From the sequence record OR699282.2: DNA of 64,000 bases; one strand, written 5' to 3'. Positions 1 through 64,000 of this stretch are shown piece by piece. The DNA comes from Escherichia phage BAU.Micro_ELP-22. A program made the translations under genes and the position numbers. The first letter of the stretch is position 1. Each line of letters begins with the position of its first letter. The notes under the pieces were generated by a model. It ran no database searches. It was not told where the DNA came from and saw nothing but the letters and a program-made list of their open reading frames with translations.

Positions 1-267
1 AGTTTTATTGTAGGTGATATTGATGCATTCAAGTATTTTGACAAAGGTGCAAAACATTTTGAAATTCAATGTCTTAGTACTGCACTATGTGAACTCATTA
101 AAATTTACATAAAAGAGTATTTGGGTATTGACAATGTACGTGTACCAGAGTATACTTTTTCTATTGAATTCGATTGTGAATCAATCAAAGAGTTTGGAAT
201 TCTTTTCAATAAACAAATAGAACTTGCAATTCAAAACGAAATCAAGTACTATACTACTAACATTTAA
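1..267 (+). CDS. hypothetical protein, C-terminal fragment (5' end outside window)
   Basis: Frame 1 open from window edge to TAA 265-267. Confidence 0.5.
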   Translation, partial: SFIVGDIDAFKYFDKGAKHFEIQCLSTALCELIKIYIKEYLGIDNVRVPEYTFSIEFDCESIKEFGILFNKQIELAIQNEIKYYTTNI

Positions 268-282
268 TCAGAGGAAATTATC

Positions 283-465
283 ATGCAAATTATCATTCTT
301 ATCGTTGGCATCATGCTGGGTGTTTACGGTCACTCCTGGATGAACGAGAAGTTTCCTAATACGCGTCCTGAGTATTGCAGTACTAATGTATTCCAGAATG
401 GTGAGAAACCAAAGGAAAGCATTGGTAAAAAGCTGGATAAAGTACTTGATGTGATCAATGAATAA
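283..465 (+). CDS. hypothetical small protein
   Basis: ORF 60 aa; SD GAGGAA upstream of ATG. Confidence 0.55.
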   Translation: MQIIILIVGIMLGVYGHSWMNEKFPNTRPEYCSTNVFQNGEKPKESIGKKLDKVLDVINE

Positions 466-676
466 GGGCCATAAAATGTTTAAACCGAATTCCAATGTTG
501 GTAAGAAAGTTCAATTACTTGAAGATGTATCCACCATGAGTGGAATTTTCCCAAGAGGTCACATCATGACTATTATTGCCGAAACATCCCGTGGGTGGGA
601 TTTGGAAGATGCTGATGGTAATCGCATCCTTGAGGCTGGATTCTATGGTCATCGTGAATATAAAATCATTGATTAA
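458..676 (+). CDS. hypothetical protein
   Basis: ORF 72 aa overlapping upstream stop; alternative start at 476 with AAGGG. Confidence 0.5.
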   Translation: MNKGHKMFKPNSNVGKKVQLLEDVSTMSGIFPRGHIMTIIAETSRGWDLEDADGNRILEAGFYGHREYKIID

Positions 677-685
677 GGATACAAC

Positions 686-769
686 ATGACTTTAGAGATT
701 GTCTTTGGTATTGTTAGCTTAGTCGTCTGTGTGGGTTGGTTTGGGTATCTGATGATTTTTGGTGATTAA
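686..769 (+). CDS. small hydrophobic peptide (27 aa)
   Basis: AAGGA SD; hydrophobic sequence; short, uncertain. Confidence 0.3.
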   Translation: MTLEIVFGIVSLVVCVGWFGYLMIFGD

Positions 770-773
770 TACT

Positions 774-801
774 TGACATAAGATATCAGTACTGTATAAT
801 G
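774..801 (+). promoter_or_regulatory. sigma70-like promoter (TTGACA, ~16 nt spacer, TATAAT), followed by long 5' stem-loop 810-872
   Basis: Consensus hexamers read directly; AGTACTG abuts -10. Confidence 0.55.
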
Positions 802-893
802 TTTATATCAAAGGGAATGCAGTGAAAGGAAAGACAGCATAATCGTACTCGTCACTGCGTTCCCGCCCTTTTAAATTAAATGAGGAATTAACT

Positions 894-1202
894 ATGTTTC
901 AAACTAACACTCAAGGTTTTGTAATCATCGATTTGAATCAAAACAGCGGTTATTGGATGAAACCTACTGACGCATGTATGCAGTTTGATTTTTTAGGTTA
1001 CAGGATTAGTGTAAGTACTGGTGCTTCTGTACTGCGTGGTGGTTGTATCGTTGAACATCTGGTAACTGATCCAGAAGGTCGTGAGTATGAAATCGCAGGT
1101 TCGGTACAAGATGCCATTATGTTTGTATGTCAGCGTGAAATGAATAGTTCGAATTCAAATGCACTGACTCATGCTCTTTCTCAAGAAGTGGAGGTTCGTT
1201 AA
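894..1202 (+). CDS. hypothetical protein
   Basis: ORF 102 aa; SD GAGGAA. Confidence 0.65.
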   Translation: MFQTNTQGFVIIDLNQNSGYWMKPTDACMQFDFLGYRISVSTGASVLRGGCIVEHLVTDPEGREYEIAGSVQDAIMFVCQREMNSSNSNALTHALSQEVEVR

Positions 1203-1453
1203 TGAAATATATCGTAGCAGTACTCGTTGCATTTTTACTCACTGCATGTGACGCTTCAACAAAAGAACGCACAAGTGATTTTATTCTCCCTATTGAATTA
1301 CAAGAAGCAGGATGTAAGATTTATCGTATGCAAAAGGACGGTGCTGGCGTAACCTTGTATACAGTTTATTGCCCTAATGCAAATACCAGTACTGGATACA
1401 GCAGCGGTAAAACACGAATCAATACTTCAGTGATTAATGGAGTACAACAATGA
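1202..1453 (+). CDS. putative lipoprotein
   Basis: ORF 83 aa; N-terminal signal with lipobox LLTAC; start overlaps upstream stop. Confidence 0.6.
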   Translation: MKYIVAVLVAFLLTACDASTKERTSDFILPIELQEAGCKIYRMQKDGAGVTLYTVYCPNANTSTGYSSGKTRINTSVINGVQQ

Positions 1454-1818
1454 GCCTTGATACAACCCGTGCAACAGATTTATTAACTCGTATGAATAAT
1501 GAAGAATTTCTTGCTGAAATAAAGTACAAGCTTGAAAAACTGGCACGAAGTGCTGAAGTAATTGAAGTTGAAGGTCACTTACCAATGGACCAATTCAATA
1601 CGTTCAACGAAGATATGGTTTATTATCCAAATGAAATTTGGATTGAGTGGGAGTCATGGACTAACAAAACTCTACGCATTGAAGGTTATTGTGTGAATTA
1701 TGAATCTGAACCTGGTGATGTTACAAAAACTCTCTCCATTTGGTGTACAAAAACACATGAACTCGTTGAGGTGAATTTGAATTATATGAAAGGTTTCCGT
1801 TGGGGTGATGTTCAATGA
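1450..1818 (+). CDS. hypothetical protein
   Basis: ORF 122 aa, overlapping start/stop with neighbours. Confidence 0.6.
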   Translation: MSLDTTRATDLLTRMNNEEFLAEIKYKLEKLARSAEVIEVEGHLPMDQFNTFNEDMVYYPNEIWIEWESWTNKTLRIEGYCVNYESEPGDVTKTLSIWCTKTHELVEVNLNYMKGFRWGDVQ

Positions 1819-2090
1819 TTAAAAAACTATTGACAGTTGTCTTTGTATTCTGTACAATGTTTCTTACAGCATGTAATGATGACGGCAGGTTTAGTGCAAA
1901 AGACTTAGTTCGTCAGGATTGTACATTCACAGGTAAGTCTTTTATTAACGAGTATGAGGTATGTACACAATCAGGCCGTATCTGTGGTGGTTGGGAAAAA
2001 CGACAGGAGCGATTGTATGTATATGAATGCCCTGGACATCACAACAAAGTACTAAGCACACACAAACTTGTTTATGATAAGGTTGAATAA
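1815..2090 (+). CDS. putative lipoprotein
   Basis: ORF 91 aa; signal peptide with lipobox FLTAC. Confidence 0.6.
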   Translation: MIKKLLTVVFVFCTMFLTACNDDGRFSAKDLVRQDCTFTGKSFINEYEVCTQSGRICGGWEKRQERLYVYECPGHHNKVLSTHKLVYDKVE

Positions 2091-2305
2091 TGACTACCAA
2101 TGAAATGATGCAGGTTATTTGGGATAAAGGTTGTGATATTAAAATCACTAGTACTGATGTTCGTGTATTCAAAACTGAATATATGGAGTACTTGGACCTT
2201 GATACTTATAATAATATTGTATCAATTGAACACAAAGGTGCAGTACTGGAAACCATTGACGTAGTACTCAAGAAAGCTACCGACCTATTAGGAGTGGCAG
2301 TGTGA
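2090..2305 (+). CDS. hypothetical protein
   Basis: ORF 71 aa, start overlaps upstream stop. Confidence 0.55.
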   Translation: MTTNEMMQVIWDKGCDIKITSTDVRVFKTEYMEYLDLDTYNNIVSIEHKGAVLETIDVVLKKATDLLGVAV

Positions 2306-2456
2306 ATAACAAAGAGTGGGAAGATTACCGCAAGAAGTGCAGGGAGTTTGATAAAGAACTTACTGGTACAGTGAATGCAGTAATGTGGGTATCTGTAATT
2401 ATTGCAGTTCTTGCGTTGGGTGCTATTATTATTAATAAATTATTCTAAGGACTAAT

Positions 2457-2657
2457 ATGTTTACTTTATATCTTGCAGTAGTACTAACTAATGGTGAAAT
2501 CACTCGCACCGTTGGTGAAGGTGTATATAAAACACCTGATCAGTGTTACTCTGCAACTCATTGGCCTCGTGATGCTGGTGATGAATCTCGCACTGAATAC
2601 AAATGTATGAAGGTTAAAGGTGACTTTGTAAATCTAAAGGTTATTGAGACTAAGTAA
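2457..2657 (+). CDS. hypothetical protein
   Basis: ORF 66 aa; SD AAGGA. Confidence 0.55.
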   Translation: MFTLYLAVVLTNGEITRTVGEGVYKTPDQCYSATHWPRDAGDESRTEYKCMKVKGDFVNLKVIETK

Positions 2658-3175
2658 TGGATATTAATGAGTTGTTGAAATTAGTGTTTAATCGTGAACG
2701 CCGCGATACAAGACCAATTGAATATCAAGATGTGATACGCATTGAAACTGATTTCTGTTATGGTAAAACAACTCATGACCTTTTGAATCTCTCTGGAAAA
2801 CGCTATGCTGATGTTTGTTTTTCAGAGAGAAGTGATGGTTCAGAAATAACGAGTACTGATATTGTTTGTTACGCACGCAGTGCTGATAAATCTTATGAAA
2901 TAGAACTTATATATTCCCCTAGTTCTAAAACAAATCATCACCGCCATATTTTATATGATGTTTACACACCACCTGGTATTGCTGAATATTTTGTTATTGA
3001 TTATAGTACTGAAGAAAATGTGTTTCAACAAAGTTTGATTCATAACTTTGAGGTTAATGATCCATTAGTGCCAAAGTTATTCAAACTACTTGACACCATC
3101 GATGTTGATTTTGAATTTGTTATGTGTATTAGAACTTCTTTATTCAATGAATTCATGGAACTTTTTAATATATGA
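2657..3175 (+). CDS. hypothetical protein
   Basis: ORF 172 aa. Confidence 0.6.
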   Translation: MDINELLKLVFNRERRDTRPIEYQDVIRIETDFCYGKTTHDLLNLSGKRYADVCFSERSDGSEITSTDIVCYARSADKSYEIELIYSPSSKTNHHRHILYDVYTPPGIAEYFVIDYSTEENVFQQSLIHNFEVNDPLVPKLFKLLDTIDVDFEFVMCIRTSLFNEFMELFNI

Positions 3176-3393
3176 ATAGATACTATGTTGTGTATGAACA
3201 CGTCTCTGAATTTAATAACATACGAGGTTATTCCAGAGTTGTCACAAAGATGGATGTATTCATTCGTGCTCTTAGTGAAGTGGATGCACTGTTTAAATTG
3301 TTTGATGAAATTACAAAGTATAACACACCCAAAACACACCGCTATGTGGAAACTGTACATAGCATTATACTAACTGAAAGTGATGAGGAATGA
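3172..3393 (+). CDS. hypothetical protein
   Basis: ORF 73 aa, coupled start. Confidence 0.55.
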   Translation: MNRYYVVYEHVSEFNNIRGYSRVVTKMDVFIRALSEVDALFKLFDEITKYNTPKTHRYVETVHSIILTESDEE

Positions 3394-3396
3394 TAA

Positions 3397-3615
3397 ATGA
3401 ATTTATATCTAGTTGAAGGTTTAGTACAAGTCTATAAACCAGAAGGTGAAGGTCAACGTTTTTCACACGTAGAAGAATTTAAGTACGTTGTACAGGCTGA
3501 TGGTCAGTACGATGCGGAAATTCAAGTAGATGAATCATTCCGTAAGAAAAATGAAATTGGTAAATTTCAATACCAGAACTTACAATATAAAGTATGGCCT
3601 AGTATAAATGACTAA
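3397..3615 (+). CDS. hypothetical protein
   Basis: ORF 72 aa; SD GAGGAA. Confidence 0.6.
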   Translation: MNLYLVEGLVQVYKPEGEGQRFSHVEEFKYVVQADGQYDAEIQVDESFRKKNEIGKFQYQNLQYKVWPSIND

Positions 3616-3823
3616 GATGTGGTGGTGTCATGGTGTATATAACGTGTATGTAAATGGTAGATATAAAATGTCTAGTACCTATGCAAGACGTGTTAATGCG
3701 AACAACCAAGTTGATGCTGCTTGTGAGATCATTGAGTGGTATGCTGAGTTCAATGCACCTGACTATATGTACGAAATAGTTACAATAAATGTTGTACAAA
3801 TCGATACATCTTTGATACAATAA
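3608..3823 (+). CDS. hypothetical protein
   Basis: ORF 71 aa. Confidence 0.5.
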   Translation: MTKMWWCHGVYNVYVNGRYKMSSTYARRVNANNQVDAACEIIEWYAEFNAPDYMYEIVTINVVQIDTSLIQ

Positions 3824-3855
3824 CCACATCAAAAAAATTGCATCTGAGGATACTT

Positions 3856-4518
3856 ATGTTAGTTAATCTTAATTTCATCACTTCACCTGACTGGGCATTA
3901 CGTGGAGTTTCTTTAAACTTCAAGGAAACTATGTTTGACTACATTGGTGAGTGTACATTGGTAAATGCAACTTTTGATCCAAATCATCCGTTTTGGGCTG
4001 AAATTCATGATCCAAATGTAAACAACAATACATCTGTTATGACTATTGTCCAGACTAAACATGCAGGTATCCTTGCAGGTTATCGACCTGCACATGCAAT
4101 TGAACACTTCACTGATTACGATGTCGTGGATGAATACCCAATGATCCATGAAGATGGAAGTCTATACACATCTGAAGACTTCCGTGCTATCTTTAATAGT
4201 ACTGATGATATTCTACCAAGTGGACGTCCACGTCCTGAGTCTTATCTTATGCATCCATCTTATGGTGTAGCAGATACGCTTGAACAGATTATGAATAAGT
4301 ACAAGAACCTAATTGAAGGTCCAGAAGAAATTGTCCTGTGCTATCACCCAGTACTGAAGTCTGAACAACCAAAGGATGGTGGATGGCGTTGGCATAAGAA
4401 TGGTGAGTATATCGGTACTAAACGAAGTAAAGAACGTTTTGAGTACTTGTATGATGAGCCAGATGTTGATGTGGTTTTGTGTTATAATTTTATTAAGGTG
4501 AAAAAGAAATGTATCTAG
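3856..4518 (+). CDS. hypothetical protein (220 aa)
   Basis: Start moved to internal ATG with SD GAGGA; ORF track 3838..4518. Confidence 0.6.
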   Translation: MLVNLNFITSPDWALRGVSLNFKETMFDYIGECTLVNATFDPNHPFWAEIHDPNVNNNTSVMTIVQTKHAGILAGYRPAHAIEHFTDYDVVDEYPMIHEDGSLYTSEDFRAIFNSTDDILPSGRPRPESYLMHPSYGVADTLEQIMNKYKNLIEGPEEIVLCYHPVLKSEQPKDGGWRWHKNGEYIGTKRSKERFEYLYDEPDVDVVLCYNFIKVKKKCI

Positions 4519-4751
4519 TACTAAGTTTTGTTGTTGCACTATTGTTTATGTTCTATCCTACACTAGTGGCATTAGCCACTAGGCGAACGATGGTAGATCT
4601 CACTACTGTATTCTTGCTAAACGTGGCATTAGTACTGGTGTCTATTATCATTCCAGTGAGCTTTACAGTTATTGATATTATTTCGGTATTACTCTTCGTG
4701 TTAAGTTATCTTATGCTTATTGAAGAAACAAATGTTGACAAACGTTCGTAG
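4509..4751 (+). CDS. small membrane protein
   Basis: ORF 80 aa, hydrophobic; SD AAGGTG. Confidence 0.55.
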   Translation: MYLVLSFVVALLFMFYPTLVALATRRTMVDLTTVFLLNVALVLVSIIIPVSFTVIDIISVLLFVLSYLMLIEETNVDKRS

Positions 4752-4762
4752 TACTGTATAAT
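4735..4762 (+). promoter_or_regulatory. sigma70-like promoter (TTGACA/TATAAT)
   Basis: TTGACA ~16 nt upstream of TATAAT, AGTACTG before -10. Confidence 0.5.
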
Positions 4763-4809
4763 GGTTCCTGTAGTCTGAAACTTAACACTTAAACTTGAGG
4801 TAAAAAAAT

Positions 4810-5136
4810 ATGCTATCAGTACTAATTTCAATTCCGTCTTTAATTCTGATTTGGCTTCTGGTTTACGAATGCTTTATTACTGATGATAATGATAAAAAAG
4901 AGTTCTCTGAGTTGTTTATGCTTGATTCACCGATTGTGCGTATTTTCTATACAGTCGTTGTGGTTTCAGTAATTGTATGGATTTTGAGTTTTATCTTCCC
5001 ACTCGGTGCAGTAGTTAAAACTTTGGATTTAGTTGAGAACTTTGTTGCAATTATGTGGCTAATCAAAGCACTATTTGCAGGAAATGTTAAAATTTGGATT
5101 GATATTATCAAATTCAAGTTCACGAATAAGATGTAA
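4810..5136 (+). CDS. membrane protein
   Basis: ORF 108 aa, hydrophobic; SD GAGG. Confidence 0.6.
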   Translation: MLSVLISIPSLILIWLLVYECFITDDNDKKEFSELFMLDSPIVRIFYTVVVVSVIVWILSFIFPLGAVVKTLDLVENFVAIMWLIKALFAGNVKIWIDIIKFKFTNKM

Positions 5137-5161
5137 CAGTGAAAATATCTCTATAGTATTA

Positions 5162-5203
5162 AATACTTCTGTACATATATATAGTACAGAAGTATTTCTC
5201 GTT
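5162..5203 (+). terminator. hairpin terminator
   Basis: Inverted repeat AATACTTCTGTAC / GTACAGAAGTATT followed by T-rich run. Confidence 0.5.
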
Positions 5204-5214
5204 AGAGGTTTGTT

Positions 5215-5574
5215 ATGAAGAGTTATATAAAATTAATAGCACTTGTGTGTGCATTATTTTCATGTTTTAGTTATGGTGCAGCAGCAGAAACATATTGTCG
5301 TAGTACTAAGGGAACGTGGCATGTATTGACTAACGACCCTAGAAATGGTAAAAATATAGTTGTTGATGGTGTGATTTATCGTTTTAAAGTAGAAAGTATT
5401 ATCGGTAATAAAAAAATCTCGACTTATAGAGATGATTCTGGTACATTAGCAAACGTAATATTAATTGTAGACCCAAGAACTGGTAATGGTGATATCTATA
5501 TAGTAATTTACTTGGACTCATCGGTACGCCGTGACCTAGATATAGATAAATTGAACTTACACTGTGAAATATAG
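5215..5574 (+). CDS. secreted protein (signal peptide)
   Basis: ORF 119 aa; N-terminal hydrophobic signal ending GAAAE. Confidence 0.6.
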   Translation: MKSYIKLIALVCALFSCFSYGAAAETYCRSTKGTWHVLTNDPRNGKNIVVDGVIYRFKVESIIGNKKISTYRDDSGTLANVILIVDPRTGNGDIYIVIYLDSSVRRDLDIDKLNLHCEI

Positions 5575-5584
5575 GACTTAAAAA

Positions 5585-5962
5585 ATGGTAAACACTATTT
5601 TACTTTTGTTGTTGAATATTCCAATTATTCTGTCTTTTTTAATTTCTATTTTTATGGCAGGATATTGTTTAGTTGCAGTAATTCATTTCATTTTAACAAA
5701 CAAATATGTCCTAATTTCTAAGCTTGATTCTATTTTTGCTTGCGATTCGATTGCTTATAACTTGTGGTTAATTTGTTCTTGCATTATGGGAGTAACTTTC
5801 CTTCTGTATGTATTTGATGTCCTTGACCAAAAGTTCGTATACATCAGTACTGGATTGGCTCTTTATCCTGCTACGTGGTACTTGATTTACGTTGGTGATA
5901 TATGGTATAGTACTTATAAAGAATATCAGTACAAGAAATCACTTAACGTTGGAGGAAAATAA
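5585..5962 (+). CDS. membrane protein
   Basis: ORF 125 aa, several hydrophobic segments. Confidence 0.6.
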   Translation: MVNTILLLLLNIPIILSFLISIFMAGYCLVAVIHFILTNKYVLISKLDSIFACDSIAYNLWLICSCIMGVTFLLYVFDVLDQKFVYISTGLALYPATWYLIYVGDIWYSTYKEYQYKKSLNVGGK

Positions 5963-5964
5963 TC

Positions 5965-6315
5965 ATGAAAATTATTTTATTTTTTGTATGTATGTTAATG
6001 TGTGGATTGTCATATGCTGAACCATTGGAAGGTTTAGTTTGTACAGATGGTAATATTAAACATATCTATCAAGGTGATAGTGACAATCGAGATATTGTAT
6101 ATATTGATGGACAATCATATACGTTTGTTAAAGAGCATACAGTAGGCGACATTAGCTTCACTGAGTTTTCTAACGACACAGACCCTAACTTCTTAGCGTT
6201 TATTGAAGTAGATGTATATGAAGATAGTAATGGCACACAATATGCTAAATTAGTTATGATGCGTCGTGGTGCTAAAGAAACTAGTTTTGGTGGCTTGTGT
6301 AAATATAAGGATTGA
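5965..6315 (+). CDS. secreted protein (signal peptide)
   Basis: ORF 116 aa; SD GGAGGA. Confidence 0.6.
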   Translation: MKIILFFVCMLMCGLSYAEPLEGLVCTDGNIKHIYQGDSDNRDIVYIDGQSYTFVKEHTVGDISFTEFSNDTDPNFLAFIEVDVYEDSNGTQYAKLVMMRRGAKETSFGGLCKYKD

Positions 6316-6319
6316 TATT

Positions 6320-6511
6320 ATGTTGATTTATCAAAGTGATAATATTCGTGTTATGCAGCATCCCTACTTACAAATCTTTGATGTGCAGCAGTATATGGAA
6401 GGTGATGACCCAAGAACCTATGGTCGTAAGTATGATTACTTCACTGTAAAGCAGTGTAAAAATATTAACGAAGTACGACAATTAGTTCAAGAACTTCAAA
6501 ACAAAGGTTGA
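6320..6511 (+). CDS. hypothetical protein
   Basis: Internal ATG with SD AAGGA (63 aa); ORF track 6266..6511. Confidence 0.5.
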   Translation: MLIYQSDNIRVMQHPYLQIFDVQQYMEGDDPRTYGRKYDYFTVKQCKNINEVRQLVQELQNKG

Positions 6512-6537
6512 CTTCGGTCAGCCTTTTTTGTTATAAT
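6505..6537 (+). terminator. intrinsic terminator with embedded promoter
   Basis: AGGTTGAC-TTCG-GTCAGCCT hairpin, T-tract, then TATAAT about 18 nt after the TTGACT in the stem. Confidence 0.6.
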
Positions 6538-6565
6538 TCTCTTAATAAATTAGAGGATTTTAATT

Positions 6566-7006
6566 ATGTATGTATATCGTTTTGAACTTAAATTTAGTTA
6601 CATTGAACCTAACTTAGATCCTGCACGAACTGTAGGTCCGTTTGCACGGTATTCAACTAGATACAGTACTAAAAATGGATTTGACCGTTTGTGCATGACC
6701 ACACCTTCGCAATTCCAACCAGAACCAACTGAAGATGGAATCTATTCAATCAAACGTGGCTGGGTATTTGGCTGTCAAAGTTTGAAAGATTTGTTCAGAT
6801 TCTTCACTATGGACTTGGGTAAATTGCATCGTGCTGGGTTTGCTATATCTGTATATGAAGTTCCAGACCACCATGTAGACATTGGTCGTAATCAGGTTCA
6901 GTACTATTGCGGTAGTGCTAAATTAGTTCGTATCATGTCAGTTAAGGAAGCAAAGGATGAGTTCCGACAAAGTAAAAGAGAAACACATGAGGTAATATAT
7001 GGATAA
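6566..7006 (+). CDS. hypothetical protein
   Basis: ORF 146 aa; SD GAGGA. Confidence 0.65.
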   Translation: MYVYRFELKFSYIEPNLDPARTVGPFARYSTRYSTKNGFDRLCMTTPSQFQPEPTEDGIYSIKRGWVFGCQSLKDLFRFFTMDLGKLHRAGFAISVYEVPDHHVDIGRNQVQYYCGSAKLVRIMSVKEAKDEFRQSKRETHEVIYG

Positions 7007-7343
7007 AACTCAAATAGAATTAAAGAAATTTGTTTCATTCTATTTTCCTGATGACCCACGTAATTCACAAAAAGATATTGAATATTATAATATCCTATCT
7101 AAACAGTTAATGAGAAAGTTTCAACAGTGTTTAACTATATTCAATACAGATGGAAGACGTAGATACCGAATCGTTTCAATGAATGATGAAAACGCAAATT
7201 TCTTTGATTACGATGTAGTTTTTAGAGCATATAATGATGATCGTATAAAATTAAATTATGATCAAATTATACTTGACCTGAATGTTATATGTGTTATAAT
7301 CACTCACGTAGCCGAACTTAATGGTTTTAAAGAATGGTATTGA
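6999..7343 (+). CDS. hypothetical protein
   Basis: ORF 114 aa. Confidence 0.55.
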   Translation: MDKTQIELKKFVSFYFPDDPRNSQKDIEYYNILSKQLMRKFQQCLTIFNTDGRRRYRIVSMNDENANFFDYDVVFRAYNDDRIKLNYDQIILDLNVICVIITHVAELNGFKEWY

Positions 7344-7357
7344 ATAGAGGATAACAT

Positions 7358-7624
7358 ATGAAGCTTAAATTACAATATAATGGATTTACTTTACGTAATG
7401 ATACTGAATTTATTAATCGTTCTCCTGGTGCTGAACTGTTTTTACGAGAGATGAACATTCCTTTCATCATTACTACAGTGGGCGACCGTGAAGTTCTACA
7501 ATATGCAGAGCATCCGATTATTGATGTTCCTTGGTACTCTGAGCATATGTACATGGATATGGCACGTCGCTACAACTGTAAGTTCGTAGTTGAAGGTGAT
7601 AAAATTACAGTCGAATTTAAATAA
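7358..7624 (+). CDS. hypothetical protein
   Basis: ORF 88 aa; SD GAGGA. Confidence 0.6.
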   Translation: MKLKLQYNGFTLRNDTEFINRSPGAELFLREMNIPFIITTVGDREVLQYAEHPIIDVPWYSEHMYMDMARRYNCKFVVEGDKITVEFK

Positions 7625-7636
7625 GGTAAATTAAAA

Positions 7637-7930
7637 ATGATCAGTACTTCAGTTAATGAAAGCATCGTCGCTGACGTAGAAATGGTTAAAGAATGTGCAG
7701 ATGAAACTCTTCGTGATATGTACATTAATGATTTAATTACTGAATACGGTAGTCGTGGTGTACACGAATTTATTCGTTTAAGTGGAGAGTTGATGAAAAA
7801 TCGAATTCGTATGAAGCTTAACGTACATCCAAAAGCATGGGCATTTACATTAAAATACGCAGAAGATATTGTGAATTTGCGTCGAACTGAAGTATATGAA
7901 CGTTTGCACAATGGTATGTTAGATAAATGA
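7637..7930 (+). CDS. hypothetical protein
   Basis: ORF 97 aa. Confidence 0.6.
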   Translation: MISTSVNESIVADVEMVKECADETLRDMYINDLITEYGSRGVHEFIRLSGELMKNRIRMKLNVHPKAWAFTLKYAEDIVNLRRTEVYERLHNGMLDK

Positions 7931-7935
7931 TTGTA

Positions 7936-7969
7936 AAAAAGGAATTCTTAAATGAATTCCTTTTTGTTT
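7936..7969 (+). terminator. intrinsic terminator
   Basis: AAGGAATTC / GAATTCCTT hairpin followed by TTTTTGTTT. Confidence 0.6.
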
Positions 7970-7982
7970 ATAAGGTATAGTA

Positions 7983-8204
7983 ATGAAATATATAGTACTT
8001 GTACTGATATTATTCAGTACTGTTGTAAGTGCTAAACAAAAAGAATATGTTAAATGTATAAATTATGAAGAGAAATATGTTGAAACATATAAAAAAAGTA
8101 TAATTAAAAACGTTTCGATTACTAACAGAGCAACAATCATTGTACTTAAAAATGGGTTAATTATGCTATATAAACCACACGTTAAATGTGAAATTATTAA
8201 TTGA
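7983..8204 (+). CDS. secreted small protein
   Basis: ORF 73 aa with signal peptide. Confidence 0.55.
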   Translation: MKYIVLVLILFSTVVSAKQKEYVKCINYEEKYVETYKKSIIKNVSITNRATIIVLKNGLIMLYKPHVKCEIIN

Positions 8205-8211
8205 GGAAATT

Positions 8212-8784
8212 ATGAATCGTAAAGGTCGTTTTAAAGTATCAAAAAAGAACAAAAGTTCTAGGTTTAAACCTATTGTTTTAACAGTTAAATCTAACAAAGA
8301 TTTAACTGCACTTAGTAAAAAGATAATTTCATCTAAGATTGAAGTATCATACGTAAATTCATTAAAATATATGAATGTCAAACCACTGGACCAACTCATT
8401 TCACTTATATTTGAACGTAATGATTTTGAGATATCAGTAGATGATTATAGAGCCTATAATGCTGGTTTCATTAATGTTACTTGTAATAAAAAACTAACTG
8501 AGTTGGAAAATTTGTCATGTATAATAAATCTAGATAAAGGTGTTGTGAAGTACCATTTTGTACATTTCACTAATATCAATAATGGAATGGGTGTACAATC
8601 CAGACCTATAGTGCCTACGTGTGATGTTACTAAATTAGCAAAGCTCAATGATGAAGAATATTTTCAAGAAAGCATTGTAACTGAGCATTTAGATGATATA
8701 ATAGCTACTTACAAAGAATGCATATGGGTGTTGAATGCTATAAAACCTAAATTGTGTTTAATGAATATTGTTCGTGATTTATGA
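8212..8784 (+). CDS. hypothetical protein
   Basis: Start at internal ATG with SD GAGGAA (190 aa). Confidence 0.6.
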   Translation: MNRKGRFKVSKKNKSSRFKPIVLTVKSNKDLTALSKKIISSKIEVSYVNSLKYMNVKPLDQLISLIFERNDFEISVDDYRAYNAGFINVTCNKKLTELENLSCIINLDKGVVKYHFVHFTNINNGMGVQSRPIVPTCDVTKLAKLNDEEYFQESIVTEHLDDIIATYKECIWVLNAIKPKLCLMNIVRDL

Positions 8785-8797
8785 ATGGGGAATCGTA

Positions 8798-9241
8798 ATG
8801 AGTTGGGTAAATGTTAATAGTATTGAACTTAACGAACAAGATATTTTTGCATTTGTAAATTTAACTAATAACACAGTACTAAAAGGGCGTTTGTTCAGTG
8901 CTAGTGATGGGTACAAATGGATCTCTTTGATGGATGATAGTGGTGTGATTTATAATGTAATGCAATTACCCCAATGGGTATATAGTAACACTGCTGACGA
9001 TGTTCTTACCGCAGTTATGCGTGAGTTTGAAAAACTCCCAGGTGGTGATATCAAAAACAAAGTTTTTAATGCAGAACGTAAAAATTATACAGCACAGCAA
9101 TTGGAATCCCTTGCCATTGCTGCTTATCAAGCTGCTATTAAGAAGCCAGAGTGCGTTATTCTTAAGTATGTACCAGACTTAAAACTTACGTTGGAAGACA
9201 TGGATGCATTCATTTTTACATCTGAACTTGATCAGTACTAA
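8798..9241 (+). CDS. hypothetical protein
   Basis: Start at internal ATG (147 aa). Confidence 0.55.
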   Translation: MSWVNVNSIELNEQDIFAFVNLTNNTVLKGRLFSASDGYKWISLMDDSGVIYNVMQLPQWVYSNTADDVLTAVMREFEKLPGGDIKNKVFNAERKNYTAQQLESLAIAAYQAAIKKPECVILKYVPDLKLTLEDMDAFIFTSELDQY

Positions 9242-9356
9242 TTTAACTTTGGGACAACCATTCTTATTATGATATAATGTTTTATGTCATTCGATATAAA
9301 TGACAACGGAACTATAAATATTATAGTAAAATTTATCTCTTATAGGAGTTATAAAA

Positions 9357-9740
9357 ATGGTTGATAAATGGAATAAGAAAGATCCATCACATGATGTTGA
9401 TATTTCTGGTCTAGACAATGCACATAAGCACAAGTATCTAGATTCACTAGGTCTTCTAAAACCAGACCAAAGTCTTGCACATGATCGTCCATCCCGTGAA
9501 AAAGCATTTAGCCTAGAATCACTAGGTCATGAGCTTAATCGTGTGTTTGAGGATCACCCAATCTATGTACGTGATATTATCGAGAAACTTAAAGTAACTC
9601 CTAAAGAGCACTTTAAAGCAACTGTACACTCTGCATTCCGTGCATTACATGAATCTCTAAAGAAAACTCACAATCTTCGTAAAATTCATGATGAAATCGT
9701 GAATGCTATCGAAAGTGAAAAACATAAGTTCAAGAAGTAA
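9357..9740 (+). CDS. hypothetical protein, shares SLGLL-containing domain with 9987..11264
   Basis: ORF 127 aa; SD AGGAG; TATAAATA ~40 nt upstream. Confidence 0.65.
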   Translation: MVDKWNKKDPSHDVDISGLDNAHKHKYLDSLGLLKPDQSLAHDRPSREKAFSLESLGHELNRVFEDHPIYVRDIIEKLKVTPKEHFKATVHSAFRALHESLKKTHNLRKIHDEIVNAIESEKHKFKK

Positions 9741-9746
9741 TAAAAA

Positions 9747-9779
9747 GGGTTGACTAAGGTCAGCCCTTTGTTGTATCAT
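9747..9779 (+). terminator. terminator with embedded promoter
   Basis: GGGTTGAC-TAAG-GTCAGCCC hairpin + T-run, then TATCAT. Confidence 0.55.
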
Positions 9780-9808
9780 AACTTCTCAATATAACTGAGG
9801 TATCATAT

Positions 9809-9922
9809 ATGCAAGGTTTAAAATTTGTAGTTGCTGCACTCATCGCCGCAGTACTGGTTGGTGGTGTATTCTATGTAGTGGATCAAAAAGTAAATCCACC
9901 TGCACAAGAACAATCTACGTAA
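9809..9922 (+). CDS. small membrane peptide (37 aa)
   Basis: SD GAGG; hydrophobic core; flanked by two terminator/promoter cassettes. Confidence 0.4.
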   Translation: MQGLKFVVAALIAAVLVGGVFYVVDQKVNPPAQEQST

Positions 9923-9929
9923 CAAAATA

Positions 9930-9961
9930 AGGTTGACTTCGGTCAGCCTTTTCTTTATACT
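9930..9961 (+). terminator. terminator with embedded promoter
   Basis: AGGTTGACTTCGGTCAGCCT hairpin + T-run; TATAAATA follows at 9961. Confidence 0.55.
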
Positions 9962-9986
9962 ATAAATATAGACATAGAGAAAAAAA

Positions 9987-11264
9987 ATGAAATCTATGGA
10001 GAGAAATCAAATGCCAAGTAATTTTACTGATAAAAATGGTGGTAACATGGCTGGTCACTCTGATAAATGGAGTGAACGCAACCGCCGTCCAAATAGTTAT
10101 CAAGCAGGTCAAGGTTCACGTGGGTCACGTAATCAAGGAACTGGTCTAGCTGGTAAAGCAAACGCAGAAGCAGGTGAAGTTAAGAGTACTGAGAACATGA
10201 CTGAGCTAGAAAAGCTACGTTATGTTAATTCATTGGGACTTCTTAATGCTACACAAAAACAACGTCTAGCTGATATGGAACGTGAAGAAAAAGAAAAATC
10301 TGCTCCTGCTAAAGAAGAACCAAAACAAGAAGCACCAAAGGCGGTTAACCCTGTCAAAGAACTGTCGGATAAGTTAGGTAAGATTTTTGCTAATAAACCA
10401 CAACTTATCCAAGGTATTGTGAAAGAATTGCAATCTGTACCTAAAGAAGAATTAAAAGTCAAAGCACAAGCTGTACTTGATGCAATGAGTGGAAATACCA
10501 GTACTGAACCAACTGAAGTATTCAGTACTATAATGCGTGCACTTGAAGGTACGCAACAAGGTGATGTGCCTGCACAAGAGGAAGTAAGTCTTGAAAGCGT
10601 ACTTAAAACATTTGATAGTATTGGTAAAGAAGACCGTGCTAATGCTCAACAAGTTAAGAATGTACTAGCTAAGTTAGAAAACCGTCTGGAAGGTAAAGAC
10701 GATAAGATTAAATTAGTATCTGATGCAGTTAACGATGCACTTAAATCTTATGTACAAGGTGAAAAGAGTCGTTTTGTAACTGCAATGGATGCTGCATTCA
10801 ATACTATGAAAAAGTATGAAGCTGATCATGGTGAGAAGGTTACACGAGATGGTTATCTGATGCGTGATGATGAAGAAGGTGCAGTAGAACAGAACGATGT
10901 TCATTCAGACGAAGAAATTGATGACATGGAAGCTGAACTGTCACAAGACCGCCAAATGACTGAAAAATCCCATAACGAACTACAGAAATTAATGCAATGG
11001 GTTGCAGATGTTGGTGAAAAAGCTGGTGCTGATAAGAAGAGTATAAACCGAAATCTTAGTTGGATTAAAGATAAAGTTGGTAACAACGCTCGTAAACTAC
11101 AAAAAGCGTGGACTGATGTAGTGAATGGTGCTGTTGATATTGATGTTGAATCCGGTGAGGCATATGATTATGCATTGACTACACTTGATGACTCTTTCCG
11201 TGATTACGAAAATGGAAATGTAACTCCTTGGGAAAAGGACATCATGAGCAAATACGGTAAATGA
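9987..11264 (+). CDS. charged Lys/Glu-rich protein (425 aa)
   Basis: Long ORF; N-terminal region paralogous to 9357..9740. Confidence 0.7.
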   Translation: MKSMERNQMPSNFTDKNGGNMAGHSDKWSERNRRPNSYQAGQGSRGSRNQGTGLAGKANAEAGEVKSTENMTELEKLRYVNSLGLLNATQKQRLADMEREEKEKSAPAKEEPKQEAPKAVNPVKELSDKLGKIFANKPQLIQGIVKELQSVPKEELKVKAQAVLDAMSGNTSTEPTEVFSTIMRALEGTQQGDVPAQEEVSLESVLKTFDSIGKEDRANAQQVKNVLAKLENRLEGKDDKIKLVSDAVNDALKSYVQGEKSRFVTAMDAAFNTMKKYEADHGEKVTRDGYLMRDDEEGAVEQNDVHSDEEIDDMEAELSQDRQMTEKSHNELQKLMQWVADVGEKAGADKKSINRNLSWIKDKVGNNARKLQKAWTDVVNGAVDIDVESGEAYDYALTTLDDSFRDYENGNVTPWEKDIMSKYGK

Positions 11265-11273
11265 TAAAACAAA

Positions 11274-11306
11274 AGGTTGACTTCGGTCAGCCTTTTTTTG
11301 TAAATA
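11274..11306 (+). terminator. terminator with embedded promoter
   Basis: AGGTTGACTTCGGTCAGCCT + T7. Confidence 0.6.
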
Positions 11307-11335
11307 CAAAAGAGGAATTAAGAAGAGGGATTACA

Positions 11336-11587
11336 ATGAAAAAATATATTATATTTGGAATTGTATTATTTTCCAGTACTGCTTATGGTGCAGATTATCA
11401 TTGCTCCGTAGCAAGGCAGGATTTCAGAAATGGGGAGTTCTATACTACCTCATACACAAAAGGAATAATACACGACACCGACAGAACTATTGGATTTAAT
11501 GTGTTTGACAACAAAGATTCATATACTTCAGGTATACTATCTGAGCATAAGACTGATGTAATGGGAATAGAAAAAGAGTTCCGGTGA
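11336..11587 (+). CDS. secreted protein
   Basis: Internal ATG with SD AGAGGG; signal peptide (83 aa). Confidence 0.55.
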   Translation: MKKYIIFGIVLFSSTAYGADYHCSVARQDFRNGEFYTTSYTKGIIHDTDRTIGFNVFDNKDSYTSGILSEHKTDVMGIEKEFR

Positions 11588-11597
11588 TTCAGTAGTA

Positions 11598-11921
11598 ATG
11601 TGCAATGACATTGAAAGTACTAAAACAATTTATTATAATAATGAACGTAACTATCGTTTTCATAATTTAACCACAAATAAAAGTTTACTATTTTACAATT
11701 GTAAAGAAGTAATACTCCCATCAGACAATAGCTGTACTCCAACTAATCAACCCCCAGCACAATGTAATACTCCCTCTGAACCTGATAAAAATAAAAAAGA
11801 CAAAGATAAAGATAAAAAAGAAGACAAAAAACCTTTAAAAGATAAAAAGAAAGATAAAAAACCTAATCCGTTTAAAAATAATAAACCAGCACAACCCGAT
11901 ATGACATGTAAAATAAAATAA
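11598..11921 (+). CDS. Lys/Asp-rich repeat protein
   Basis: ORF 107 aa with KDKDKDKK low-complexity tail. Confidence 0.45.
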   Translation: MCNDIESTKTIYYNNERNYRFHNLTTNKSLLFYNCKEVILPSDNSCTPTNQPPAQCNTPSEPDKNKKDKDKDKKEDKKPLKDKKKDKKPNPFKNNKPAQPDMTCKIK

Positions 11922-11930
11922 GGATATATA

Positions 11931-12350
11931 ATGAAAAAGATTTTTTTAAGTATTATTTTAGTACTTTTTAGTTTTAATGTATATGCAGCAGATGCTAAAC
12001 AGGTTGCAAATACAGTAAAAGATGTTATAGTAGATAATGCTCCTACATTAGAGGAAATTGGGGTAAAAACTTGTGATATAGTAATATATAATTTAGTTAA
12101 TGATGAACGAGTTATGTTGAATACGTATGAACAAGTAGTCCCATTGGTTGAATCTGGTGATGCTTTTAGCTTTACATATAAAGTTAAATTAACAGGAGGG
12201 GTTGAAGTTAATCTTGACATTGATACCGCTTCAGTACTAAAAGATAAACTAGGATATGTGTTCAATCGTATTCGTGAAGAAGGTCATCTTAAGTATGTTT
12301 ATGAAAGTAAAATACTAAAACGTGCAATAGTTATAGAAAACTGTAAATGA
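11931..12350 (+). CDS. secreted protein
   Basis: ORF 139 aa; signal peptide; SD AAGGA. Confidence 0.65.
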   Translation: MKKIFLSIILVLFSFNVYAADAKQVANTVKDVIVDNAPTLEEIGVKTCDIVIYNLVNDERVMLNTYEQVVPLVESGDAFSFTYKVKLTGGVEVNLDIDTASVLKDKLGYVFNRIREEGHLKYVYESKILKRAIVIENCK

Positions 12351-12358
12351 TAATAAAA

Positions 12359-12391
12359 GGGTTGACTTCGGTCAGCCTTTTTTGTTATGAT
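12359..12391 (+). terminator. terminator with embedded promoter
   Basis: GGGTTGACTTCGGTCAGCC + T6, then TATGAT. Confidence 0.6.
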
Positions 12392-12419
12392 GTTGGTATT
12401 AACTACAGAGGATAAAGTA

Positions 12420-13061
12420 ATGACTAAGCAAGACATATTCAAAACTTTAATTGACATTTTGCGTCCATCAAAAACTCGTTGTGCGATGGAGTTTGATATT
12501 CCTTATGCTGAACGCGTAATCTTTCCACAAGTTAAAGCTGCTGGACTTACTTTGCTTGGAATGGGGATGTACTCTGTAGTAGTTGAACATAAAAACTATC
12601 CTGGACGTGCATTTAAAGTAACCACTTCACGCTGGGATGGTTTTCGTGCTTATGCAAAGTACTGCATTGAAAACGCAGGAACCAAGTTTCTTCCAGTGAT
12701 CTACAGTGCCAACGAACAAGGAAACTTTGGATGGTATGAGATGGACAAGTACTATCCTATAATTAAACAAAAAAATAATTATGATGACTTTGTTAGTACT
12801 AAAATTGGAGATTTATATTCTTATGCACATGCTGGTCAGTACGCTACTTCAGTGAATGATATGCGTGGTAATTCTGAAGAGATTGCTATTGCAACGGTCG
12901 CTGCTAACATCATGAAAGAGTTTCACGGGCGTTTTGTACCAGACATTCATTCCAGTAATGTCATGATGGATAAAGATGGCAATGTATTCATTACTGATCC
13001 TCTTTCGTGTGATGTACGTAGAGAAATACCAGTTACTGAAGAAGATCCAGTTTTTTATTGA
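12420..13061 (+). CDS. putative protein-kinase-like protein
   Basis: GxG loop, AFKV lysine motif, DIHSSNVMMD catalytic-loop-like segment; SD GAGGA. Confidence 0.5.
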   Translation: MTKQDIFKTLIDILRPSKTRCAMEFDIPYAERVIFPQVKAAGLTLLGMGMYSVVVEHKNYPGRAFKVTTSRWDGFRAYAKYCIENAGTKFLPVIYSANEQGNFGWYEMDKYYPIIKQKNNYDDFVSTKIGDLYSYAHAGQYATSVNDMRGNSEEIAIATVAANIMKEFHGRFVPDIHSSNVMMDKDGNVFITDPLSCDVRREIPVTEEDPVFY

Positions 13062-13122
13062 CAGAACTGATGTTCTGGTGTATTCTTAATAAACCATAAA
13101 AATTGCGGTAAAGGATAAAATC

Positions 13123-13404
13123 ATGCGTTCATTTGAAAACTTAATAGGTAAGCATCTTTTATCTGAAATTGATGCAGACGTTAAAGAATTATCCAAATCA
13201 AAAAGTTACATTCATTTGGATGAACTGTTTATTAAGTACGGTGAGATTGGTTTTAAGTCATTATTTGTTTTTACTATGAAAGTACATAGTTTAAAGTACT
13301 TCGATTTGAGTTCTAAAGATGGTGAACCGAATCTATATTACATGTATTACCTTAAGAACAAAGATGAAGCTAATACATTACTCTCTGAATATATATTGGG
13401 GTAA
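13123..13404 (+). CDS. hypothetical protein
   Basis: ORF 93 aa; SD AAGGA. Confidence 0.6.
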   Translation: MRSFENLIGKHLLSEIDADVKELSKSKSYIHLDELFIKYGEIGFKSLFVFTMKVHSLKYFDLSSKDGEPNLYYMYYLKNKDEANTLLSEYILG

Positions 13405-13406
13405 AA

Positions 13407-13745
13407 ATGGAACAATATTTTGAATTAATAAACAAAGTATCATTTTATGTAGTATCTTTGGTTTGGGTGTATTATATGTTTTGCTACATTATTGCATTCT
13501 TCCGATACACTACTTTATATGAACGTATCTACTATGATGCCCCAATTTCATTCTTGATGTTTTGTGCATGTACGTGGGGAATATTAGAAGTACTGATATG
13601 TGGGTATAGTACTGATGAATTAAATCTGGTATCGGTCTTGACTGGGTTTTCATTTGTTGTTATGATAGCTGCCGTTCCAGTATGGTTGTTCTTTGGACTA
13701 GTTCATCGCATTGATATATGGCGTTCTAATATCCCTGAAAAGTAA
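13407..13745 (+). CDS. small membrane protein, paralog family M
   Basis: 112 aa, hydrophobic; C-terminal basic tail (RSNIPEK) shared with paralogs. Confidence 0.65.
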   Translation: MEQYFELINKVSFYVVSLVWVYYMFCYIIAFFRYTTLYERIYYDAPISFLMFCACTWGILEVLICGYSTDELNLVSVLTGFSFVVMIAAVPVWLFFGLVHRIDIWRSNIPEK

Positions 13746-13748
13746 GGA

Positions 13749-14096
13749 TTGGTAATGATTTATTACACTAACATGTTTGCCTATGCTGTTGCTTGCATTT
13801 ACATTGTTTACTTCTTATTCGGTGGAGTACTGTGCTTCTTTAAGTACAAAACGTTGTTCAACCGAATGTACCCAAATCATCCAATTGTAGTTGTACTTTT
13901 GATTCTTTCAGTTTCTCAAATAATCGTTGAAACTACAATGGGTATCAGTAGTGTACATTATAGTTTTGGCACTATAGTAATTATTACTATGCTTATTGCA
14001 TACATTTTAGTACTTGGATATGGTATCTTTGGTAATATTGGTATGAAAATGTATCATCGAATTAAAACATTACGTGATAATCTACCGGAGCGTTGA
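13749..14096 (+). CDS. small membrane protein, paralog family M
   Basis: 115 aa; tail RDNLPER. Confidence 0.65.
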   Translation: MVMIYYTNMFAYAVACIYIVYFLFGGVLCFFKYKTLFNRMYPNHPIVVVLLILSVSQIIVETTMGISSVHYSFGTIVIITMLIAYILVLGYGIFGNIGMKMYHRIKTLRDNLPER

Positions 14097-14097
14097 T

Positions 14098-14442
14098 ATG
14101 TATAATTTGAACCTAATCTCATATATTATAACAACACTGTTTACATTCTATGCCTTTGTTGGTATAATCCTACTGTACTTTAAATTTTATAAAGTGTTTA
14201 ACCGTTTCTATCCTTCAATGGAGAATGAGTTTTTCTTTGTGTTGTACGTAGGTTACACATTAATGGCTACATGTTTCACTGTAGCCGATGGTGTCATCGG
14301 CATTAAAACTGATTCCCCAAATGGTAGTACGCTGGTTGCATTTATTCTTACTGGATTCCTTGCAACTTATATTGCCTTCATTACAACATGGTCAGTGGTT
14401 GAATTTCTCTTGCGACTACGAAAGAATATGCCGAATCGATAG
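14098..14442 (+). CDS. small membrane protein, paralog family M
   Basis: Start at internal ATG; tail RKNMPNR. Confidence 0.6.
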   Translation: MYNLNLISYIITTLFTFYAFVGIILLYFKFYKVFNRFYPSMENEFFFVLYVGYTLMATCFTVADGVIGIKTDSPNGSTLVAFILTGFLATYIAFITTWSVVEFLLRLRKNMPNR

Positions 14443-14451
14443 GAGACATAT

Positions 14452-14706
14452 ATGTTTGCGTTGCGTAATAAAAACACTAAAGAATTATTATGTATTGATA
14501 CCGTATGGGATTGTGCGGGATCAACTACAGTTCTTGAAGAAGGAACTGGATATTGCGTGTTTGTTGTTCATGATAGGAATGAACTCGAATTATTACTTGC
14601 TGAGTTCAATGCTGGTGGTAATCCTAACAGTACTGAATACCCTGAGATTATCAATCCAGCACCACCAGGCTCTTATGAAATTCTACAACTGTGGGAGTTG
14701 AAGTAA
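14452..14706 (+). CDS. hypothetical protein
   Basis: ORF 84 aa; SD AGGAGA. Confidence 0.6.
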   Translation: MFALRNKNTKELLCIDTVWDCAGSTTVLEEGTGYCVFVVHDRNELELLLAEFNAGGNPNSTEYPEIINPAPPGSYEILQLWELK

Positions 14707-15086
14707 TGCGTCAAATGCACAAAGTAACCGAGCTAAACAAGCGTCTGGTTAAACAATCAATGTTCGAGGATAAAGAGTCTTATTATAACTTTAAACGTGC
14801 TGTAGAGGCTGCTATCCACATTCAGAAGCTTAAAGAACGTGGTTGTATTATTCTGGAAAATGGGTCGGAAGTTGTAACGGATGACTTTAGTGTAGCGTTT
14901 GATGTTTCACCTGACGGGACGCTATCAATGCCCCGCTTAGGAACTGGAAACATGACTGTTTGGGTTGGCTTCACTATGGGGAATGTACCTGGTACTGTGT
15001 ACGTAGATGATGCGGAATTGAAAGACAGTTTCAAAAACTTATCTTATCTTGAACCACAATACGCACATGAAATGAATTTATTTTGA
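14706..15086 (+). CDS. hypothetical protein
   Basis: Start at internal ATG after GGAG (126 aa). Confidence 0.55.
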   Translation: MRQMHKVTELNKRLVKQSMFEDKESYYNFKRAVEAAIHIQKLKERGCIILENGSEVVTDDFSVAFDVSPDGTLSMPRLGTGNMTVWVGFTMGNVPGTVYVDDAELKDSFKNLSYLEPQYAHEMNLF

Positions 15087-15087
15087 G

Positions 15088-15115
15088 TTGACAAACACAT
15101 TCAGTACTGTATAAT
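15088..15115 (+). promoter_or_regulatory. sigma70-like promoter followed by 5' stem-loop (15126-15144)
   Basis: TTGACA, ~16 nt spacer, TATAAT; hairpin GGGATGA / TCATCCC before the SD. Confidence 0.55.
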
Positions 15116-15162
15116 GCTTATCAAGGGGATGAACTTCTCATCCCTACAATCGAGGAACTACC

Positions 15163-15717
15163 ATGATTACTTTTAAGAAAACTGCTAACCACATCCATGA
15201 AATCTACATTAACGGTCACAAAGCTGGCCTTCTTCGTTTACTCGCCCATCATCCTGATGTTACCGTATCTGATAATGAACCTAAAGATTGGCGTGTATTT
15301 TTCTTTGGAAAGTACAGTGATTTTCAAGTATCAAACCTGAAGAACATTCGTTCAGTATGCACGTTAACTGAAATTAAAGAAAAGTTAGAAAAAGCATTGA
15401 AAACTAATCCAGATGGTGTTCTTCCACCTGATAACTTTGTAGAGAAAGGTTATGCATTAGCTCATTTCAAAGATGGTACTATTCAATCTATCAGTACTGA
15501 ATATGAATATCAATGGACTGAGTACTTCACTTATGGATCGCGTAATACATTGATGGCTTCACGTAGTAAATTGGAAGAAGTACTGACTCGTATGAATGAA
15601 CGCGAACGTCAATTTTATGACAAACCAGAAATGTGGAGTTCAACTTACATTGACCGTATTGACTATGTTATTATGACTCCAATCTTTGACACTGCTTACT
15701 ATGATTCTTTGAAATAA
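15163..15717 (+). CDS. hypothetical protein
   Basis: ORF 184 aa; SD GAGGAA. Confidence 0.7.
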   Translation: MITFKKTANHIHEIYINGHKAGLLRLLAHHPDVTVSDNEPKDWRVFFFGKYSDFQVSNLKNIRSVCTLTEIKEKLEKALKTNPDGVLPPDNFVEKGYALAHFKDGTIQSISTEYEYQWTEYFTYGSRNTLMASRSKLEEVLTRMNERERQFYDKPEMWSSTYIDRIDYVIMTPIFDTAYYDSLK

Positions 15718-15728
15718 GGATAACTTAT

Positions 15729-15905
15729 ATGAAACTACGTACTCGTAATCGACTGATGGATGCACTGTACCATGAACAGCTTTCACTGAATGAAGTGAAG
15801 CGTCAGTTAATGTACACATATCTGTTACCCGCTCGCATTGCAAAACAACGTGCTAAAGAATTGCTGAAAGAAGCAATCGAGTACTGGGAATCTGATTCGT
15901 ACTAA
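15729..15905 (+). CDS. hypothetical small protein (58 aa)
   Basis: SD AAGGA; below ORF-track cutoff. Confidence 0.45.
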   Translation: MKLRTRNRLMDALYHEQLSLNEVKRQLMYTYLLPARIAKQRAKELLKEAIEYWESDSY

Positions 15906-15933
15906 TTGTCACGTTAATTAAGTGAGGCGATAA

Positions 15934-16185
15934 ATGAAAATTTTATTAGTTCTAATACTACTAATTGTTTTACCATTTACGTTAGTATCCCCTGAACTTG
16001 CATGGAATGTGTTTGTGTACTTACTATGTACTATTGTAGTAAATGGTATCTTGTTCTTAGTTCTATTCATAAATGGAATAGGACACGGTGGAGGATGGAC
16101 CAGTACTGCTGATATTGTACATAAAACCACTATGTCTTTATTTGTAGTGTGGAATTTATTCTGGACTTGGTTTGTGTTCTTCTAA
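15934..16185 (+). CDS. small membrane protein
   Basis: ORF 83 aa, hydrophobic. Confidence 0.55.
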   Translation: MKILLVLILLIVLPFTLVSPELAWNVFVYLLCTIVVNGILFLVLFINGIGHGGGWTSTADIVHKTTMSLFVVWNLFWTWFVFF

Positions 16186-16194
16186 TTAAAAAAT

Positions 16195-16566
16195 ATGAAT
16201 ATAGATTTGAAAGGTGCAACCCGAACTGTTATCCTCATTGGGGAATACGCTATCAAGATTCCAACCTTTAAAAGTTGGAAGCTATTCTTAACAGGGATGA
16301 TAGCTAACCTCAATGAACGTTCGTGGATGCAGTACTCCAAGCGTAGTGATACTGGTATCTGTCCTACTTTGTGGTCATCATGTACTGGACTAGTAACTGT
16401 ACAGAAACGTTGTAAGCCAGTACAACATAGGGGTTTATTTTGGGTGGAGTTGTGTGCTTTAGCATTGAATTCAGAGTTAAGTACTGACTTCTTCTATTCA
16501 GATGCGAAGCCAGAAAACTTTGGGTATCTGTGTGGTAAGTTGGTTAAACTTGATTATGGAGATTAA
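16195..16566 (+). CDS. putative mini protein-kinase-like protein
   Basis: AIK lysine motif, DAKPEN catalytic loop and KLDYG (DFG-like) read in translation. Confidence 0.5.
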   Translation: MNIDLKGATRTVILIGEYAIKIPTFKSWKLFLTGMIANLNERSWMQYSKRSDTGICPTLWSSCTGLVTVQKRCKPVQHRGLFWVELCALALNSELSTDFFYSDAKPENFGYLCGKLVKLDYGD

Positions 16567-16567
16567 T

Positions 16568-16837
16568 ATGTACGCACTGTATAATAAAGAAAAGAAACGA
16601 TTTGCTAAGGTTGAAATTTCGATTGATACATTTGATATGTTGGAGTACTGTATTGTAACTGACCTATATGCTAACTTGTATTACGTTCTTGATGACGTAT
16701 CAGTACTGCAACGATTGCTTGAGAATTCCAAAAGTCAATGCCAGGGCATCCATGATGGTTCATCTTATGAAACACCTGAGTGTTCCTACGGCTATCTGGA
16801 CGGGTATGAGATTGTGAAGTTGGGGATTGTTGAATAA
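16568..16837 (+). CDS. hypothetical protein
   Basis: Internal ATG with SD GGAG (89 aa). Confidence 0.5.
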   Translation: MYALYNKEKKRFAKVEISIDTFDMLEYCIVTDLYANLYYVLDDVSVLQRLLENSKSQCQGIHDGSSYETPECSYGYLDGYEIVKLGIVE

Positions 16838-16932
16838 ATGGATTAAACAATGAAGAAGTGTATGATTCTTTGTTCTAATCACCATCGCATGGTACATTCT
16901 GGTAGACTATGTTTGATTGAAAGAAAAAAAAA

Positions 16933-16965
16933 GGGTTGACTTCAGTCGGCCCTTTTTGCTATAAT
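16933..16965 (+). terminator. terminator with embedded promoter
   Basis: GGGTTGACTTCAGTCGGCCC + T5, then GCTATAAT. Confidence 0.6.
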
Positions 16966-16993
16966 CATTTCATCGAAACGAGAGGATGAATAC

Positions 16994-17509
16994 ATGACAC
17001 GCATTAACTTAGTACACGTTAAAGAACTTGCTGACCAACATCTGATGGCTGAATATCGTGAACTCCCACGTGTATTTGGTGCTGTACAAAAACACGTTCA
17101 AGCACGTAAGCGTGTACGTGATTTCAAAATTAACAGTACTTACCTGTTGGGTTCAGGTCATGTAACATTCTTCTACAACAAGTTATTGTACTTACAGAAG
17201 CGTCATATTGATATTGTTAACGAATGTTTGCGTCGTGGTATGAAGATTCAAAACACTGAAGTAAACGACATTAGCGGATTCCCTGCTGAGTTTTGTAATG
17301 ACTACGTACCATCGGAGTCAGAGATTAAAATGTCTCGTGATCGTTTGATTGAGAAGCTCCAGATGAAGCCTAAGTGGTATAAGTTTACTGATGTTGAATG
17401 TCCACAGTACGTTAAAGATATGCAGAACGTAAGTAGTAAGAACGAATCTAGTACTGATATGTTCGACGAAATTGAAGAACAAATCAAAGATGAAATGAAT
17501 AATTATTAA
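16994..17509 (+). CDS. denV: pyrimidine dimer DNA glycosylase (endonuclease V)
   Basis: N-terminus [42 protein letters not shown] closely matches T4 endonuclease V as recalled; SD GAGGA. Confidence 0.9.
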
Positions 17510-17547
17510 AGGAAAGGATTGACTTCGGTCACATAAAGGAACATAAC

Positions 17548-17742
17548 ATGTTATTAGTATATTCAAAGCGTTTCTGGATTTCTTTCATTGTACTTTCGCT
17601 AATCGGCTTCGGTGTGAGTATAATCTTTTCGTGGGATGAATTGGGTACATGGTATTATGAAGTTCCGTGGTACATGAAGATAGCTCCTTGTTATGCGGCA
17701 TTGTTCGTGTCATTCCTTATTGTTGTCTTCAGCGAGGATTAG
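17548..17742 (+). CDS. small membrane protein
   Basis: ORF 64 aa, hydrophobic; SD AAGGA. Confidence 0.5.
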   Translation: MLLVYSKRFWISFIVLSLIGFGVSIIFSWDELGTWYYEVPWYMKIAPCYAALFVSFLIVVFSED

Positions 17743-17848
17743 TTGATGTAGTATTTGCTACACCAAAGTATTTGGATATTTTAGATATAAACATGGACAC
17801 CTGTTCTATCTTTCTGTATTATGTACATCACCAAATGAGGAATACAAC

Positions 17849-18208
17849 ATGGCATCTTTAAGTGAAATCGCAGAATACAACCCACTAACAATCTCAACAA
17901 TTCAACGTACAAAAACTTTTTATTTCCGTCCTGCTGATGGATGGAAACGTGGAATGAATGGTGACTATCGAGTACTGGAAGATTCACTAATCGAGCGTAT
18001 CAACTCTGAACTACAGAAGTATGAAGGTGTTAAAGTTGTGCGTTCAACTTCTCGTTATTTTGAGTACTACATTGAGTCTTCAACTGTAAATGAAAACTCA
18101 TCATTATCGGTGGACAACACTGATATTCTTCGTAATGCAGTTGGTATGTTATGCAACATTGCAGAAGAAATGGGATTAACTATTAGTACTATGAGTGAGT
18201 TAGAATAA
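17849..18208 (+). CDS. hypothetical protein
   Basis: ORF 119 aa; SD GAGGAA. Confidence 0.65.
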   Translation: MASLSEIAEYNPLTISTIQRTKTFYFRPADGWKRGMNGDYRVLEDSLIERINSELQKYEGVKVVRSTSRYFEYYIESSTVNENSSLSVDNTDILRNAVGMLCNIAEEMGLTISTMSELE

Positions 18209-18214
18209 CATAAA

Positions 18215-18247
18215 GGGTTGACTTCGGTCAGCCCTTTTTGCTATAAT
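18215..18247 (+). terminator. terminator with embedded promoter
   Basis: GGGTTGACTTCGGTCAGCCC + T5 + GCTATAAT. Confidence 0.65.
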
Positions 18248-18273
18248 CATTTCATCAACTCAAGAGGCAACAC

Positions 18274-18507
18274 ATGAAACTATCTTTTATACGATTGGCT
18301 GAATTCTTTGGTACTGATGTAATTACTCTACAACAAATCGCAGATAATACATCATTAACTACACAAGAAGTACTTGATTTAGATGTAATTCAGTGCGATA
18401 ATACTTCCATCGATTACAAAGAAGGTCTTGTCGAAAAAGATAAGATTCAAGCTAAAATTAATGGTGCTGGACGGGTTCAGTACTGGAAAGGAGTTTTAAG
18501 TAAATGA
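18274..18507 (+). CDS. hypothetical protein
   Basis: ORF 77 aa; SD AGAGG. Confidence 0.6.
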   Translation: MKLSFIRLAEFFGTDVITLQQIADNTSLTTQEVLDLDVIQCDNTSIDYKEGLVEKDKIQAKINGAGRVQYWKGVLSK

Positions 18508-29072: not shown

Positions 29073-29140
29073 ATTCCCTCCTTTATTCATTATACTATAT
29101 TTAATACAAATAAGAAAGCCAGTACAAAGTACTGGCATAA
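29060..29140 (-). promoter_or_regulatory. conserved 5' cassette of RCC1 family: terminator hairpin GCCAGTAC-N3-GTACTGGC, TATAAT, SD
   Basis: Near-identical ~80-bp copies upstream of 8 of the 11 genes (ends near 30360, 31166, 32428, 33638, 36030, 37200). Confidence 0.6.
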
Positions 29141-29142
29141 TT

Positions 29143-30285
29143 TCAATAAACATCCCAAGGTAATGGTGTCTTCCTAAATCCATACCTGGTTGTGCTCGCA
29201 CCATCGCCAGCAATGTATCGACCGATGCCACATTGGTATAACTCTGTACTACTACATATAGCACCACCAATAGTACCACTACCCCACTGAATTATATTAG
29301 AATATGTTATTGGTAAATCACTACATTTAGTATATACACCAACGGTAGCAGAACCACTAATACCACCAAACATGCTTCGGTTAGCACCAGTGTAATATAT
29401 ACCATCTGGACTCATAAATGCAGAGGTGTACGTTGTACTACAATCCACTGGACTTCTTATAGTATTAAGATCGCCAGGGTATGTTCTAGCAGCATATACG
29501 TAAACATTACCATCAGTAGTAATACCATTACCCAACTGACCACTGTTCTGACCACCACACGTAACTAACGATGCAGAACCAGAAACAATTGCAGTAGCAT
29601 TATACGAAGTACCCATTGCAATAGAAGCACCAGACAATAGTTTTGGTGTAACGATAGCTGTTGTATTACCCTGTCCTAATTCACCATTTGTGTTACGTCC
29701 CCATGCGTATATAGAAGTCGTATCCAATCGACATAGTACTGAACCATAACTAAACGTATATCGCATGTCATTTACAGCAGAAGGCAAATTAACCTTAGTT
29801 GCAACACTAATAACACCACCAGTAACACCACTGTTTGCGTTCATGTTACGACCATATGCATATAAAGAACCATCTGAAGTTTTAATATGCATCATACCAT
29901 CTGTGCAATATAATGCATCGATGCTATCCACCGCAACCGGACCCATACTGGCAGTTATATCGGTCCACCCAAGAGTAGTAGTGCTAGAAATTAAGTTATT
30001 TCCTGCGTAAAGGATTCTATTATTATTAGTAACTACCACTGTATATCTAGCAGTAACTCCAATTAATCGAACATCAGTATATATCTTAGACCACGCACCT
30101 AGTGAATTGGTATTTGCATCCAAAAAGCCTAACTGCCCATCTGTATTGTATCCAATACCCCATACATCACCTGCACTGTCCAATAACACTTCATGTGAAA
30201 AGCCAATCTTAAAATCTTTTATTGTAGGAACTACTGGAACTGGTGCTATATTCCCGTACTTAACCATTCTTGCAAAAGGTAACAT
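29143..30285 (-). CDS. RCC1-like repeat protein, leader-peptide family
   Basis: Start at MLPFARMVKYGNIAPVP; motifs GYNTDGQLG, GRNTNGELGQGN, GGQNSGQLGNG. Confidence 0.8.
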   Translation of the reverse strand: MLPFARMVKYGNIAPVPVVPTIKDFKIGFSHEVLLDSAGDVWGIGYNTDGQLGFLDANTNSLGAWSKIYTDVRLIGVTARYTVVVTNNNRILYAGNNLISSTTTLGWTDITASMGPVAVDSIDALYCTDGMMHIKTSDGSLYAYGRNMNANSGVTGGVISVATKVNLPSAVNDMRYTFSYGSVLCRLDTTSIYAWGRNTNGELGQGNTTAIVTPKLLSGASIAMGTSYNATAIVSGSASLVTCGGQNSGQLGNGITTDGNVYVYAARTYPGDLNTIRSPVDCSTTYTSAFMSPDGIYYTGANRSMFGGISGSATVGVYTKCSDLPITYSNIIQWGSGTIGGAICSSTELYQCGIGRYIAGDGASTTRYGFRKTPLPWDVY

Positions 30286-30356
30286 AATTCCCTCCTTATT
30301 CATTATACTATATTTAATAAAAATAAGAAAGCCAGTATCAAGTACTGGCCTATATT

Positions 30357-31094
30357 TTAGACTGAATTGTTAGGATAATATCTCCCACGTCCCCATATTA
30401 TTCGCACAGCACCACCACCAGCAGCCGTATAAGAAAAATTATCCCATATACTACCACCACCACCATACATCTTACCAGCACCACCACTACCAGCACCACC
30501 ATTATATGAACCATCGTATCTACCGCCAATACCATTAGCACCTTGAACAATAATACCAGTACCACCACCCGTACCAATGAACGAGGTATTATAGAATGCA
30601 CCACCACCACCGCCGCCGCCAGCACCATTTTCACCAGTGATTGCATCTCCGTTACCACCTTTACCAGTGTAGCCACCAGCACCACCACCAATGACTGCAC
30701 CACCACTTACACCAGTATTGCCACCATTACCACCACCATCATTAATAGCGTTAGCAGCTTTTCCACCTAGTCCACCAACCGTATATGCACCAGTGAAGCT
30801 AACACATAGTTTTTCAGTTCCACGATATAAACCGTTTTCAACTGGTGTAGTAGTGTTGGTATGCGTAAGAGAAACACTTAAGTACTCACCACTAGTAACC
30901 GGAATATTATTACGCCACGATAAGCCGCCACCAGCACCACGTTGACCACCCGGCGAAATAACACATACTGATATTTCGGTAACGCCAGCAGGAACTGTAA
31001 ATTGTGTTGTTCCTATTGTCGTGATTAATTGTTCACCATGTGGCTTATATTCAATTTCATTCCCGTACTTAATCATTCTTCCAAAAGGTAACAT
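30357..31094 (-). CDS. glycine-rich protein carrying the same N-terminal leader
   Basis: 245 aa; MLPFGRMIKYGNE start then Gly-rich low-complexity body (GGxGxGG runs), no RCC1 motifs. Confidence 0.7.
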   Translation of the reverse strand: MLPFGRMIKYGNEIEYKPHGEQLITTIGTTQFTVPAGVTEISVCVISPGGQRGAGGGLSWRNNIPVTSGEYLSVSLTHTNTTTPVENGLYRGTEKLCVSFTGAYTVGGLGGKAANAINDGGGNGGNTGVSGGAVIGGGAGGYTGKGGNGDAITGENGAGGGGGGGAFYNTSFIGTGGGTGIIVQGANGIGGRYDGSYNGGAGSGGAGKMYGGGGSIWDNFSYTAAGGGAVRIIWGRGRYYPNNSV

Positions 31095-31166
31095 AATTCC
31101 CTCCTTTATTCATTATACTATATTTAATACAAATAAGAAAGCCAGTACTTTGTACTGGCTAAATTA

Positions 31167-32357
31167 TTACAATTGTCTAGGTGTATCCAGTACATATCTA
31201 TTTGTAGTAGGACCACCATCATCATATGTTCCGGTTGAATATATATTTTTCATATCAGCAGTTAGGAAAGTACGATACGAACCGCGATATATTTTTATTT
31301 TATCATACATAGAATATGTTATTCCTGACGGCAATGGACATGCAGTAAACTTACCAACAGTTGCACTAGTACCAATACCCAATGAACCAGCATAACTACT
31401 GGCATTTAAACCAGTTGCATATACACCAGTACTCGTAACTAGTATACTAGATTGTGTTGGGTATCCTGTATGAATTGAATACAAAGTTCCAGTTGGTAAT
31501 GTCGTACTATTGCTCCCTAATACAGCAAGTGCCGAACTGGTTGTGGTATTGTTACCCCATGCACCATTACTCGCTAAACCACCAACTAGAAACTGACGTG
31601 CACCAGAACTTGGATTCTCAACCAAAGCACTGACTGCACCACTTGAGCATCCAGTGTATTGTAACGTTTTTGTGTATGTTGTACTTGGTTTATATAAAGT
31701 ATATTCATTAAATGGTGTCCATGTGGTACTGGTACTTATACCTGACGTACCACCACCAATATATAAATTATTTTGTGTATCAAAAAACATTACACAGTTA
31801 TTTGTTGACTGTATTTGTGCAATATCAACATTAGGCGTGACAGCTTTTACAAATGATCCATCTGTTATTTGTTGAGTACTACCAGTACCATCAGCGAATT
31901 GTCTAGCCCCACTCCAACCAGTACTCCATATTGTATTATTATCCATTAATACCGTAAACCACGTAGTACCTCCATACATCTGTTTAATTGAAGTACTTGA
32001 ACTTTGCGTGTACAAATTTTCAATATATTGGTTATAACTTAAAAACGTAGTAGTACTAGTTGGTAAACCAACATGATCACCATATCCACAATAAAAATAA
32101 TTTGAGTCATTATCTTTTACTAATAAAGTTCCTTGTGTAACCCAGCAATCGTTAACGTTTTCTCTAATTAATGTCCATGATTTTAATGCAGTGTTGTTTC
32201 CCCTACCAAATTTCCCAAAACTATTATTCCCACGTGCATATAGTTGACCATCCGTATACAGAACAACAACATCTAAATCAGTTGGGATTATTTTCTTAAT
32301 TTGAAGTGGTACTGGGGCAATATTCCCATAATTCATCATTCTTGCAAAAGGTAACAT
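31167..32357 (-). CDS. RCC1-like repeat protein, leader-peptide family
   Basis: 396 aa; MLPFARMMNYGNIAPVP start. Confidence 0.75.
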   Translation of the reverse strand: MLPFARMMNYGNIAPVPLQIKKIIPTDLDVVVLYTDGQLYARGNNSFGKFGRGNNTALKSWTLIRENVNDCWVTQGTLLVKDNDSNYFYCGYGDHVGLPTSTTTFLSYNQYIENLYTQSSSTSIKQMYGGTTWFTVLMDNNTIWSTGWSGARQFADGTGSTQQITDGSFVKAVTPNVDIAQIQSTNNCVMFFDTQNNLYIGGGTSGISTSTTWTPFNEYTLYKPSTTYTKTLQYTGCSSGAVSALVENPSSGARQFLVGGLASNGAWGNNTTTSSALAVLGSNSTTLPTGTLYSIHTGYPTQSSILVTSTGVYATGLNASSYAGSLGIGTSATVGKFTACPLPSGITYSMYDKIKIYRGSYRTFLTADMKNIYSTGTYDDGGPTTNRYVLDTPRQL

Positions 32358-32428
32358 AAATTCCTCCTTTATTCATTATACTATATTTAATACAAATAAG
32401 AAAGCCAGTACAGTGTACTGGCATTATA

Positions 32429-33568
32429 TTATTTCCACGGTAGAAGTGAATCAGGAACCCTTGTTGGTACAGTAGTTGAAGACATTCCAGTAAGATTGGG
32501 TACACCACATGTGTATAAATTATTATATTCGTCAACTAACATCGTATAAGAATAGCTCTTACAAAAACTACTAAGATTACTACCTTCTAATGCAGTAAGA
32601 TCCATTTCAGCGAATGATGTTATATACATATCAGTTGTACCAATACCACATTGACCATTTGAATTAAGGCCACATGAAAATAACTTATTATTATTATTAA
32701 TTATACAGGATGGTCCGGTAAGGTTTGTCCCAAGCTCACCCACCAACTCCACTTCTCCTTGGAATGATAAATTTGGAATTAATGTACTCATTGGGGCTAC
32801 TGACCTATTTCCTGTACCTGCTTGTCCATAGTCGTTAATAGATGCAACTTTAACATTACCATCATTAAGAAATATATAAGAAGTTTCATTTGTATTGACT
32901 GCTTTAATTGCATTACTAATCGAAGTATCTTGTGTAAATGTGAGCAAGTTTTGTGTCGTCGTTCCTGATACAAACGTTCTACCTGCATACCAATATGAAC
33001 CATCATTTAGTACTAATCCAGTACTATATATTGCACAACCAGCACTGATAACATTTTCTATTGTACTATAGGTGAATCGTGAAACGCTTGAAGTTGATCC
33101 ATTCCCAAAAACACCACCAGTACCAGCACCACAGTAGAACCACTTTCCATTTTTTAAAAATACACGCATACACGAAGATATCACAACACTATCAATATCA
33201 TCTGCACTGACACCGAAATCAGTAAAGTTCTGTGTTATATCAACCCAAACGCCGTTAGTGTTTGAAGATAGTATTGGAATAACAGTACGTCTACCAGTGT
33301 ACCAAATAGTACCATCTTTCTTTATAGCAATTGTTCCTTGTACCCCACCCCAATATCGTGTAACATTTGAGTTGACAAGAGTCCATTCAGTTGAAGAGTC
33401 CAATGAACCATTACCACTTTGTCCATATGCTGAAGAACCAAACCAATATAGATTGCCATTTGTGTGTAAATAAAATTTGGCATCAGCAGAACATTGTAAC
33501 CTGTTTTTAGGTAGAATCAGTTCAGGTGCGATATTCCCGTACTTAACCATTCTTGCAAAAGGTAACAT
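32429..33568 (-). CDS. RCC1-like repeat protein, leader-peptide family
   Basis: Start at internal MLPFARMVKYGNIAPE; motifs GLNSNGQCGIG. Confidence 0.75.
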   Translation of the reverse strand: MLPFARMVKYGNIAPELILPKNRLQCSADAKFYLHTNGNLYWFGSSAYGQSGNGSLDSSTEWTLVNSNVTRYWGGVQGTIAIKKDGTIWYTGRRTVIPILSSNTNGVWVDITQNFTDFGVSADDIDSVVISSCMRVFLKNGKWFYCGAGTGGVFGNGSTSSVSRFTYSTIENVISAGCAIYSTGLVLNDGSYWYAGRTFVSGTTTQNLLTFTQDTSISNAIKAVNTNETSYIFLNDGNVKVASINDYGQAGTGNRSVAPMSTLIPNLSFQGEVELVGELGTNLTGPSCIINNNNKLFSCGLNSNGQCGIGTTDMYITSFAEMDLTALEGSNLSSFCKSYSYTMLVDEYNNLYTCGVPNLTGMSSTTVPTRVPDSLLPWK

Positions 33569-33638
33569 ATTCCCTCCTTTATTTGTTATACTATATTTAA
33601 TACAAATAAGAAAGCCAGTACAGTGTACTGGCATTATG

Positions 33639-34748
33639 TTATTTTGGTAAATCAATTTTAGTAAAGACTGCAACATCCTCGATTGCACCTGGAATGGCGT
33701 AATACGATCCAGTACTATACACATCTCCATTTTTGGTTAATATCGATGTCAAACCATCACTAAAAAGAACATCCCTAATCTCACTAACTTCAACGGGTAA
33801 TTGTAAATTGGTAGCACTATATATAGCACCAGTTTGAGAATTGTTTAATCCCAAACCACGGTTCGCCCCAACACCCTTCTGATATGTACTAGTAATTACC
33901 ATTTGTGTAGCAGTATTTAAGGCAGGTGAATTCGTCATAAACAATGGAGAACTATTAGGCAAAGTACTTACAGGAACTGCACGGAATGTAGTCGTACCTG
34001 AACTAAGAAAGTTTGGAGTTTGACCACATACGAAATATGATGTACCATTATAGTAATTTAATGCATTACCACCAATGGCTGCATCGATTACACCAGAACT
34101 ACGCAATCCCCAAGTGTTAATTTGTGTTTGGTTCCCCGTACCATGCTGCCCACTACTATTCCATCCAGAACTATATAGCTTATTATCTAATGTAAGATAC
34201 ATACTATCATTCGCATTGGTCATTACTTTACGAACGTTCGTAGCACATTGAGTTAATGTGTAAATTGATGAGGAACCAATACCCAAAGAACCACGATATC
34301 CATTATCTCCTGCACCATAGAGTACTGAATTAGTGCTAAGTACAAATATTAAACCATTTGTACATACAATATTAGCAATTTCACTTACTGGTATAGCATT
34401 GGTAAACCAATTAGTTCTTTCAACTAATACAGTACTGTAAGAAGTAGTTGTAGAAGATGAGAACCAGTACGTTTGACCTGATGTCCATATCGTATTATCA
34501 TTTTTAATAATAACAAGTGTACGATCACCCACGAAAAAATTAGAAACATCTGCACTTACTAATGTCCACGAAGACACCGTGTTGGTATTACCATTTCCAG
34601 ATTCACCACCTTGATTTCTACCTATGTAATATAAATCATGTGAATCAGTCAATAAGAATTGGCCTTGGGTAGAAGCACCAACTTTAATTATTTTTTTAGG
34701 ACCAGGGACAATATTTCCATACCTAATCATTCTTCCAAAAGGTAACAT
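33639..34748 (-). CDS. RCC1-like repeat protein, leader-peptide family
   Basis: Start at MLPFGRMIRYGNIVPGP; GWNSSGQHGTGN; SD overlaps the stop of the upstream gene. Confidence 0.75.
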   Translation of the reverse strand: MLPFGRMIRYGNIVPGPKKIIKVGASTQGQFLLTDSHDLYYIGRNQGGESGNGNTNTVSSWTLVSADVSNFFVGDRTLVIIKNDNTIWTSGQTYWFSSSTTTSYSTVLVERTNWFTNAIPVSEIANIVCTNGLIFVLSTNSVLYGAGDNGYRGSLGIGSSSIYTLTQCATNVRKVMTNANDSMYLTLDNKLYSSGWNSSGQHGTGNQTQINTWGLRSSGVIDAAIGGNALNYYNGTSYFVCGQTPNFLSSGTTTFRAVPVSTLPNSSPLFMTNSPALNTATQMVITSTYQKGVGANRGLGLNNSQTGAIYSATNLQLPVEVSEIRDVLFSDGLTSILTKNGDVYSTGSYYAIPGAIEDVAVFTKIDLPK

Positions 34749-34756
34749 ATTCCCTC

Positions 34757-35959
34757 CTATTGTTGCCATAACTGCGTTGGCATTAATGTTAGTGTAGTAG
34801 TACTATAAGTGCCATCTGGCAATCTACCACCATTTCCATTCCAGCCACCACATGCATATAATTTATAATCTTTAGTAATTATTATGGTTCTGCTCCAATC
34901 TTTAGATGCCATAAGAACATTGTCATAACCACCACTTATTGCACTAAGATTAAAAATATTCCAAGTTCTAACTAATGTATTAGTTCCATTACCTTCTTGA
35001 CCATATGAGTTAGCACCACTACTTCTAACATATGGTGCGTATTGTGCCATAGGTGCACCAATTGATGCATTTCCCATATTACTTGGACAAATAAAAGTAC
35101 TGTACTTACTTACATCAACCGTGACCGATGTGTTCCTAATTGGTGTTAGCTGATTTACCGATGTAGTCGTACCATTACCAGCTTGTCCAGAACTGTTAGC
35201 CCCGCTATAATATACAGACCCACCAGTAGTAAACCACCAAGTAACATCGTATGTAGTACTAATATGTTCTACATTACTAATCACGAATTTGTTCAAATAT
35301 ACAACAGAACTACCACCACATCCACTTTCACCAAAGTTATCCTTACCACAAAACCATGCATCTTTATTTGATTTGATATAGTGCGTTCCTTGTAATGAAC
35401 ATGCCATATGTGTAACTTCACCCATATTAGTCATAACTGTGAGTGTAGGGATGGAATTTTTATTCCCAGAGCCACATTCACCATTAGTATTTCTTCCACA
35501 CGCAATTACTCTACCATCGGTTAATAATATTCTAGTACTTTCACCTATATATACACTCTTGATCATATTAGCCATAACACCTATTTTATTAAATGCAACA
35601 GTAACATCAGTCCATGTTGTCAAATAACCATTAACAGGTGTTGCATCTCCATAATCAGAAAATGCACCCACAGACCCAGTGTAGTATATTTTATTATCCA
35701 AATCAATCATCAATGAACCTTGAACACCAAGCCAAAAGGCTGCACAGTTCCTTGCAAGTACTGTAAATGACGAAACTGCTGCTGAATTCCCAAGACCAAA
35801 TTGATAAAAGTTATTACTACCATAACCATATAAAGTATTAGTTGGGTTATGGAGATACATACAGTTTGTATAATGTTGTTGTAAAACATCTGAGAACTCT
35901 ACAGGTACTGGACCTGGTGCAATATTTGCGTACTTAACCATTCTTCCAAAAGGTAACAT
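34757..35959 (-). CDS. RCC1-like repeat protein, leader-peptide family
   Basis: 400 aa; MLPFGRMVKYANIAPGP; GANSSGQAGNG, GRNTNGECGSGN. Confidence 0.8.
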   Translation of the reverse strand: MLPFGRMVKYANIAPGPVPVEFSDVLQQHYTNCMYLHNPTNTLYGYGSNNFYQFGLGNSAAVSSFTVLARNCAAFWLGVQGSLMIDLDNKIYYTGSVGAFSDYGDATPVNGYLTTWTDVTVAFNKIGVMANMIKSVYIGESTRILLTDGRVIACGRNTNGECGSGNKNSIPTLTVMTNMGEVTHMACSLQGTHYIKSNKDAWFCGKDNFGESGCGGSSVVYLNKFVISNVEHISTTYDVTWWFTTGGSVYYSGANSSGQAGNGTTTSVNQLTPIRNTSVTVDVSKYSTFICPSNMGNASIGAPMAQYAPYVRSSGANSYGQEGNGTNTLVRTWNIFNLSAISGGYDNVLMASKDWSRTIIITKDYKLYACGGWNGNGGRLPDGTYSTTTLTLMPTQLWQQ

Positions 35960-36030
35960 ATTTCCCTCCTTTATTCATTATACTATATTTAATACAAAAA
36001 GAAATGCCAGTATCAAGTACTGGCATCGTA

Positions 36031-37140
36031 TTACTTGGGTAATGGAATTGTGGTCCATCTATTTGCGGCAACGTCACCTGGTACATATGTAGGACTACCA
36101 CTTACAGCAATAGTTTCATTACCATCATATACAACACTGAAGTTTGTGCACGTATACAACGCTGCGGCATCTGGATTGTAATTTTCAAGTGTTAGTGTAT
36201 TGGTGAACAAATTCAATGCAGTAGTTGAGCCGTTTTTACCATATGCACCTGTAGTATATATCTTTCCTTCTGTTGTTGAGTACATATTAACATATGACCC
36301 AGATGATGATTTAGCAATTTTATCTATCTTGCTATCTATTGTTTTAGAGTTAAATTGAAATGGATATACCTGTACGTTAGTATCTAAACCATTTCCCAGT
36401 TCCCCATTTAACTGCCACCCTGTGTGGTACATTCCCGCATTTGTATATGCAAGCGTACTATACGCATTACCACCCATTATTTTAGTGCCAGATAATTTTA
36501 AACCAAACGATGTCCACTTACCAGTTTCATTTCCTATGGAACCATAAGCACTTGTACCACACGCACGAAGCTCGCCATTTGACGTTAGAAGCACTGTATT
36601 ATTAACGTTACCAAATATATCAATAACCTGATTAGTGCCATTATTCAGTACTGAAGTAAAAGTACTCTGTGAGTAAGTACTACCTGAACCAACAGAACCA
36701 TTTGTGTTCATACCTCTTCCATATACAATTTTACCATCAGCACTAACATAGTGCATTGAATCAAAACCAATGGATATCATTTTAATATCAGATATATCTG
36801 GAAATGAAGAAGTTACATCTACTCCACCTAGTGGAATTGTATTATTTCCTAAACCTAATGAGACATTAGTTCCGTGCATTATAAATTTATCTTCTTTAAA
36901 ATATAAAATATTATATCCACCAGCCCATGCATTATTAACGCCATTTGTAATCAGTACCCATTTATTTTGTGTAGTAGTTCCAGTAATATTTAACTGTTGA
37001 TAGTTATTGATTCCACAACCATATAGCGATCCATCACCATATAGTACATATAAATTATCATATCCTGCAATAACTTTCTTTATTTTTTTGGGTACAGGTG
37101 CTACGTTCCCATAATTCATCATTCTTGCAAAAGGTAACAT
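36031..37140 (-). CDS. RCC1-like repeat protein, leader-peptide family
   Basis: 369 aa; MLPFARMMNYGNVAPVP; first gene of the array, divergent from the 37244 promoter. Confidence 0.8.
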   Translation of the reverse strand: MLPFARMMNYGNVAPVPKKIKKVIAGYDNLYVLYGDGSLYGCGINNYQQLNITGTTTQNKWVLITNGVNNAWAGGYNILYFKEDKFIMHGTNVSLGLGNNTIPLGGVDVTSSFPDISDIKMISIGFDSMHYVSADGKIVYGRGMNTNGSVGSGSTYSQSTFTSVLNNGTNQVIDIFGNVNNTVLLTSNGELRACGTSAYGSIGNETGKWTSFGLKLSGTKIMGGNAYSTLAYTNAGMYHTGWQLNGELGNGLDTNVQVYPFQFNSKTIDSKIDKIAKSSSGSYVNMYSTTEGKIYTTGAYGKNGSTTALNLFTNTLTLENYNPDAAALYTCTNFSVVYDGNETIAVSGSPTYVPGDVAANRWTTIPLPK

Positions 37141-37243
37141 ATATCCCTCCTTTATTCATTATATCATATTTACCCCATAAAGAAAACCCTTGACATCCTT
37201 TCAGTACTGGTGTACTATAGAAGGAATATAAGGAGAACTACAC

Positions 37244-37471
37244 ATGACAAATACTCTTAAGTACTACCTGAATACTCTAAATGAACTAGAGTACGGTGAG
37301 TTTCTCGCAGATAGTTCGTGGCTAATTGAGCTAAAAAATTATAATAGTCCAGGATGCACCCTTATGATGAACAATGCAATTGATACCCTCATAGTAAGCA
37401 TATTGCACAGCAACATCTGCGGGGATAGCAATAAACAATTATCAAAAATCTTAGTACTGCTATCTATATGA
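37244..37471 (+). CDS. small protein, tandem family S (75 aa)
   Basis: SD AAGGAGAA; first member of array. Confidence 0.6.
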   Translation: MTNTLKYYLNTLNELEYGEFLADSSWLIELKNYNSPGCTLMMNNAIDTLIVSILHSNICGDSNKQLSKILVLLSI

Positions 37472-37671
37472 ATATCGAACAGTACTACATCGATGCACTA
37501 CCAACAAAAGGTCTACGTGAAAGCCTACTGCATACACAAACTAATTTCAAACACCTCAAACGTAGCCCTAAACTCCTGAACTCGTACAGGAATAATAACA
37601 TAAGAAATGCTTTACAAGGGGTAGAATGTATGCAATACTATTACATCCTTACCCTATTAATCGAGTACTAA
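37468..37671 (+). CDS. small protein, tandem family S
   Basis: 67 aa; ends LTLLIEY. Confidence 0.6.
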   Translation: MNIEQYYIDALPTKGLRESLLHTQTNFKHLKRSPKLLNSYRNNNIRNALQGVECMQYYYILTLLIEY

Positions 37672-37672
37672 T

Positions 37673-37882
37673 ATGAATACTGAACATAAAGAATTCTACA
37701 CCAAATACCTTAGCAACGAAGAACAATTGTTTCTAAGGAGTGTATCACCTGTAAGTACCAATACTCAATTCGGTAGAGATTGCTTTAATAATTGTATACG
37801 TAGTACTCTAGAAGCAATCGAATGCAATAACAAAAATATTATGTACTCAGGTTTAATAGGACTAATATATTTCTATGAATAA
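37673..37882 (+). CDS. small protein, tandem family S
   Basis: 69 aa; MNTEHKEFY..C..LIYFYE. Confidence 0.6.
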   Translation: MNTEHKEFYTKYLSNEEQLFLRSVSPVSTNTQFGRDCFNNCIRSTLEAIECNNKNIMYSGLIGLIYFYE

Positions 37883-38069
37883 TCATAAAGATTTCTATTG
37901 TAGTAAACTACCCAAACAAGAACAGCTATCATTCTCTTTAGCACCACCTATGAGAAAGGATAATCTGTATTATAATTACGATTTCAGGATGGTGACACGT
38001 TATGCAATAGAACATCAGTTCCCTGAAACTAAGTACCGCTCTATCCTGAACCTCATCTTTAAGTTCTAA
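37875..38069 (+). CDS. small protein, tandem family S
   Basis: 64 aa; MNNHKDFY..LIFKF. Confidence 0.6.
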   Translation: MNNHKDFYCSKLPKQEQLSFSLAPPMRKDNLYYNYDFRMVTRYAIEHQFPETKYRSILNLIFKF

Positions 38070-38121
38070 AAGGTACACCAGGGACCGAGTACTTTAATAT
38101 AGTAAGGCTAATTACATTATA

Positions 38122-38307
38122 ATGAATCATATAAGCTACTACTACCAACAACTATCCGACAGAGACAAGTACAGTCACAACTCCCATGTGTGGTACTACA
38201 AACGCGGCAGTATAAGAGACAAACAACATTACTTCTGTATTTCTATTAAAGAAGCACTGACAACTAAGTACACGTACCGAGCAGTACTTAAACTTATTGA
38301 AATGTAA
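38122..38307 (+). CDS. small protein, tandem family S
   Basis: 61 aa; ..YTYRAVLKLIEM. Confidence 0.55.
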   Translation: MNHISYYYQQLSDRDKYSHNSHVWYYKRGSIRDKQHYFCISIKEALTTKYTYRAVLKLIEM

Positions 38308-38317
38308 AGAGAATACT

Positions 38318-38500
38318 ATGAACATTGAATTGTACTTAAGTAAATTACAGCCTGGCGATAGATTCATCTACAATAAGTTCGAATTCAACTACAAGAACGG
38401 GAGCAACAAATATCGTCGAGGATACCTATATACAAGCACAAGAGATGCACAAAACGAAAAGTACACATACAGAGAAGTACTTAAACTAATCTCTATTTGA
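38318..38500 (+). CDS. small protein, tandem family S
   Basis: Internal ATG; ..YTYREVLKLISI. Confidence 0.55.
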   Translation: MNIELYLSKLQPGDRFIYNKFEFNYKNGSNKYRRGYLYTSTRDAQNEKYTYREVLKLISI

Positions 38501-38508
38501 GGTAATAT

Positions 38509-38694
38509 ATGAATACATTTGAGTACTATACCAATAAACTATCTATGCCTGAAAGATCTCATCTCTATGTGTGGAGAAATGCGTATAAAAGCGGCAATAA
38601 ACTTATACAAAGAAATTCCCTTACAGTGTGTACAAATTTAATTAAAGCAGAGTACCGCACATATATTGAAGTACTCAAACTGATAGCAATATAA
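38509..38694 (+). CDS. small protein, tandem family S
   Basis: 61 aa; MNTFEYY..C..VLKLIAI. Confidence 0.6.
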   Translation: MNTFEYYTNKLSMPERSHLYVWRNAYKSGNKLIQRNSLTVCTNLIKAEYRTYIEVLKLIAI

Positions 38695-38702
38695 GGTACT
38701 CT

Positions 38703-38882
38703 ATGCAAGAATTCTATATCTATAACCTCCAGCACAAAGATAGATACAACTATAATAAATTCCAAAGGTACTACACAGTCGGGAACAAAAGAGATAAAAA
38801 ACGTTATCTACTCTCGTGTACAGTAGAAGCACAAAACGAAAAGTACACGTACAGAGAAGTACTTAAACTAATCTCAATCTAA
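38703..38882 (+). CDS. small protein, tandem family S
   Basis: 59 aa (below track cutoff); MQEFY..YTYREVLKLISI. Confidence 0.55.
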   Translation: MQEFYIYNLQHKDRYNYNKFQRYYTVGNKRDKKRYLLSCTVEAQNEKYTYREVLKLISI

Positions 38883-38889
38883 GGTAGAC

Positions 38890-39078
38890 ATGAACACTTT
38901 TGAGTACTACTTCAATAAACTAAACCACATAGAACAAAGTATGCACTACACATTTATTCAGAACCATCAATCATCTTCACCTCTAATTAAAAACATATCG
39001 ATTGAGATTATAACTAACAGTGTACTGTCATCTGAACGTTATATGTATATTGATGTACTGAAACTCATCTCTATGTAA
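38890..39078 (+). CDS. small protein, tandem family S
   Basis: 62 aa. Confidence 0.6.
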   Translation: MNTFEYYFNKLNHIEQSMHYTFIQNHQSSSPLIKNISIEIITNSVLSSERYMYIDVLKLISM

Positions 39079-39086
39079 GGAATACT

Positions 39087-39266
39087 ATGCAACAATTCTA
39101 TAGAGAACACATAAGCATTAAAGACCGTTTCATGTACGACACCTTCGTGAAGTACTACAAACTAGGAACAAAAAGTACTAAAAATATTAATCTCAATAGC
39201 TGCATTTATGCTGTACTAACACAAGATAATCCCTACAGGGAAATCATTGCCCTGGCATCTATATAA
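39087..39266 (+). CDS. small protein, tandem family S
   Basis: 59 aa (below track cutoff); MQQFY.. Confidence 0.5.
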   Translation: MQQFYREHISIKDRFMYDTFVKYYKLGTKSTKNINLNSCIYAVLTQDNPYREIIALASI

Positions 39267-39276
39267 AGGAAACCAA

Positions 39277-39936
39277 ATGAAACTTAATCCACACAGCAAA
39301 CAATACCTTAAGCACTTTAAGTACCTCAACAGTATTCAAGCAGAATCTTTTACACCAACATATACTTACGACCCGTGTGTACTAAAGAAACGAAATAAAA
39401 AGAAAAAATCCAGAAATGTTCTCGTATCTAAGAACCTCAAATCGTACTTGAAGAAAAATAATATAGCTCTTGCTTTTATTAATATCTATAATACTGATTT
39501 AAAAGTATTGAGTACTAATACCAGCACAAAAGCACTAAAGAATGCATCTATCTATATACACATGGATAATATCCCGTGCACTATAATTCTATCTTTCGGG
39601 AATGTATACTTCTTCGGGAATTGTAATAGCACCCATGATATCAGTACTGCACAATTCCAAATCGGCGATATGTACTGCATGGGTTCAGAAAAAATACACG
39701 ATAACATGCACTTCTTCCAAAAGCAACGTACTAACGAAACTGATACAGTACTGCAATTCCTCAAAGAACTAGAACACAAAGAATTATCCGAGGAAGAAGA
39801 ATTCATGTACAGTACTGTAATCGATAATCCAGGACTCTATAAAAACGCGTACAAACTAACAAAACATGTACAGGAACTTATCAGTACTGATAAGAAATTT
39901 CATCACCTCATTACGTATATTTCAAACTATGTATAA
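39277..39936 (+). CDS. hypothetical protein (219 aa) inserted in small-gene array
   Basis: Internal ATG with SD AAAGGAAA; unrelated to array members. Confidence 0.55.
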   Translation: MKLNPHSKQYLKHFKYLNSIQAESFTPTYTYDPCVLKKRNKKKKSRNVLVSKNLKSYLKKNNIALAFINIYNTDLKVLSTNTSTKALKNASIYIHMDNIPCTIILSFGNVYFFGNCNSTHDISTAQFQIGDMYCMGSEKIHDNMHFFQKQRTNETDTVLQFLKELEHKELSEEEEFMYSTVIDNPGLYKNAYKLTKHVQELISTDKKFHHLITYISNYV

Positions 39937-40111
39937 AGAATACTACAAAGATAAAATCCCAATGCATCTACAACACCATATACCAAACGTTGCATTGGGT
40001 ATCAAAGATCACGCAAAGATAATGTTCCAACAATGTACTAAGTACACGCTCATATACGATGATAATCCATATATGCTGTACTACGTAGTAATGCTAACAT
40101 TCAGGTACTAA
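39929..40111 (+). CDS. small protein, tandem family S
   Basis: MYKEYYKDKIPMHLQ..LTFRY; start overlaps upstream stop. Confidence 0.55.
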   Translation: MYKEYYKDKIPMHLQHHIPNVALGIKDHAKIMFQQCTKYTLIYDDNPYMLYYVVMLTFRY

Positions 40112-40112
40112 T

Positions 40113-40292
40113 ATGAATACTTATAAAGAATTCTACCTCTCGTACCTTAATTCCGATATAGTAACATCCAATACATTCAGTACTAAAATTATCTATAATG
40201 AAGTAATGAAAGAATGTATTAAAGGTGCTATTAACCCTAAAGATACGTATGACTTGTACTATGCAGTACTAACCCTTGTTTTCACGAAATAA
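40113..40292 (+). CDS. small protein, tandem family S
   Basis: 59 aa (below cutoff); MNTYKEFY..C..LVFTK. Confidence 0.5.
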   Translation: MNTYKEFYLSYLNSDIVTSNTFSTKIIYNEVMKECIKGAINPKDTYDLYYAVLTLVFTK

Positions 40293-40300
40293 CACATAAT

Positions 40301-40492
40301 ATGAATAACCACAAAGAATACTACATAGAGAAACTCCCAATGTATCTACAACACCTTGTACCAACAGAACCATTGCGTATAGAAAAAGACTACGAAAAAG
40401 ACTATTTCATTAAGTGCACTAAATCCTCGATAGATATTGAGGACTATAATAGAGTACTGTATCACATCCTTTTACTAATATATAAGTACTAA
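40301..40492 (+). CDS. small protein, tandem family S
   Basis: 63 aa; MNNHKEYYIEKLPMYLQ..C..LLIYKY. Confidence 0.65.
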   Translation: MNNHKEYYIEKLPMYLQHLVPTEPLRIEKDYEKDYFIKCTKSSIDIEDYNRVLYHILLLIYKY

Positions 40493-40493
40493 T

Positions 40494-40682
40494 ATGAATA
40501 ACCACAAAGAATACTACATAGAGAAACTCCCAATGTATCTCCAGAGCCAGATACCAAACGTTGCATTGGGCATAAAAGATGACGCAAAAACAATGTTCCA
40601 AGAATGTACTAAGTACACCCTAATGTTCGAGGATAGAACATATAAACTGTACTACATCCTCGCCCTAATATTCAAGTACTAA
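40494..40682 (+). CDS. small protein, tandem family S
   Basis: 62 aa; N-terminus identical to previous member, tail ALIFKY. Confidence 0.65.
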   Translation: MNNHKEYYIEKLPMYLQSQIPNVALGIKDDAKTMFQECTKYTLMFEDRTYKLYYILALIFKY

Positions 40683-40692
40683 AGAGAATAAT

Positions 40693-40881
40693 ATGAATAA
40701 CCACAAAGAATACTACATACAATTTCTCCCCAGTATATTTGAACACTACGCCAGATATAAAGTCCCCCTGGATAACGATTTGGCAGTACTGGGATTCAAT
40801 AATTGCATAGAACGAAGTATAGAAAATAGTAGTAGTTATGACCAGCTATATAACACTATCCTACTTATATTCAGGTACTAA
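40693..40881 (+). CDS. small protein, tandem family S
   Basis: 62 aa; ..LLIFRY. Confidence 0.65.
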   Translation: MNNHKEYYIQFLPSIFEHYARYKVPLDNDLAVLGFNNCIERSIENSSSYDQLYNTILLIFRY

Positions 40882-40882
40882 T

Positions 40883-41071
40883 GTGTATAAAGAATACTAC
40901 ATAAAAGATTTACCACCGCACCTTCAAGGTAATCTGTTAGAAGATGAACCTCGCGGTATAGAAATAAACTACGAAAAAGACTACTTTATTACGTGCACTA
41001 AATGCGTGATAAATTATTACAACTACAATCAAGTACTGTATCATACCCTGTACTTAGCATTCGTATTCTAA
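40883..41071 (+). CDS. small protein, tandem family S (GTG start)
   Basis: Family frame begins VYKEYYIKDLPP at GTG; ATG lost relative to paralogs. Confidence 0.5.
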   Translation: MYKEYYIKDLPPHLQGNLLEDEPRGIEINYEKDYFITCTKCVINYYNYNQVLYHTLYLAFVF

Positions 41072-41080
41072 GAGAACAAT

Positions 41081-41269
41081 ATGCATAAAGAATACTACAC
41101 AAAATATTTCCCAATGTACCTCAGAACTAATCTATTAGATAAACCTCGCGGTATCAATGCTCAAAACGATAAAGTGTACTTTACTATGTGCACTAAAGCA
41201 TGTATACTAGATTTTGATAGCTATCATCGAGTACTGTATCATACCCTGTACCTAGCTTTCGTATTCTAA
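41081..41269 (+). CDS. small protein, tandem family S
   Basis: 62 aa; MHKEYY..C..YLAFVF. Confidence 0.65.
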   Translation: MHKEYYTKYFPMYLRTNLLDKPRGINAQNDKVYFTMCTKACILDFDSYHRVLYHTLYLAFVF

Positions 41270-41278
41270 AAGAACAAT

Positions 41279-41464
41279 ATGCATAAAGAATTCTACTTAA
41301 GCCATCTCGATCTAAACTCCCAAATGCTTATACCACTAATCCCAATAGATATCAAGGATAAGAAAAATACCGAACAATTCATTTACCATACACAGTGTGC
41401 GATCACCCCAAATTACATTCCATATGAATTGTACTACATTCTCGCCCTAATATATAGGTACTAA
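41279..41464 (+). CDS. small protein, tandem family S
   Basis: 61 aa; ..ALIYRY. Confidence 0.65.
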   Translation: MHKEFYLSHLDLNSQMLIPLIPIDIKDKKNTEQFIYHTQCAITPNYIPYELYYILALIYRY

Positions 41465-41465
41465 T

Positions 41466-41651
41466 ATGCATAGAGAATACTACACACAATTTGTTAAAGG
41501 GAACTACAAACATGCCGTACCCAGAACCCCTTTAAATTTTCATGACCCAAGTACTATATTCTTGTTCCATGACGCAATACGTACAGTACTCAATACTAAA
41601 GATGAAGATGTGCAGTACGTATTCTTACTATTACTTATATACAGACACTAA
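41466..41651 (+). CDS. small protein, tandem family S
   Basis: 61 aa; MHREYY..LLLIYRH. Confidence 0.6.
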   Translation: MHREYYTQFVKGNYKHAVPRTPLNFHDPSTIFLFHDAIRTVLNTKDEDVQYVFLLLLIYRH

Positions 41652-41656
41652 CTAAT

Positions 41657-41866
41657 ATGAATAAAGAACATAAAGAATTCTACTCCAAATACATAAGCCC
41701 CTCAGAACAAATGTTTCTAAGGACTACAGCACCTTTAAGTACTAATACATTTTTCGGCAGAGTATGCTACAATAATTGTATTCAAATGACTTTAAACGCA
41801 AACGAAGATGGTAACAGTACTAACCTGTACTCAGGTATCATAGGTATACTATTCCTGTATGAATAA
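41657..41866 (+). CDS. small protein, tandem family S
   Basis: 69 aa; close paralog of 37673..37882. Confidence 0.65.
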   Translation: MNKEHKEFYSKYISPSEQMFLRTTAPLSTNTFFGRVCYNNCIQMTLNANEDGNSTNLYSGIIGILFLYE

Positions 41867-42047
41867 TTACAAAGACTTCTATTTGAATACACTACCTACT
41901 GTACTTTCTCTAAGTGCTCAATGTAAAATCCCCCTGGATAATGCTTACGCCAGATATAGCTATTCCATAACTGTTAATCGATGTATAGAGAATCATTGCA
42001 GTACTAACCAGTACTATAACATAATCCTACTTATATTCAGGTACTAA
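41859..42047 (+). CDS. small protein, tandem family S
   Basis: 62 aa; ..LLIFRY. Confidence 0.6.
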   Translation: MNNYKDFYLNTLPTVLSLSAQCKIPLDNAYARYSYSITVNRCIENHCSTNQYYNIILLIFRY

Positions 42048-42048
42048 T

Positions 42049-42231
42049 ATGAATAAAGAACATAAAGAATTCTATATACGAAAACTAACATTCGTCCCCG
42101 TAAGAATATATAAAGAATGCGACCCAAGATTATACCTATGGCACTTCAATGAGTGCATAAAAGATTCTATATACCCTAAGAACTATAAAGAACAATTGTG
42201 CTCAGTACTAACACTAGTACTATCATATTAA
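42049..42231 (+). CDS. small protein, tandem family S
   Basis: 60 aa. Confidence 0.6.
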   Translation: MNKEHKEFYIRKLTFVPVRIYKECDPRLYLWHFNECIKDSIYPKNYKEQLCSVLTLVLSY

Positions 42232-42246
42232 TTAATAGAGAATACT

Positions 42247-42447
42247 ATGCATAAAGAGTATAAAAACTTCTATATAAGTAAACTAAAAGAAAATGAACAA
42301 GTATGGATTAGATCTATAATTCCACTGGCATTTAATAGATATGCATTTAACAGATGTACCGAGATTGCTATAGACCCTTATAATATTAAAGAGAATGTAC
42401 AGTATAATCAGTACTACTATATCTTAATGCTTATATATAGAAAGTAA
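42247..42447 (+). CDS. small protein, tandem family S
   Basis: 66 aa; ..LMLIYRK; last member. Confidence 0.6.
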   Translation: MHKEYKNFYISKLKENEQVWIRSIIPLAFNRYAFNRCTEIAIDPYNIKENVQYNQYYYILMLIYRK

Positions 42448-43439
42448 TTAAACACATAGAGACAGGGGAAGCTCCTAGTGAACAACCTTTATGTACAGGC
42501 GAATTGTTAAAATTCAGCCTGGACAAATGCGATCACTAGGATTCTCCCCAGGCTAAACCCCGTAATCATAGGTAGTCATAAGTAATCATATATAAACATT
42601 TATATGAGCACCGTAGAATCACAGAATGATTATATATGATTCAGTACTGATTAGTATAGACAAGATTGCTCAAGAATGCACGGAAATGTGTGTGAATGAT
42701 TCAGTACTGATATCCCACTAAAGTAGGCAGAGGAAGTCTGCCGTACTTTGTAGTTTCCAAGCTCCTTTTCCATTTTTCAAATTACATCAAATGTAATCAA
42801 AAGTAATCACGCAATGATTAGTACTGAATTATTACTTTCACCTTAATTTCAATTACCCCTTTACCCTTCGGGGTAAAATTCCATTACCCCTTGAGGCTCC
42901 AGCAAAAAGTTGGTTAGTACTCCATCCTAAATCTCGATCCTAAAAATTTTGGAGTACCTATGAAATAAAAGTTGGATCTTCGAAAGTTGAAATTTACGTT
43001 GGGACGTTTATGATTTGTGGGATATAATGATGTTTGTAGTCGGGTAGTTCTCAAGAATATCAGTACTGAATGGTGAAAGAAAGTTATTGACATTATGATT
43101 CAGTACTGTATAATGTTCTACATAGAGAGATGAGTTGCTGCGAACAATTCATTTACTCTACCTCCTGTCGTGAGACAGTACAGAAAAGATAGTTCCTCCT
43201 GTGGTGGTACATCTTTTTGAACCTCATATGAAAATCGTAATAACAGTACTGATATTAACAGAATGGTGTCAGTACTGATTTTAATCTAAATCATTATGCC
43301 ACCAGCACAAGCTGGTGGATTCCCTCTAACAGTATTCAGTACTACATGATAGTCTTCATCCTCCTAGGGTAACATAGTGAGGGCTATGATGGCAGTACTG
43401 AATACTCCCTTTCAAAAGATAGATCTATGGTATAGTACT

Positions 43440-43630
43440 GACGGATTTTGGGTGTAGTTACCCTGGATGGATTTTGGGCGTAGATATGTCTAGCCCTCCA
43501 GAAGTCTGGAAGTAAAGATGGCTATCCATCTAGACGGCTAAACGGCTAGATTTCTGGATGGCTGGATGGCTAGACGTTTGGACGGCTAAACGGCTAGATG
43601 GTTACACGTCTGGAAGTATAGACGGCTAAA
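43440..43630. repeat. iteron-like short direct repeats (GACGGCTAAACGGCTAGAT, CTGGATGG, GTCTGGAAGTA)
   Basis: Multiple 8-19 bp units repeated within ~190 bp. Confidence 0.55.
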
Positions 43631-44250
43631 TCAAAATTTTATTTTGTTTTTTCCAATAGTTCCCCTACCGCGTGGGGATAGTTTCCCCGCAGTATCTGGT
43701 GTTAGATTTTTCTGAATCTGGAATCATTATCTTATAAACTGGGGGCAATGTCAACGACCTGGACGGATATTTTTAAAAATTTTTTCAGTACTGAATTTTG
43801 GGCGTAACTATGCACCCGGTGGGCTGGAGTCTTTCTCGACTTGATGGAACTATTATACAGTACTGGAAAAATAAAGCAATACCCTGGAAGCAAAAAAGTT
43901 TTAATTAATTTGCTTGCTATCCTGGGCCGGACTATGGTACTATAATTCAGTACTGAGAAAGTGCGTTTGCCTGCTAGGGTGCGGGAGTGTATCCTTTTTT
44001 TATATCTTGAATTTTGGGCGTAATTCCGCACCCTCTGGGGTTTCCGCTTTCTCGTGTCTATGTAGTAATTATACGCTTTTTCAGGATCAAGTCAATACCT
44101 AAAAACAAAATAATTGAAAATAATTTAACGCGTTTAAACGGCCTGTAAAGCCCTGGAATGATTGGAATGGTGCAAATGTATAGCTTATGTGTATTAATGC
44201 GTTAGAATGCGTCTGAGGCCGTTTTTTGGGGTGTAGTAGTGATTTGGTTG

Positions 44251-44345
44251 ATTCAGTACTGAATAATAGTACTCCTATATAGAAAGATAGTTCCCCTGGA
44301 TTGATTCAGTACTGAATAATAGTACTCCTATATAGAAAGAAAACT
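44251..44345. repeat. ~40-bp direct repeat x2 (GATTCAGTACTGAATAATAGTACTCCTATATAGAAAGA)
   Basis: Two near-identical copies ~55 bp apart. Confidence 0.6.
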
Positions 44346-44371
44346 ATTTTAAAAGTATTTGTAGAAAGTAC

Positions 44372-44399
44372 TTGCACCGTACTGATAAAAGCGTATAAT
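44372..44399 (+). promoter_or_regulatory. class A early-type promoter (AGTACTTGCA..TATAAT) followed by 5' stem-loop
   Basis: First of ~25 similar promoters in 44-64 kb. Confidence 0.6.
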
Positions 44400-44454
44400 G
44401 TTTTACATCGAGAGCGGGAACACTTCCCGCTACACTTTAAAAGAGATGAAAACG

Positions 44455-44817
44455 ATGGCGACTCAAATCAATAAAATCATGCTTAACCTGGTAAACTTCC
44501 GCGATGAGATGAAAGGTCTTCCGGCTGAAACTGTAAAAATTCACATTGCAGCTTATCGGGAACTTATTGCAATGTTGCCGCTTAAGCGTGAACAATACGC
44601 CGCTACTTTGATGCTGGATTCAATGATCCATATAATGATCTCAAATGATTTGACGATGGTTTATCAGTATATGGGCGAAAATTTCGCGGTGTGTAGTAAG
44701 CCAGTACCAGGGATGGCAACAACTGAGGAATTGCACGGCTTAAACTTAAAACAAGATGCATGGGATAATATGCCTCGTTTCCTGGTATGGGCTGACAGTG
44801 GCAAAATTTACAAATAA
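44455..44817 (+). CDS. hypothetical protein
   Basis: Start after hairpin and SD AAGAG (120 aa); track ORF 44398 starts inside the -10. Confidence 0.6.
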   Translation: MATQINKIMLNLVNFRDEMKGLPAETVKIHIAAYRELIAMLPLKREQYAATLMLDSMIHIMISNDLTMVYQYMGENFAVCSKPVPGMATTEELHGLNLKQDAWDNMPRFLVWADSGKIYK

Positions 44818-44911
44818 GTTTAATAAAGTACTTGCATACTAAGTTAAAACAAGTATAATACTTTCTATCAGGTGGGGAATAGTTCCCCACTATAATTAAG
44901 AGATTAATTTT

Positions 44912-45145
44912 ATGAGTACTATTTTAACTGTTTCTCAATCCGTTGCACTGACTGACCTATTAAACGCTTTAAGCCGTTGCACTGAGGTTGGCTTGTTTGA
45001 TGTGGTTGACGTTGCACCGGACGTTATTAATCATTTTTGTGATGCGATGGAAGAATGTAAGGAAGATGATAGCCGTATGATGGCGGTCGCCTTTGAGGAA
45101 GTACAGCCAGGTGAGATCAAAGGTTTACCAGTACTGAAAAAATAG
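44912..45145 (+). CDS. hypothetical acidic protein
   Basis: ORF 77 aa; promoter + hairpin + SD upstream. Confidence 0.65.
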   Translation: MSTILTVSQSVALTDLLNALSRCTEVGLFDVVDVAPDVINHFCDAMEECKEDDSRMMAVAFEEVQPGEIKGLPVLKK

Positions 45146-45227
45146 TACTTGCAAACTAAGTTTAAAAGCGTATAATGTTTTACATCAGGTGGGGAATAGT
45201 TCCCCACTATATAAGAGGATTAAAAAA

Positions 45228-45467
45228 ATGGCAAAATCAAAAATGTTCTTAGGTCACAAAAACAAAACTCATTGGAATGTAAGCCTGTGGATTAATAACG
45301 ATGAGGGATTGTATCGGTTGGCCCTGGATTTTATTAACGACAACACTAATCGCAATGATGCGGCCCGTCATATGATGTTATTTTTAGAACAGACTGGACA
45401 AGATAAAACACCGGACGGATTCAAATATAGCACTACTGCGATCCGTGCGGCGATGGTTGGAATGTAA
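45228..45467 (+). CDS. hypothetical protein, paralog of 47341..47580
   Basis: 79 aa; shared GHKNKTHWNVSLWINN..TPDGFKYSTTAIRAAMVGM. Confidence 0.7.
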   Translation: MAKSKMFLGHKNKTHWNVSLWINNDEGLYRLALDFINDNTNRNDAARHMMLFLEQTGQDKTPDGFKYSTTAIRAAMVGM

Positions 45468-45486
45468 TAGAATAGAATTTATTTAA

Positions 45487-45520
45487 AGTACTATCGCAAA
45501 AAATGATAGTACTTTATAAT
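45487..45520 (+). promoter_or_regulatory. class B promoter flanked by inverted repeat AAGTACTAT..ATAGTACTT
   Basis: Palindromic arms upstream of TATAAT; same architecture at ~58664, ~51040, ~54225, ~54490, ~62010. Confidence 0.5.
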
Positions 45521-45557
45521 AGTGTTTTATTCATACACCAACGATAAGGGCAACAGC

Positions 45558-45824
45558 ATGAATATTAAGTATTTTGCGACGCGTGAACAAGCTCGGATCG
45601 CCGCACGCCAGGACGGGGCAACGTTTAAAGATATGGGCGTACAATCGGAACGTGGTAAACGTTGGGCCATTGTAAAGCGTAGTACCGCCAGATCATTACA
45701 GTACTGGTTAGCGGCCTTAAAAAGTCCCGATAGTGTATCGCGTCGAGTGGTAGAAATAAAGCTCGACCGAAAGGGCAACCGCGTGACCGTGTACCGTACT
45801 AAAAAGATTGCAGTACTTGAATAA
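45558..45824 (+). CDS. hypothetical protein, paralog of 58746..59141
   Basis: 88 aa; YFATREQARIAARQDG..KGNRVTVY shared. Confidence 0.65.
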   Translation: MNIKYFATREQARIAARQDGATFKDMGVQSERGKRWAIVKRSTARSLQYWLAALKSPDSVSRRVVEIKLDRKGNRVTVYRTKKIAVLE

Positions 45825-45911
45825 AAAGTACTTGCAAACTAAGTTTAAAAGCGTATAATGTTTTACATCGAGAGCGGGAACACTTCCCGCCTATAACCTG
45901 GAGTAATAAAA

Positions 45912-46142
45912 ATGACTAATATGTATATGACTGAAGTTAAAACCGTAAAAGATACTACCACAAATAAAGTTACTTACTTACAGCGGATCTGTGGTGTATG
46001 GCAACGTATCAGCAAATCAAAGTACTTTAAATTAACATCATATGCAAACCGTTCGGATTCATTCAGTACTGAAATAAAAGGTAATAAAGTACACCAATAT
46101 GGCACTTATTATTATTATAGCCTGGACGCGATTGCAGTATAA
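45912..46142 (+). CDS. hypothetical protein
   Basis: ORF 76 aa; promoter, hairpin, SD GGAG. Confidence 0.65.
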   Translation: MTNMYMTEVKTVKDTTTNKVTYLQRICGVWQRISKSKYFKLTSYANRSDSFSTEIKGNKVHQYGTYYYYSLDAIAV

Positions 46143-46424
46143 GCAGTTTACAAATCTTTACAATTGCCGGTATTGACTTATTTTGTCAGTACTGGCATAA
46201 TGTATTCATTGGCAGATAAGCCGTAGCCCATAGGGTGCGGGAGTGTATCTATAGAAAAATTAGTTTAGTATAGTTACAATTGTGCACCCGGTGGGTTAGC
46301 TGTTGTCATGTGGTATATTATGCCAGTACTTGATAATGCTGTCAATACTTTTTTTTACTATTCAGTACTGAAAACTATTTTTAAAAAGTACTTGCAAACT
46401 ATGTTTAAAGGCGTATAATGTTTT

Positions 46425-46505
46425 ACATCAGGACGGGGAACGAAATAAGTAACTTCCCGTTAAGTAGCCCAGGAGTAAGGCACACGAAAAACTCCCCTGA
46501 TAAAA
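46425..46505 (+). ncRNA. candidate structured leader / small RNA between tandem promoters
   Basis: CAGGACGGGGAACG..ACGAAAAACTCCCCTGA with paired ends; near-copy at 57554-57628. Confidence 0.3.
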
Positions 46506-46569
46506 TAGTTTGACAAATGTTTTTAAAAGCGTATAATACTTACATCAACTACTGAATGAGGGTTACAAA

Positions 46570-47258
46570 ATGAAAACTATCACTACTACTACTTTCGTTA
46601 TGGATTTTTCTGAATTGAACGCAGAACAAAAAACGTCAGCTATCGAACTGGTTCGGGAACGTGAAAAAAACTCAAACGACATTTTTCTGAATTGAACGCA
46701 GAACAAAAAACGTCAGCTATCGAACTGGTTCGGGAACGTGAAAAAAACTCAAACGACAATTATTTTTCTGAAAGTGAAATTGAATACTATAAAGAAACAG
46801 TACTACCGGAATATGGCATTAATGACGCTGAAATACAATTCAGTGGTTTTTGGTCCCAGGGTGACGGTGCATCAATCAGTACTGACCACGTTGACGCAGT
46901 GAAGTTTTTACGCAAGGTAAGAGCATTAACTAAGTATCGCTCAATCCGTCACTTGCTGAATGAAGATGATTTGGCGATGAGTGTAAAGCGTTCGCACTCC
47001 CACTACTCGCATGAGAATACTGTAAGCGGGTACATTGAATCGGCTTACACTGATTTAACCGCAAAACAAGAAACGTTAGTTAATGAGCTTGAGGAACTAC
47101 TCACTGAAACTATTCGTGAATTGTCCCGCAAGTTGTACCGTGATTTAGAGAATGCATATGAGGATCAATTCACTACTGAAAACATTACGGCACTGATTGA
47201 GGGTAACGAGTATCAATTCAATGTTATTGATGGCGTAGTGGAATCAATCGAATATTAA
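46570..47258 (+). pseudogene. gene disrupted by perfect 77-bp tandem duplication
   Basis: ATG 46570 frame stops at 46693-46695 inside copy 2; rest of ORF open in the frame restored by deleting one copy. Confidence 0.6.
46604..46757 (+). repeat. perfect 77-bp tandem duplication (2 copies)
   Basis: 46604-46680 identical to 46681-46757. Confidence 0.9.
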
Positions 47259-47340
47259 TTTAAAAAGTACTTGTTTAAAGGCGTATAATACTTTATATCG
47301 AGGCGGGGAGTGGTTCCCCGCTCAAACGAGGATTAAAAAA

Positions 47341-47580
47341 ATGGCTAGTACTAAAACTTACAACGGGCACAAAAACAAAACTCATTGGAATGTAAGCCTT
47401 TGGATTAATAACGGTGAGTCATTGTATCGGCTTGCTCAAAGTTGCATCGCACAAAGTAGAACTAAAGATATTGCAGCGGAATGTATGTACCGCAGATTAA
47501 AAGCCAACGGTACTACTACAACGCCGGACGGATTCAAATATAGCACTACTGCGATCCGTGCGGCGATGGTTGGAATGTAA
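47341..47580 (+). CDS. hypothetical protein, paralog of 45228..45467
   Basis: 79 aa; SD GAGGA. Confidence 0.7.
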   Translation: MASTKTYNGHKNKTHWNVSLWINNGESLYRLAQSCIAQSRTKDIAAECMYRRLKANGTTTTPDGFKYSTTAIRAAMVGM

Positions 47581-47637
47581 TATTCAGTACTGAGATAATG
47601 GCGGGTAATAGTTCCCGCCTTTACTGAGGGTTATCTA

Positions 47638-47925
47638 ATGAGTAAAGTAATAAAGTACAATGTGTTAAGCAAATCATTGTCTATCAGTGAATGCACCGAT
47701 GGTTTTTGGATGTACGATGAAACGCGTGGCATGAATTTAGCTATGCGTGCAAAAACTGCTGAGGCGGCGTATATTCAAGCACTGGAATACTACCAGGAAC
47801 GTTTAAAGGAAGTAGAAGAAGATTATAAAAGCCTCAAAGCGAAAGTAGATCATTTCGTCGGTCAATTCGTGGAAGACAACGACGAGGACGGGCACTACTG
47901 CGACCGTTGCGGATCTTACAGTTAA
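47638..47925 (+). CDS. hypothetical protein
   Basis: ORF 95 aa; C-terminal HYCDRCG. Confidence 0.6.
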   Translation: MSKVIKYNVLSKSLSISECTDGFWMYDETRGMNLAMRAKTAEAAYIQALEYYQERLKEVEEDYKSLKAKVDHFVGQFVEDNDEDGHYCDRCGSYS

Positions 47926-47942
47926 GTACTGAGGATTATCTA

Positions 47943-48146
47943 ATGAGTGATTTAATCGACCGCATCAAAGAGCTTGAAGAAAAAGAATTGCAGTTGATCG
48001 GGTTACGGAATAAAGTATTCCATGATTTAGGTGGCTTTATTAATGCCTGGGATAGTGGCGATCCTGATGCGTTACCTGCTAACCGCCAGGCGATGATCAA
48101 TGATGTGCGTGGTGTCTTTGAGTATGTTTTAAAGCAATTAAATTAA
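47943..48146 (+). CDS. hypothetical protein
   Basis: Internal ATG with SD GAGGA (67 aa). Confidence 0.55.
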   Translation: MSDLIDRIKELEEKELQLIGLRNKVFHDLGGFINAWDSGDPDALPANRQAMINDVRGVFEYVLKQLN

Positions 48147-48232
48147 AAAAGTACTTGCAATTAGTTTTCAGTACTGTATAATGGTTTACATCAAAGGGAG
48201 AAATGGTTCTCCCTGGTAATGAGGAAAATAAA

Positions 48233-48454
48233 ATGGCAAATATCACTACTCTTTCCCAACTGGAAGCACTGGTTAAATCTATGCGGGAACATGCCGACAA
48301 AATCGGCGTACAAGATCCAGCCGTTTGCTTCTGCGACGAATTGAATGATGATACCCTGGTAATAGCAGAAGTCCAGGACGTTTCTAACTATTCCTCGCGT
48401 TACACTGGCGGCGTAGCAAATAAAGGTGACTTCTGTTTATACCTTACAAAATAA
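48233..48454 (+). CDS. hypothetical protein
   Basis: Start after 5' hairpin and SD GAGGAAAA (73 aa); track start 48203 lies inside hairpin. Confidence 0.6.
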   Translation: MANITTLSQLEALVKSMREHADKIGVQDPAVCFCDELNDDTLVIAEVQDVSNYSSRYTGGVANKGDFCLYLTK

Positions 48455-48457
48455 CAA

Positions 48458-48492
48458 CGCGGGGAGATAATAACTCCCCGTTACTTTTTCAG
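48458..48492 (+). terminator. intrinsic terminator
   Basis: CGGGGAG-ATAATAA-CTCCCCG hairpin + TTACTTTTT. Confidence 0.55.
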
Positions 48493-48696
48493 TACTGAAT
48501 CATTTAATAGACGGATCTCGGCACCCGGTGGGTTAGTGACTGTTTCGTCTTGATGTAGTAATTATGCCAGTACTGGATGCACTTGTCAACAACTATTTTT
48601 CAAATACTTTTTATTAAAATACTTGCTAATAGTTTTTAAACGCGTATAATGTTTTGCATAGGGGAGCGGTTCCCCTGGTAACTAAGGAATAAGAAA

Positions 48697-48933
48697 ATGC
48701 TTGAACAAATCAAATCAACGTCTGCTAATGTAACGGGAACGGTATCACACTTTATTGGTGATGAATCGCGGGGCGTTCCCTATTGTGCTGTACATGTAAA
48801 CACTGAGGGTAACTACTGGTTTACGGTTTACGGATCATATTCATTTGGACGGCCAGGGCATCAAAAAATTCTGGATAAAGTACAGCCAACGGGTAAAAAT
48901 ATCACGGCTGAAATGTTTTATAAAAAATCATAA
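48697..48933 (+). CDS. hypothetical protein
   Basis: ORF 78 aa; SD AAGGAA. Confidence 0.65.
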   Translation: MLEQIKSTSANVTGTVSHFIGDESRGVPYCAVHVNTEGNYWFTVYGSYSFGRPGHQKILDKVQPTGKNITAEMFYKKS

Positions 48934-49017
48934 AGTACTTGATAATAGTTTTTAGTACTGTATAATATTTTACATAGCACGGGGGAGCGGTTCCCCCTGG
49001 TAACTAAGGATAATCAA

Positions 49018-49317
49018 ATGAAAATTGCAATCATCGCCCTGGCTTTATCTGTTTCCTCTTTCGCTGTTAATGCGTCGTTAGATGTGAGTAGTGAAAAATT
49101 CATTCAGTGCACTGTTGCGATGACCAATGAAAGTACGGGCGAGATTGTTTTAAAGGATTTAGAGATCCAGCCACAAGCATTTAAAAACGGGCCGTTCCAT
49201 GAAGAAGACGAAAACGGTAGCACAACCATTTACTATGATGCCAGTACTAAACGCGGTTCGGTCACGGTTATGGATACTGAGAAAGTAACTCATACAGGCG
49301 TTATTAATTGCCGTTGA
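49018..49317 (+). CDS. secreted protein (signal peptide)
   Basis: ORF 99 aa; SD AAGGA. Confidence 0.65.
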   Translation: MKIAIIALALSVSSFAVNASLDVSSEKFIQCTVAMTNESTGEIVLKDLEIQPQAFKNGPFHEEDENGSTTIYYDASTKRGSVTVMDTEKVTHTGVINCR

Positions 49318-49338
49318 TTGATACTACGGGGTAACATC

Positions 49339-49569
49339 ATGACAGCACGAATAGTTTTACTTAACGAAAGCAGTACTACACAACTACTTAACGCCGTGCA
49401 TTATGATATTGAAACGAGCGTTAATCTTATCAGTACTGTCGTACTGTTGGACACTGGAAAGGTCGCCAATGATAAAGCGATTGCAGGTATACTAACGGAT
49501 CTTGAGCCTGGTAGCAGTGCACCAATAACGTTAAATGGTAAAGTGTTTAACATTTTACTTACTGATTAA
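49339..49569 (+). CDS. hypothetical protein
   Basis: Internal ATG (76 aa). Confidence 0.5.
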   Translation: MTARIVLLNESSTTQLLNAVHYDIETSVNLISTVVLLDTGKVANDKAIAGILTDLEPGSSAPITLNGKVFNILLTD

Positions 49570-49575
49570 GTACAT

Positions 49576-49598
49576 AGCCCACCTGGTGGGCTTTTTTG
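49576..49598 (+). terminator. intrinsic terminator
   Basis: AGCCCACC-TGGTGGGCT hairpin + T6. Confidence 0.7.
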
Positions 49599-49802
49599 TT
49601 TTTGTAGTATCGTAGTACTGAGATACTTTGAAAATAGTTTTAAAAAAGTAGTTGACATTACCGCAGAAAAGCGTAGAATGTATTACATCAAGACGGGGAG
49701 CACTAAGTAGACCGCCAGTAAGTCGAACGAAAAACTGGACACGTCGAGAAAACTTTGATACACTAATAAACGTAAACTAAACTTTAATTGAGGATTTATA
49801 AA

Positions 49803-50285
49803 ATGGCTAATGTAAAATCATTCATCAAAGCACTGGTAGCAAATGAAACTAACGTCGCGGCTGAGATCCTGGCTGAACTGGATAACGATACCATGAAAGC
49901 GGTACGCAATAATTTTAACATCGCGTACAGTACTGCGAAAGAACTACAAGCAAATAAAGCGGCAGAAATTGAAGCGGCAAAGGCGGCCCGTGAAGCAGAA
50001 CTACAAGCAACAATCGAAAGTATTCAGGCGGCAGTAGTTGGATTGGATCTGGAAGTAGTTACAGAGATGGCACAAAAAGCCCTGGCGGTTAAGTATGGGG
50101 AAGACAAGCCAGAAGTAAAAGCCAAAAAATGGATTCAGGAACGCGTAGCGGTAGTACTGGACAACGGGGAAGAATATCTGATTCCGGTGCGTGGTAACTG
50201 TATTGCGGTAGTACTGGACGCGATTAACTCCAGTGGTATGACTCGCGAGGAATGGATCGAAGCTCATCGCAAAGTTGAAGCATAA
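49803..50285 (+). CDS. Ala-rich putative coiled-coil protein
   Basis: Start at ATG with SD GAGGA (160 aa); long structured leader upstream. Confidence 0.65.
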   Translation: MANVKSFIKALVANETNVAAEILAELDNDTMKAVRNNFNIAYSTAKELQANKAAEIEAAKAAREAELQATIESIQAAVVGLDLEVVTEMAQKALAVKYGEDKPEVKAKKWIQERVAVVLDNGEEYLIPVRGNCIAVVLDAINSSGMTREEWIEAHRKVEA

Positions 50286-50306
50286 CAATTAAAGTACTGA
50301 ATCACT

Positions 50307-50334
50307 AGCCCACCTTAAACGGTGGGCTTTTTTG
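50307..50334 (+). terminator. intrinsic terminator
   Basis: AGCCCACC-TTAAAC-GGTGGGCT + T6. Confidence 0.7.
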
Positions 50335-50570
50335 TGTTTATCGTTTACCAGGCCACCAGCACCGCCTAGAAACGATTCTAACGCATTAAACTGATTATCT
50401 GATGCATTGCCCTAGCTGGTGGCGTTAAGGTCGTTGTAATGCGATTGAGAGCGTTTAAAGTATTTTGCAAAAAGTAATAAAAAGTACTTGCACGATTAAG
50501 AGATTAGCGTATAATGTTTTACATCGAGAGGGGGAAACGGTTCTCCTTCCAAATCAAAGGAATCAAAACA

Positions 50571-50798
50571 ATGGCTATTATCATTACTCGCGTATCTGGT
50601 ACTACTGGCAACGAACAAGTAGTTGCAGTCATTACCAACAAGGAAGGTGCGGAATTGCAAAATGCAATGAATACCTGGGCCGTTAATGAGTTCGGTCAGT
50701 GGGCAAGTGTAGCATACATTGAAACCTATCAAGTGCCGTCGATTAGTTTAACTGATTTGGGCGTTGAGCGTATCCTTTGCCTGGATGAATTAAATTAA
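50571..50798 (+). CDS. hypothetical protein
   Basis: Start after 5' hairpin, SD AAAGGAA (75 aa). Confidence 0.6.
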   Translation: MAIIITRVSGTTGNEQVVAVITNKEGAELQNAMNTWAVNEFGQWASVAYIETYQVPSISLTDLGVERILCLDELN

Positions 50799-50883
50799 AA
50801 AAGTACTTGCAAAGTAAATCGAATAAAGTATAATACATTACATCAAGGGGAGAAATGATTCTCCCCACTACAAGGAAACTAAT

Positions 50884-51027
50884 ATGAAAACTTGTCAATG
50901 TGGTCAGAAATCTATTACTGGTTTAAAGCGGGGCGTTGCTCTTTGCCAGTACCATTATAATTTACAAGTATGGGGTAAAGAATGGGCCGACCAGGTGGAA
51001 GCAGCAAAGAAAGCAAAAAGTAAGTAA
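50884..51027 (+). CDS. small Cys-rich protein (47 aa)
   Basis: Promoter + hairpin + SD AAGGAAA; CQCG..CQYH; below track cutoff. Confidence 0.5.
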   Translation: MKTCQCGQKSITGLKRGVALCQYHYNLQVWGKEWADQVEAAKKAKSK

Positions 51028-51118
51028 AAATATTATCACAGTACTATTGACATAGTTTGATAGTACTGGCATAATAGATTTTATCAAAACGACACATATT
51101 AATTTAAGGAATACCAAA

Positions 51119-51442
51119 ATGGCTAAAACTATCATCAACACCGTTTCCCTGGCTGCAATCCGTGCAATCAATGTTGACGGTAAACGTTGGACTGATTCAT
51201 ATGGCAATACTTATCATTCTTGTCATGTAAGCGTTGAACTGGATAACGGTTTGAATGATCTGGCGGTTGAATCATTTACTTATGGCTATGAAGATGCATA
51301 TCAACAAACGGCGTTTGATCTCTTAAAGGAATCAGTAGACGGGCTTGATACTGTTGAAACCTCCCTTACTCGTTTATGTAATGATTTGTCTATCCCGTTG
51401 CATTGTACTGTACAGAATGTTAAACGTAAAAAAGATCTTTAA
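51119..51442 (+). CDS. hypothetical protein, paralog of 58327..58650
   Basis: 107 aa; shared RWTDSxGNTYHSC..FTYGY..VKRKKD. Confidence 0.7.
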   Translation: MAKTIINTVSLAAIRAINVDGKRWTDSYGNTYHSCHVSVELDNGLNDLAVESFTYGYEDAYQQTAFDLLKESVDGLDTVETSLTRLCNDLSIPLHCTVQNVKRKKDL

Positions 51443-51522
51443 TTAGCTTTACTTTATGCAGATACTTTGATATAGTGTCTGCATAGGGGAAAGAAATTAA
51501 ATTAACTTAAGAGGATAGTATA

Positions 51523-51792
51523 ATGAAAAATATCAGTACTTTAATCGATGCAGGTACACATGTTCGTCGGTCTATGGTTACAACCAGTACTACAAAACAA
51601 GTAGCAAGCGGTTATCTTGTATTTGTGCACGATGGAAAACTCCTGGAACGTTCAATCAATTTTGATGTTAAAAACAATTGCCGTTTTATTATCTTTAAGC
51701 GTGAACAATATAAAATCGATTTACCAGCGAAGCCCATAAGCGGGGCGTACAACGTGCAATCATTGTTTGAGCGTCAACCATACACCTATTAA
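51523..51792 (+). CDS. hypothetical protein
   Basis: ORF 89 aa; SD AGAGGA. Confidence 0.6.
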   Translation: MKNISTLIDAGTHVRRSMVTTSTTKQVASGYLVFVHDGKLLERSINFDVKNNCRFIIFKREQYKIDLPAKPISGAYNVQSLFERQPYTY

Positions 51793-51843
51793 TCAAAACA
51801 TCGTTAGCGGTCGATTCAGGCCGCTTATATTGGGGATTATACC

Positions 51844-52116
51844 ATGAACGTTAATCAAGTACTGAATGAGATCGAAAGCATCATTAAACCGATGAAGCGT
51901 ACTGATGCTATGTTAACACCGGAAGAATGCCGCCTTTATGAGCGTTACAGCGTCGAACAAGTCCAGGCAATGGCTATGGCTACCCCAGCCGTTAAACCGC
52001 CTGAGAATGCGTTACAGGACGTTACAGGGGATTATATCATTAATCCAGTACTAGGGAAGATGGCTGCAATCACCGAAGATCAACAAGACTACTTAAGCCA
52101 GTACTTAAAAGGTTAA
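51844..52116 (+). CDS. hypothetical protein
   Basis: ORF 90 aa. Confidence 0.6.
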   Translation: MNVNQVLNEIESIIKPMKRTDAMLTPEECRLYERYSVEQVQAMAMATPAVKPPENALQDVTGDYIINPVLGKMAAITEDQQDYLSQYLKG

Positions 52117-52121
52117 TTAAT

Positions 52122-52331
52122 ATGCTTACTGTACAGGATAAGATCGACATCTTAAAGGTTAATATGTATGTGATTGATGCAGTACCTGGTAAAGTATTTG
52201 CATACGATGACACTACTGTAAGCAATTTCTACTATAGCCAGGACGTGGGGGATCTTTCTGTACAGTCGGTTATTGAAAACGTAGTTAATGCAGCGTATGA
52301 GCATTTACTTTCAAATAGTACTTGCAATTAG
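52122..52331 (+). CDS. hypothetical protein
   Basis: ORF 69 aa. Confidence 0.55.
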   Translation: MLTVQDKIDILKVNMYVIDAVPGKVFAYDDTTVSNFYYSQDVGDLSVQSVIENVVNAAYEHLLSNSTCN

Positions 52332-52400
52332 TTTTTAAACGCGTATAATGTTTTACATGAAGGGGAGAAATGATTCTCCCCACTAATTAAGGAATATGAA

Positions 52401-52547
52401 ATGAAAGCATCAAAAAAGAGTAATACTAAGAAAGCACGTTCAACCTTAGATGGGGTATTCCCTTTACGTTTCGTTGATGAAGTAGTTTCCTACCCGCCGG
52501 GCCTTACTCCTGAGATGGTAGAAAGTTTGCGTAAATCTAAAAAATAG
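52401..52547 (+). CDS. small basic protein (48 aa)
   Basis: Promoter + hairpin + SD AAGGAA; below track cutoff. Confidence 0.5.
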   Translation: MKASKKSNTKKARSTLDGVFPLRFVDEVVSYPPGLTPEMVESLRKSKK

Positions 52548-52629
52548 TACTTGCAATTAGTTTTTAGTACTGTATAATAGTTTACATGAAGGGGAAAACG
52601 TTCCCCTTACACCTAACGAGGAAAGTATA

Positions 52630-52881
52630 ATGGAAACAATTTTAATCAAAGACACTGCTACTACTGTAACTTATGATAATGATTGCATTATCCCAGGGAC
52701 TGAGTACGGCGAACGTGTACCCGTTCAAGTAGAGATTGATACCACATACATCGACAAGGCTGACCAGTGTATCACTATTGTAATTGGTGAATATCGTTTT
52801 CTACCAGAAGAGATCCAAAAATGGCAGAATATGATTGACCGTGCGAAATTAGTCGCACAAAGTTTAAAATACAAAGTTTAA
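52630..52881 (+). CDS. hypothetical protein
   Basis: ORF 83 aa; SD GAGGAAA. Confidence 0.65.
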   Translation: METILIKDTATTVTYDNDCIIPGTEYGERVPVQVEIDTTYIDKADQCITIVIGEYRFLPEEIQKWQNMIDRAKLVAQSLKYKV

Positions 52882-52967
52882 AATAATACTTGCAATTAGT
52901 TTTTAGTACTGTATAATGTTTTACATGAAGGGGAGAAATGATTCTCCCCAATAACAGGAGAAACAAA

Positions 52968-53120
52968 ATGAAACAATACAACGCTCGGTTTGATGTTACT
53001 ATCGGTAACGGCAAAGGTCAATTCTCTTTCAGTACTCGCCGCAGTTATACAGAAAACTTCCTGCGTAATTGTGCACTGACCGCCGCTCAAATTAAACATT
53101 ATTTTCAGGCTAAAAAATGA
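52968..53120 (+). CDS. small basic protein (50 aa)
   Basis: Start after hairpin with SD AGGAGAA. Confidence 0.5.
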   Translation: MKQYNARFDVTIGNGKGQFSFSTRRSYTENFLRNCALTAAQIKHYFQAKK

Positions 53121-53206
53121 GATCATTAGCTTATTACAGTTCGGCCCTGGTCGGTGCATTGATCGCGGCGTTGTTAGTAACCTATCTATTCTTTATGGTG
53201 ATTTAA
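53117..53206 (+). CDS. small membrane peptide (29 aa)
   Basis: ATGA overlap with upstream stop; hydrophobic; uncertain. Confidence 0.3.
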   Translation: MRSLAYYSSALVGALIAALLVTYLFFMVI

Positions 53207-53350
53207 ATGAATCCAACAGGTTTAAACTATAAAAGTTGTTCGGCATTTACGAAAGCAAATAAAGCGAATGCACGTAAAGCGAAAGTACAGGAATACATCA
53301 AGCAAGGCATGACGCGAAAGGCGGCGATTCTAAAAGCTAAAAATAAATGA
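53207..53350 (+). CDS. small basic protein (47 aa)
   Basis: Abuts previous stop (TAAATG); Lys/Ala-rich. Confidence 0.4.
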   Translation: MNPTGLNYKSCSAFTKANKANARKAKVQEYIKQGMTRKAAILKAKNK

Positions 53351-53356
53351 AAAAAG

Positions 53357-53388
53357 TGGTTGACTCCGGTCAGCCATTTTGCTATTAT
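53357..53388 (+). terminator. terminator with embedded promoter (GGTTGACTCCGGTCAGCC variant)
   Basis: Hairpin + TTTTGC + TATTAT; same cassette near 57394, 60385, 62648. Confidence 0.5.
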
Positions 53389-53571
53389 ATATTCATTGAG
53401 AGATAGCTCACTAGCCCACAGGGTGCAGGAGTGTATCTATTGTATAATGTTTGAGTACTGAAAACTATTTTAAAGTATTTGATAAAAAGTACTTGCAAAC
53501 TATCTCAATAAGCGTATAATGTTTTACATCGCAAGGGGAAACGGTTTCCCCTAGTAATAAGGAAACGAATC

Positions 53572-53913
53572 ATGACTATCTCAATTGCTCAATCTAACTT
53601 TGAAAATGAAATCATCGCCCAGGCACTGCGTTTAAATGATGGTCGGGCCGAAATCAATTACGGTTTCAATTCAGGCGGTTGTGAAAAATATCAGTACTTT
53701 GTAACGGCTGATGGCGGTGTCCTGGGTATCAATACAGTTATTGTAAACATCCAAAAAATTAATTTCAATGATCCAGACGATAGCCAGTTTTACATCACTG
53801 GCGTAGACGTGAACTATGAGGATGACTCACTAACTGATGATCACACTGGTGAGCGGTTAGAAAGTGCATACGGTGAAGATGATTATCAGTCCGGTCCAGA
53901 AGATTTCGAATAA
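53572..53913 (+). CDS. hypothetical acidic protein
   Basis: ORF 113 aa; SD AAGGAAA. Confidence 0.65.
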   Translation: MTISIAQSNFENEIIAQALRLNDGRAEINYGFNSGGCEKYQYFVTADGGVLGINTVIVNIQKINFNDPDDSQFYITGVDVNYEDDSLTDDHTGERLESAYGEDDYQSGPEDFE

Positions 53914-54008
53914 TATAAAAAAATAGTTTGACAATAGATTATAGTACTGTATAATAGTTTACATCAAGGGGAGAATAGTTCTCCCCACTAACAGAGAGAG
54001 AAAACAAA

Positions 54009-54221
54009 ATGGCTAATATCCGGTCGAAATTAAAAAATGCAAAACAAGTTTTATTTTCAGATCATGAATACTTTAATAAAGATATTACAGGAGTTACAAG
54101 TATCAAGGAAGTAAAAGAAAAAACCGGCGTTTTGTGTGATGTGCGATTAGTTGGAACATTTGGGAATAACGTGCTATATCGCTGCGGTGATTACAATTTT
54201 ACACTGACTATCATTAACTAA
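54009..54221 (+). CDS. hypothetical protein
   Basis: ORF 70 aa. Confidence 0.6.
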   Translation: MANIRSKLKNAKQVLFSDHEYFNKDITGVTSIKEVKEKTGVLCDVRLVGTFGNNVLYRCGDYNFTLTIIN

Positions 54222-54303
54222 AAATATTATCACAGTACTATTGACATAGTTTGATAGTACTGACATAATAACTTTTATCAACTACACTACTAAGGAATTA
54301 AAA

Positions 54304-54483
54304 ATGGCTATCATCGCAAAAACTGAAATCATCGGCCTGGATTCTATCATCATGACGTTTGAAGATCAAAAAGGTATGTATGTGGTTTCCTATGGTGATT
54401 ATGTTCGGGAGTATGAAACGGTAGACGAAGCCTTTGAAAGTTACATTCGCCAGGTGAATAAAGCATACGACGACTACCGCTAA
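54304..54483 (+). CDS. hypothetical small protein (59 aa)
   Basis: Class B promoter upstream; SD AAGGAA; below track cutoff. Confidence 0.5.
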   Translation: MAIIAKTEIIGLDSIIMTFEDQKGMYVVSYGDYVREYETVDEAFESYIRQVNKAYDDYR

Positions 54484-54582
54484 AATATATTACCAGTACT
54501 ATTAAATCTATTGACAATGTTTGATAGTACTGTATAATAAGTTTTATCAACAGTAGTTAACTTAACCTAAGAGAGAAACAAA

Positions 54583-54726
54583 ATGATCGCACTGGATTCA
54601 TTCATCGACGCAGTACTGGCAAAAACTGGCGAGGATCTGACCGCAGAACAATACGCAATGATCGAGCAATGCCAGCAAGACGGTAAATCGGTGAAAGATA
54701 CTGTTAAGATTATCCGCAAGATGTAA
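54583..54726 (+). CDS. hypothetical small protein (47 aa)
   Basis: SD AGAGAGAAA; terminator hairpin follows at 54733-54759. Confidence 0.45.
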   Translation: MIALDSFIDAVLAKTGEDLTAEQYAMIEQCQQDGKSVKDTVKIIRKM

Positions 54727-54831
54727 GATTATAGCCCACTGGTTAACGCTGGTGGGCTTTAATTCATTACCCTATACAATGCCAGTACTAAACCGTTTAT
54801 CTCGTTAGAATGCGTTACAGGACGTTTAACA

Positions 54832-55029
54832 ATGATTAGCATGAAATCAGTACAAAAACAAATAGAAACATTATCAAAAATTAAACGTAAACAGTACTCC
54901 TTAGAATATACAATCAATGGTAACTATCATCTAATGAAAGAAAATAATTTTATAGTCATTGATGAATCATTGCAAATCATTAGTATAGTACTGAAAGCAT
55001 TAATCAATGACAGAAAAAAATTAAAATAA
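54832..55029 (+). CDS. hypothetical protein, AT-rich
   Basis: ORF 65 aa; weak SD. Confidence 0.4.
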   Translation: MISMKSVQKQIETLSKIKRKQYSLEYTINGNYHLMKENNFIVIDESLQIISIVLKALINDRKKLK

Positions 55030-55360
55030 ACTATTGACAATATCATCCAGTACTGGCATAATACTTACATCAAGACGAGAACGTCACTAACCCATAGGGT
55101 GCACAAATGTAACTGTATAATATTGATCAAAAAATGATCTGATCAATACTTGATCAATTTGCGTAAAGTAGTATAATTCTATGCAGTTGGTTAGACGAAA
55201 GGTTATGATTAGTAGTGCAAGTGTATAAAAATTTTCATGGTGTATCGTTCCGCACATATGGGGATGAATATGTGGTATCATGTGGATTGGAAAAAGTAAG
55301 AACAAGTAATATTATTGTCGCATTACAGTACTATAGTATTTTTATAATGAGGTTAAAATA

Positions 55361-55618
55361 ATGGCTGTAGGATTCGCGAAAGATGGGGCCGAACAAGACG
55401 AGATTAACGCAGTGATTCAGGCTGCCGTTAACCACGCTAGAAAGCAAATTAACGCACAAATAGAATCACTGATACATTGCCTCGACTGCGGCGATATAAT
55501 CCCTGAGAAACGACGCCAGGCCGTTAAGGGATGTAAGTACTGCATAACTTGCCAGGAGGATCATGATAGTACTTTTAAACGTCCCCCGCGTAATTGTTGG
55601 CATAGATCTATGAGATAA
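55361..55618 (+). CDS. TraR/DksA-family C4 zinc-finger protein
   Basis: CLDCGDIIPEKRRQAVKGCKYCITCQE matches the CxxC-N17-CxxC TraR/DksA finger as recalled. Confidence 0.8.
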   Translation: MAVGFAKDGAEQDEINAVIQAAVNHARKQINAQIESLIHCLDCGDIIPEKRRQAVKGCKYCITCQEDHDSTFKRPPRNCWHRSMR

Positions 55619-55682
55619 AAAGTAATTGACAGTACTGAAAGATAGTGTATAATGTTTTATATCTTAACTGAGGATAGTAATC

Positions 55683-56039
55683 ATGGGAATACAACATATC
55701 ACGCGTACTACTGACAATGGCGAGATCACTGGCTATCAAGTACAGGGCAAAGTAGCACAATTGCAGTACTGGTTTGTTAAACGTGGAATCATTGCACCGG
55801 ATCTTGATTATGACCGTGTAGCGTTTATTGATTCTCTTTATGTTGATCCTGATAGTCGGGGCAATGGTGAAGGTAACGAATTAATGAATGCCTTTATCGA
55901 TGCCGCCGATGATTCAGATTGTATCATCTTAGAATGCGATACGGGAGAAGATAACGCCTTTAATCTTAAAGAATGGTACGAAGGTTTCGGATTCGAGGTA
56001 TTGATAGATAGTGAATATCCTATCATGATTTTATCATAG
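55683..56039 (+). CDS. putative GNAT-family acetyltransferase
   Basis: 118 aa; RGNGEGNELMNAF resembles GNAT motif A; tentative. Confidence 0.45.
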   Translation: MGIQHITRTTDNGEITGYQVQGKVAQLQYWFVKRGIIAPDLDYDRVAFIDSLYVDPDSRGNGEGNELMNAFIDAADDSDCIILECDTGEDNAFNLKEWYEGFGFEVLIDSEYPIMILS

Positions 56040-56117
56040 TACTTGCATTTAGTTTTCAGTACTGTTATAGTACTTGCATCAAGGGGAAACATCTTCCCCT
56101 ACTAAGAGGAAATAAAA

Positions 56118-56306
56118 ATGGAAAACTTATCAAGTATTTTAGTACAAGATGATTTCGGTAATCCTGGAAGTGCTATCATTGTTCGGGGTAATAAAGCAAC
56201 ATTTGTTATTGCTGGTGGACCTGTACAGCGTAGCATTAAAAACAATGCCGTTACTATTAATAATGTACGCTATCGCTTAGATAAAGAATTGATTCATAAA
56301 CTGTAA
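56118..56306 (+). CDS. hypothetical protein
   Basis: ORF 62 aa; promoter + hairpin + SD. Confidence 0.6.
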   Translation: MENLSSILVQDDFGNPGSAIIVRGNKATFVIAGGPVQRSIKNNAVTINNVRYRLDKELIHKL

Positions 56307-56333
56307 TATTAATTTAATAGAGGATAACAATAA

Positions 56334-56657
56334 ATGTACATTCATACTACTATCACAAAGGAAGTCCGTTGCCAGTTCGAAAGTATTCCGGGCGTATGTT
56401 TCATCACTGGTACGTTTTCCCCTGGTGATCGTGATAATCCAGTACTGTTACAATTACGCCATCCATCATGGGATAAAGCATTTGATCTACCGTTGAATGA
56501 ATTCGCAACTACTGCTGAAAAGTACATTAAAAATATTCGCGAGAATGATCGACTATTCATTAATGCTTTTAGTGATTCCGCGTTAAGCGAGATCCACGGC
56601 GTATTGGTTGCAATCATGGAATCAATGCAGAAAACTAAATTCAAACAAGGTGAATAA
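56334..56657 (+). CDS. hypothetical protein
   Basis: ORF 107 aa; SD GAGGA. Confidence 0.65.
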   Translation: MYIHTTITKEVRCQFESIPGVCFITGTFSPGDRDNPVLLQLRHPSWDKAFDLPLNEFATTAEKYIKNIRENDRLFINAFSDSALSEIHGVLVAIMESMQKTKFKQGE

Positions 56658-56740
56658 AAACTATTGACAATGCAATCCAGTACTGTATAATAAGTTACAT
56701 GAAGGGGAGAAATGATTCTCCCCACTGAGAGGAAAGAAAA

Positions 56741-56953
56741 ATGCAAGGTCAACTAATCGTTCGTAAATGGTCTGATACTAACGAAAAACCGTGGGATGTA
56801 CAATACATCGGACCGGATGGGGTATCACGTTATCAGCCTGGCGTAACGCATAGTACTGAGCAATATGCCGCCGCTCACCGCGAACGCCTGTTAGAATCCA
56901 TGAAACAGGGATACGGTGAAAAATTCATTCAAGATCATTGGCTGAAAGATTAA
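56741..56953 (+). CDS. hypothetical protein
   Basis: ORF 70 aa; SD GAGAGGAAA. Confidence 0.65.
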   Translation: MQGQLIVRKWSDTNEKPWDVQYIGPDGVSRYQPGVTHSTEQYAAAHRERLLESMKQGYGEKFIQDHWLKD

Positions 56954-56970
56954 TAGAAGGAGTACAGCTT

Positions 56971-57063
56971 ATGCAAATGAATCCGATGATTATTGTTTTA
57001 GCTGTACTTATGATCATTCATGCAATTGTAGAAGTATTAACGCAATCAGGAGTAATAAAATGA
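56971..57063 (+). CDS. small membrane peptide (30 aa)
   Basis: Strong SD GAAGGAG; hydrophobic. Confidence 0.45.
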   Translation: MQMNPMIIVLAVLMIIHAIVEVLTQSGVIK

Positions 57064-57233
57064 TTCAAGTAGAATTATCAGTACTGAAAGATCTGTTTTA
57101 TCGGTTAGGTACTACTGGAGAGTATCCTAAAAGTGATACCGCAAAACTTTTTGTATCACTCGACTTATGGCAACGCGAACAATTAGTAATGTCCTGGCGT
57201 AAAGGTAAAGCAGATAGCGAGGTGAAAGCATGA
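57060..57233 (+). CDS. hypothetical small protein (57 aa)
   Basis: ATGA-coupled to upstream ORF. Confidence 0.4.
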   Translation: MIQVELSVLKDLFYRLGTTGEYPKSDTAKLFVSLDLWQREQLVMSWRKGKADSEVKA

Positions 57234-57379
57234 AAGAATTCTTATTCGAAGTAGTGTTTCAAGGTGTCGGTAGTAACCAACTGATTCGCTCAAGTGGTTA
57301 CAATGTTAACCAGGCATGGAATAACATTAAACAAATGTACCCGAACGCTATCACCTATCGCAACCCGAAAGAAGTTTAA
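57230..57379 (+). CDS. hypothetical small protein (49 aa)
   Basis: ATGA-coupled to upstream ORF. Confidence 0.4.
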   Translation: MKEFLFEVVFQGVGSNQLIRSSGYNVNQAWNNIKQMYPNAITYRNPKEV

Positions 57380-57553
57380 AAATAATTGAAAAAGGGATTG
57401 ACTCCGGTCAGTCCCTTTGCTATTATATACGCATAGAAACAAATCAGCCCACAGGGTGCATAAATGTATCTATTGTTAGCTGGTGGCTAGTACTGAAAAC
57501 TATTTTTAAAAAGTACTTGCATTGTACTTAGAATCAAGTATAATGTTTTACAT

Positions 57554-57628
57554 CAGGACGGGGAACGAAACAAGTAACCCCGTTAAGTAGTCCAGGAGTA
57601 AGACATACGAAAACCTCCCCTGATAAAA
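57554..57628 (+). ncRNA. candidate structured leader / small RNA (copy of 46429-46505 element)
   Basis: Near-identical sequence with base changes, between two promoters. Confidence 0.3.
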
Positions 57629-57693
57629 AAGATTGACAATAGTTTGAAGTACTGATAAAATAATCACATCAACTACTGATAAGGAAACATAAA

Positions 57694-57969
57694 ATGCGGA
57701 TTCTACTGACAGCTAACGAAATCGAACAAGTACTGACTACTAACCTGGAAGACTGGAAACGTGAAGCAGATATCCAGGCGGTTCAATGGCTTAACGATAA
57801 GTTAACGCCGGATGACTTAAGCAAGATTGTAGATCCTCAATTCTACGAAGATATTCACGACACCGCGTTAAGCGTCGAGGATGTACTAGATAAGCACTAC
57901 ATTGATACTGATTTGCAGGTTTACGGTCGTAAAAACTTTATCACTATTCACGATATTTACAATAATTAA
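57694..57969 (+). CDS. hypothetical protein
   Basis: ORF 91 aa; SD AAGGAAA. Confidence 0.65.
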   Translation: MRILLTANEIEQVLTTNLEDWKREADIQAVQWLNDKLTPDDLSKIVDPQFYEDIHDTALSVEDVLDKHYIDTDLQVYGRKNFITIHDIYNN

Positions 57970-58055
57970 GTATTGACAAAGTATCTTAGTACTGTATAAT
58001 AGTTTACATCGAGAGGGGGAATGGTTCCCCTCCTAACTAAAAGAGAGAAATAAAA

Positions 58056-64000: not shown

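Follow-up and report, generated by a model that had tools for sequence, protein, structure and literature searches.

Phage homologues of TraR redirect host RNA polymerase (RNAP) from ribosome synthesis without triggering the stringent response. The locus described here raises the question of whether a small zinc-finger protein of a jumbo coliphage belongs with these proteins and, if it does, which of their properties can reasonably be expected of it. The window, as we call it below, is the whole stretch of DNA that was analysed, 64,000 nucleotides from Escherichia phage BAU.Micro_ELP-22 (sequence record OR699282.2), and all positions without another reference are counted from its first letter. 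A preliminary description of this DNA had already pointed to a TraR/DksA-like protein in an early-gene block, which would bind the RNAP secondary channel and help the phage to take over host transcription.

The gene and its family

Positions 55361-55618 of the plus strand read as an ORF from ATG to TAA, that is, 85 aa and a stop codon, and its full 85-residue translation is MAVGFAKDGAEQDEINAVIQAAVNHARKQINAQIESLIHCLDCGDIIPEKRRQAVKGCKYCITCQEDHDSTFKRPPRNCWHRSMR. The preliminary description was exact in its coordinates and also in its account of the motifs, as both CxxC-N17-CxxC and IPE.RR can be read in the sequence. The gene and its parts are the following:

55361..55618, plus strand: zinc-finger gene, encoding an 85-aa DksA/TraR-family C4 zinc-finger protein of a YbiI-like phage clade
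55349..55352, plus strand: Shine-Dalgarno sequence GAGG, 8 nt 5' of the zinc-finger ATG, read from the sequence
55361..55408, plus strand: N-terminal signature MAVGFAKDGAEQDEIN, residues 1-16, a putative channel-inserting tip that holds D8-G9-A10
55478..55552, plus strand: C4 zinc finger, Cys40-x-x-Cys43, 17 residues, Cys61-x-x-Cys64 (from the sequence and PF01258)
55499..55516, plus strand: IPEKRR, residues 47-52, corresponding to TraR I44-P45-E46-A47-R48-R49 (hhalign; query numbering is that of TraR + 3)
55574..55615, plus strand: C-terminal tail FKRPPRNCWHRSMR, residues 72-85, near-invariant in the phage clade and not present in TraR

We take the 85-aa ORF to be a genuine gene, because its dN/dS is low and because it has full-length homologues beyond its close relatives. 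The dN/dS ratio is 0.085 against the vB_Ec-M-J orthologue (13.5 synonymous and 5.5 non-synonymous changes) and 0.10 against the 121Q orthologue (16.5 and 8.5, respectively); the gene is under purifying selection. The homologues in question, with 62-74% amino-acid identity to it over the full length, come from outside the circle of close Asteriusvirus relatives, and T4-like phages carry several. ORFs of 42-45 aa that run across the gene on the minus strand are without support, and we regard them as spurious. An identical protein in phage E9.1 is annotated as 'DksA-like zinc-finger protein', and the 121Q orthologue, gene 294, as 'C-4 type zinc finger protein'. The DksA-like annotation of the gene is already public, and the kind of system is known.

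Membership of the DksA/TraR family is supported at the level of sequence, profile and predicted fold, and in this respect the preliminary assignment is borne out. Pfam PF01258 (zf-dskA_traR) matches residues 39-68 with 41.2 bits (E 1.6e-10), above its gathering cut-off of 24.9 bits, and PHROG 54, 'DksA-like zinc-finger protein', is matched with E 1.1e-18. When a profile of 37 homologues is compared with the TraR-family profile by hhalign, query residues 19-74 are aligned with TraR 16-71 (probability 99.2%, E 7.4e-20); against DksA the probability is 87%, and the alignment covers the finger region only (query 31-68 with DksA 106-143). Among PDB sequences, YbiI (2KGO) is matched with E 2e-12, collinearly over residues 1-74, and TraR (6N57_M) with E 1e-5. 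Zinc-finger matches outside the DksA/TraR family, in Pfam, NCBIfam, the PDB sequence search and Foldseek, all have E 0.04 or worse.

The AlphaFold2 model, which was made on the homologue alignment (pLDDT 72.7, pTM 0.41), predicts a long N-terminal helix (residues 5-32), a short helix (49-54), a C-terminal helix (62-71), two zinc knuckles and a low-confidence tail. With the moderate confidence of such a model, the layout of a helix, a zinc-knuckle globule and a C-terminal helix is present. A lack of any likeness to the TraR/DksA fold had been named in the preliminary description as the point on which its reading would fall. The likeness is found: the three best Foldseek matches in the PDB are, in this order, YbiI, RNAP-bound TraR (6N57_M) and DksA in an RNAP-promoter complex (7KHI_M). 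The Foldseek match to TraR 6N57_M has a TM score of 0.59 (normalised to TraR) and an rmsd of 3.6 A over 67 columns.

Within the family, comparison of sequences places the protein in a YbiI-like branch and not in the canonical TraR branch. The TraR subfamily model TIGR02419 gives 52.5 bits, under its NCBIfam cut-off of 59.7, and the TraR equivalog PRK13715 gives 30.1 bits, under a cut-off of 108. The YbiI equivalog PRK11019 gives 81.4 bits, which is under its cut-off of 96, with an alignment that spans profile positions 1-71 of 88. Hence, what stands of a TraR/DksA-type reading is the family; the TraR subfamily does not stand, given the scores under the TraR cut-offs, the 18 N-terminal residues that remain unaligned and the DxxDxA motif of which half is kept. 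In a profile search among 1.84 billion cluster representatives the number of relatives was 2,594 with a limit of E<=1e-3 and fell to 337 with E<=1e-10. The C4 motif could be located in 117 of the best 150 of these relatives, and the N-terminal counts among representatives given below rest on those 117.

The finger, the tip and the tail

TraR is understood in some detail as a ligand of RNAP. Its N-terminal helix (residues 2-27) brings the DxxDxA motif (D3, D6, A8) to the active site, its globular zinc domain (28-57) binds the rim helices of beta-prime via R48, P43 and P45, with E46, R49 and K50 in contact with beta-prime Si3, and its C-terminal helix (58-73) touches the beta lobe-Si1 (PMC9239242, PMC6970531).

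The zinc domain of the phage protein follows this plan in most of its contact residues. The finger consists of Cys40-Leu-Asp-Cys43 (CLDC) at 55478-55489 and Cys61-Ile-Thr-Cys64 (CITC) at 55541-55552, and C40, C43, C61 and C64 are invariant across homologues. Between the two pairs, I47, R51 and R52 are invariant among the 37 homologues, and P48 and E49 are at least 90% conserved. TraR P45, E46, R48 and R49 are thereby kept, as P48, E49, R51 and R52 of the query; TraR P43 and K50, which correspond to Ile46 and Gln53, are not kept. Further towards the C-terminus, hhalign sets D69 against TraR E66 and K73 against TraR K70. The predicted helix 62-71 aligns with TraR up to residue 71, and next to it comes the Pro-containing, low-confidence tail of 14 residues. 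There is an extra cysteine, Cys58, which is unconserved and alternates with Val in the clade; given this alternation, a second metal site made of Cys58, Cys79 and His81 is unlikely.

Among about 100 diverse representatives, no part of the protein is more conserved than its N-terminal segment, and such strong conservation is what one would expect of a functional tip. The query carries the YbiI-type signature MAxG[FW]AxDGAxQ in the form MAVGFAKDGAEQDEI. M1, A2, G4, G9 and Q12 do not vary among the 37 homologues, and K7 and A10 hardly do. The pattern MAxG[WF]xxDGAVQ[DE]QI[DE] is present in 98 of the 117 C4-bearing representatives; its D is kept in 84 and its A in 82 of these 98, and in 83 of them the first Cys is at position 39 (position 40 in the query).

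How this segment relates to DxxDxA is less easy to judge. The tip reads F5-A-K-D8-G9-A10, in which the D-x-A half of the TraR motif is kept and a conserved F/W replaces the first Asp. Profile comparison by hhalign gave no alignment of the 18 N-terminal residues to TraR or DksA, and MAFFT set TraR DxxDxA against MAVGFAKD, so that the motifs disagree. The equivalence of D8/A10 with TraR D6/A8 (or with DksA D74/A76) is given by neither program as an alignment result, and we keep it as a motif-level lead. A gap-free extension of the hhalign register (offset 3) puts D-x-A one residue off TraR D6-x-A8. As a motif reading and not as a computed alignment, D8-G-A10-E-Q12-D-E resembles the DksA tip D74-R-A76-A-Q78-E-E. 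The phage protein also reaches about 3 residues further N-terminal than TraR, in which the distance between Ser2 and the catalytic Mg is already as small as 4.3 A (PMC6970531). With regard to activity, some C4 zinc-finger homologues of the DksA/TraR family that have no DxxDxA are inactive, and incomplete motifs are accompanied by lower activity (PMC9239242).

The other terminus is peculiar to the phages. The tail FKRxPRNCWHRSMR, recognised by its NCWH, occurs in 45 of 45 phage-clade clusters, and in only one of the 117 C4-bearing representatives among the best 150 relatives, where a single 50%-identity cluster stands for the whole phage clade. Bacterial members of the YbiI type end in ...NRRGSKDSQLR (39 representatives), and only R77, which is invariant, and R85, which is at least 90% conserved, are shared by the phage tail and the bacterial clade. 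The tail also matches phrog_25948; this match is explained by a chimeric 63-aa ORF of Mosigvirus JN02 that keeps just the second CxxC and the tail. A YbiI-like tip and a phage-specific invariant tail appear to be all that is undescribed in this system.

Genomic setting and the upstream ORF

The window is DNA of an Asteriusvirus, a 121Q/PBECO4-like jumbo coliphage. Over 3 kb around the gene the DNA shares 98.5% identity with Escherichia phage vB_EcoM_CRJP21 and 90-98% with E9.1, SP27, PBECO4, 121Q and other Asteriusvirus jumbo coliphages (347-386 kb). Judged by these relatives, the gene is located about 11 kb inside a direct terminal repeat of roughly 20 kb, in a block of very small genes with perfect sigma-70 consensus promoters. 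The E9.1 record begins at about position 44,018 of the window, and counted from there the gene comes after about 11.3 kb. The vB_Ec-M-J orthologue (12,349-12,606) is inside an annotated direct terminal repeat of 21,525 bp, and fEgEco12, in which the match to the 3-kb query is at 9-13 kb, has an experimentally supported repeat of 20,993 bp (PMC13070987). Moreover, E9.1 and CRJP21 are each hit twice by the 3-kb query, as expected for a gene of the terminal repeat. A tRNA scan of the window found none.

Perfect sigma-70 consensus sites, TTGACA-N16/17-TATAAT, number 14 in the window, where 0.16 would be expected, and every one of them is on the plus strand. AGTACTG stands directly before the -10 hexamer in 10 of the 14, with two more one base off, and the discriminators are AT-rich at 12 of the 14. 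Consensus promoters with AT-rich discriminators usually form stable open complexes, and inhibition of the DksA/TraR type is not expected for them. The elements around the zinc-finger gene are:

55034..55062, plus strand: promoter-like TTGACA-17-CATAAT with the phage-typical CAGTACTG, a consensus match and the likely promoter of the unit formed by the 48-aa ORF and the zinc-finger gene
55150..55177, plus strand: second, weaker promoter-like TTGATC-16-TATAAT, a consensus match 5' of the same unit
55215..55361, plus strand: 48-aa ORF, phrog_38664 (E 7e-36), whose stop overlaps the zinc-finger ATG by 1 nt (TAATG)
55626-55653, plus strand: perfect promoter 3' of the zinc-finger gene, which serves a small GNAT acetyltransferase gene

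We also considered the TATAAT at 55343-55348 as a promoter of the zinc-finger gene itself and rejected it, since the best -35-like hexamer leaves a spacer of 14-15 nt and transcription would start no earlier than the Shine-Dalgarno sequence. TGATCA repeats are clustered 5' of the gene.

In CBB, a more distant jumbo phage, a region of small ORFs with RpoD-like promoters extends into the terminal repeat, and early host-takeover genes have been proposed there (PMC5259590). An early-gene block, as the preliminary description had it, can reasonably be inferred from the promoters and the terminal repeat: the promoter-rich setting is there, and so is the terminal repeat as known from a relative, while early timing would follow from these. 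A search of the literature found no Asteriusvirus transcriptome.

The 48-aa ORF and the zinc-finger gene are probably co-transcribed and translationally coupled. In 121Q both are annotated, as genes 293/294; the upstream ORF given in the E9.1 record is shorter. It is tempting, and speculative, to regard the 48-aa product as a partner protein. A complex of VP882 TraR with QisA, the product of the upstream co-transcribed gp60, strongly boosts growth arrest (bioRxiv 10.64898/2026.07.27.740977). The homologue of the T4-like Dhakavirus CLB_P2 is found in the tk-rI region, among small genes and with an unrelated upstream neighbour; the 48-aa ORF is not similar to the ORF that precedes this homologue. 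A conserved two-gene module is ruled out by this unrelated neighbour, though a partner specific to one lineage is conceivable, and as the T4-like phages show, the zinc-finger gene travels as a module of one.

Possible function and comparison with known systems

In our opinion the protein is fairly probably an early-made member of the YbiI branch that acts on the secondary channel of host RNAP and diverts host transcription. We infer RNAP binding, promoter selectivity, early timing and a benefit to the phage. The zinc-knuckle globule with its invariant IPExRR would rest on the beta-prime rim helices where the secondary channel of host RNAP opens. The 28-residue N-terminal helix would extend down the channel and bring the tip D8-G9-A10-x-Q12 near the active site, and the short C-terminal helix together with the basic phage tail would contact the beta lobe/Si1 or another partner. 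Open complexes would then be destabilised, with no need for ppGpp, at host promoters that are kinetically fragile, those of rRNA and ribosomal proteins, as they are by TraR and lambda Orf73, and the host RNAP freed in this way would pass to the phage's own consensus early promoters with AT-rich discriminators.

The nearest characterised relative, both by sequence (E 2e-12) and by fold, is however YbiI and not TraR. One may argue from this that the fold is a mere scaffold and that the role is of the YbiI type, directed through the conserved termini at stress, metal or another host target, and not a TraR-like control of initiation. Indeed, the family has a conserved N-terminal signature and C-terminal tails of its own that are absent from TraR, but the TraR residues for the rim helices and Si3 are invariant in the query family. 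The N-terminus cannot be aligned to TraR or DksA and its DxxDxA is incomplete, but the D-x-A of the tip is kept. YbiI itself reportedly rescues a dksA-null strain (PMC2613031), and metal homeostasis would be an odd task for a gene that a lytic phage carries in an early-type block. Given these points, we consider a role of the YbiI type to be unlikely.

The coupling with the upstream ORF suggests a variant of our preferred explanation, which overlaps with it: the zinc-finger protein could act only in complex with the 48-aa product, as VP882 TraR does with QisA, and growth arrest or takeover would then be the work of this complex. That precedent, the 1-nt overlap of stop and ATG, the pair kept in 121Q and the fact that the 48-aa ORF is itself a conserved family (phrog_38664) are on its side. 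We nevertheless hold such a strict dependence to be quite improbable, as the T4-like homologues have an unrelated upstream neighbour and E9.1 annotates a shorter upstream ORF. Very improbable, in our opinion, is a nucleic-acid-binding regulator whose C4 finger and basic tail (KR.PRN.WHR.MR) would act on phage or host DNA or RNA instead of RNAP. All significant matches are to the DksA/TraR family, the members of which act without DNA binding (PMC9239242); the other zinc-finger matches do not go below E 0.04, and a DNA-binding domain is not recognisable. It is true that the tail is basic, aromatic and invariant in the phage clade, and that the TGATCA repeats are clustered upstream, but the matches pointing in this direction are weak and sub-threshold (ribosomal S26e and RPA12, and in Foldseek ribosomal and zinc-finger chains with E around 1).

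If we return to action at the RNAP secondary channel, a bolder version of it deserves mention, which we offer as a doubtful, tentative idea. The phage clade, which comprises Asteriusvirus, related Salmonella jumbo phages and many T4-like phages, may be a lytic-phage form of the YbiI/TraR scaffold with a distinct function. Its Gly tip (G4, F/W5, D8-G9-A10), about 3 residues longer than that of TraR, would reach the RNAP catalytic centre in another way than TraR does, and its tail would engage a target that is not a target of TraR, either another element of RNAP or a partner such as the 48-aa product. If true, this would be a mode of host RNAP control not yet described for the family. As a find in a genome scan the gene is routine, and the YbiI branch is a large one, with >2,500 cluster representatives. 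What deserves attention is that a separate, YbiI-like branch has become fixed in phages that are strictly lytic and rely on the RNAP of their host, namely the jumbo Asteriusvirus and many T4-like phages. This branch poses two questions, whether the D-x-A half-motif is enough for activity and what role the invariant phage tail has.

Of the known systems, YbiI (2KGO; PRK11019, 'DksA/TraR family C4-type zinc finger protein') is the nearest by sequence and fold, with about 40% identity. Common to both proteins are the N-terminal signature MAxG[FW]AxDGAxQ, the C4 finger with N17 and IPxxRR, and they are of similar size (85 vs 88 aa). They differ in the tail, where bacterial ...GYNRRGSKDSQLR is replaced by FKRxPRNCWHRSMR in the phage protein, and in that the gene is phage-borne and not chromosomal. 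At high expression YbiI rescues the amino-acid auxotrophy of a dksA-null strain (data not shown in that report), and its authors thought an involvement in iron metabolism likelier (PMC2613031). Our search of the literature found no functional study of YbiI besides this one and no test of homologues from T4-like or jumbo phages.

With DksA the phage protein shares a homologous finger domain, and RNAP-bound DksA is the third-best fold match. Unlike DksA, it is about half the size and has one N-terminal helix, not a two-helix coiled coil. The ppGpp-site residues of DksA lie in the coiled-coil segment, and an 85-aa protein is too short for that segment. It is in this respect like TraR, that is, small and without the DksA coiled coil, and presumably ppGpp-independent.

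The homology to F TraR (6N57, 5W1S) extends over query residues 19-74, with 26% identity; the identity to lambda Orf73 is 38%. The helix-globule-helix layout, the C4 finger with its 17-residue spacing and the equivalents of P45/E46/R48/R49 are common to TraR and the phage protein, and both are encoded on mobile elements, among early-type genes. With lambda Orf73 it further shares one more Cys, where TraR has V55 (PMC9239242). Unlike TraR, it has F-x-x-D-G-A in place of DxxDxA, about 3 extra N-terminal residues and a conserved 14-residue tail instead of the end of the TraR C-terminal helix. Of the phage TraR homologues put to the test, 5 of 5 were able to bind RNAP and to inhibit rRNA promoters, and burst size is increased by lambda Orf73 (PMC9239242). 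The TraR homologues tested so far all come from temperate phages or plasmids, whereas the source phage of the protein described here is strictly lytic and very large.

Promoters, hairpins and a GATC cluster

Perfect TTGACA-N16/17-TATAAT promoters occur 14 times in the window, against 0.16 expected, and all 14 of them are on the + strand. In 10 of the 14 the TATAAT hexamer is directly preceded by AGTACTG, and in two more by a one-base variant of it; the combination of AGTACTG and the consensus resembles an extended promoter signature specific to the phage. AT-rich discriminators are present in 12 of the 14. Six of these consensus promoters have, about 10 nt 3' of the -10 hexamer, a conserved hairpin rich in GC (such as GGGGAGAATAGTTCTCCCC). 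It would give early transcripts a predicted stem-loop at their 5' end, which may stabilise the mRNA or act as a regulatory site.

773-62374, + strand: span of the perfect consensus promoters (e.g. 53928-53955, 54511-54538, 56664-56691)
53966-53988, 56702-56724, 58012-58034, 58282-58305, 60857-60879 and 62386-62408 (approximate coordinates): GC-rich post-promoter hairpins
53353-53380 and 57391-57418: two near-identical hairpins with a 12-bp stem, AAAG(T/G)G(G/A)TTGACTCCGGTCA...
55117-55160: TGATCA/GATC motif cluster, ATTGATCAAAAAATGATCTGATCAATACTTGATCAATT

In the two near-identical hairpins the TTGACT of the stem also serves as a -35, in the promoter-like sequence TTGACT-17-TATTAT. Both hairpins lie between small genes and resemble a terminator and a promoter combined in one element. 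The TGATCA/GATC cluster is found between two promoter-like sites, 5' of the zinc-finger gene and the 48-aa ORF that precedes it, and may be an operator or an element sensitive to Dam/SeqA.

The terminal repeat and the ORF blocks before it

Position 1 of the record of the related phage E9.1 corresponds to window position ~44,018; therefore the window here leaves the right-hand, unique portion of the genome and enters the direct terminal repeat. This repeat measures ~19-21.5 kb (E9.1, vB_Ec-M-J), and window ~44-64 kb is probably carried in two copies by each packaged genome. A short way 5' of the boundary is an array of small ORFs, and a block of large ones lies on the opposite strand.

37244-42447, + strand: 23 or more ORFs of ~59-81 aa each, back to back in a tandem array
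24300-37140, - strand: run of about eleven large ORFs, 245-460 aa

The array ORFs are diverged paralogues with the common pattern MNxHKEYY...LLIFRY and a mean pairwise identity of 24% (range 9-61%); in relatives they are annotated only as hypothetical proteins. The minus-strand block may also be a paralogous gene family. Its annotation comes from one ORF overlapping the searched stretch (36031-37140) and the neighbours of that ORF in relatives, where 'regulator of chromosome condensation' (RCC1-like) appears several times over.

A related reading frame in Mosigvirus JN02

JN02 2390-2581: unannotated 63-aa ORF, corresponding to phrog_25948

Over its C-terminal 27 residues (CVGCQSMRDEIFKREPRNCWHRSMR) this ORF matches the YbiI-like phage homologues of the zinc-finger protein, in the part that comprises their second zinc knuckle and tail; the N-terminus of the ORF is unrelated. 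The ORF looks like a chimera or a remnant of recombination.
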